DNA from: Nitrososphaerota archaeon
GTDB taxonomy: Archaea; Thermoproteota; Nitrososphaeria_A; Caldarchaeales; Calditenuaceae
NCBI GenBank assembly: GCA_041641295.1
Contig: JBEPYO010000001.1
Location: 791,909 to 823,908 of the forward strand
Direction: 5' to 3'
Length of the DNA: 32,000 nt
Shown: positions 1 through 32,000 of the stretch, piece by piece
Numbering within the stretch: the stretch's first letter is position 1
How the letters are laid out: the number at the start of each line of letters is the position of its first letter
Made by a program: the position numbers and the translations under genes
The notes under the pieces: model-generated
The model's database searches: none
What the model saw: the letters and a program-made list of their open reading frames with translations, nothing else
What the model was told of the DNA's origin: nothing

Positions 1-129
1 GCACAGCAACCAAAAACCCCAGATACCAGTGCGTGGCAGCCAAACCCACTCCCCCCACCAGTTAACCAACCCCAGCCCATCCCATCCATATATCTCTTCA
101 AAACACCCAGCCCTAAACAAGCCGCTAGG

Positions 130-138
130 AATTTATAC
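130..138 (+). promoter_or_regulatory. TATA-box-like element upstream of 168..1538
   Basis: AATTTATAC lies about 34 nt upstream of the ATG at 168. This fits archaeal TATA spacing with a short or absent leader. Confidence 0.35.
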
Positions 139-167
139 CCAATACACGGGTATTCCATAACAAACGG

Positions 168-1538
168 ATGTCGACCGACAGAAAAAGAGCAGCCATACTC
201 GCAGCCATCATCATACTAGGCTTCGCCATACGATACATGGTATGGATATACCCCATGTACGCTACCCAAGGAATAATAATCTATGACACAGGAACCTACA
301 CAGTCTTCGGCCTCGCATACATCGAGGCCCTCACATCGATGAACCTAACAGCCCTAGCCGGGATAAACGTAGGAGTCCCACCCCTCGCCATGCTCCTAAC
401 AGGCCTAACCACACAAGCCTTCGGACAATACATCGGCCCGATCCAGGCAAGCCTAGTCGCACCGATGACAGCGTCAGCCCTAACGGCCATACCCGCCTAC
501 ATGATCGCAAGAAAAATCTCTCCCAAACTCTCCCTCATACCCCCCGCACTAGTAGCCTTCGACCCATTCCTCATACAATTCTCCGCATCCTACCTAGACT
601 CCATCGGCACACTCTTCGCCCTCACCTCAACCGCCTACACCCTAAACACAGGCGACAGAAAATCAACAATCCTAGCAATACTATTCGCATCCCTAGCCGT
701 CCTAACCAAACTATCATTCGCAATATTCATAACAATCTACGCCATCCTCCGCATCATATTCAAGCAGACAAGCATTAGGAGCGGAGTCTCCTATATCCTA
801 ATCCCATCAGCCTCACTGGCCCTTAGCCCTTGGCTCTGGATGCCCAGCGGCCTACAGACAAGCGTTACAGGCCACTTGCAGTTCAATAACCTCCCCCTCT
901 CACCGTTCATCGGCCCCTTCGTAATAGGCCTCCCCCAATCCCTCCCATGGTACATCCTAGCATACCTAGGCATGGGCCAAGTCGCTTGGAACACACTTCC
1001 CCCAATAGCACCGCTAGTCCTACTAGCTATCATAATGTACACAACAATGAAAAACAAGCCATACATCACTGGCCACCCAGCAGCGATGGCGGCCTCAGCC
1101 ATGATGCTTACAATCTTCCTATTGCCGAGGAACTACTGGACCTATAGCTGGGGCGGAGGCGCGATACAGGGCGTCCTAATACGCCAGTTCTACCCCTACT
1201 ACTTCTACCCCCTAATCCCCTTCCTAGCCACACTAATACCACCGGCCAATAGAAGCGAAAGCATCAACAGCCGCCTAGTAACCTACCCAATCCTCCTCAC
1301 CACACTCCTCTCCCCTCTAACATTCACGATGAACCTCGGCCTACCCTACTGGGACTTCCTCTTCACACTAATCTACAGCTCATCCCAAGGCAGCTGGGTA
1401 GCCGAGGGGATAATAGCCATAACAATAACCGTGGCAATTCTCATAGCCTCTGTCACAGCGGCAGAGCTCCTTCACAGGAAAGGCAAAGCCAATGGCCAAT
1501 CCGGGGGGCGAGGTGCCGAGCTAATAGTTAATCAGTAG
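168..1538 (+). CDS. Polytopic integral membrane protein, possibly a GT-C-fold (PMT_2/ArnT-like) glycosyltransferase
   Basis: A 456-aa ORF with no competing long ORF on the opposite strand. It has more than 10 hydrophobic segments and a basic N-terminus (MSTDRKRAAILAAIIILGF). An Asp-containing first loop (IIIYDTGTYTVFG) resembles the GT-C catalytic loop position. The functional call rests on architecture only. No WWDYG (AglB) motif was seen. Confidence 0.6.
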   Translation: MSTDRKRAAILAAIIILGFAIRYMVWIYPMYATQGIIIYDTGTYTVFGLAYIEALTSMNLTALAGINVGVPPLAMLLTGLTTQAFGQYIGPIQASLVAPMTASALTAIPAYMIARKISPKLSLIPPALVAFDPFLIQFSASYLDSIGTLFALTSTAYTLNTGDRKSTILAILFASLAVLTKLSFAIFITIYAILRIIFKQTSIRSGVSYILIPSASLALSPWLWMPSGLQTSVTGHLQFNNLPLSPFIGPFVIGLPQSLPWYILAYLGMGQVAWNTLPPIAPLVLLAIIMYTTMKNKPYITGHPAAMAASAMMLTIFLLPRNYWTYSWGGGAIQGVLIRQFYPYYFYPLIPFLATLIPPANRSESINSRLVTYPILLTTLLSPLTFTMNLGLPYWDFLFTLIYSSSQGSWVAEGIIAITITVAILIASVTAAELLHRKGKANGQSGGRGAELIVNQ

Positions 1539-1580
1539 AAAAACACTAATAAGCCACCATAGCACTAATAGCCACTCTTA

Positions 1581-1596
1581 TTTAAAAGATATATAC
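1581..1596 (+). promoter_or_regulatory. TATA-box-like promoter of pilin-like cassette copy 1
   Basis: TTTAAAAGATATATAC is centred about 28-35 nt upstream of the TTG at 1620. This is consistent with a leaderless or near-leaderless transcript. Confidence 0.45.
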
Positions 1597-1619
1597 ACGC
1601 TAGTCTAACTGTTAATCAA

Positions 1620-2147
1620 TTGGAGAGGGACTTGACCGCCCACCCAAACCCCAGTTACCGGAGGGGGCATAGAAGGATGCGCGGAGACACAGTAATCCTG
1701 GCCGAGATCCTCCTCTTCGCCGGTGTCGTAACTGTAGGCCTAGCCCTCTGGGGACTCTCCCTTGGCTACGTAACCTCCCAGTCAACAAAGCTGGCCCAAG
1801 ACTATGACAAACTCGTCTCACAGCAGAGGAGCTTCTTCATCATCGAGGCAGCCTCACTCCAAAGCAACGCCGTCTGGGTATCGAACCACGGCCTAAACGA
1901 TGTAGCAGTTATAAGCTGCACAATATACCCGAAGACCACTCCCTCACCCGGAATAAGACACAACGTGGCCGGCGTGATCGTAAGAGCATCAGACAACACT
2001 CCCACCGTTCTGACAGGCTGCGAGCGCTTCCCCGGCCCACCTCCATACGTGGTCGAGGTCTGGTACATCCCGGCACACCTCTACAACCCGCAAGACCCGG
2101 CCAGCAACTCGATGTACGCACTTGTGGCCCGATATGAGAAGGGGTAG
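1620..2147 (+). CDS. Class III signal peptide (type IV pilin-like) protein, family A, copy 1
   Basis: The N-terminus has a basic leader followed by RG|DTVILAEILLFAGVVTVGLALWG. This matches the archaeal prepilin pattern [KR][GA]|x plus about 20 hydrophobic residues. The leader is homologous to that of copy 2, which supports a start upstream of the internal ATG at 1677 (TTG at 1620 or 1632). The stop overlaps the next gene by 14 nt. Confidence 0.8.
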   Translation: MERDLTAHPNPSYRRGHRRMRGDTVILAEILLFAGVVTVGLALWGLSLGYVTSQSTKLAQDYDKLVSQQRSFFIIEAASLQSNAVWVSNHGLNDVAVISCTIYPKTTPSPGIRHNVAGVIVRASDNTPTVLTGCERFPGPPPYVVEVWYIPAHLYNPQDPASNSMYALVARYEKG

Positions 2148-3324
2148 CTCCGGAATCTCCACAATGGTTGGGATGGCGATAATCTTAGCGATATTCTTCA
2201 CAACCCTAATCCCGCTCTACGTCTACATGTCAAGCCTCTACGGCCTACTATCCAACGAGACGAACTCTAGAAGGATTAGGGACGTGGACAGGGAGACGGA
2301 GGACCTGAAGCTCTTCGTTGAGGGAAGGTCTGGTATAGGTCAGGGAAGCCCTAGCATAAGCGTGGTTCTGAAAAATACCTCACCTCTACTGATAAGGGTT
2401 GAGAGGATTTGGATGATGAATGTGGCGGCCGGCTCACCAGTCGGCGACACCCCCTGTGTAAACACGATAGTCGACGTACCCCCAGGCTGGAACATCACAG
2501 TTCAGGTTAACGATTGTACGCGAGGGTTCACTGGAAGGGTTCAGTTTATAGCTGTTACCGGGAGGGGAAGACTGTTCAGCTCCGCACCAATCGACCTCTT
2601 TCAAGGGAGAATAATTGCAGGCCTCTTCCCCTACACCTTGACAGTCTCAGTCATCAACATGAAGAGGGGAAACGAATACACCATCGACATCCAGCCACAA
2701 GGAGACGCAGACATACATCCACGCTCCATAACATATAAGGCAACAGCATCAAACGAGAACATCTCACTCTCCTTCGGAACAACAGCCGGAACCTTCCGAG
2801 TCTACCTCAAGGAGAACGGGGTTCTAGTCTCGACCGCTAGGCTCATAGCCCCACCCACCAACCCAGTGGACGTAACGCTGCCAGACTATTGGAACGTAGT
2901 CTTCATCCTCAGAAGAGTCGAGATACTGCCCGTGACCATAGATCTAGAAATATTCGCTCCCAGCCGGGTCCTTGAGGGAGAATCGTTCCAGTTCCAGATC
3001 TTCCTCAGCCTACCCCCACAGGCCGGAGAGGACGTCAGAATCAACCACGACAGGATAATCCAAGCCATAAGTTTAAGTGGAGACTATGAGCAAAACACGC
3101 TTAAGTGTTTGCCAGTAGAGGATACACTATCCCCCGGGTCAACGAAGACCGCGCTCATCTGCTCCCTTACAGCGGCAGAGCTTACAGGAAACAGAAACTT
3201 CGGCTCAATAACCATTACTGTAGGGCCGATCCAAGACTGCGGAACAGGTGAGGGCTCCGGCCTACCATACTCCTCAGACCAGGATTCCACCATCATAGAT
3301 GTGAAGAGGCAGAGGGGCCGATAA
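2134..3324 (+). CDS. Class III signal peptide (pilin-like) protein, family B, copy 1
   Basis: MRRGSSG|ISTMVGMAIILAIFFTTLIPLYVY. The ATG at 2134 was chosen because it aligns with the ATG of copy 2 at 4093. The ORF track's TTG at 2122 is an alternative start. Several N-x-S/T sequons are present (NET, NTS, NIT, NIS). Confidence 0.8.
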   Translation: MRRGSSGISTMVGMAIILAIFFTTLIPLYVYMSSLYGLLSNETNSRRIRDVDRETEDLKLFVEGRSGIGQGSPSISVVLKNTSPLLIRVERIWMMNVAAGSPVGDTPCVNTIVDVPPGWNITVQVNDCTRGFTGRVQFIAVTGRGRLFSSAPIDLFQGRIIAGLFPYTLTVSVINMKRGNEYTIDIQPQGDADIHPRSITYKATASNENISLSFGTTAGTFRVYLKENGVLVSTARLIAPPTNPVDVTLPDYWNVVFILRRVEILPVTIDLEIFAPSRVLEGESFQFQIFLSLPPQAGEDVRINHDRIIQAISLSGDYEQNTLKCLPVEDTLSPGSTKTALICSLTAAELTGNRNFGSITITVGPIQDCGTGEGSGLPYSSDQDSTIIDVKRQRGR

Positions 3325-3325
3325 G

Positions 3326-3396
3326 CTACGGTGTCGACGCTCTATATGATGTCCTTACATTAGCACCTTCACATAACACTACACTATTCTCCATAA
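3326..3396 (-). pseudogene. Remnant of the 3' end of a 5285..6571-like gene (direct orientation relative to the intact copy)
   Basis: The reverse complement of 3326-3370 reads EGANVRTSYRASTP*. The intact gene ends EGANVRTSCRAPTP*. Further upstream the homology decays and contains a stop. Confidence 0.75.
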
Positions 3397-3475
3397 GGGG
3401 TTTGGGATGAGGGTGATCAGAAGTGGCAGTATGGGGGATACATTGTCTACCAAAGTATTAAATGCCCAAGGCCTT
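3397..3475 (+). pseudogene. Inverted remnant of the 5285..6571-like gene (segment encoding DEGDQKWQYGGYIVY...)
   Basis: 3397-3475 is nearly identical to the reverse complement of 5412-5493 apart from a 5-nt deletion (TCTAC). It is therefore sense on the + strand, opposite to the adjacent remnant at 3326-3396. Confidence 0.8.
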
Positions 3476-3540
3476 GGTGAAAGTGTTAATCAGTTGAAGA
3501 CATGCTATAATATCTTTCACCCTCAACAATGTTTACGCGC

Positions 3541-3558
3541 TATATGATACATATATAT
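3541..3558 (+). promoter_or_regulatory. TATA-box-like promoter of pilin-like cassette copy 2
   Basis: TATATGATACATATATAT lies about 40 nt upstream of the TTG at 3594. It sits in the segment that is absent from copy 1. Confidence 0.4.
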
Positions 3559-3593
3559 GGTTGGTGTTGGAGTGCAATACAGCTGCATAGGTT

Positions 3594-4106
3594 TTGACCT
3601 ATCATCTAACCTCCAGTGCCAAGAGGCATAAGAGCAGGCGAGGCGACTCAATAGTCTTGGGGGAGCTTCTCCTATTCGCGGGCATGGTTGCTATAGGGTT
3701 GGCCCTCTGGGGGTTCTCCCTAAGCTACGTTGCCATCCAGTCTACGAAGCTAACCGAGGACCAAGATAAGATCATCTCACAGCAAAGGAGTTTCCTCGTC
3801 ATCGAGGCTGTCTCACTGCAGAGCAATAGAGTCTGGGTATCAAATCATGGGCTTAACGACGTAGCGGTCATAAGCTGCACGATATACCCGAAGGCTAGCC
3901 CTTCGCCCGGAATAAGACACAACGTGAGAGGCGTAATCGTAAGAGCATCAGACAACAGGTCCACAGCCCTGACAGGCTGCGAGCCTTTCCCCGGTCAGCC
4001 GCCTTACATAGTTGAGGTCTGGTATGTCCCTGCACACCTCTACAACACGCAAGACTTAACCCGCAACTCAATGCACGCGACGGTGGCTCGATATGAGAAA
4101 GGATAG
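3594..4106 (+). CDS. Class III signal peptide (pilin-like) protein, family A, copy 2
   Basis: ...KSRRG|DSIVLGELLLFAGMVAIGLALWG. There is no ATG in the leader, so a TTG start is inferred. By my manual alignment it is roughly three-quarters identical to copy 1. The block VWVSNHGLNDVAVISCTIYPK is invariant. Confidence 0.8.
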   Translation: MTYHLTSSAKRHKSRRGDSIVLGELLLFAGMVAIGLALWGFSLSYVAIQSTKLTEDQDKIISQQRSFLVIEAVSLQSNRVWVSNHGLNDVAVISCTIYPKASPSPGIRHNVRGVIVRASDNRSTALTGCEPFPGQPPYIVEVWYVPAHLYNTQDLTRNSMHATVARYEKG

Positions 4107-5283
4107 GTCAGGAGTCTCAACTATGGTTGGTATGGCGATAATCTTAGCGATATTCTTCACAACCCTGATTCCCCTCTACGTCTACATGTCAAGCCTCTAC
4201 GGGCTTCTCTCCAGCGAAATGAATTACAGGAGGATTAGGGACGTGGACAGGGAGACGGAGGACTTGAAGCTCTTAGTGGAGGGAAAGTCGGGGATAAACC
4301 AAGGAGACTACGGAGTGAGCGTGGTTCTGAAGAACACCTCGCCCCTGCTGATAAGGGTTGAGAGGATTTGGATGATGAACGTGGTGACTGGCTCACCCGT
4401 GGGAGATACCCCTTGCATAGACAGGATAGTTGACGTGCCTCCAGGCTGGAACGTCACAGTAAATGTGGACGTCTGTACGCAGGGGTTCACTGGAAGGGTT
4501 CAGTTTATAGCGATTACTGAGAGAGGCAGGCTATTCGGCTCGCAGCCAGTGAACCTTCTTCAAGGAAGAATTATGCCGGGGATATTCCCCTACACTCTGA
4601 CTGTCTCAATCATCAATATGCGGAGAGGGAGCGACTATACAATCGAGGTAGTTCCACTCGGGGACGCAGATATACATCCACGCTCCGTAACATACAAGGC
4701 TACGGCCTCTAACGAGAACATCTCACTCTCCTTCGGAGCAACGGCAGGAACCTTCTCGGTCTACCTCAAAGAGAACGGGGCCCTAGTCCGGACAGCCAGA
4801 CTCGTAGCCCCACCAAACAACCCAGCTAATGTAACGCTGCCGGACTACTGGAATGTGGTCTTCATACTTAGAGGTAACACGATACGGCCCGTGACCATGG
4901 GCCTAGAAATAAGTGCTCCCCGCCGTGTTCTTGCGGGGGTATCATTCTCGTTCGATATTGTTCTCAGCCTACCGTCACAGGCCGACGAAGACGTTAGAAT
5001 CAACTATGATGGGATAATCCAAGCCATGGTTATAAGAGGAGACTACGAGCCAAATACACTTGATTGTTCGAAGGTGAAAGATACTCTCTCCCCAGGCTCG
5101 ACGGAGACCGTGGCTAGGTGCTACATAATAGCCGCTGAGCCTCCACAGAACAGAACCGCCGGCTCAATAACGATCACTGTAAACCAGATCCAAAACTGTG
5201 GAACTGGAGTAAGCTCCAACCTACCATACCCGTCAAACTCTGACTCCGTCAACATACAGGTGAGGGGGCAGAGAGGGAGATGA
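4093..5283 (+). CDS. Class III signal peptide (pilin-like) protein, family B, copy 2
   Basis: MRKDRSG|VSTMVGMAIILAIFFTTLIPLYVY. It shows the same 14-nt overlap with the upstream gene as in copy 1. It is collinear with 2134..3324 over its full length. Confidence 0.85.
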   Translation: MRKDRSGVSTMVGMAIILAIFFTTLIPLYVYMSSLYGLLSSEMNYRRIRDVDRETEDLKLLVEGKSGINQGDYGVSVVLKNTSPLLIRVERIWMMNVVTGSPVGDTPCIDRIVDVPPGWNVTVNVDVCTQGFTGRVQFIAITERGRLFGSQPVNLLQGRIMPGIFPYTLTVSIINMRRGSDYTIEVVPLGDADIHPRSVTYKATASNENISLSFGATAGTFSVYLKENGALVRTARLVAPPNNPANVTLPDYWNVVFILRGNTIRPVTMGLEISAPRRVLAGVSFSFDIVLSLPSQADEDVRINYDGIIQAMVIRGDYEPNTLDCSKVKDTLSPGSTETVARCYIIAAEPPQNRTAGSITITVNQIQNCGTGVSSNLPYPSNSDSVNIQVRGQRGR

Positions 5284-5284
5284 A

Positions 5285-6571
5285 TTATGGTGTCGGCGCC
5301 CTACATGATGTTCTTACATTAGCACCCTCATACCACCACTTACAGACATAAACTACACCTTGGGCTTCAGGGGATAAGAGGTCCTCCTCCTGATAGTTAT
5401 TCCCAGTGACTAGGCCTTGGGCATTTAATACTTTGGTAGAGTAGACAATGTATCCCCCATACTGCCACTTCTGATCACCCTCATCCCTAACCCTTAAGGT
5501 GAATAGGCCGATGTAGGAGTCGCCCGGTGAGAGCCTATTCAAAGAGGTACTGAGTATGGTGGTGGTCAGTGTTACGTTGTCGTAGGCTATGACCTCCAGC
5601 TGGACGTTAATGTTTCTCAGCGGCTCTGTATTATTACCTAGGCTCACTATGAATGGTATCGTGGCGTTTAGCTCGATGTCGCTCTCGCCTAGGAGTACCA
5701 TTAGGTTTGGCTGGAGGGGGCTTATCTGGAGTGGTATGGGTGTAGGAATGACGAGTCGGGGGAGCGGGCCTATCTGCACAACCACATGACCGTTCGCCTC
5801 AACCCTAACCGGGCTTGGGCTAATGTTTGCACAGCTGCTCCCATCATACGAGCACTGTAGGGCCCTGACAATGTATACGCCTGGGACTATGTTGAATGCG
5901 AAGACGTCAGACATATCCTCTACGCTCGAGATGAATCGCGTGGCATATGCGGAGCCCTTACAGCCCTCCGCAAACTCTTCCTCCCTCAACGAGACACAGC
6001 CACGAATCATGTTCACGCTTTCTCCACGCTCCACCGCGACCTCGACCCTGTACCTGTATCCTAGGCTGACGTTGCTGAGCTGGACTACCAAGAGGTAGGG
6101 TAGGGCGTTTGGACCGATTGGCTCGCCGGATACGAAGCTGTTGCCCCTGAGTGTAGGGGCTCTCACCACGACCTTTTCATTGGGCTCGACAAAAAAGTTT
6201 AGAGACTTCACGACCACGGCGCCCGGTGGCATCTTAAACTCTGTGCCTTCGATTTTCTGTAGACCGATTCTGCTGCTCTCCACATAGAGGGTTGGAACAC
6301 TAATCTCTACAGGCCCCTTATTCATCATTATGATGAATAGGCTTCTTTTACCGAAGGGGTTTATCTCCGGTGGCTGTAGGGTTGCGATGACTTCTAGCTT
6401 CTCGTTTAGCTTCTCGACCTCGAATTGGAGCCTCCTCGATACCTCGTCCATGAATATTGTCTGTATCTGCTGTATGTAGAGCCACATGGGGATCATGACT
6501 GTGAAAAATATCATAACGGCAATCGCGGTACCGACGACGGCCGAGACACCTGAGCGCCTCCTACTCCTCAC
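5285..6571 (-). CDS. Class III signal peptide (pilin-like) protein, family B-related (C)
   Basis: MRSRRRSG|VSAVVGTAIAVMIFFTVMIPMWLY. The N-terminal region is organised like family B, with a helix, then a charged coiled segment, then a NKGP/NTSP beta-domain. It is the last gene of the minus-strand operon. Its stop is 1 nt from the stop of the convergent gene 4093..5283. Confidence 0.85.
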   Translation of the reverse strand: MRSRRRSGVSAVVGTAIAVMIFFTVMIPMWLYIQQIQTIFMDEVSRRLQFEVEKLNEKLEVIATLQPPEINPFGKRSLFIIMMNKGPVEISVPTLYVESSRIGLQKIEGTEFKMPPGAVVVKSLNFFVEPNEKVVVRAPTLRGNSFVSGEPIGPNALPYLLVVQLSNVSLGYRYRVEVAVERGESVNMIRGCVSLREEEFAEGCKGSAYATRFISSVEDMSDVFAFNIVPGVYIVRALQCSYDGSSCANISPSPVRVEANGHVVVQIGPLPRLVIPTPIPLQISPLQPNLMVLLGESDIELNATIPFIVSLGNNTEPLRNINVQLEVIAYDNVTLTTTILSTSLNRLSPGDSYIGLFTLRVRDEGDQKWQYGGYIVYSTKVLNAQGLVTGNNYQEEDLLSPEAQGVVYVCKWWYEGANVRTSCRAPTP

Positions 6572-6578
6572 CCTTCCA

Positions 6579-7109
6579 TCACCCCGCTATGTTGGTTCTG
6601 GTGGTTGTGGTGGTGATTGTTACGGTGTAGGTGCTTGTGGAGGTTGTTGTCGTGGTTGTGGACATGGTACGTGTGAGGGGGGCGGAGGTGGTGGTGTAGG
6701 TAGTTGTTGTAGTCGTGGTCGGCGCTGTAACAGTTGTCGTCATATAGACTGTTCTCGTGGTCGCCGTAGTGGTCACGGTATATCTTGTAACCCATGCTGT
6801 TGCAGTGGTTGTTGAAGTACCTGAAGTGATGGTAGAGGTTATCCTAGTTGTCGTTGTTCGCGTTAAAGTTCCACTGGTGAGGGTTGTAGTAGTTATACGG
6901 ATTATCGTACTTGTGGTGGTAGTGGTCCCCTCTCTTTCTGTGGTGGTTGTTAATGCGGTAACCCAGGTGGTCGTGGTGGTGGTTGTGGTTGTTGTGGTGG
7001 TGACTACTCTTAAGGTCTGCGCCAGACCCGTTAGGCTGAGCCCAAGTATTGTCAGAATCGCCAGAGTAATTGTGAGTGCGCGGAGTCTCCTCACCCTATC
7101 CTCGACCAA
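6579..7109 (-). CDS. Secreted or pilin-like protein that is about half threonine (T)
   Basis: The N-terminus MVEDRVRRLRA|LTITLAILTILGLSLTGLA fits a class III or Sec-type signal. About 140 aa follow, dominated by Thr; I counted about 87 Thr in 176 aa by hand. It is packed in the operon with a 19-nt overlap upstream and a 7-nt gap downstream. The reading frame was chosen because the neighbouring gene uses the same Thr frame. The other frames give Gly/Cys, Val or His/Asn low-complexity products. Confidence 0.6.
   Translation of the reverse strand: MVEDRVRRLRALTITLAILTILGLSLTGLAQTLRVVTTTTTTTTTTTTWVTALTTTTEREGTTTTTSTIIRITTTTLTSGTLTRTTTTRITSTITSGTSTTTATAWVTRYTVTTTATTRTVYMTTTVTAPTTTTTTTYTTTSAPLTRTMSTTTTTTSTSTYTVTITTTTTRTNIAG
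6590..7004 (-). repeat. Low-complexity ACN (Thr codon) tract 1
   Basis: The + strand reads as GGT/TGT/AGT-rich. The minus strand gives runs of ACC/ACA/ACT, including a run of about a dozen consecutive Thr codons. Confidence 0.85.
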
Positions 7110-8830
7110 ACACCCCTCAGCCTCCTACCCACGGGATACAGTAATAATGGCCCTAGGGATAGATAAAGCAAAACCTGCCAGACAAATGGCCAATCACTCG
7201 GAGAAGCCGAAGAGACTGGCAAAGACACCCCTTGGCCACTAGACGCCCCTCCAGTCGCAGTAGTGGTGGTGGTCGTGGTAGTCGTGGTGGTTACTGTCAC
7301 AACGACCGTGTTTGTGAATGTCCGCGTGAGTGTGATTGTTGTGGTATAGCGTGTCGTGGTGGATGTGGTTGTCTGGGTGATGGTGGGGCTGTAAACCGTT
7401 ACCGTGGCCCACACCGTGCTCGTAGTTACTGATGTGATTGTGGCGGTAAATGACGTCGTGGTACGGGTGATTATCCTTGTTGTGGTTGTACTCCGCACGG
7501 TCGTGTAGGATATGAGGGTTCTTGTGGATGTGGTGGTTGTGGATGGCGTAGTTACTGTAATGGTTCTGGTGGTGGTCGTGGTGGTCCTGCTAGTTGTGCC
7601 CGGTATCTTGGTGGTTATGGTTGAGGTGGTTGTCTGAGTCTCGGTAACTGTCTTGGTCACGGTGGTGGTCGTGGTTGTTACCGGAGTTACGTCAGTCGTC
7701 CTCACGACTATCCATCCTATGTCGAAGACGTTTACAGGCCTGTCGAGAACAATGCTGTACTGGTCAATGTAGAGGGCGAGGCTCCCAAGCTCGACCGAGG
7801 TCCTCAATACACCCCTCGAGATAAGTACCCCATTACAGTCATAGATCTCTACTGCCAGCTCGTAGTTTCCATCCTCCCAGAACCCCACTGAAAGTATAAC
7901 CTCGTCAATCCGCATCCTCTCCAAGTCTATCCGCATCTTCGAATAGTCTACATAGTTGCCGAAACTGTTAGGATACCCCCAAGACGGGGGAACAATCGTG
8001 AAATCTGGCATAAGGGACTGGAACGTGAATGTAAGCGGCGGCTCCAAGCCGCCCCTGTCAAGCTGAACATAGACCTCCTGCGGAAGGGCACCCGAAACAC
8101 TAGCAGTGCCTTGCGCCTCCACACCATTCCTATCCCGGACAACTACGCGAAAGTCGTATGAGGAGCGCGGAGCGCTCGCATTGAGAAGCCTGACCTTGAC
8201 GAAGTCTGTCGACTGGCCGTAGATGTTATCCTCCTTCGGGTCTATCAGCTCTATCAGGAGCCAGTTCTCGGTCGGCAACACACATCCGCTGGCCAGCCCG
8301 TAATTCGGCCGAGAAGCCTCAAACGTCGCGACCTTGAATAATAGTACCTCGTTGTCGGGTTTCGAGAGGCCTGGGTTTGAGGGGTCGTAGAGCTGCTCCG
8401 GAATATAGTGTACCTGAACAAGCAGCCTGTCATTCTCGCTACAAGTCCCAGTGGGACAGCGGAAAACCAGCTGGCCTGCCTCACCTACATTGAGGCGCGC
8501 CAGATCGTCTATTCCAGTGTCATAGACCACTGTGCCGTTTTTAATTGTTAGTATCCGAAAGATAATTATAGGCTCCCTCCCAGTGTTTCTAAGCAGCATT
8601 ATTCCCCTATCAGCGTAGCCATAGATCATGTCTGGGTAGTAGACATAATCCGCACCTATGTTCGAGCGCAGCACTAGGGCCTGGTCACCCACCTTTCTAA
8701 CCTCCTCCTGCCTCCACAGGCCCGCGTAGCTTGAGATTAAGGCCCACAAAGCTATTCCAGCAGCGAGAACTACCCCTAACACAAGCACTGTGGCGAGGAT
8801 ATCACTATACCCCCGCCCACCCCGCCCCAC
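7091..8830 (-). CDS. Large class III signal peptide protein with Thr-rich stalk and C-terminal membrane anchor (D)
   Basis: MGRGGRG|YSDILATVLVLGVVLAAGIALWALI. The globular region is paralogous to 8835..9977. Residues about 378-525 are Thr-rich. The C-terminus is WPFVWQVLLYLSLGPLLLYPVG followed by RRLRGVWSRIG, that is, a hydrophobic helix plus a basic tail. Confidence 0.85.
   Translation of the reverse strand: MGRGGRGYSDILATVLVLGVVLAAGIALWALISSYAGLWRQEEVRKVGDQALVLRSNIGADYVYYPDMIYGYADRGIMLLRNTGREPIIIFRILTIKNGTVVYDTGIDDLARLNVGEAGQLVFRCPTGTCSENDRLLVQVHYIPEQLYDPSNPGLSKPDNEVLLFKVATFEASRPNYGLASGCVLPTENWLLIELIDPKEDNIYGQSTDFVKVRLLNASAPRSSYDFRVVVRDRNGVEAQGTASVSGALPQEVYVQLDRGGLEPPLTFTFQSLMPDFTIVPPSWGYPNSFGNYVDYSKMRIDLERMRIDEVILSVGFWEDGNYELAVEIYDCNGVLISRGVLRTSVELGSLALYIDQYSIVLDRPVNVFDIGWIVVRTTDVTPVTTTTTTVTKTVTETQTTTSTITTKIPGTTSRTTTTTTRTITVTTPSTTTTSTRTLISYTTVRSTTTTRIITRTTTSFTATITSVTTSTVWATVTVYSPTITQTTTSTTTRYTTTITLTRTFTNTVVVTVTTTTTTTTTTTATGGASSGQGVSLPVSSASPSDWPFVWQVLLYLSLGPLLLYPVGRRLRGVWSRIG
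7256..7699 (-). repeat. Low-complexity ACN (Thr codon) tract 2 (within gene D)
   Basis: It has the same codon composition as tract 1. It ends in a run of more than 10 Thr before ATGGASSGQG. Confidence 0.85.
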
Positions 8831-8834
8831 CTAC

Positions 8835-9977
8835 CTACACCTCCTCAACCCCTATCACTACTCTGTATATGTCGGTGAGAGGGGTCGAGGGGATATCTAT
8901 AAACACGGAGTCCGTGAATATCCCACGAGGTATGCGTACAGTAACTGACCTAGAGACGAGCTGGACTCCATTACAGTCGTATAATGTCACCGTCACTCTA
9001 TAGTTGCCGCCTACGACGTCGTTAACTCCCAGCTCCACCTCTACTACATTAACATTCATATTAGCGTCTGACCAGAGCGTGACGCCGGATGCATGTGCCT
9101 TTCCAGGTATTCCGCCGAAAACCCATTCCTCCTGTACAACGTCATATCCCGCCGAGAGGACCCGTACTGTTAAGGGTACTTGAAGTCCAGAGAAGCTGCC
9201 AGCGAAGGGCTGTAGCACATTACTTATAGTCTGGACATCACTTGTTGCGAAGCCATATTCACCCATCGCGTCAATCACTTGCAGGTCGACGGTAGTAGAG
9301 TCGCTTGCGGAGGCGTATGGGAATCGCACATATACCTTGTTATTGGGTGGGGGTGGGATCTTCCCCGAGTCGGTATAGGTGACCGGGTCTACGACATCAA
9401 CCATCATCCAATTAGATGGCAGTGGGCAACGTGCAGGCGCCCCGACTGGCGGATGGACGAAGACTGTCTCAACATACCGCATCTCATCCACTGAGAGGAT
9501 TGGGTTCTCCTCGTTGAATAGGCCTGCGGCGACATACCATACCCGCAGCCTTAAGGTCTCTAGTGATGTGCAGGAGCTACACGCGGGGACGGAGCTTCTG
9601 TCAAGTTCTATGGCTTGCTGCGGCTGAAGCTCGGCTATTCTCGTGAACCCGTTTGAGGGGAATGAAGCCTTCAAAGACCCTGAAGGTGACACGATCTCTA
9701 TCCTCGTAACAACGACGGGTACATCGGCGATATTCCTTACAGTAACATTCCTCACATCGCCTGTATAGAATACCCTCTCAAAGGATAGTTGTGCGGAGGT
9801 CTTAACAAGTAGTATAGCCCTGTTGGCCTCGTTAGTCGATGACTGAAGCGATACACCCAACCACCCCGAGGCTACAGCTAGTATGAATACTCCGACGCCG
9901 ACGGTGAGGGCTGTCAGTAATATAGCTCCGATTACGGTATCGCCCCTCCTTCTACGGCTCGCCCTACCGTCGGTCAA
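8835..9977 (-). CDS. Class III signal peptide (pilin-like) protein (E), paralogue of D
   Basis: The start is TTG. The N-terminus reads ...RRRRG|DTVIGAILLTALTVGVGVFILAV. It shares CPLPSNWMMVDVVDP / CVLPTENWLLIELIDP and NYRVTVTLYDCNGVQL / NYELAVEIYDCNGVLI with gene D. It is the first gene of the minus-strand operon. Confidence 0.85.
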   Translation of the reverse strand: MTDGRASRRRRGDTVIGAILLTALTVGVGVFILAVASGWLGVSLQSSTNEANRAILLVKTSAQLSFERVFYTGDVRNVTVRNIADVPVVVTRIEIVSPSGSLKASFPSNGFTRIAELQPQQAIELDRSSVPACSSCTSLETLRLRVWYVAAGLFNEENPILSVDEMRYVETVFVHPPVGAPARCPLPSNWMMVDVVDPVTYTDSGKIPPPPNNKVYVRFPYASASDSTTVDLQVIDAMGEYGFATSDVQTISNVLQPFAGSFSGLQVPLTVRVLSAGYDVVQEEWVFGGIPGKAHASGVTLWSDANMNVNVVEVELGVNDVVGGNYRVTVTLYDCNGVQLVSRSVTVRIPRGIFTDSVFIDIPSTPLTDIYRVVIGVEEV

Positions 9978-10008
9978 GCAACTACTATCCCCCCTATTCC
10001 CGGATGGG

Positions 10009-10017
10009 TTATATAGG
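10009..10017 (-). promoter_or_regulatory. TATA-box-like element for the minus-strand pilin-like operon
   Basis: TTATATAGG (CCTATATAA on the minus strand) is centred about 36 nt upstream of the TTG start at 9977. Confidence 0.4.
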
Positions 10018-10138
10018 CGTTTTTAGTAAGTCCCAGTCGGGCAGTTTGTGACTTGATAATCAGATTTACCGACTTGCTAAACATGGTTGAAAAGTTTTGG
10101 TTTTTTATAGTGATTGGCCACAAGGTTTTAGAGGATTG

Positions 10139-10149
10139 TTAATATATCC
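10139..10149 (+). promoter_or_regulatory. TATA-box-like element for 10173..11828
   Basis: TTAATATATCC is centred about 29 nt upstream of the ATG at 10173, which suggests a leaderless transcript. Confidence 0.45.
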
Positions 10150-10172
10150 CCCCGATGAACTAACTTTCTTAG

Positions 10173-11828
10173 ATGGATAGAATGCGTCGCTTAGCACTCC
10201 TAAGACTACTTGTCATTCCCATCGTAATGGTAGTTGCACTGTCGTTTGTTTCGTGGTTCATTGGTGGAGAACCATTAAGCGTATTGATTAGCAGAGCCTT
10301 AGCCCTTGAAGAGGTTGTCGGAGGCTATGTAGCGCATGTTCTCACGGGCCTGCTTATTGGGGCGATAAATGCCCTTGTTCTGCATAGAGTTATCCGGGTT
10401 TGGATCGCTTACTTTGTTGGTGCTATTGTCGGCTGGGCTTTAGCCCTAACATTAGTTATGATGACCACACCTCTGGCTCCACCCTTCATTCTACAGTGGG
10501 TTGCAGGCCTCGGAGCGTTCATCGCCACACTCGCTGGGCTTGTGTGGTTTCTATCTGGTGGTATTGTAAAGTTTCCAATAGGGCAGGCACAAGTGAGTAG
10601 ACAGTCTGTCCAGCTGCCTCAACCATCACAAACACCTACTACGCCTGTAACGGAAAAACAGGAGCCCCCGCCTCAGCCATCTAAGGAGTCAACACCAGCT
10701 CCTCCACCCATCACCGAAGCAACACCCCTGCCAACTCCGAAGGCTGAGCCAACACCCCCTCCACCCACTACACAACCTCCTCCTCAGACAGCACAGACAG
10801 CCCCACCCCCACCAGCACAACCAGCCACTCCACCACCTCCATCCGAGCCCGCACGGAGCATCGAAGAGATTGAGGAAGCAATGGTAGAGATTATCGCTGA
10901 AGAGGGAATCACGGAGATTATTCCACTCCCTAACAACACCTCACCGGAAGGCGGCTCCTACCCTGACCTAGAGTCGCTACTAAATATAGACACAACAATG
11001 CTTCTCCGGGCCATAAGAAGGCTCATCGACAAGAATATGGTCAGGATAGCGGGGGTGGAGTTTAAGAAGGTTGCATGCCCCCACTGCCAGAGCGCCCTCA
11101 ACATCTTGACTCTGAGTTGTAGGGCATGCGGGTCGACGAATATTGGGAGGCAGAGAATACTACAACATGAGACCTGCGGGTATCTTGGTCCTGAGGACAG
11201 CTTCACTGTTGGAGGCCGGGCGTTATGTCCGCGCTGCGGTAGCAGTGTCAAAATATTGAGGAGCCCGCTCGAGGAGGAGCATGAGCAGGTGCTCAAGGTA
11301 CACTCAAGCTTCTTCATCTGCTACGACTGCAACGAAGTCAGCCCCGACCCACACATCTCCTTCAGATGCCTCACATGCGGACTAGACTATGACCTGACCA
11401 GCTTCGAGTTCAAGACATTCTATAGATACGCCGTCAACCCCGACGTGATAAGCGGGCTACAAGAGCAGAAGCGCCCGCTCAAACTTATCGCGGACGAGCT
11501 CAGAAAGCAGGGATACGAGGTTCAGCTCGGAGCTAGGATTTCAGGCACCTCCAAGGTCAAGCATAAGGTTGACCTAATTTACAGTCGTCTGGGACAGCCC
11601 AAGGGAGCTGTCTTTCTATTCACTGAAAGGGGAGGAGCAAAGATCCATGACGTGATGAAGATAATAGTCATGAAGGCTGACACCAAGATAGACAACATCA
11701 AGATACTCTGCCTCGGGCAGCTTGACAACGATTCGAAGAGACTTGCCGAACTCTACAACATATCAATAATTGAGAACATAGCGGCGAAAGACCTGGGAAG
11801 CGAGGTTATACCGCGCCTAGTTTCCTGA
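10173..11828 (+). CDS. Membrane-anchored protein with Pro-rich linker, three CxxC zinc-ribbon pairs and a C-terminal alpha/beta domain
   Basis: About 4 N-terminal TM helices are followed by roughly 100 aa of P/T/Q-rich linker. Then come CPHC..CRAC, CG..CPRC and CYDC..CLTC. The C-terminal segment is GTSKVKHKVDLIY...FLFTERGG. It possibly belongs to the TackOD1-type zinc-ribbon output-domain class; this is from memory and unverified. Confidence 0.75.
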   Translation: MDRMRRLALLRLLVIPIVMVVALSFVSWFIGGEPLSVLISRALALEEVVGGYVAHVLTGLLIGAINALVLHRVIRVWIAYFVGAIVGWALALTLVMMTTPLAPPFILQWVAGLGAFIATLAGLVWFLSGGIVKFPIGQAQVSRQSVQLPQPSQTPTTPVTEKQEPPPQPSKESTPAPPPITEATPLPTPKAEPTPPPPTTQPPPQTAQTAPPPPAQPATPPPPSEPARSIEEIEEAMVEIIAEEGITEIIPLPNNTSPEGGSYPDLESLLNIDTTMLLRAIRRLIDKNMVRIAGVEFKKVACPHCQSALNILTLSCRACGSTNIGRQRILQHETCGYLGPEDSFTVGGRALCPRCGSSVKILRSPLEEEHEQVLKVHSSFFICYDCNEVSPDPHISFRCLTCGLDYDLTSFEFKTFYRYAVNPDVISGLQEQKRPLKLIADELRKQGYEVQLGARISGTSKVKHKVDLIYSRLGQPKGAVFLFTERGGAKIHDVMKIIVMKADTKIDNIKILCLGQLDNDSKRLAELYNISIIENIAAKDLGSEVIPRLVS

Positions 11829-11873
11829 TAGTCAGTGGAATAGGCTGCTGTGGTCGCTCAAAGTATGGATTTC

Positions 11874-12431
11874 TCACCCACTCTTCCACAGCATGTAACA
11901 CCTGATCTCCTCGAAGAATAGGTGCTTAGACGCGACGAGTCGCAGGTTCAAGCCTTTCTCCCCTGCGTGTTTGGTGATGGCTTCATCGTTTCCGAGGGTC
12001 GAGGCTATGAGTACCAGTTTTGCCCCGGCCGCCAAGAAATCTCCAGCCTCGTCTATGAGGCTGATTGCGAACTCGGCTCCGGTCTGTCCGCCCTCGGTTG
12101 TGATGTCTGAGGTGTTTTCGCTTGGCAGGTATGGAGGGTTTGAGGCTATCAGGCTTATCTTGCTGGATGGGCGGAGGGCTTTGAGTTTGTCGCCGACTAT
12201 TACGTGGACGCGGCTTAGGAGGCGTGAGCAGTTCTCGAGGGTGCTTCTTGCTGCGGCCTCGCTTATGTCTATGGCTATGACCTCGAAGCCCCTCTCAGCT
12301 ATGTGCTTGGAGACAACGCCGCTTCCACTCCCCACCTCCACAACCACTCCCTCGAACGTCAGGTCTGAGAGGCAGTCTACCAAGAGCCAAGTATCCTCTG
12401 CAGGCCGGTAGACCGGGGGTTCAGCGCCCAT
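11874..12431 (-). CDS. prmC: SAM-dependent N5-glutamine methyltransferase, HemK/PrmC (Mtq2-like) family
   Basis: It contains the VEVGSGSGVVS SAM-binding motif and the NPPYLP catalytic motif. The ATG at 12431 is preferred; TTG at 12449 is an alternative. Confidence 0.75.
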   Translation of the reverse strand: MGAEPPVYRPAEDTWLLVDCLSDLTFEGVVVEVGSGSGVVSKHIAERGFEVIAIDISEAAARSTLENCSRLLSRVHVIVGDKLKALRPSSKISLIASNPPYLPSENTSDITTEGGQTGAEFAISLIDEAGDFLAAGAKLVLIASTLGNDEAITKHAGEKGLNLRLVASKHLFFEEIRCYMLWKSG

Positions 12432-12557
12432 GTACACACCCGTCGACAATACATGGTGTAGCGGGCTTTAGAGCCTAGCTGCCTAGAGGGGGTGGTGAGT
12501 AAAAATTATAAATGCGTCTCTAGAGAATTTCATGACTACTGCAGGTGATTAGAGGTC

Positions 12558-13451
12558 TTGTATCCTAGAAAGTTTAGCTATGTGGCTCCTAGCAGGGTTG
12601 AAGAGGTGCTGAGACTGCTTAAAAGATACGGCGATGAGGCAAAAATCCTAGCTGGAGGTCATAGCCTCCTACCCATGATGAAGCTCAGGATAGTTGGCCC
12701 CCGCGTAGTTATCGACTTGAGAAATCTCAGGGATAGGCTGGCGTATATCAGGGATGGGGCCAGGGCGGTGAGGATAGGCGCCCTAACTACACATGCCGAG
12801 ATCGAGCTCTCCGACATGCTTAAACGCGAGGTCCCACTGCTACCCGAGGTAGCCAGATGGATCGGTGATATGCAGGTGAGGAATATGGGCACGATTGGCG
12901 GTTCTTTAGCCCACGCAGACCCCGCGGCAGACTGGCCAGTCGCCATGCTGGCCCTCAACGCGACATTCACAATTCAGGGGGCTCGCAAGAGGGCCGTCCC
13001 CGCCTCAAAATTCTTCAAAGGCCCATTCACCACCGTCCTCAAACCCTCCGAGCTCCTGACAGAGATAACGATACCTAAGCCGCCGAAGGGTCATGGATGG
13101 TCTTGGAAGAAGTTTGAGAGGAAGGCGGGCGACTTCGCGACGGTAAACGTTGCTGTGATTGCTGTTCCAGACGGCAGGGGCCAAGTCAGGGACATATCGA
13201 TCGCCGTGGGCTCTGTGAATCCTGTGCCCTACAGGGCTGTTAATGCAGAGAAGATGCTCCGGGGAAAGAGACCCGACTCCGAGTTGTTGAAGGCGGCGGC
13301 TGAGGCGGCTGCAGAGCCTGCTGAGCCGACCAGCGACTTGAGGGGCTCGGCCGAGTACAAGAAGTGGCTGACAAAGGTTATGGTTAGGAGGGCTCTCGAA
13401 GAAGCTTTAAACAGAGCCGGTATAACTGTGGAGGTGGTTCAGCATGCCTAG
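12558..13451 (+). CDS. Molybdopterin dehydrogenase FAD-binding (medium) subunit, CoxM/CutB-like
   Basis: [16 protein letters not shown]...VIDL...[10 protein letters not shown] matches the FAD_binding_5 pattern. The C-terminal LRGSAEYK matches the CO dehydrogenase flavoprotein C-terminal domain pattern. The start is TTG. Confidence 0.8.
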
Positions 13452-14004
13452 GCGTAGAGTTCAGAGGCGCCGGACAAGACAGGCGGCTGAGACAGTATAT
13501 GACATGGTGCCGGTGAGGGTGAAGATCAATGGTGTCGAGTATTCCCACATGGTTGAGCCGAGGCTCCTTCTAGTGAACTACATCAGGGACGTGGTGGGTC
13601 TTACGGGAACGCATGTGGGCTGCGACACGTCCCACTGCGGTGCGTGCACTGTGCTGGTGAAGGGTCTGTGGGGTGATGGGTGGATGGCTGTCAAGTCATG
13701 CACCCTGCTAGCTACCCAGGTTGATGGGAAGGAGATACTGACGATAGAGGGGCTGGCCAAGAATGGTGAGCTTCACCCACTCCAGAAGGCCTTCTGGGAA
13801 AATCACGGCCTCCAATGCGGCTTCTGCACTCCGGGCATGATCATGGCAGCCCTCGGCCTACTCCTCAGAAACCCCAACCCAACACGGGAGGAGATCAAGT
13901 GGGGCATCAGCGGAAACCTCTGCAGATGCACAGGATACGTCAACATCATCAAGTCGATAGAGGCGGCAGCCAAGGAGATGCGGGAAAAAGGAGTGACAAT
14001 ATAG
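13444..14004 (+). CDS. [2Fe-2S] small subunit of a molybdopterin dehydrogenase, CoxS/CutC-like
   Basis: [20 protein letters not shown] and GNLCRCTGY are cysteine clusters typical of the family. An 8-nt overlap (ATGCCTAG) joins it to the upstream gene. An alternative start is ATG at 13504 ([13 protein letters not shown]). Confidence 0.85.
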
Positions 14005-14067
14005 CGTCAAACCCCTTCTGCCGGAATACTTTCTCAAGCTGACACCAGTCCTGAAAGCCTACAACCC

Positions 14068-14072
14068 TTTTT
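14068..14072 (+). terminator. T5 run downstream of coxS-like gene
   Basis: CCCTTTTTG lies 64 nt after the stop. Oligo-T tracts act as archaeal termination signals. Confidence 0.3.
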
Positions 14073-14084
14073 GTCGCCAGTTTA

Positions 14085-14096
14085 CGTATAAAAATT
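14085..14096 (+). promoter_or_regulatory. TATA-box-like element for heme O synthase gene
   Basis: CGTATAAAAATT is centred about 38 nt upstream of the ATG at 14128. It overlaps the alternative TTG at 14095, which argues against that start. Confidence 0.4.
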
Positions 14097-14127
14097 GGGT
14101 AAACCGTTAGTATCCGAGCGTCCAGCG

Positions 14128-14976
14128 ATGGCTATTTTCACCGATCTCTTCTCGCTGACCAAGCCGAAAATCACTCTGCTCAACATAGGCTCAGCGATCT
14201 CCTGCTACGTTCTAGCAGGTGGCGGCCTCTGGGGTTCCGCCCTCCTCTTCCTCACCGGCTACCTCGCGTCAGGCGGGTCAAGCATGCTGAACAACTATCT
14301 CGACAGGGATATCGACGGCCTCATGAGGAGGACTGCGAAGAGGCCGCTCCCAAGCGGCAGGATATCGGATAGAATTGTCTTGGCCCTAGGCCTCATCTTC
14401 TCCGCGGCATCTGTGGTCGCGGCGTGGATATTTTTCAACCCGCTGACAGCCCTCATGATCGCCGCTGGAATACTCACCTACGTCGTAGTCTATACGAGCC
14501 TGTTGAAGAGGAGGACGGACTGGAACATAGTGATCGGAGGCGCCGCTGGCTCATTTCCACCCCTCGCAGGCTGGGCCGCCGCAACCAACACAATAGGCCT
14601 CGAGGCGGTCTTGGTGGCTCTTCTAATCTTCCTATGGACACCGGGGCACTTCTGGGCACTCGCCATCAGAGCTGAAAACGACTACAGGTCTGCACGCCTC
14701 CCCATGCTCCCAGTCACAAAAGGGTTGGACCAAGCAGTGACAGGTATCGCGGCGTCGAACGCCTTGATGATTGCCAGCTGGGCCCTACTATCAATGACTA
14801 TAAACCCGCCCACAATCTTCCTACTGGTCACAACACCTCTCACCGTCCTCATAGCATACTACACCGCAGCATTAATCAGGAATAAGAGTAGGGAGGATTC
14901 CTGGAGGCTCTTCAAGGCCACGAGCCCCTGGCTCCTCATAATACAGCTGGGCCTAATAATGGCAAGAATCATCTAA
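14128..14976 (+). CDS. ctaB: Protoheme IX farnesyltransferase (heme O synthase), UbiA family
   Basis: NNYLDRDIDGLMRRTAKRPLPSGRI is the characteristic heme O synthase Asp-rich motif. The protein has multiple TM helices. A second motif region is present at FLWTPGHFWALA. Confidence 0.85.
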   Translation: MAIFTDLFSLTKPKITLLNIGSAISCYVLAGGGLWGSALLFLTGYLASGGSSMLNNYLDRDIDGLMRRTAKRPLPSGRISDRIVLALGLIFSAASVVAAWIFFNPLTALMIAAGILTYVVVYTSLLKRRTDWNIVIGGAAGSFPPLAGWAAATNTIGLEAVLVALLIFLWTPGHFWALAIRAENDYRSARLPMLPVTKGLDQAVTGIAASNALMIASWALLSMTINPPTIFLLVTTPLTVLIAYYTAALIRNKSREDSWRLFKATSPWLLIIQLGLIMARII

Positions 14977-15109
14977 TAGGCAAGTCTTTGATACCCACGC
15001 CTCTTCTAAGATCTCACCACATAATGGGGACAATTCCTATGACACCCTAGACACTAGCGTCTCCCGCATCCTTGACAGGAAAACAGTAGTGCATTGTCTG
15101 GTAAAAATG

Positions 15110-15202
15110 TGCTCCGGCCGGGATTTGAACCCGGGTCTCCGGCTCTCTCCGCATCTCTGGCCCGAAAGGCCGGCATACTTGTCCGGGCTATACTACCGGA
15201 GC
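15110..15202 (-). tRNA. tRNA-Glu (anticodon UUC) with an intron of about 18 nt after position 37
   Basis: The minus strand reads GCTCCGG TA GTAT..GTAT G CCGGC CTTTCG[intron GGCCAGAGATGCGGAGAG]A GCCGG AGAC CCGGG TTCAAAT CCCGG CCGGAGC A. The acceptor, D, anticodon and T stems all pair. It closely resembles the archaeal tRNA-Glu consensus. Confidence 0.9.
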
Positions 15203-15285
15203 TCAGCCTAGGGTTAGAAGAGTGGGTGGTGTTTAATAGACTTATATGTGTGGAGAAAAATGATGTGGTTTAGAAGGTTTGAGGC

Positions 15286-16911
15286 TTAGTCGAATTCAGG
15301 TGTCTCTGACTCCTTCTTACCCTTCTCTTCCTTCTTCTTGGAGGCTGCGACTACGTCGTCTATTCTGAGGATCATTGCGGCTGCCTCGAAGCTGGACTTT
15401 AGCGCCTGTGCCTTGACCTTGTAGGGCTCAATCACTCCGAGGCTTATCATGTCGTCGACCTTCCCGGTGAACACGTTGATTCCATACTTGTAGCCAGCAT
15501 CTACGTGTTTGCTTCTCAGCGAGGACATTATATCGACGGGGTCGAGGCCGGCGTTCTCGGCCAACGTCTTGGGTATCGTCTCTAGTGCGTCGGCGAAGGC
15601 CAGCATGGCGAGCTGCTCCTTTCCAGAATACTTCGAGGCGTTCTCCCTGATGTACTGTGCTAGCTCTGTCTCAACCGCGCCTCCACCTGGGACGAATCTA
15701 TTGTCGTCAACGATCGTTATCATGTTCATTAGCGCGTCGTTTAGTGCCCGCTCAGCCTCGTCCAGCTGACGCTCGAGACCCGCCCTCAAGAGTATTGAGA
15801 CGGCCTTCGGGTTCTTGCACCCCTCCACGAAGACCATCCTATCTTCGCCTATCTTCCTCTCCTCAACAAGCGCGGCCTCACCCAAGTCCTTCGGCGAGAG
15901 GTCCTCGAAGTTAGTCACAATCCTCCCACCCGTAGCCTTCTCGAGCTTCTCCATGTCGCTTCTCTTAACGCGCCTCACAGCCAGTATCCCAGCCTTCGCT
16001 AGGAAGAACTGGGCGGCGTCATCGATGCCCTTCTGACAGAAGACGACATTCGCGCCCACTTGGACTACCTTGTCAACCATCTCCTTCAGAATCCTAGCCT
16101 CCTCGTCGAGGAACTCCTTAATCTTGAGCGGGTCCCTGATCCTGATCTCTGCGGAGAACTCAGTCTTCTCGATCTCGAAGGGTGCATCGATTATAGCGAT
16201 CTTGGCGTTGGTAACGCGCTTGGGCATGCCTGGGTGGACAACCTCCTTATCGATGACGACGCCCTTTATGAGCTGGGACTCGACAATGCTCTTACCCATC
16301 TTCTTCACAATCTGTATGTCATCCTTGTCGGCCCTCCGCTTACCATCATACTCCTTGATGACGCTTAGTACAGCGTCTATCGCTAGATTTGCTACGTGGT
16401 CTGTGCCGAAGCCCAGCGACTTGCTCCCGAGACTGGTGTGGACTATCTTTCTCAGTGTCTCCTTGTCTGTCAGATTGACCTCCGTAGCTATCTCGCCAAG
16501 CCTCTTAAGGGCTAGGTCTAGGGCCTTCTTGTATCCGGCGATGATCGTGCTGGGGTGGATCTTCTGCTCTATTAGCTCCTCGGCCTTAGCGAGCAGTTCC
16601 CCGGCTATGAGAACTGCGCTCGTTGTCCCGTCGCCTACAGACTTGTCCTGAGTCTTCGCTACCTCGATAATCATCTTCGCTGCCGGGTGCTCAACGTCCA
16701 TCTTCTCGAGGATTGTTGCGCCGTCGTTTGTGACTATGACGTCGCCGATTGTGTCGACGAGTATCTTGTCCATCCCCTTGGGGCCTAGTGTCGTCTTAAC
16801 CATCTCTGCGATTATCCTGGCTGCTGTGATGTTGTTTCTCTGGGCTGACCTGCCCCTCGTCCTCGATGTACCCTCCTTAAGGATTAGAACTGGCTGACCA
16901 GCGAGAGCCAT
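15286..16911 (-). CDS. ths: Thermosome subunit (group II chaperonin, CCT/TCP-1 family)
   Basis: [26 protein letters not shown]-like [21 protein letters not shown] and VPGGGAVE motifs are present. The protein is 541 aa with a charged C-terminal tail. Confidence 0.95.
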
Positions 16912-16947
16912 AGCTAATACACCAAGCTCTAATGTCTAGCCCCAAGA

Positions 16948-16954
16948 TTTAAAT
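16948..16954 (-). promoter_or_regulatory. TATA-box-like element for thermosome gene
   Basis: TTTAAAT is centred about 40 nt upstream of the ATG at 16911. Confidence 0.35.
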
Positions 16955-17185
16955 CTAAACCCCCATTCAAGAATCTAATAACTGGGCGTGTCCATCTAAC
17001 CGTTAATAGAAAGTAAATACTCGGATTACTACTGCATATATACAGACATGCCCGATCTGTAGAAGGGAGGTTTAAAGTCCAGAGGAATCAGAAGATAGGA
17101 GGCGGTTCCGCAATAATTAAGAAAGAAAAAGGTAAGCTGGCTGAGGGCCACACCGGTCAGGACAGCATCTAAGAACCCCCATGAG

Positions 17186-17262
17186 AGGCCGGCATGTTAA
17201 AGTCTTTGTCATGTATGGTAGCTCTCCACCATACATGTTAAAACATGTATCATACCGGCCTA
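17186..17262. other. Long imperfect inverted repeat (hairpin) spanning the stop codon of 17250..18179
   Basis: The inner perfect stem is CATGTATGGT (17210-17219) paired with ACCATACATG (17228-17237), with an 8-nt loop. The outer stem is AGGCCGG (17186-17192) paired with CCGGCCT (17256-17262). Confidence 0.7.
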
Positions 17263-18179
17263 AGGGTTTTTCCCTGCTGTCCTAGGCCAGCATGATCCTC
17301 AGCCTCTAGCGGGGTTCTCGTCAGCACCGTTTCTCTGATTCTCTTAATAACCTGAACTTGGTCCTTTGCCTTGATCGTGCTCGTGCCCTTTAAGGCTATG
17401 GTCAGTCTTTGCAGGGCCTGCCGCGGTAGCCTATAGTATATTTTCAGCCTCCCCTTAGCTGGTTTGAAGAGCCCTACATAGTTGTTTATTTTTTCGATGC
17501 CGCGGTTGAAGTCGACGTAGGTCAGAAGTTCTGCTAGAGCCTCTCTCGCTAGCAGATGGTTCTCACCAGCGATCTCTAGAGCCTCAACAACTTTATTATA
17601 GGTTGGTATTCGTCTACCAGCCTCCTCGACTATCCTGGCAGCCATAGCCGCCATTTGCCTCTCCGTGCACCTTATGGCCTCCCTCAGGATTTCCCTCTCG
17701 ACACCCTTGTTCAAAGCCCTCATCCCATTCAACAAGCTTTGATGGTTTCTCAGCAGTACTTGGAATGCGCTGATTAGCCTCCGCATCTCGAGGAAGTCCT
17801 CATCAATCTCCCTGAACCATTTCTTCTCTACCCTCATTAAGGCTCTGAGGTCATTCCTAGCAGTCTTAGATAGTCTAAGCTCCTCTCTTTTCTGCCTCAA
17901 CATCGTAAGCCTTCTAAGGTGGTAGACTCGTACGCCCCTTCTCAGCACCTCAACGAACTCGTCTGTGAGTTCTATTGGTATGACATCAACGTAGAGCTCA
18001 TCACCGGCCTCCGCTGGAATATCGGCGATCTTAGAAGCCTTGCCGAAGGCCTCACCGTCAACAATGTATACATGATAGTTCTCCTCAGTCTTATTCTTAC
18101 GCCTTTTATTGGCCAGTCTGTGAACATCGACGTAGAACCTTCTAACAGCTCTTCCGGGAATCTGCATTATTTCCATCAT
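17250..18179 (-). CDS. Hypothetical protein with IS110-family (DEDD transposase + Transposase_20)-like layout, possibly degenerate
   Basis: YVDV..., IPIELTDEF and SKTARNDLRALM resemble the GIDV / EATG / KTDxxDA motifs. ALEIAGENHLLAREALAELLTYVDFNRGIEKINNYVGLFKP resembles LxxIPGIGxxxAxxLxAEIGDxxRFxxxxxLxxYxGLxP. The first D of KTD and the downstream SG serine appear to be missing. The assignment is made by eye from remembered family consensus only. Confidence 0.45.
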   Translation of the reverse strand: MMEIMQIPGRAVRRFYVDVHRLANKRRKNKTEENYHVYIVDGEAFGKASKIADIPAEAGDELYVDVIPIELTDEFVEVLRRGVRVYHLRRLTMLRQKREELRLSKTARNDLRALMRVEKKWFREIDEDFLEMRRLISAFQVLLRNHQSLLNGMRALNKGVEREILREAIRCTERQMAAMAARIVEEAGRRIPTYNKVVEALEIAGENHLLAREALAELLTYVDFNRGIEKINNYVGLFKPAKGRLKIYYRLPRQALQRLTIALKGTSTIKAKDQVQVIKRIRETVLTRTPLEAEDHAGLGQQGKTLRPV

Positions 18180-18364
18180 CTATTCATCTCCCCCGCTATC
18201 AACATAGTAACACACCATGTTGTCAGGAAGTAGTCGAGAAAAGTCTGGTCAAGGGTTAGCTGTATGCCAGCCCAAGCCATACTAGCAGCAGAGTGGGAAT
18301 TGAGGTTATATAGTCTTTTAGACCCCTCAGTGAAAGTAACAACTCCTGTTTCTAGCTTTCGCAA
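18176..18364 (-). CDS. Possible small ORF translationally coupled (ATGA overlap) to 17250..18179
   Basis: A 62-aa ORF with a TTG start. Its stop overlaps the downstream ATG as ATGA. No recognisable motifs were found, so it could be spurious. Confidence 0.25.
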   Translation of the reverse strand: MRKLETGVVTFTEGSKRLYNLNSHSAASMAWAGIQLTLDQTFLDYFLTTWCVTMLIAGEMNR

Positions 18365-18895
18365 TCTTTCTAGACTTCACCATGGCCTTGAGCAGTTAGT
18401 AGTATAAGGGTGATGTCTTAGGTAGAGAGGATACTATCGTTGATAAGGAGTCCAGTATTACAGATGAGAGTGATGTTAAGGGTGTGAGGACGATTAAGAG
18501 GGGCTTGAGGGTGTTTAAGAGGCCCCAGAGCTGAGATATGAGATAACAGCCGAGTAACAGCCAGCATTAAGACGCTCAAACAGTTGTTTAATCGGGACTG
18601 TGATAAGGTTGAGGTGATTATATCCCTAACCGTCTATCGATAAGGCCGGGCATGATGACGGGTTCATAAAAGCATCCATACAGGATACAACGAATACGGG
18701 GACATACTGTATATGCTTATAAAGACTTTATCAGACAAGGTGACTGCAAGGGTAGGCTGTGTAAGCGTCATAGAGCCCAGAAGCCGTATGAGTGGCTCAT
18801 AGAAACAGCGGCTTATTCAGAGATAGGGGAGATGGGTCATATTTTGGCGCCCAGACTACATGATAACAGCTGGTAAGAGCCTTAAATAAAACAAG

Positions 18896-18912
18896 TTTTT
18901 CTTCTGTATTTT
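18896..18912 (+). terminator. Oligo-T tract (TTTTTCTTCTGTATTTT)
   Basis: T5 and T4 runs lie at the end of a roughly 530-nt ORF-free stretch. They could terminate a + strand transcript. Confidence 0.25.
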
Positions 18913-19010
18913 GTCCTTATCTCCCAGTTATTCTCGGCCAGCACCTCCGAGAAGAATTCTCCGCATAACACCTCACCTCTGTCTGTTAGGACGCCCATAG
19001 GAAATTAAAG

Positions 19011-19017
19011 TTTAAAC
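19011..19017 (+). promoter_or_regulatory. TATA-box-like element for endonuclease IV gene
   Basis: TTTAAAC is centred 25-31 nt upstream of the candidate starts TTG 19039 and ATG 19045. Confidence 0.45.
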
Positions 19018-19038
19018 ATTTGCTATTTTCCAGCAACT

Positions 19039-19893
19039 TTGGATATGGTGCTACTGGGTGCTCATGTCTCGATTTCTGGCTCGATTGCGCTTTCGGTAGA
19101 TAGGGCGAGGGAGCTGGGCTGCACGACCTTCCAGATATTCACTAGGAATCCTCGGGGGTGGATTTCTAAGAGGTTGAAGGATGAGGAGATTGAGGAGTTT
19201 GTGCGGAAGAGGAGAGAGGCGGGGTATGAGGTTGTGGTTGCGCACATGCCATATCTCCCCAACATAGCTAGCCCCGAGGCCCTGAGCTGGAGGCGGTCTG
19301 TGAAAAGCCTCGCCGAGGAGCTTCAAAGGTGCGAGATGCTGGGGCTCGACTACCTCGTATGTCATATTGGAAGCCACATGGGTAAGGGTCTTGAGAAGGG
19401 CATCTCACAGGTCGCCAGAGCCGTCAATGAGACAATATCAAAAGTAGAGGCCAAGTGTATGATTCTCTTGGAGAATATGGCTGGCCAGAAGAATAGTGTG
19501 GGGTCCTATTTCCCACAGATAAGAGCTATCCTCGACAAGGTTGATGATGAGAAGCGGGTGGGTGTGTGTCTCGACACCTGCCACCTATACGCCGCCGGCT
19601 ACGACATAGCGGTTGAGGAGGGCCTTGAGAAGACGCTCTCGGATTTCGATGAGAATGTAGGGCTTAAGACGCTTAAGGTCCTACATCTCAACGATTCGCG
19701 GGGGAAGCTTGGAAGCCATCTGGACAGGCATGAGCACATCGGCCGGGGATATATCGGCGAGGAGGGATTCCGCATCATAGTCAACCACAAGAGTCTGAGG
19801 AACCTGCCCATGATCTTGGAGACTCCTCAGGACGAGTATGGCGGATATGAGGTGGACTTGGAGGTGGTTAGGAGGCTGCTACGTCATGCCTAG
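19039..19893 (+). CDS. nfo: Endonuclease IV (AP endonuclease, TIM-barrel, Nfo family)
   Basis: GAHVSISGS, FQIFTRNPRGW, HMPYLPNIASP, CHIGSH, LENMAGQ, CLDTCHLYAAGYD and LHLNDS...HEHIGRGYIG are canonical Nfo metal-binding blocks. Confidence 0.9.
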   Translation: MDMVLLGAHVSISGSIALSVDRARELGCTTFQIFTRNPRGWISKRLKDEEIEEFVRKRREAGYEVVVAHMPYLPNIASPEALSWRRSVKSLAEELQRCEMLGLDYLVCHIGSHMGKGLEKGISQVARAVNETISKVEAKCMILLENMAGQKNSVGSYFPQIRAILDKVDDEKRVGVCLDTCHLYAAGYDIAVEEGLEKTLSDFDENVGLKTLKVLHLNDSRGKLGSHLDRHEHIGRGYIGEEGFRIIVNHKSLRNLPMILETPQDEYGGYEVDLEVVRRLLRHA

Positions 19894-20425
19894 CGGGCTG
19901 CGCAGGACAGTGTATGCAGTTATCAGGATTGGAACCTCTAAGCTGGCCATGAAGTTTGTCCTGGTGGGTGTTGCGTGCCTCGCGCTGGCTGAGGCAATTC
20001 TTTACCTGCTTGTCGATGTTTGGGGGGTTAACTCGCTTGTCGCAGGCGCGGCCTCCATCGAGATCTCAGTGGTAGCCAACTTCATGATCAATGATGCGTG
20101 GACTTTTAGGGAGAATAGGTCCTCGGATGGATTCTTTGCGAGGATGCTGAAGTTCCATGTAACGCGTGTCGCGAGCATTGCGGTGAACTTCGGCATTTAC
20201 AGCATGTTGGTGGCCTTGCTGGGCGTCAACCACTTGGTCGCATACTTTGTAGCGACTTTCGTGGCCTTCTCCATTAACTTTCTGACAAGTGTTGTCTGGG
20301 TCTGGCGCGGCACACTAGATAGCTATACGGGGACGCCTCAGGGGAAGGCCGCCTTCTCAACCAGCAGCACGTCGGACTCGCTGAACCCTAGGACCCTCAG
20401 GCCGCGGAGCATGAGGGCCAAGTAG
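19886..20425 (+). CDS. GtrA-like small membrane protein
   Basis: Four TM segments and the ANFMINDAWTF motif are typical of the GtrA family. The ATG at 19886 overlaps the nfo stop (ATGCCTAG). The C-terminal 30 aa or so are low-complexity and overlap the convergent gene. Confidence 0.7.
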   Translation: MPSGLRRTVYAVIRIGTSKLAMKFVLVGVACLALAEAILYLLVDVWGVNSLVAGAASIEISVVANFMINDAWTFRENRSSDGFFARMLKFHVTRVASIAVNFGIYSMLVALLGVNHLVAYFVATFVAFSINFLTSVVWVWRGTLDSYTGTPQGKAAFSTSSTSDSLNPRTLRPRSMRAK

Positions 20426-20781
20426 GCGCGGGAGGGGGCCACGTGTTTTCTCGGGTTTGCTGAGATGTAGGTGTACGCCTCCTCAGCCCCCGTGTCTGTC
20501 TTGGCGATGATCTTTATGCGGCTCCTGATGTTTGGGGCTCCCTGATACCTGTCGAGGATTGGGAAGTCCTCGCTCTCTATTGTGTAGAGGGCGCCTATGA
20601 CTTGGCTGTTGCTGGACTCCTCTATCCCCGCAATCCCGCCCCTCCAAGCCGCAGAGTATGTGTCGAATGTGAGCCTGTATCCCTCCAGCCTCGCCTTCCT
20701 AGGTCCCTGCCACCTAGACAGTATCCTCCTCATCACCTCTGGGTTTAGTGTTACGTCGTAGGCGAAGTAGTTGACCAGCAT
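20338..20781 (-). CDS. Gamma-glutamylcyclotransferase / AIG2-like family protein
   Basis: MLVNYFAYDVTLNPEVMRRIL...GYRLTFD...ALYTIESEDFPILDRYQG fits the GGCT-like fold pattern (YFAYGSN..., E in the core). The internal ATG at 20781 is preferred over the one at 20832. Confidence 0.65.
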   Translation of the reverse strand: MLVNYFAYDVTLNPEVMRRILSRWQGPRKARLEGYRLTFDTYSAAWRGGIAGIEESSNSQVIGALYTIESEDFPILDRYQGAPNIRSRIKIIAKTDTGAEEAYTYISANPRKHVAPSRAYLALMLRGLRVLGFSESDVLLVEKAAFP

Positions 20782-20837
20782 GCGTGTCCCCTGCCAGGGA
20801 GTGGTGCAGGGTTTTATTTGAGGAGTTTCCACACTGG

Positions 20838-21779
20838 ATGTTTGGTGTGGCTGTAAGGGTTTTTGCGCCTGCGAGGCTCCACATGGGGTTCGCCTCTACG
20901 GGATGGTTGATGGCTCCTTGGTCTGGGATAGGCTTGGCGGTGGTGGAGCCGGCGACGGTTGTCGAGGCCGAGCTTGCGGATGGCCAGGGCGTTAGGGTGT
21001 ATGGGCCAAGGAACGACGAGGCAGGAGAAGTGGCCAGGCTTGTTGCCGGGAGGCTTGGATTGGATGGGGGCGTTATTGTACGTGTTCTCGAGGCGCCTCC
21101 AAGCCATGTGGGTCTGGGGTCTGGGACGCAGCTCTACCTCTCGGTGCTCGAGGCTGTCTCGAGGCTAGCTGGTGTTGAGCCGCCTCTGGAGGTTCTCGTG
21201 GAGGCAGGCCTCGTCGGCTCCTTCTCGTGGGTTGGCGTGGCGGCCTTCAGGACGGGGGGGTTCATCCTCGACCTGGGCGAAGCGGCCTCGAGGATGAGGC
21301 GGTATGTCTCGCTCAGGTTTCCGGAGGACTGGTTTGTGGTTCATGCGAGGCCGCCGGGGAGGCAGGGGCATCCGAGAAGAGGCGAGGCAGAGAAGCTCAG
21401 AGGCCTGAAATATAGCGTGGAGACTGAGCAGAGGCTCGTCGAGCTCCTAATGAAAAAGATACTCCCCGGAGTCTTAGACCACGACCTAGAGCTCTTCGGG
21501 CGCGGCCTCTCCGAGTATCAGAGGCTTGTGGGCTCCGCCTTCAGCACATACCAGCAAGGAGTCTTCAACCCCGACTCTGCACCCATCGTCTCGGCCATGG
21601 AGGAGGCGGGACTGCTGGGGGTTGGCCAGTCCAGCTGGGGGCCGACGGTCTACGGGTTCACTGAGTCGCGGAGGGTGGCTGAGGAGGCGGCTCGGCTCCT
21701 AGCCCAGGAGAGGGGCTGGACCGTAACAGTAACCGTGGCCAACAACTCTGGAGCTAGGGTCGTCGAGAATTCCGCCTAG
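20838..21779 (+). CDS. Beta-ribofuranosylaminobenzene 5'-phosphate (beta-RFAP) synthase-like GHMP-family protein
   Basis: RVFAPARLHMGF and HVGLGSGTQLYLSV (the GHMP phosphate-binding-type motif as found in MJ1427-like enzymes) are present, with the C-terminal block GQSSWGPTVYGF. The ATG at 20838 avoids overlap with the divergent gene. Confidence 0.7.
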   Translation: MFGVAVRVFAPARLHMGFASTGWLMAPWSGIGLAVVEPATVVEAELADGQGVRVYGPRNDEAGEVARLVAGRLGLDGGVIVRVLEAPPSHVGLGSGTQLYLSVLEAVSRLAGVEPPLEVLVEAGLVGSFSWVGVAAFRTGGFILDLGEAASRMRRYVSLRFPEDWFVVHARPPGRQGHPRRGEAEKLRGLKYSVETEQRLVELLMKKILPGVLDHDLELFGRGLSEYQRLVGSAFSTYQQGVFNPDSAPIVSAMEEAGLLGVGQSSWGPTVYGFTESRRVAEEAARLLAQERGWTVTVTVANNSGARVVENSA

Positions 21780-21843
21780 AGACCGGGATAATCCCACCCT
21801 AGCCTCTGTGGGCAATAGGCTTTAAACCGCAGCTGCAGTTTTA

Positions 21844-23640
21844 GTGGCGGGGAGGGGGGCGGGTTTGGACTTCTCGCGCCTAGTCAGCTTCTACGAGAGG
21901 CTCGAGTCCACGACCAAGCGGCTTGAGATGCGGGATATTCTCGTGGAGCTTTTCAGGGAGTGTGACCCGGACGAGGCTGGGAAGATAGCCTATCTCACGC
22001 TCGGCGAACTCTACCCCGCCCACGTGGGCATCGAGCTCGGCATGGCTGAGAAGCTGGCAATAAGGGCGCTGAAGCTCGTGACAGGCGTGGATGAGCAGAG
22101 GATTGAGGAGATGCTTAGGAAGACTGGGGACCTTGGGCTTGTGGCGGAGCAGCTGCTCTCCTCAAGGAAGGCGCAGACCACGCTTAGCCTAGAGGAGCTG
22201 ACAGTGGAGAGGGTCTACAGCCAGCTGGAGAAAATAGCACGGTTCTCGGGTGAGGGTGCGATGGAGATGAAGGTTAAGGCCCTCTCGGGGCTCTTGGCAC
22301 AGGCCTCGCCCAAGGAGGCCAAATACCTCATCAGGCTGGTTACGGGGAAGATGAGGCTCGGGGTCGCCGACATGACTATCATAGACGCACTTGCATCGAT
22401 GAGCGGTGGTGGGAAGGAGGAGATCGAGCGCGCCTACAACCTCTGCTCAGACATAGGGCTGGTCGCCTCGAAGGTGAAGGCTGAGGGCGTTAAGGGCGCG
22501 AGCAGTATTGGCATGAGGCTCGGCGTCCCTGTGAGGCCCATGCTGGCTGAGAGGCTCACATCCGCCGAGGAGATATTGGAGAAGCTAGGCAACAAGGGCT
22601 ACGCAGAGTACAAGTACGATGGGGAGAGGATGCAGATACACAAGATCGACTCTGAGATAGTCATCTTCTCTAGGAGGCAGGAGAACATTACCTCGCAGTT
22701 CCCAGACGTGGTGGAGATGTGTAGGCGTGGAATCAAGGCCCGCACTGCGATAGTCGAGTGTGAGGCTGTAGCCTACGACCCGGACACAGGCGACATGCTC
22801 CCCTTCCAAGAACTGATGCATAGGAGGAGGAAATATGACATCGAGAAGGCGGCCCAGCTCTACCCTGTCAGCCTCTTCTTCTTCGACGCCCTCTACATCG
22901 ACGGCGAGCCACTCATCGACCTGCCACTCATGGAGCGGAGGGAGAGGCTTGCAAGAATACTGGAGCCCTCAGACAACTTCATGCTAACCGAGGGAATCAT
23001 GGTCTCAGACCCTGAGACACTGGACAAGTTCATGCTTAGGGCTGTGGAGGCCGGGTGCGAGGGCGTCATGGTCAAAGACGTCTCACCCAAATCGATCTAC
23101 AGAGCCGGGGCGAGGGGCTGGCTCTGGATAAAATACAAGCGGAGCTATGTCTCGAAGCTCACAGACACGCTTGACTTGGTCGTGGTCGGCGCCTTCTACG
23201 GAAAGGGGAAGAGGAGCGGCCGTATAGGCACGCTACTGATGGCGGCATACGACGACGAGGCCGACGTCTTCAAGACCGTCTGCAAGGTCGGGACAGGATT
23301 CAAGGACGAGGACCTGGAACACCTGACAAGGACCCTCACACCCTTGGCCCTGAGCCAAAAGCCGGCCCGCGTAGAGTCTATAATGGAGCCCGACATTTGG
23401 GTGAGGCCCGAGATGGTGCTCGAGATTGTCGGGGACGAGATCACCCTCAGCCCAATACACACCTGCGGCTGGGGTGTGCTTGCGAAGGACGCCGGCCTCG
23501 CAGTCAGATTCCCCAGGTTCACTGGGAGGTATAGGGATGACAAGTCTCCAGAGGACGCCACGACCGTCAAGGAGATAATAGAAATGTACAAGTCCCAGCT
23601 CAAGACCATAGTTAGTGGAGAGGAGAGTGAGCCTACCTGA
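21844..23640 (+). CDS. lig: ATP-dependent DNA ligase
   Basis: It carries motif I EYKYDGERMQIH, and also EGVMVK, WLWIKYKRSY and LDLVVVGAFYGKGKR. The protein is 598 aa with a GTG start. Confidence 0.95.
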   Translation: MAGRGAGLDFSRLVSFYERLESTTKRLEMRDILVELFRECDPDEAGKIAYLTLGELYPAHVGIELGMAEKLAIRALKLVTGVDEQRIEEMLRKTGDLGLVAEQLLSSRKAQTTLSLEELTVERVYSQLEKIARFSGEGAMEMKVKALSGLLAQASPKEAKYLIRLVTGKMRLGVADMTIIDALASMSGGGKEEIERAYNLCSDIGLVASKVKAEGVKGASSIGMRLGVPVRPMLAERLTSAEEILEKLGNKGYAEYKYDGERMQIHKIDSEIVIFSRRQENITSQFPDVVEMCRRGIKARTAIVECEAVAYDPDTGDMLPFQELMHRRRKYDIEKAAQLYPVSLFFFDALYIDGEPLIDLPLMERRERLARILEPSDNFMLTEGIMVSDPETLDKFMLRAVEAGCEGVMVKDVSPKSIYRAGARGWLWIKYKRSYVSKLTDTLDLVVVGAFYGKGKRSGRIGTLLMAAYDDEADVFKTVCKVGTGFKDEDLEHLTRTLTPLALSQKPARVESIMEPDIWVRPEMVLEIVGDEITLSPIHTCGWGVLAKDAGLAVRFPRFTGRYRDDKSPEDATTVKEIIEMYKSQLKTIVSGEESEPT

Positions 23641-23732
23641 GTAGCGAGGAGCAGCAGGAGAGGACACGGCAGCTAGCCGAGCTTAAGGCATGGATTGAGC
23701 GAAGAATAATCGAGCTAAACCAAGAGCTCGAC

Positions 23733-24203
23733 ATGCTCAAGAGGATGGGAAGCTATGTGGACGAGCTTTTGACAGAGCTGAGCTTCAGGAAGGCGGACAC
23801 GCTGGCCAAGACCCTGGAGCAGCCTTCGCCGACACCCCAGCCGACCCAAGCCGAGAAGCCCATGATACGCTCAATAAGGAGCAGGACAGGAGCCAACCTC
23901 GCGACCGTAAGCTACACAAGGGACGAGGTCAGGTTCCAGCTAAGCCCCGGAGTGGAGCTCAGAGGCGACGATAAGCCCTTCACATCATTCCTCCTCAGAA
24001 AGGTGCTTGACCAGATGGTTGAGGCGGATAGGAGGAGGGCAGAGGCAGGCGAGATCGACCCGGAGAAAGTCCTGAGCTACGAGATAGTCTACGACGGCGA
24101 CAGGGTCAAGGAGATTCTCGTGAGGAATTATAGGGAGGATTCTAGGCTGAGGGAGCTGATAAGCTCGGTCAGATGGACCCTCGAAACCGTATCAGCCAAG
24201 TAG
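23733..24203 (+). CDS. Hypothetical protein (coiled-coil N-terminus)
   Basis: A 156-aa ORF. The reading frame stays open and helical-looking for 34 codons upstream of the ATG (from 23631) without an ATG, GTG or TTG. Confidence 0.6.
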   Translation: MLKRMGSYVDELLTELSFRKADTLAKTLEQPSPTPQPTQAEKPMIRSIRSRTGANLATVSYTRDEVRFQLSPGVELRGDDKPFTSFLLRKVLDQMVEADRRRAEAGEIDPEKVLSYEIVYDGDRVKEILVRNYREDSRLRELISSVRWTLETVSAK

Positions 24204-24287
24204 TATAACACCCTCATAATACCTGCCGCCACCAAGGATAACACTTATCAGAGCCCCACCACATATCGCTGGGTCAGAGCGCGGCAA

Positions 24288-27056
24288 ATGAAGGTATTAC
24301 TCCTAGCCTGTATAGCGGCACTGGCGGCCCTATCACTCATACTCACCCACACACCCACGGCCGAGGCAGCGACAATAACTATAACCATACAGGACTACCA
24401 TGGAAACCCCCTTCCAAGCGCTAATGTCTCTCTCAGCAACTCCTCGGGCACTTTTTCGGCTTCTACCAACAGCAACGGCATAGCAACCCTCAACAACATG
24501 AACACTACAATACCATACAACTTAACGATTACATACCTAGGCATAATAGTCAGAGAATTCACTAACTGGATTCCCGGTAGTTCTAATATCTTCAGGACAG
24601 GCGTCTTCAATGTCAGAATTTGTGTTCAGTCGTGGGGTGGAGTCCAGCCCGTGCAGGGAGCTATAGTGAGAGTTAGGTCGACTCAAACAACCCCTCAGAA
24701 GGACGATACACAGCAAACGGGCAGTGATGGGTGTGCAACCTTCCCAAGACTCCCCGGGAACAGCACCGTATACACTTACAACGCCACCTACAACCACCAA
24801 GTATTCCAGCTCCAGATCAGCAATAGCACCACAGTCAATCTAACTGAGAATAACTACAACAATAATAACATCATACTCCGCCTCTATCGTCTCCGCCTCA
24901 CGCTTCAGGATAGGGAGGGGCGGCCTGTTCAGGGCCTCCAAGCTCTGCTCTGGCGTGGGGAGAAGTCGGGCCAGGCTCATTTGACGGCGACCAGCGACCA
25001 GAACGGGGTCGCGGTCTTCAGCCTCCTCCCACAGGGCACCTACATCTACGAGGTCGTGTACAGGGGTGACACGATATACTCCGTGGACCCGCCCGAGATT
25101 GTTGGGAATAACCGTGACAGGGGGCCGATCAAGCTTCCGCTCACCAGTCTGACGTTAGAGGTCTATGACCTCAAGAACAAGCCGCTAACCTCATACACTA
25201 AGAACTACCAGCTCGTGGCGAGGCTGTACGTAGACGCTAGGCTCTATCTCGAGACCAGCGAGGATAGTGGTGTCATTAGCATGGGATACGTCTATGATGA
25301 GAGGGACTACCGCCTGACACTCCTCTTCGAGGGCCAAGAGGTCGCCAACAGCGTCCTACAAAGCGACGACGTACAGGCTGGGACGGTCAGGGTTCAGGCC
25401 AGATTTGGAGACTTCACAATCACTTTGGATAGCGCGGGCTTCTTCGGAAACCTGCCAAAAATAATCAGCCAAAAGTCTAGCGTAAGACTCTCGGTTGGAG
25501 GCTACCAGATCACCGAGCCCTTCAGCGGCGGGAACACCGTAACATTCCGCGACCATCCAATCGTTAGATACAACTACACGATCATACTCGACGGCCTGGT
25601 GATCGGTGAGGGAGGGCTAACACCCGCGCACGGTGAGTCCAGCAGGGTTAGGCCCAGCTCCTACACGGTCTCGGCTAGAGCATCATCTTTGGACGATAAG
25701 CCTGTCGCAGGGGTCCTCAAGATACTCTACAGAGGCGAGGCCCTCGGAACGGTGGATGTCGCCCGCGAGGGTGGCCGGATTGAGGGGCTTGCTAGGCTGC
25801 CCTACAGGTATTCCTTCGCCTATATGGGGGTCGAGGTTGCTTCGGGCGATTTGGGGGCTGAGGCTGTCGAGGCGGGTGAGCTCTTCATAAGGGCTGGGGT
25901 GGCTGATGTCCGGGCGAGGATACTGGATTACGCGGGGGCGAACCCGCTGACCGGCGCGTTGGCAACACTCACAGTGGCATCCTATAGACAGGACTCCGTC
26001 ACGAACGAGGAGGGGCTCGCATCCTTCCCAGACGCACCACTAGCCACAGGAACAATCACTATACACTATCAGGGCGTAAAAGTCTACTCAAGCCCAATAA
26101 CATACTCGCCGGAACAGAGGCTCATAGAGATACGGAACACGGGCGTCTACACCATGACATTCAAGATACTCGACGGCGAGGGCGCCCCACTCACAGGCGC
26201 AGAGTTCAAGCTAAGCGTCGGAACACTATCAGTTGCGGAGACACTGAGGGAAGGCAGCGAGCTCACGCTGAAGTTCATCCCAAATGGGACACTCTCACTC
26301 TCGGTCAACTATTTGGGTGTAAACGTTTACACAAGCTCCTACCGCCCCTTAAGGGATGGTGATATTGTGGAGATTGTGGGCAAGGTCTACAGGCTCCAAG
26401 TAGAGGTGTATGCGATGGGGATGGAGGGGAGGGAGCTGTTGAGGGGTGCCCAGCTCCTATTCGAGATGGAGGATAGAAGCCTCGCGGAGGCCAGCGCAGA
26501 CACTGGCTCAGCAGCACTGAGGCTCCCAGCCGGAGACTACGTCGTCCGAGTCAGCTACAAGGGAGTACCCGTCGCCGACAGACTCGTAACACTGACAGGT
26601 ACGCAGAAGATTGTTATAGAGGCCGCCGTATATGAGTTCGCCTTAAAGGTCTTCAGACTCGACGGCAACCCCGCAGCGAACCTCATAGTCAGGCTTCTGA
26701 GGGAGGGCACGGACGAGCCGATTGAGGAGCTTCAGACAGACAGCGAGGGAGCCGCATCGACTATAATCCCCGGAGGCGTATACAACATAGTATATGGGAG
26801 TGGAGACGCCATAAACACTGTGAAGATACCGGTCAAGTCAGCGTCAAGCCAGACGCTCCTCTACGGCGAGGCCCGCTCCAACAGCCTCTACCCGCTCATC
26901 GCCGCTCCAGTACTAGTTGCATTATCTATATATGGACTATACAACTCCTTCAGGGTAAAGTCTAGGGCAAGACCACCCAGCACACAGCCCCGTGAGAGGA
27001 GAGGAGCGTCGGAATGGGTTCGGAGGAGCCGGGAACGGTTGAGAAAGAACGTCTAG
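24288..27056 (+). CDS. Large membrane-anchored surface glycoprotein with tandem beta-sandwich (CarboxypepD_reg-like) repeats
   Basis: It has a Sec signal peptide, MKVLLLACIAALAALSLILTHTPTAEA. Repeated modules of about 90 aa follow the pattern (V/I)xDxxGxP(L/V)xGAxVxL...TDxxGxAxFxxLPxGxYxhxVxYxG. A C-terminal TM segment (LYPLIAAPVLVALSIYGLY) is followed by a basic tail. The first 200 aa or so contain many N-x-S/T sequons. Confidence 0.85.
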   Translation: MKVLLLACIAALAALSLILTHTPTAEAATITITIQDYHGNPLPSANVSLSNSSGTFSASTNSNGIATLNNMNTTIPYNLTITYLGIIVREFTNWIPGSSNIFRTGVFNVRICVQSWGGVQPVQGAIVRVRSTQTTPQKDDTQQTGSDGCATFPRLPGNSTVYTYNATYNHQVFQLQISNSTTVNLTENNYNNNNIILRLYRLRLTLQDREGRPVQGLQALLWRGEKSGQAHLTATSDQNGVAVFSLLPQGTYIYEVVYRGDTIYSVDPPEIVGNNRDRGPIKLPLTSLTLEVYDLKNKPLTSYTKNYQLVARLYVDARLYLETSEDSGVISMGYVYDERDYRLTLLFEGQEVANSVLQSDDVQAGTVRVQARFGDFTITLDSAGFFGNLPKIISQKSSVRLSVGGYQITEPFSGGNTVTFRDHPIVRYNYTIILDGLVIGEGGLTPAHGESSRVRPSSYTVSARASSLDDKPVAGVLKILYRGEALGTVDVAREGGRIEGLARLPYRYSFAYMGVEVASGDLGAEAVEAGELFIRAGVADVRARILDYAGANPLTGALATLTVASYRQDSVTNEEGLASFPDAPLATGTITIHYQGVKVYSSPITYSPEQRLIEIRNTGVYTMTFKILDGEGAPLTGAEFKLSVGTLSVAETLREGSELTLKFIPNGTLSLSVNYLGVNVYTSSYRPLRDGDIVEIVGKVYRLQVEVYAMGMEGRELLRGAQLLFEMEDRSLAEASADTGSAALRLPAGDYVVRVSYKGVPVADRLVTLTGTQKIVIEAAVYEFALKVFRLDGNPAANLIVRLLREGTDEPIEELQTDSEGAASTIIPGGVYNIVYGSGDAINTVKIPVKSASSQTLLYGEARSNSLYPLIAAPVLVALSIYGLYNSFRVKSRARPPSTQPRERRGASEWVRRSRERLRKNV

Positions 27057-27595
27057 GCCGAGGCCACAGGCTAGCTAGGTCGCTCATACCCGTCATCCTC
27101 GCTGTGGGGCTCGCGCTTCTAGGCTACTTCCTCTTGGGAGCAGTGCTGGGGACCGATACACCCTTAGTCGTCGTCCCGACCGGTAGCATGCGTCCCACAA
27201 TAGAGGTGGGAGACATTCTCCTGATTCAGGGTGTGAAGCCTGAGGAGATAGTGGCTGACCCGATACGCGGCGATGTGATAGTCTTCTGGCAGCCGGGGGG
27301 CAGTGTGAGGATAGTCCACAGGGCTATAGGGAAGACGGAATTCGGCGTGATAACGAAGGGTGATGCCAACGCTTATCCCGACTTCTTCTCACCAGTCCCC
27401 TACAGCCTAATCGTGGGAAAGTGGACCGGCTTCAAGATACCGGCTTGGACAGGAGTGGGCTACCTAGCCCTCATTCTCAGGGGCGAACTCTACCCACCAC
27501 TCGGCCAGATAATCTGGATCACAATAATCCTCGTCAACATACTCCTAATAGCTAGGGAGGTATTCTCCTCTCCAAAGAGTAGAGCCTCTCCCTGA
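27014..27595 (+). CDS. Signal peptidase I, archaeal/ER type (S26B, Sec11-like)
   Basis: An N-terminal TM anchor is followed by VVPTGSMRPTIEVGDILLIQG (catalytic Ser box) and RIVHRAIG (His box). It overlaps the upstream surface protein gene by 43 nt. Confidence 0.8.
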   Translation: MGSEEPGTVEKERLGRGHRLARSLIPVILAVGLALLGYFLLGAVLGTDTPLVVVPTGSMRPTIEVGDILLIQGVKPEEIVADPIRGDVIVFWQPGGSVRIVHRAIGKTEFGVITKGDANAYPDFFSPVPYSLIVGKWTGFKIPAWTGVGYLALILRGELYPPLGQIIWITIILVNILLIAREVFSSPKSRASP

Positions 27596-28172
27596 CGGCG
27601 CTGACCAGCAGCCCCAGCCTGCCCCCGCCGGCAAGCCTGGCAGCGTCTTCGATGAGGGCTCGCGCATCTGACAGCAGTCTGAGAGCTTCTTCACGCCTAT
27701 TCATGCCGAGGAAGGGCTCAACCCTAGAGAGCTTCACAGCCACCTCGACGAGGAGTGCGGCGGAGCGGGAATAGGGCCTCGCAGGAGCCTGCCTATACTT
27801 GAGGGATACGGGGGAGCCGCGTACTCGAAGCCAGACATCATCACGCACCATTTCACCGACCGAGAACTCGACGACAGCCGACGCCTCGCATAGAACCGGA
27901 GCACCCACCACTTCCCCCGCACCAAAGCTCATAGGCACAACACCCAAGTCTAGGGCCGCCTCAACAATGTACTCGGGAGCCGCGACGTTAACAGCGCCAC
28001 ACCTCGCCCTCAAGAGATTCCGCCCGGTCTGAGACTCGGCGTGAGGCTTCAGCAGAATCGCCAAGGGCTGGGATACGACCCTACACCCCATAGCCGCGGC
28101 GTGTGGAGAGCCGTCCTCGCTGAAAGTCGTAACCACTACCTCGTAGTGGACACCCTCCTCAAGCCCCAACAC
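27552..28172 (-). CDS. DUF447 family (FMN-binding split-barrel-like) protein
   Basis: (V)LGLEEGVHYEVVVTTFSEDGSPHAAAMG matches the family N-terminus. The GTG at 28172 is preferred. The ORF-track ATG at 28322 adds about 50 non-protein-like residues and overlaps the divergent gene. TTG at 28229 is another option. Confidence 0.65.
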   Translation of the reverse strand: MLGLEEGVHYEVVVTTFSEDGSPHAAAMGCRVVSQPLAILLKPHAESQTGRNLLRARCGAVNVAAPEYIVEAALDLGVVPMSFGAGEVVGAPVLCEASAVVEFSVGEMVRDDVWLRVRGSPVSLKYRQAPARPYSRSAALLVEVAVKLSRVEPFLGMNRREEALRLLSDARALIEDAARLAGGGRLGLLVSAVRERLYSLERRIPP

Positions 28173-28311
28173 CTCAAAGAGGCTCGATGGATGCGCACCA
28201 ACCCAGCCAGACCCGCATGGACCGCCCAAGCCAGAGTACGGCCCTTGAGGGCGCGGCCGAGAAGATAAAGCTACACAACAATTTAATAGACACCGTTGAC
28301 GACTATGGGGC

Positions 28312-28614
28312 GTGGAAGCCAACCAGCGTGTCTATCACGTAACAACAGGAGCCCAAGACCTCGAGAGGATACTCCTAACAGACGACACCGCCTCTAGGGC
28401 CAACATAGTCCTGAAGGACGCTAAACTCCTCCTCGGCCGCGAGGGCTATTACATCAGGATAATTGGGACTGAGGAACAGCTGAAGAGGGTGGACGAACTG
28501 CTCAAGGAGAAGGCGAGGCTCGTAGAGGGTGAGGAGCTGAGCCAAGTCCTCGCAAAGATAAAAGAGGAGGACGAGCGCGCACTCTCAGGCTTCGGCGGCA
28601 TCTTCACAGAATAA
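28312..28614 (+). CDS. Small acidic hypothetical protein with GFGGIF C-terminal tail
   Basis: A 100-aa ORF with a GTG start about 27 nt downstream of ATTTAATAG. The C-terminus is KIKEEDERALSGFGGIFTE. Confidence 0.6.
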   Translation: MEANQRVYHVTTGAQDLERILLTDDTASRANIVLKDAKLLLGREGYYIRIIGTEEQLKRVDELLKEKARLVEGEELSQVLAKIKEEDERALSGFGGIFTE

Positions 28615-28668
28615 CCCCCCACAAAATTAAATCCACCCCAACCCCAACATAATATACGCGGGGCCAGA

Positions 28669-28775
28669 GCGGGGGTGGCCGAGCCAGGTCAAAGGCGGCG
28701 GCCTCAAGATCCCACCAAGCAGGAAGAGAAAGCCGCTCCCGAAGGGGTTCGTGGGTTCGAATCCCACCCCCCGCA
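28669..28775 (+). tRNA. tRNA-Leu (anticodon CAA) with an intron of about 22 nt after position 37
   Basis: GCGGGGG TG GCC..GGC G GCGGC CTCAAG[intron ATCCCACCAAGCAGGAAGAGAA]A GCCGC, then a long variable arm TCCCGAAGGGGTTC, then GTGGG TTCGAAT CCCAC CCCCCGC A. All stems pair. The class II variable arm is consistent with Leu. Confidence 0.9.
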
Positions 28776-28998
28776 CAGATATTTGTGCTCAAACTTATCA
28801 GAGGAATTTCTTGTTTGAATGGTCTTTCAGAGAGTTTTGTCTAGCGAGACCTAGCCCAGACTAGAGGGGGACAAACCAACACGCATTCCTAAACTCTTGG
28901 ACAGGGAGAGGAGCCTAGCCTTAATCCGACAGCCTCCCTCAACCACCGCAACACCAGTGGCCTTAACAATATTGATTATTGGTTGAAAATACTCTAGG

Positions 28999-29008
28999 CT
29001 TTTAAAGA
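28999..29008 (+). promoter_or_regulatory. TATA-box-like element for 29030..29932
   Basis: CTTTTAAAGA is centred about 26 nt upstream of the ATG at 29030, which suggests a leaderless transcript. Confidence 0.45.
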
Positions 29009-29029
29009 GGGTGCAGTGGAGGGTGATAT

Positions 29030-29932
29030 ATGCGGCAGCCACTGCTTATAGGTTCGGCAGGCGTCCTCCTACAGGCCCTATCGGGCTGGTGGGACGCCCT
29101 TTCTCATACCATCCAGTTTCAGGGTGGAGACCCGCCCCTTAACCCAGCTCACATCGGCCTATACTCGGGTGTAGGCCTAGTGGGAGTATCACTAATTATG
29201 GGGCTATTCAGGGGGAGTGGGTGGCGTACATCGCTGGCGGCCGGCTTCTTCGCCCAAATAGTGGCCGGGGGTTTGAACGAGGTTACCCATAGGCTGCCGG
29301 AGCTTGAAGATAGTGCCCTACACTTCACTGCCCACGCCATGTTCACCTTAGGACTTCTAGCATCATCACTCACAATATTCTCCGCAGTCTGCATAGGCAT
29401 GATCCACTCTGAGGTGGTGAGTACAGTGTTGCAGCTAGGCCAGTTGACAAGTGGGGTGGCTCTCTGGCTCACTGCCTCAGGCTCCATCCTATACATCTTT
29501 GACACGACCCCCGCGGCCACAGTCCTCCTAGGCTTCACCGCAGCCACAATATTGGGCTCAGCAGTGTATTCGAGCCCTAGAGCCTATTCAGGAACACTAA
29601 CATGGACCATCTACGCTGCTTCAATATACCTCTTTACTGTGGGATATGCTGGAGGACCGCCTTACATGCCTATAGGATTCACCGCAACATTGGTAGCCGA
29701 TCTAACAAAGGGGAAGGACGCTGGGAGAAAGTATACACGGCTAGCTATTATGGCTCTACTGGGAATGACTGCACACATAGCCTACCCAACATACATGAAC
29801 GGGGTATTTCAGATACTTGGCCTATTGTTAGGTGGTCTTATAGGGGGTATTCTACTCACCTATGTTGGCGAAAGGGTTGCATCGGATAGCCGCTCTTCAT
29901 CTGCATCTCACCTCCGCACACATTATTTGTAG
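29030..29932 (+). CDS. Polytopic membrane protein of unknown function
   Basis: A 300-aa ORF with about 8 hydrophobic segments. No motif was recognised. Confidence 0.65.
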   Translation: MRQPLLIGSAGVLLQALSGWWDALSHTIQFQGGDPPLNPAHIGLYSGVGLVGVSLIMGLFRGSGWRTSLAAGFFAQIVAGGLNEVTHRLPELEDSALHFTAHAMFTLGLLASSLTIFSAVCIGMIHSEVVSTVLQLGQLTSGVALWLTASGSILYIFDTTPAATVLLGFTAATILGSAVYSSPRAYSGTLTWTIYAASIYLFTVGYAGGPPYMPIGFTATLVADLTKGKDAGRKYTRLAIMALLGMTAHIAYPTYMNGVFQILGLLLGGLIGGILLTYVGERVASDSRSSSASHLRTHYL

Positions 29933-30191
29933 AGCGTGGGTGAAAGCTAGCTCAAAAATGGGTCATGTATTCTACGCATCACTCACAAATTATTTCAATA
30001 CTGCATAAAATATGATTTTGAAGAATTGGCCTCTTGCTAAAAACTGACGATGCGCAAAGAATACGTGTTTATGGTTATTGCCGGATTTCTGTGGGGCTCG
30101 CTTGGATGAGTTATTCGAGGGCTATGGTGTTGTGATGCTTGAGGGTTGGTTGATGGTTTTTTAGGGTCTCATTGTTTATTGGCGGGTTGGG

Positions 30192-31052
30192 TTGAGGGTT
30201 TATAGTCCTTATGTGGGGTGGGTTGAGTATCCTGATAGGCCTTCGAGGATTGTGAGTCTGTGCCCGTCTGTGACGGAGACGCTCTTCATGCTTGGTGTGG
30301 GTGGGAGGGTTGTGGGTGTTTCGAGCTGGTGTCACAGGCCGCGGGAGGCTCTTGAGAGGCCGAAGGTGGGGAGCTACACAGGGATACTTAGGGACAGGAT
30401 TCTGGAGCTTGGGCCTGAGCTTGTTTTTACGACTGTGGGTGCGCAGCGGAGGGCGCTAGAGGAGCTGCTCGCCCTCGGCTATCCGACGTATCCGTTTCCG
30501 CTGCCTAGGGATGTCTACGCCATCTTGTCCATGGTGGTTGAGGTGGGTGGGATGGTCGGTGAGCCGGAGGCCGCCCTCAGCTTGGCCGAGAGGCTGGCAA
30601 GACGCTTGGAGGATTTGAGGACCTTGAGGCGCGGGGATAGGACACCTAGGGTCTACGTCGAGATTGATTTGGGAGGGCCGACTGTGCCGGCCTACTCCAA
30701 TCACATCAACTCTGCGCTCCACTTGGCGGGGATAGCCAACATATTCGGCGACCAACCCGGTGAATACTTGTATGGTATGAAGGTAGGCGACTACCCGGTG
30801 CTGGATGTCGCAGGTGAGCTGACGAGGAGAGACCCAGACGTGATAATATACGAGTCTAAGAGCTTTCACCCATCACCTGACGAGGGCTTGAACGTGATGA
30901 GGAAGAGGGGGCTGGAGGGGTTGAGGGCCGTCAAGACAGGCAGCGTCCTGACACTCCCAGCCGACACCCTAGCACACTACGGCCCCTCATTCCTGGAAGA
31001 GGTTGTAAAAGTCTGCAACATGGTCTGGGAGATATTCGATAGACGGTCTTAA
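30192..31052 (+). CDS. BtuF/FhuD-type (Peripla_BP_2) substrate-binding protein, cobalamin/iron-chelate class
   Basis: PSRIVSLCPSVTETLFMLGVGGRVVGVSSWCHRP is the typical N-lobe signature. The start is TTG. No N-terminal signal peptide or lipobox is visible. Confidence 0.7.
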   Translation: MRVYSPYVGWVEYPDRPSRIVSLCPSVTETLFMLGVGGRVVGVSSWCHRPREALERPKVGSYTGILRDRILELGPELVFTTVGAQRRALEELLALGYPTYPFPLPRDVYAILSMVVEVGGMVGEPEAALSLAERLARRLEDLRTLRRGDRTPRVYVEIDLGGPTVPAYSNHINSALHLAGIANIFGDQPGEYLYGMKVGDYPVLDVAGELTRRDPDVIIYESKSFHPSPDEGLNVMRKRGLEGLRAVKTGSVLTLPADTLAHYGPSFLEEVVKVCNMVWEIFDRRS

Positions 31053-31113
31053 CCAAGCCAGCTCCCTGAGTGTTTACGGGGCGGAGGGTTTTTGACTGGG
31101 GGGCGCCCTCTCT

Positions 31114-32000
31114 GTGCTGGTGTCTGGTGTGGAGAGGTGGGAGGGGTATAGCGGCTTCCTCTTGGAGATGATTAGGGCTGCCGGGGCTGAGATTGGTGAT
31201 GAGGTTGTTGTTGAGAGGCCTGACGGCTCGCGGTTTAGAGGCCTGCTGATGTTCAAGGGCGAACTCTCGGCCGAGAATGTTTTGGTGCTCAAGCTGAGCA
31301 ACGGCTACAACATCGGGGTGGCTGTTGACCCGTCCTGCAGGATTGAGAGGGTTGCGGCTGGGCGGAGGCCAGCATTCACCCGCCCACCACCACCTCCCCA
31401 GAAGAGCGGCCTACCCCGCGTCAAGGTTATTGGGACTGGGGGCACGATAGCGAGCCGCGTCGACTATAGGACCGGCGCTGTGAGACCGGCCATTTCCTCC
31501 GAGGACCTGGTCTCCCTCGTCCCCGAGCTCTCCGAGCTCGCCCTGATAGACGCCGAGGTTCTCTTCTCGCTGTATAGCGAGGACTTTACTGTGAGGGAGT
31601 GGGAGGCGATTGCTGAGAGGGTGAAGCGGGTCATAGAGGACGGGTTTGACGGTGTTGTCTTGACGCATGGGACGGATACGATGCACTACACGGCTGCAGC
31701 CCTCAGCTTCACGCTCCAGAACCCTCCTGTTCCGATAGTCTTGGTTGGCTCGCAGCGGAGCAGCGACAGGCCTTCGAGCGATGCGGCGTTCAACCTGATG
31801 GGTGCTGTTTGGGTTGCGGCTAGGGCGCCTTTCGGCGAGGTTGTGGTCGCGATGCATGCGTGGCACTCCGACGAGGCGGTAGCAGTACACCGCGGAACTA
31901 GGGTAGTCAAGATGCATACGAGCAGCAGGGACGCCTTCAAGAGCGTCAACGCCACGCCACTCGCGATTCTGAGCGGCGGGTCGCTCAAGATGTTAGACAG
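31114..32000 (+). CDS. gatD: Glutamyl-tRNA(Gln) amidotransferase subunit D (5' part, runs off the window)
   Basis: This frame is not in the ORF track because it has no stop within the window. It reads ...YSGFLLEMIRAAGAEIGDEVVVE..., VKVIGTGGTIASRVDYRTGAV, LTHGTDTMHYTAAALSF and LVGSQRSSDRPSSDA (asparaginase-type domain). The frame opens after the TGA at 31093. Candidate starts are GTG at 31114, 31120 or 31129, or ATG at 31168. Confidence 0.85.
   Translation, partial: MLVSGVERWEGYSGFLLEMIRAAGAEIGDEVVVERPDGSRFRGLLMFKGELSAENVLVLKLSNGYNIGVAVDPSCRIERVAAGRRPAFTRPPPPPQKSGLPRVKVIGTGGTIASRVDYRTGAVRPAISSEDLVSLVPELSELALIDAEVLFSLYSEDFTVREWEAIAERVKRVIEDGFDGVVLTHGTDTMHYTAAALSFTLQNPPVPIVLVGSQRSSDRPSSDAAFNLMGAVWVAARAPFGEVVVAMHAWHSDEAVAVHRGTRVVKMHTSSRDAFKSVNATPLAILSGGSLKMLD

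Follow-up and report, generated by a model that had tools for sequence, protein, structure and literature searches.

Introduction

The closest described counterparts of the locus analyzed here are the clade-4 type IV pilus (T4P) loci of Thaumarchaeota/Aigarchaeota and the pilus system of Calditenuis, which share with it a FlaI-family ATPase, a TadC-family platform, a small PilA/Ups-like pilin and a TackOD1/arCOG06883 protein; in the clade-4 loci, as presumably here, the prepilin peptidase is encoded elsewhere. In the available part of the survey by Makarova, Koonin & Albers (2016), the T4P locus of C. subterraneum (clade 4) comprises FlaI, an arCOG06883 Zn-ribbon protein, TadC and PilA, in that order, and the prepilin peptidase of this organism is documented as a stand-alone gene. 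TackOD1 (arCOG06883) has been reported in thaumarchaeal T4P loci, and the three-gene pilus system of Calditenuis aerorheumensis was found to be very highly transcribed in situ (Beam et al. 2016).

Multi-pilin loci that place large Ig-fold accessory proteins beside the ATPase and platform genes, as seen here, are also represented by the Thermoproteales TFF subsystems 4B and 4G and by Ups (UpsX), in which the large Ig-rich proteins are adhesin-like. In contrast to TFF 4B, 4G and UpsX, the Ig-rich proteins of the present locus themselves bear pilin-type N-termini, and they are accompanied by one protein with a Thr-rich stalk and a C-terminal anchor and by one separate, predicted secreted, Thr-rich protein. 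The Sulfolobales pilins UpsA/UpsB and the P. calidifontis pilin 8fk7 resemble our proteins in joining an N-terminal helix to an Ig-like beta-sandwich, and are connected to them by weak direct and stronger transitive matches; however, the proteins described here are 2-4 times larger with extra domains, and they score far under the equivalog cut-offs. Bacterial minor-pilin/PilY1 tip or priming complexes (FimU-PilVWXE, GspHIJK) likewise consist of several non-identical pilin-like proteins, some of them bulky, that are co-encoded apart from the major pilin. This likeness is a functional analogy only, and homology ends at the pilin N-terminus.

A literature search found no description of the cassette considered here. 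We conclude that its eight genes probably belong to a single type IV pilus (TFF) locus in a Caldarchaeales archaeon, of which they make up the pilin and accessory portion. In our best reading, they are a lineage-specific variant of a known system and not an orphan new machine, and their products are minor pilins or adhesins of a type IV pilus, specific to the lineage and with A-B modules that vary.

Organization of the eight-gene set

The window, meaning the whole 32-kb stretch of DNA that was analyzed, contains eight consecutive ORFs at 1620-9977, exactly as the initial annotation had proposed. These genes, named A through H, and their neighbors are listed below; negative window coordinates refer to the source genome (WUQR01000139.1), which continues the window in exact register, and an arrow marks the cleavage-type junction.

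-6679 to -4811 (source genome): T2SSE/FlaI-like ATPase
-4821 to -3046 (source genome): T2SSF/TadC-like platform
-2924 to -2523 (source genome): canonical 133-aa pilin, passes TIGR02537
168 to 1538, plus strand: multi-pass membrane protein of 456 aa, several hydrophobic segments, no known family
A, 1677 to 2147 (ORF opening at TTG 1620), plus strand: small class 1 pilin-like protein, 156 aa from ATG 1677; signal MRG↓DTVIL
B, 2134 to 3324 (ORF from 2122), plus strand: large class 2 pilin-like protein, 396 aa from ATG 2134; signal RRGSSG↓ISTMVG
C, 3594 to 4106, plus strand: class 1, paralogue of A; signal RRG↓DSIVL
D, 4093 to 5283, plus strand: class 2, paralogue of B; signal RSG↓VSTMVG
E, 5285 to 6571, minus strand: core class 2 pilin-like protein, 428 aa; signal RRSG↓VSAVVG
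F, 6579 to 7109, minus strand: Thr-rich protein, 176 aa, with a Sec-type signal pattern
G, 7091 to 8830, minus strand: core class 1 pilin-like protein, 579 aa; signal RG↓YSDIL
H, 8835 to 9977, minus strand: core class 1 pilin-like protein, 380 aa; signal RRRG↓DTVIG
10173 to 11828, plus strand, divergent from H: TackOD1 protein, a membrane protein with a Pro-rich linker and a multi-zinc-ribbon domain (Pfam TackOD1, E 2e-24)

The remainder of the layout described earlier follows from these coordinates: 14-nt overlaps join A to B (taking ATG 2134 as the start of B) and C to D, G and F overlap by 19 nt, gaps of 4 nt and 7 nt separate H from G and F from E, respectively, and the two arms converge with the D and E stops at 5283/5285. 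Each junction peptide that had been quoted was found in the translations, the size span of 170 to 579 aa was confirmed, and the proteins do exceed typical major pilins in size. The presumed Desulfurococcales host was mistaken, as the organism is a Caldarchaeales/Aigarchaeota MAG. This host is a thermophilic archaeon from hot springs.

Since the genes fall into two paralogue classes, their clustering does not represent eight independent events. In class 1, A and C are 72% identical, G and H 25% identical (E 1e-13), and A and C match the N-domain of H (E 4e-6); A aligns with the pilin domain of both G and H, and the motif VWY[IV]PA.LY.P is common to them. In class 2, B and D are 74% identical, and both match the N-terminus of E at 26-28% (E 1e-12 to 1e-14), with 26% identity for the N-terminal 190 aa of B. 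At the DNA level, the C region is 76% identical to the A region at a spacing of 1959 nt. The set is confined to a small lineage: it accounts for about 76 representative clusters among 1.84 billion proteins, and homologues of A form 14 clusters only, all from Caldarchaeales. The density of N-glycosylation sequons was no more than mildly raised in B, D and E, so it is not decisive as a marker of surface location.

T4P machinery beyond the window edge

The initial annotation had stressed that assembly machinery was absent nearby. Although it is literally true that ATPase, platform and peptidase genes are not in the 32-kb window, the apparent isolation of the locus was an artefact of the window edge, with the ATPase and platform genes lying 3.0-6.7 kb to its left. 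"Machinery absent nearby" is therefore unsafe as a statement when a feature sits at such an edge. The suggestion that the set relies on a distant machinery or forms a new kind of machine was likewise not sustained, given that T4P machinery genes are linked to it in the source genome and its relatives. Because the ATPase, platform and small pilin genes all lie 2.5-6.7 kb past the left window edge, we regard the set as a variant of a known system.

The locus runs in the order ATPase, platform, 133-aa pilin, GT2, Methyltransf_21, two membrane proteins, A-B, C-D, E-F-G-H on the opposite strand, and TackOD1. The ATPase scored 243 bits against BasE, below the cut-off of 1000. Between the machinery and the pilin genes stand the 168-1538 gene and, just outside the left window edge, the GT2 and Methyltransf_21 genes. 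The 168-1538 membrane protein had no match in Pfam or PDB sequence searches; its orthologues flank the cassette in loci L001-L008, are absent from L012-L016, and are syntenic with it in Calditenuaceae-type genomes only. We also considered that it might be a GT-C glycosyltransferase, an idea that stays speculation after the same searches.

At the other end of the cassette, the TackOD1 protein is syntenic in all loci that extend that far, and is 33% identical over 536 aa to the product of the TackOD1 gene beside T2SSE in L014. This T4P-associated gene lies in the window and had been missed in the initial annotation.

N-terminal signals

Class III signals had been proposed for all eight proteins, each of which has one N-terminal hydrophobic segment (G alone has a second, at 549-567). 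The proposal held for A, B, C, D, E, G and H and failed for F, whose N-terminus follows a Sec-type pattern. The seven share a basic leader, a hydrophobic segment of ~20 residues and a G/A at position -1 that is invariant across orthologues, and their +1 residues are class-specific and similarly conserved. The invariant cleavage-type G/A and the conserved +1 residues suggest pilin-like processing. When a strict FlaFind-type motif was applied ([KR][GA][ALIFQMVED][ILMVTAS]), A, C and H of this genome conformed to it, as did F by chance, while B, D, E and G did not, having [KR]-x-G↓ or RG↓Y junctions instead. The same [KR]-x-G↓ pattern is found in the canonical 133-aa pilin encoded beside the platform gene (RRKAG↓ISPVV), and in locus L012 the orthologues of H, G and E satisfy the strict motif. 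The earlier reading of the proteins as type IV pilin-like is supported for seven of the eight.

Predicted folds and relation to known pilins

Pfam and NCBIfam scans of all eight proteins returned nothing at threshold, including Pilin_N (PF07790), Class_III signal (PF04021) and TIGR02537; none of them belongs to a curated or named pilin family, and the initial annotation had recognized no named pilin in their globular parts either. The H-G-F-E and A-B genes have no arCOG, Pfam or NCBIfam assignment, and the available part of the C. subterraneum T4P component list (Table S4) does not include such genes. Below threshold, E matched UpsB (E 1e-3, 19.1 bits against an NCBIfam equivalog cut-off of 70) and H matched UpsA (E 0.017, 15.3 bits against a cut-off of 130). 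A class 1 profile recovered small archaeal pilins, for which 16/37 matched the UpsA, 13/37 the UpsB and 9/37 the TIGR02537 model. A class 2 profile aligned with the small-pilin profile at an hhalign probability of 92.6%; hhalign found no relationship between class 2 and the H family.

Structure prediction and Foldseek searches, carried out for E and H, indicated a pilin-like fold in both and yielded a specific pilin match for H. The AF2 model of H (pLDDT 82) comprises a helix (13-59), a pilin beta-sandwich and two more beta domains, and its N-domain matched the Pyrobaculum calidifontis T4P pilin 8fk7_A (target-normalised TM 0.73, rmsd 3.7 A), which was also the sole PDB sequence match to the H profile, at a marginal E 0.014. 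The model of E (pLDDT 86.7) has a helix (7-55) followed by three beta-sandwich domains. With the full model, Foldseek returned generic Ig-tandem matches only, such as integrin legs and alpha-2-macroglobulin, which by their generic nature are uninformative on function. For A, B, C, D and G, paralogy to the modeled E and H makes a pilin fold likely.

Conservation in E declines from the helix (0.73) through D1 (0.56) to D2 (0.42) and D3 (0.41), as expected for a buried core with exposed tips, and conservation in H is uniform over its whole length. The pattern in H would also suit an arrangement in which these proteins, though part of the T4P machine, stay out of the filament and instead make up a scaffold anchored in the membrane within the pseudo-periplasm, comparable to the ArlF/ArlG stator of the archaellum or the class III-signal binding proteins of the Sulfolobus bindosome, that fixes the pilus base to the cell envelope or displays Ig-like domains on the surface. 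Ectodomains built as large multi-Ig tandems are in keeping with such a scaffold, as are the anchoring of G at both ends via a Thr-rich stalk, reminiscent of membrane-anchored surface glycoproteins, the separate availability of a filament subunit in the form of the canonical small pilin, and published precedent for class III signals on non-filament proteins. We nevertheless consider this arrangement unlikely, in both of its versions. Pilin-like processing, as suggested by the invariant G/A and conserved +1 residues, speaks against it, and so does the greater variability of the distal domains of E. Moreover, none of the eight proteins matched archaellin or FlaF/FlaG (ArlF/ArlG) models in Pfam and NCBIfam, or solute-binding families, the ectodomains of E and H being Ig-like tandems only. 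Archaellum genes were found neither in the 32-kb window nor in L018.

The Thr-rich proteins F and G

F is 49% Thr over its 176 aa and lacks a membrane anchor. The basic-G/A motif is missing from its distant orthologues. By inspection, eight F orthologues have a [G/V/A]-L-A↓Q/E site ~25 residues in (…GLA↓QT here), L012 and L014 being different, and the C-terminus is conserved as T[RK]T..A[GN]. This pattern is that of a Sec/SPase I-type rather than a class III signal. F lies between G and E in L002, L003, L005-L009, L012 and L014. It is called by JGI gene calling, and the NCBI annotation has an antisense ORF in its place. We rejected this Val-rich antisense ORF (6757-7242), since antisense ORFs change position between genomes, and preferred F because its position, signal and C-terminus are conserved.

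G consists of a pilin domain, two beta domains, a Thr-rich stretch of ~170 aa, a C-terminal TM and a basic tail. The TM (549-567, YLSLGP) is conserved, and is kept in the L012 and L014 orthologues. An apparent G-F fusion in L004 was dismissed, as a run of X revealed a scaffold gap. A pilin N-terminus, a Thr-rich stalk and a C-terminal anchor are an unusual combination, and the C-terminal TM is hard to reconcile with free incorporation of G into a long filament.

These features could be accommodated if H, G, E and F formed a tethered pilin complex, with G leashed by its ~170-residue, probably O-glycosylated stalk and C-terminal anchor, F acting as a secreted mucin-like partner, and the 168-1538 protein, GT2 and methyltransferase supplying glycosylation; we view this elaboration as doubtful. 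If true, it would offer a candidate handle on archaeal protein O-glycosylation, a process whose enzymes, to our knowledge, remain unidentified.

Conservation among related genomes

The core of the cassette was found in related Caldarchaeales/Aigarchaeota genomes, and is physically linked to ATPase and platform genes in several lineages. The source layout, with ATPase, platform and pilin left of the cassette, recurs in five related MAGs (L001, L002, L004, L005 and L008). The ATPase and platform genes are immediate neighbors of the H-G-F-E run in a Caldarchaeum sp. and in a second Aigarchaeota MAG. L014-L016 have the order H-G-F-E, pilin, T2SSF, T2SSE and TackOD1, and L012 has T2SSE, a 196-aa gene, Roadblock and then H-G-F-E. 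H, G and E are the set conserved in every lineage compared, with E syntenic in all relatives. A-B modules, by comparison, vary from 0 to 1 or 2 copies.

The A-B distribution bears on whether A and C might be the major subunits of a second filament that shares the ATPase and platform and has B and D as dedicated adhesins of its own, giving two alternative pili. A and C are of major-pilin size with a complete pilin domain, each is translationally coupled to a large partner, and Makarova et al. argue that several pilin sets are served by archaeal ATPase/TadC pairs. However, A-B is missing from half of the related genomes, including Caldarchaeum and L012, that keep H-G-F-E and the canonical pilin, and we judge a second filament very improbable. 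That the cluster is an orphan pseudopilus or anchor of a new kind, independent of nearby machinery, is scarcely credible: its appeal lay in the lack of ATPase, platform and peptidase genes inside the 32-kb window and of matches to curated families, but the same genome carries machinery genes 3.0-6.7 kb beyond the window, other lineages have them immediately beside the cassette, and a TackOD1 gene flanks it.

Discussion

For a type IV pilus equipped with lineage-specific minor pilins, we infer the following sequence of events, with analogy as our guide to which proteins act as major pilin, minor pilin, tip complex and adhesin. A prepilin peptidase encoded elsewhere would cleave after the invariant G/A, and the ATPase and platform would then build a filament, most likely with the 133-aa pilin as its main subunit. 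As minor pilins, H, G and E may prime filament growth, occupy the tip, or both, showing their Ig-like domains for adhesion, and A-B pairs may be exchangeable modules of accessory pilin and adhesin. F would be exported by Sec as a Thr-rich, probably O-glycosylated partner, G would stay membrane-tethered via its stalk and C-terminal anchor, and the TackOD1 protein may be a regulatory or auxiliary component. Counting against this explanation are the failure of the strict FlaFind motif in B, D, E and G, the finding that no protein of the set reaches a curated pilin threshold, and the matter of the prepilin peptidase, which was not located in this genome and is documented for C. subterraneum only.

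Taken together, the analysis does not reveal a new kind of machine. It flags a doubly anchored pilin, G, and its Thr-rich partner, F, and places about 3,000 residues of "hypothetical" protein in a genomic context. To the known archaeal type IV filament systems it adds an uncharacterized, lineage-restricted, pilin-like set from thermophilic Caldarchaeales, an order in which a related pilus system ranks with the most strongly transcribed genes of streamer communities.

Organization and paralogy of the cassette

An ORF scan recovered all eight genes of the cassette, designated A through H, together with every junction peptide quoted in the initial annotation:

1620-2147, + strand, gene A (likely start ATG 1677, as in the public annotation)
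2122-3324, + strand, gene B (likely start ATG 2134)
3594-4106, + strand, gene C
4093-5283, + strand, gene D
5285-6571, - strand, gene E
6579-7109, - strand, gene F
7091-8830, - strand, gene G
8835-9977, - strand, gene H

The overlaps of 14, 14 and 19 nt, the gaps of 4 and 7 nt and the convergent stops at 5283/5285 all agreed with these coordinates. Each protein possessed a single N-terminal hydrophobic segment, to which G added a second, C-terminal one (549-567).

The eight proteins were not independent of one another, as BLASTP and alignment sorted 7 of the 8 into two paralogue classes. In class 1, A paired with C (72%) and G with H (25% over 350 aa, E 1e-13), while the first ~160 aa of H were in turn matched by A and C (E 4e-6 and 6e-5); motifs RN..vPv, C..C and VWY[IV]PA.L[FY].P were common to its members. 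Class 2 consisted of B and D (74%) and E, the first ~190 aa of which matched B and D with E values of 1e-12 to 1e-14. The A-B and C-D pairs represent a tandem duplication (76% DNA identity, 1959 nt spacing). The remaining protein, F, was 49% Thr and bore no resemblance to the other seven.

Seven of the proteins are pilin-like

Scans of A-H against Pfam and NCBIfam returned no significant model match; sub-significant hints linked E with UpsB (E 1e-3), H with UpsA (0.017) and B with DUF7289 (0.23). Four lines of evidence, namely conservation at the signal site, structural models, a fold match and profile links, support the view that A, B, C, D, E, G and H are pilin-like. Thus, the initial annotation of all eight proteins as class III signal proteins held for these seven, but not for F, which displayed a Sec-type signal pattern.

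Across orthologues of the seven, the -1 residue was always G or A and the +1/+2 residues were class-specific (GDT/GDS in A, C and H; G|YS in G; G|[IV]S in B, D and E). Only A, C and H among them satisfied the strict FlaFind-type motif; B, D and E carry a [KR]-x-G| pattern that also occurs in the locus's own canonical small pilin (RRKAG|ISPVV). Orthologues in L012, a divergent Aigarchaeota MAG, bore textbook sites (KG|L in H, RG|Q in G and RA|I in E).

AlphaFold models, based on 19-25 homologues, placed a helix at residues 7-55 of E followed by three beta-sandwich domains, D1-D3 (pLDDT 86.7), and a helix at 13-59 of H followed by beta domains (pLDDT 82). By Foldseek, the N-terminal ~170 residues of H matched the type IV pilin of Pyrobaculum calidifontis (8fk7_A; target-normalised TM 0.73, rmsd 3.7 A), its remaining matches being generic Ig-tandem; the same pilin was the sole PDB match of the H-family sequence profile, at a marginal E of 0.014. 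An exhaustive search with the class 1 profile yielded just 76 matches in 1.84 billion representatives, ~30 of them H/G-like and ~40 small proteins (140-200 aa) with canonical archaeal pilin N-termini. Of the small proteins, 37 were scanned, and these matched the UpsA model in 16 cases (best 7e-11), UpsB in 13 and TIGR02537 in 9. The class 2 profile likewise aligned with the profile of these small pilins through the leader, helix and first strands (probability 92.6%, E 4.5e-7).

Gene F

In F, a [G/V/A]-L-A|Q/E site ~25 residues in was kept in eight orthologues while the basic-G/A motif was lost in distant ones, and its signal is therefore predicted to be of the Sec/SPase I type. F is a real gene, its position, signal and C-terminus being conserved in L002, L003, L005-L009, L012 and L014. 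Annotations conflict on this point: JGI calls F, whereas the NCBI record of the source contig omits it and calls an antisense Val-rich ORF. We rejected that ORF (6757-7242, +, 161 aa, antisense to F and G) as a by-product of ACN-repeat coding. A 616-aa "G-F fusion" ORF in L004 (8149-9999) was also discarded, as it spans an N run (X in translation), a scaffold gap inside the Thr-rich repeats.

Assembly machinery lies near the cassette

No ATPase, platform or peptidase gene was found within the 32-kb window, as initially noted; the further claim that none lies nearby did not stand. The source-genome locus L018, taken from GCA_009889515.1 (contig WUQR01000139.1), overlaps the window exactly, with window position 1 at L018 position 9834 and 4 mismatches over 11,538 nt. 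To the left of the window (negative coordinates) it encodes:

-6679..-4811, T2SSE (FlaI-like) assembly ATPase, 622 aa (FlaI model 1e-109, BasE 5e-72)
-4821..-3046, T2SSF (TadC-like) platform, 591 aa (UpsF 6e-23, BasF 1e-19, ArlJ 1e-13)
-2924..-2523, pilin, 133 aa (above the TIGR02537 cut-off)

L018 also carries a GT2 glycosyltransferase, a Methyltransf_21 protein and a small 4-TM protein. Relatives in genome collections were Calditenuaceae, Caldarchaeum and Nitrososphaerota (former Aigarchaeota) MAGs, correcting the Desulfurococcales affiliation suggested earlier. Gene neighborhoods in relatives contained H, G, F and E in L012 and three Caldarchaeum genomes. The gene order in the latter was H-G-F-E, small pilin, T2SSF, T2SSE, TackOD1; order and orientation in the source locus were equal, except for an inserted block (GT2 through D) and a relocated TackOD1 gene. 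The reciprocal-best matches of H, G, F and E in L012 share 33-36% identity and come after the T2SSE ATPase on the same strand, with the T2SSF platform, a small GTPase and Roadblock genes upstream. With these machinery proteins as queries, tblastn located T2SSE, T2SSF and the small pilin in L001, L002, L004, L005 and L008, 3-7 kb past the orthologue of the 168-1538 gene. With the machinery lying left of the window in the Caldarchaeum order, its apparent absence is a window-edge artefact.

The window does contain a gene for a TackOD1-domain membrane protein (10173-11828, E 2e-24), which is oriented divergently to H and syntenic in all related loci extending that far. TackOD1 (arCOG06883) is reported from thaumarchaeal T4P (type IV pilus) loci and, in C. 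subterraneum, between FlaI and TadC.

Neighboring genes

In Calditenuaceae-type genomes, an insertion between the small pilin and the cassette (L018 7400-9876, i.e. window -2433..43, and window 168-1538, +) encodes the GT2, Methyltransf_21 and small 4-TM proteins and a family-less 456-aa multi-pass membrane protein (168-1538). The block was seen only in these genomes, the fetched stretches of L012-L016 lacking it, and is possibly a glycosylation module next to Thr-rich F and G.

L012 contains a Ras/Arf-like small GTPase, two Pfam-confirmed Roadblock/LC7 genes and a possible third without a Pfam match (1435-2327, -; 5961-6329, +; 11355-11795, -, the last being the possible third) amid T2SSF, T2SSE and pilin-like genes, reminiscent of MglA/MglB-type regulators. 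Directly upstream of H in Caldarchaeum genomes are two small Zn-ribbon-like genes and a gene for an 819-aa HAD-PIN-ATPase(-KH) protein with a weak T2SSE match (3507-5966 in L014, 6875-9334 in L016). On a JGI metagenome contig, L013, an E homologue (10001-11272, 40% identity) occurs by itself, flanked by heme-biosynthesis and QueT/COX3 genes, H, G and F not adjoining.

Elsewhere in the window, a 922-aa protein (24288-27056, +) is a candidate S-layer or surface protein, judging from its CarboxypepD_reg/Big/SpaA-like repeats, N-terminal signal and C-terminal TM; the 3' end of its gene runs into the beginning of the next one, which codes for an S26 (Sec11-type) signal peptidase (27014-27595, +). 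A tRNA-Glu(ttc) call (15109-15202, -) is long at 94 nt and may contain an intron. GC content falls to 0.45-0.48 at 17000-19000, compared to about 0.52-0.58 elsewhere, and this stretch holds a 309-aa ORF without a family match (17250-18179, -).

Proposed assembly and relation to known systems

Seven proteins begin like pilins and, in the models of E and H, also fold like them; across lineages, the cassette lies in physical linkage with a type IV filament (TFF) ATPase, platform and canonical pilin. We propose that a prepilin peptidase encoded elsewhere would cleave after the conserved G/A; that of C. subterraneum is reported as a stand-alone gene. The 133-aa pilin would be the bulk filament subunit. 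H, G and E, the set found in every lineage, would act as minor pilins, priming or capping the filament and presenting Ig-like domains. Conservation in E (helix 0.73, D1 0.56, D2 0.42, D3 0.41) fits a buried core with exposed tips; that of H was uniform at about 0.57. The A-B modules, present in 0, 1 or 2 copies among relatives, may be variable pairs of accessory pilin and adhesin.

In a less likely rival view, the large proteins would not be filament subunits but would build a scaffold, ArlF/G-like or bindosome-like, anchored in the membrane. Its main support comes from G, which has, besides its pilin N-terminus, a ~170-residue Thr-rich stretch and a conserved, basic-tailed anchor at the C-terminus. 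A stalk-plus-anchor arrangement is known from archaeal surface glycoproteins, and the resemblance of G to it argues that G may stay tethered near the membrane.

Multi-pilin TFF loci that also encode large, Ig-rich accessory proteins are well documented in archaea, where pilin genes often lie away from the ATPase/TadC pair or function in trans to it. A Calditenuis pilus system, very highly transcribed, was noted in 2016. The cassette is like known archaeal TFF loci in combining multiple pilin-like proteins, large Ig-like domains and linkage to an ATPase and platform. Named database members of the A-H set are all labelled 'hypothetical', and the entries of Table S4 that were compared for C. subterraneum do not list the set as T4P components. 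Caldarchaeales and the cassette both go unmentioned in the text of the 2016 census and in the 2026 classification preprint. Since multi-pilin TFF loci are documented but this particular protein set is undescribed, A-H is a lineage-specific version of a known type of system rather than a new type, contrary to the earlier suggestion.
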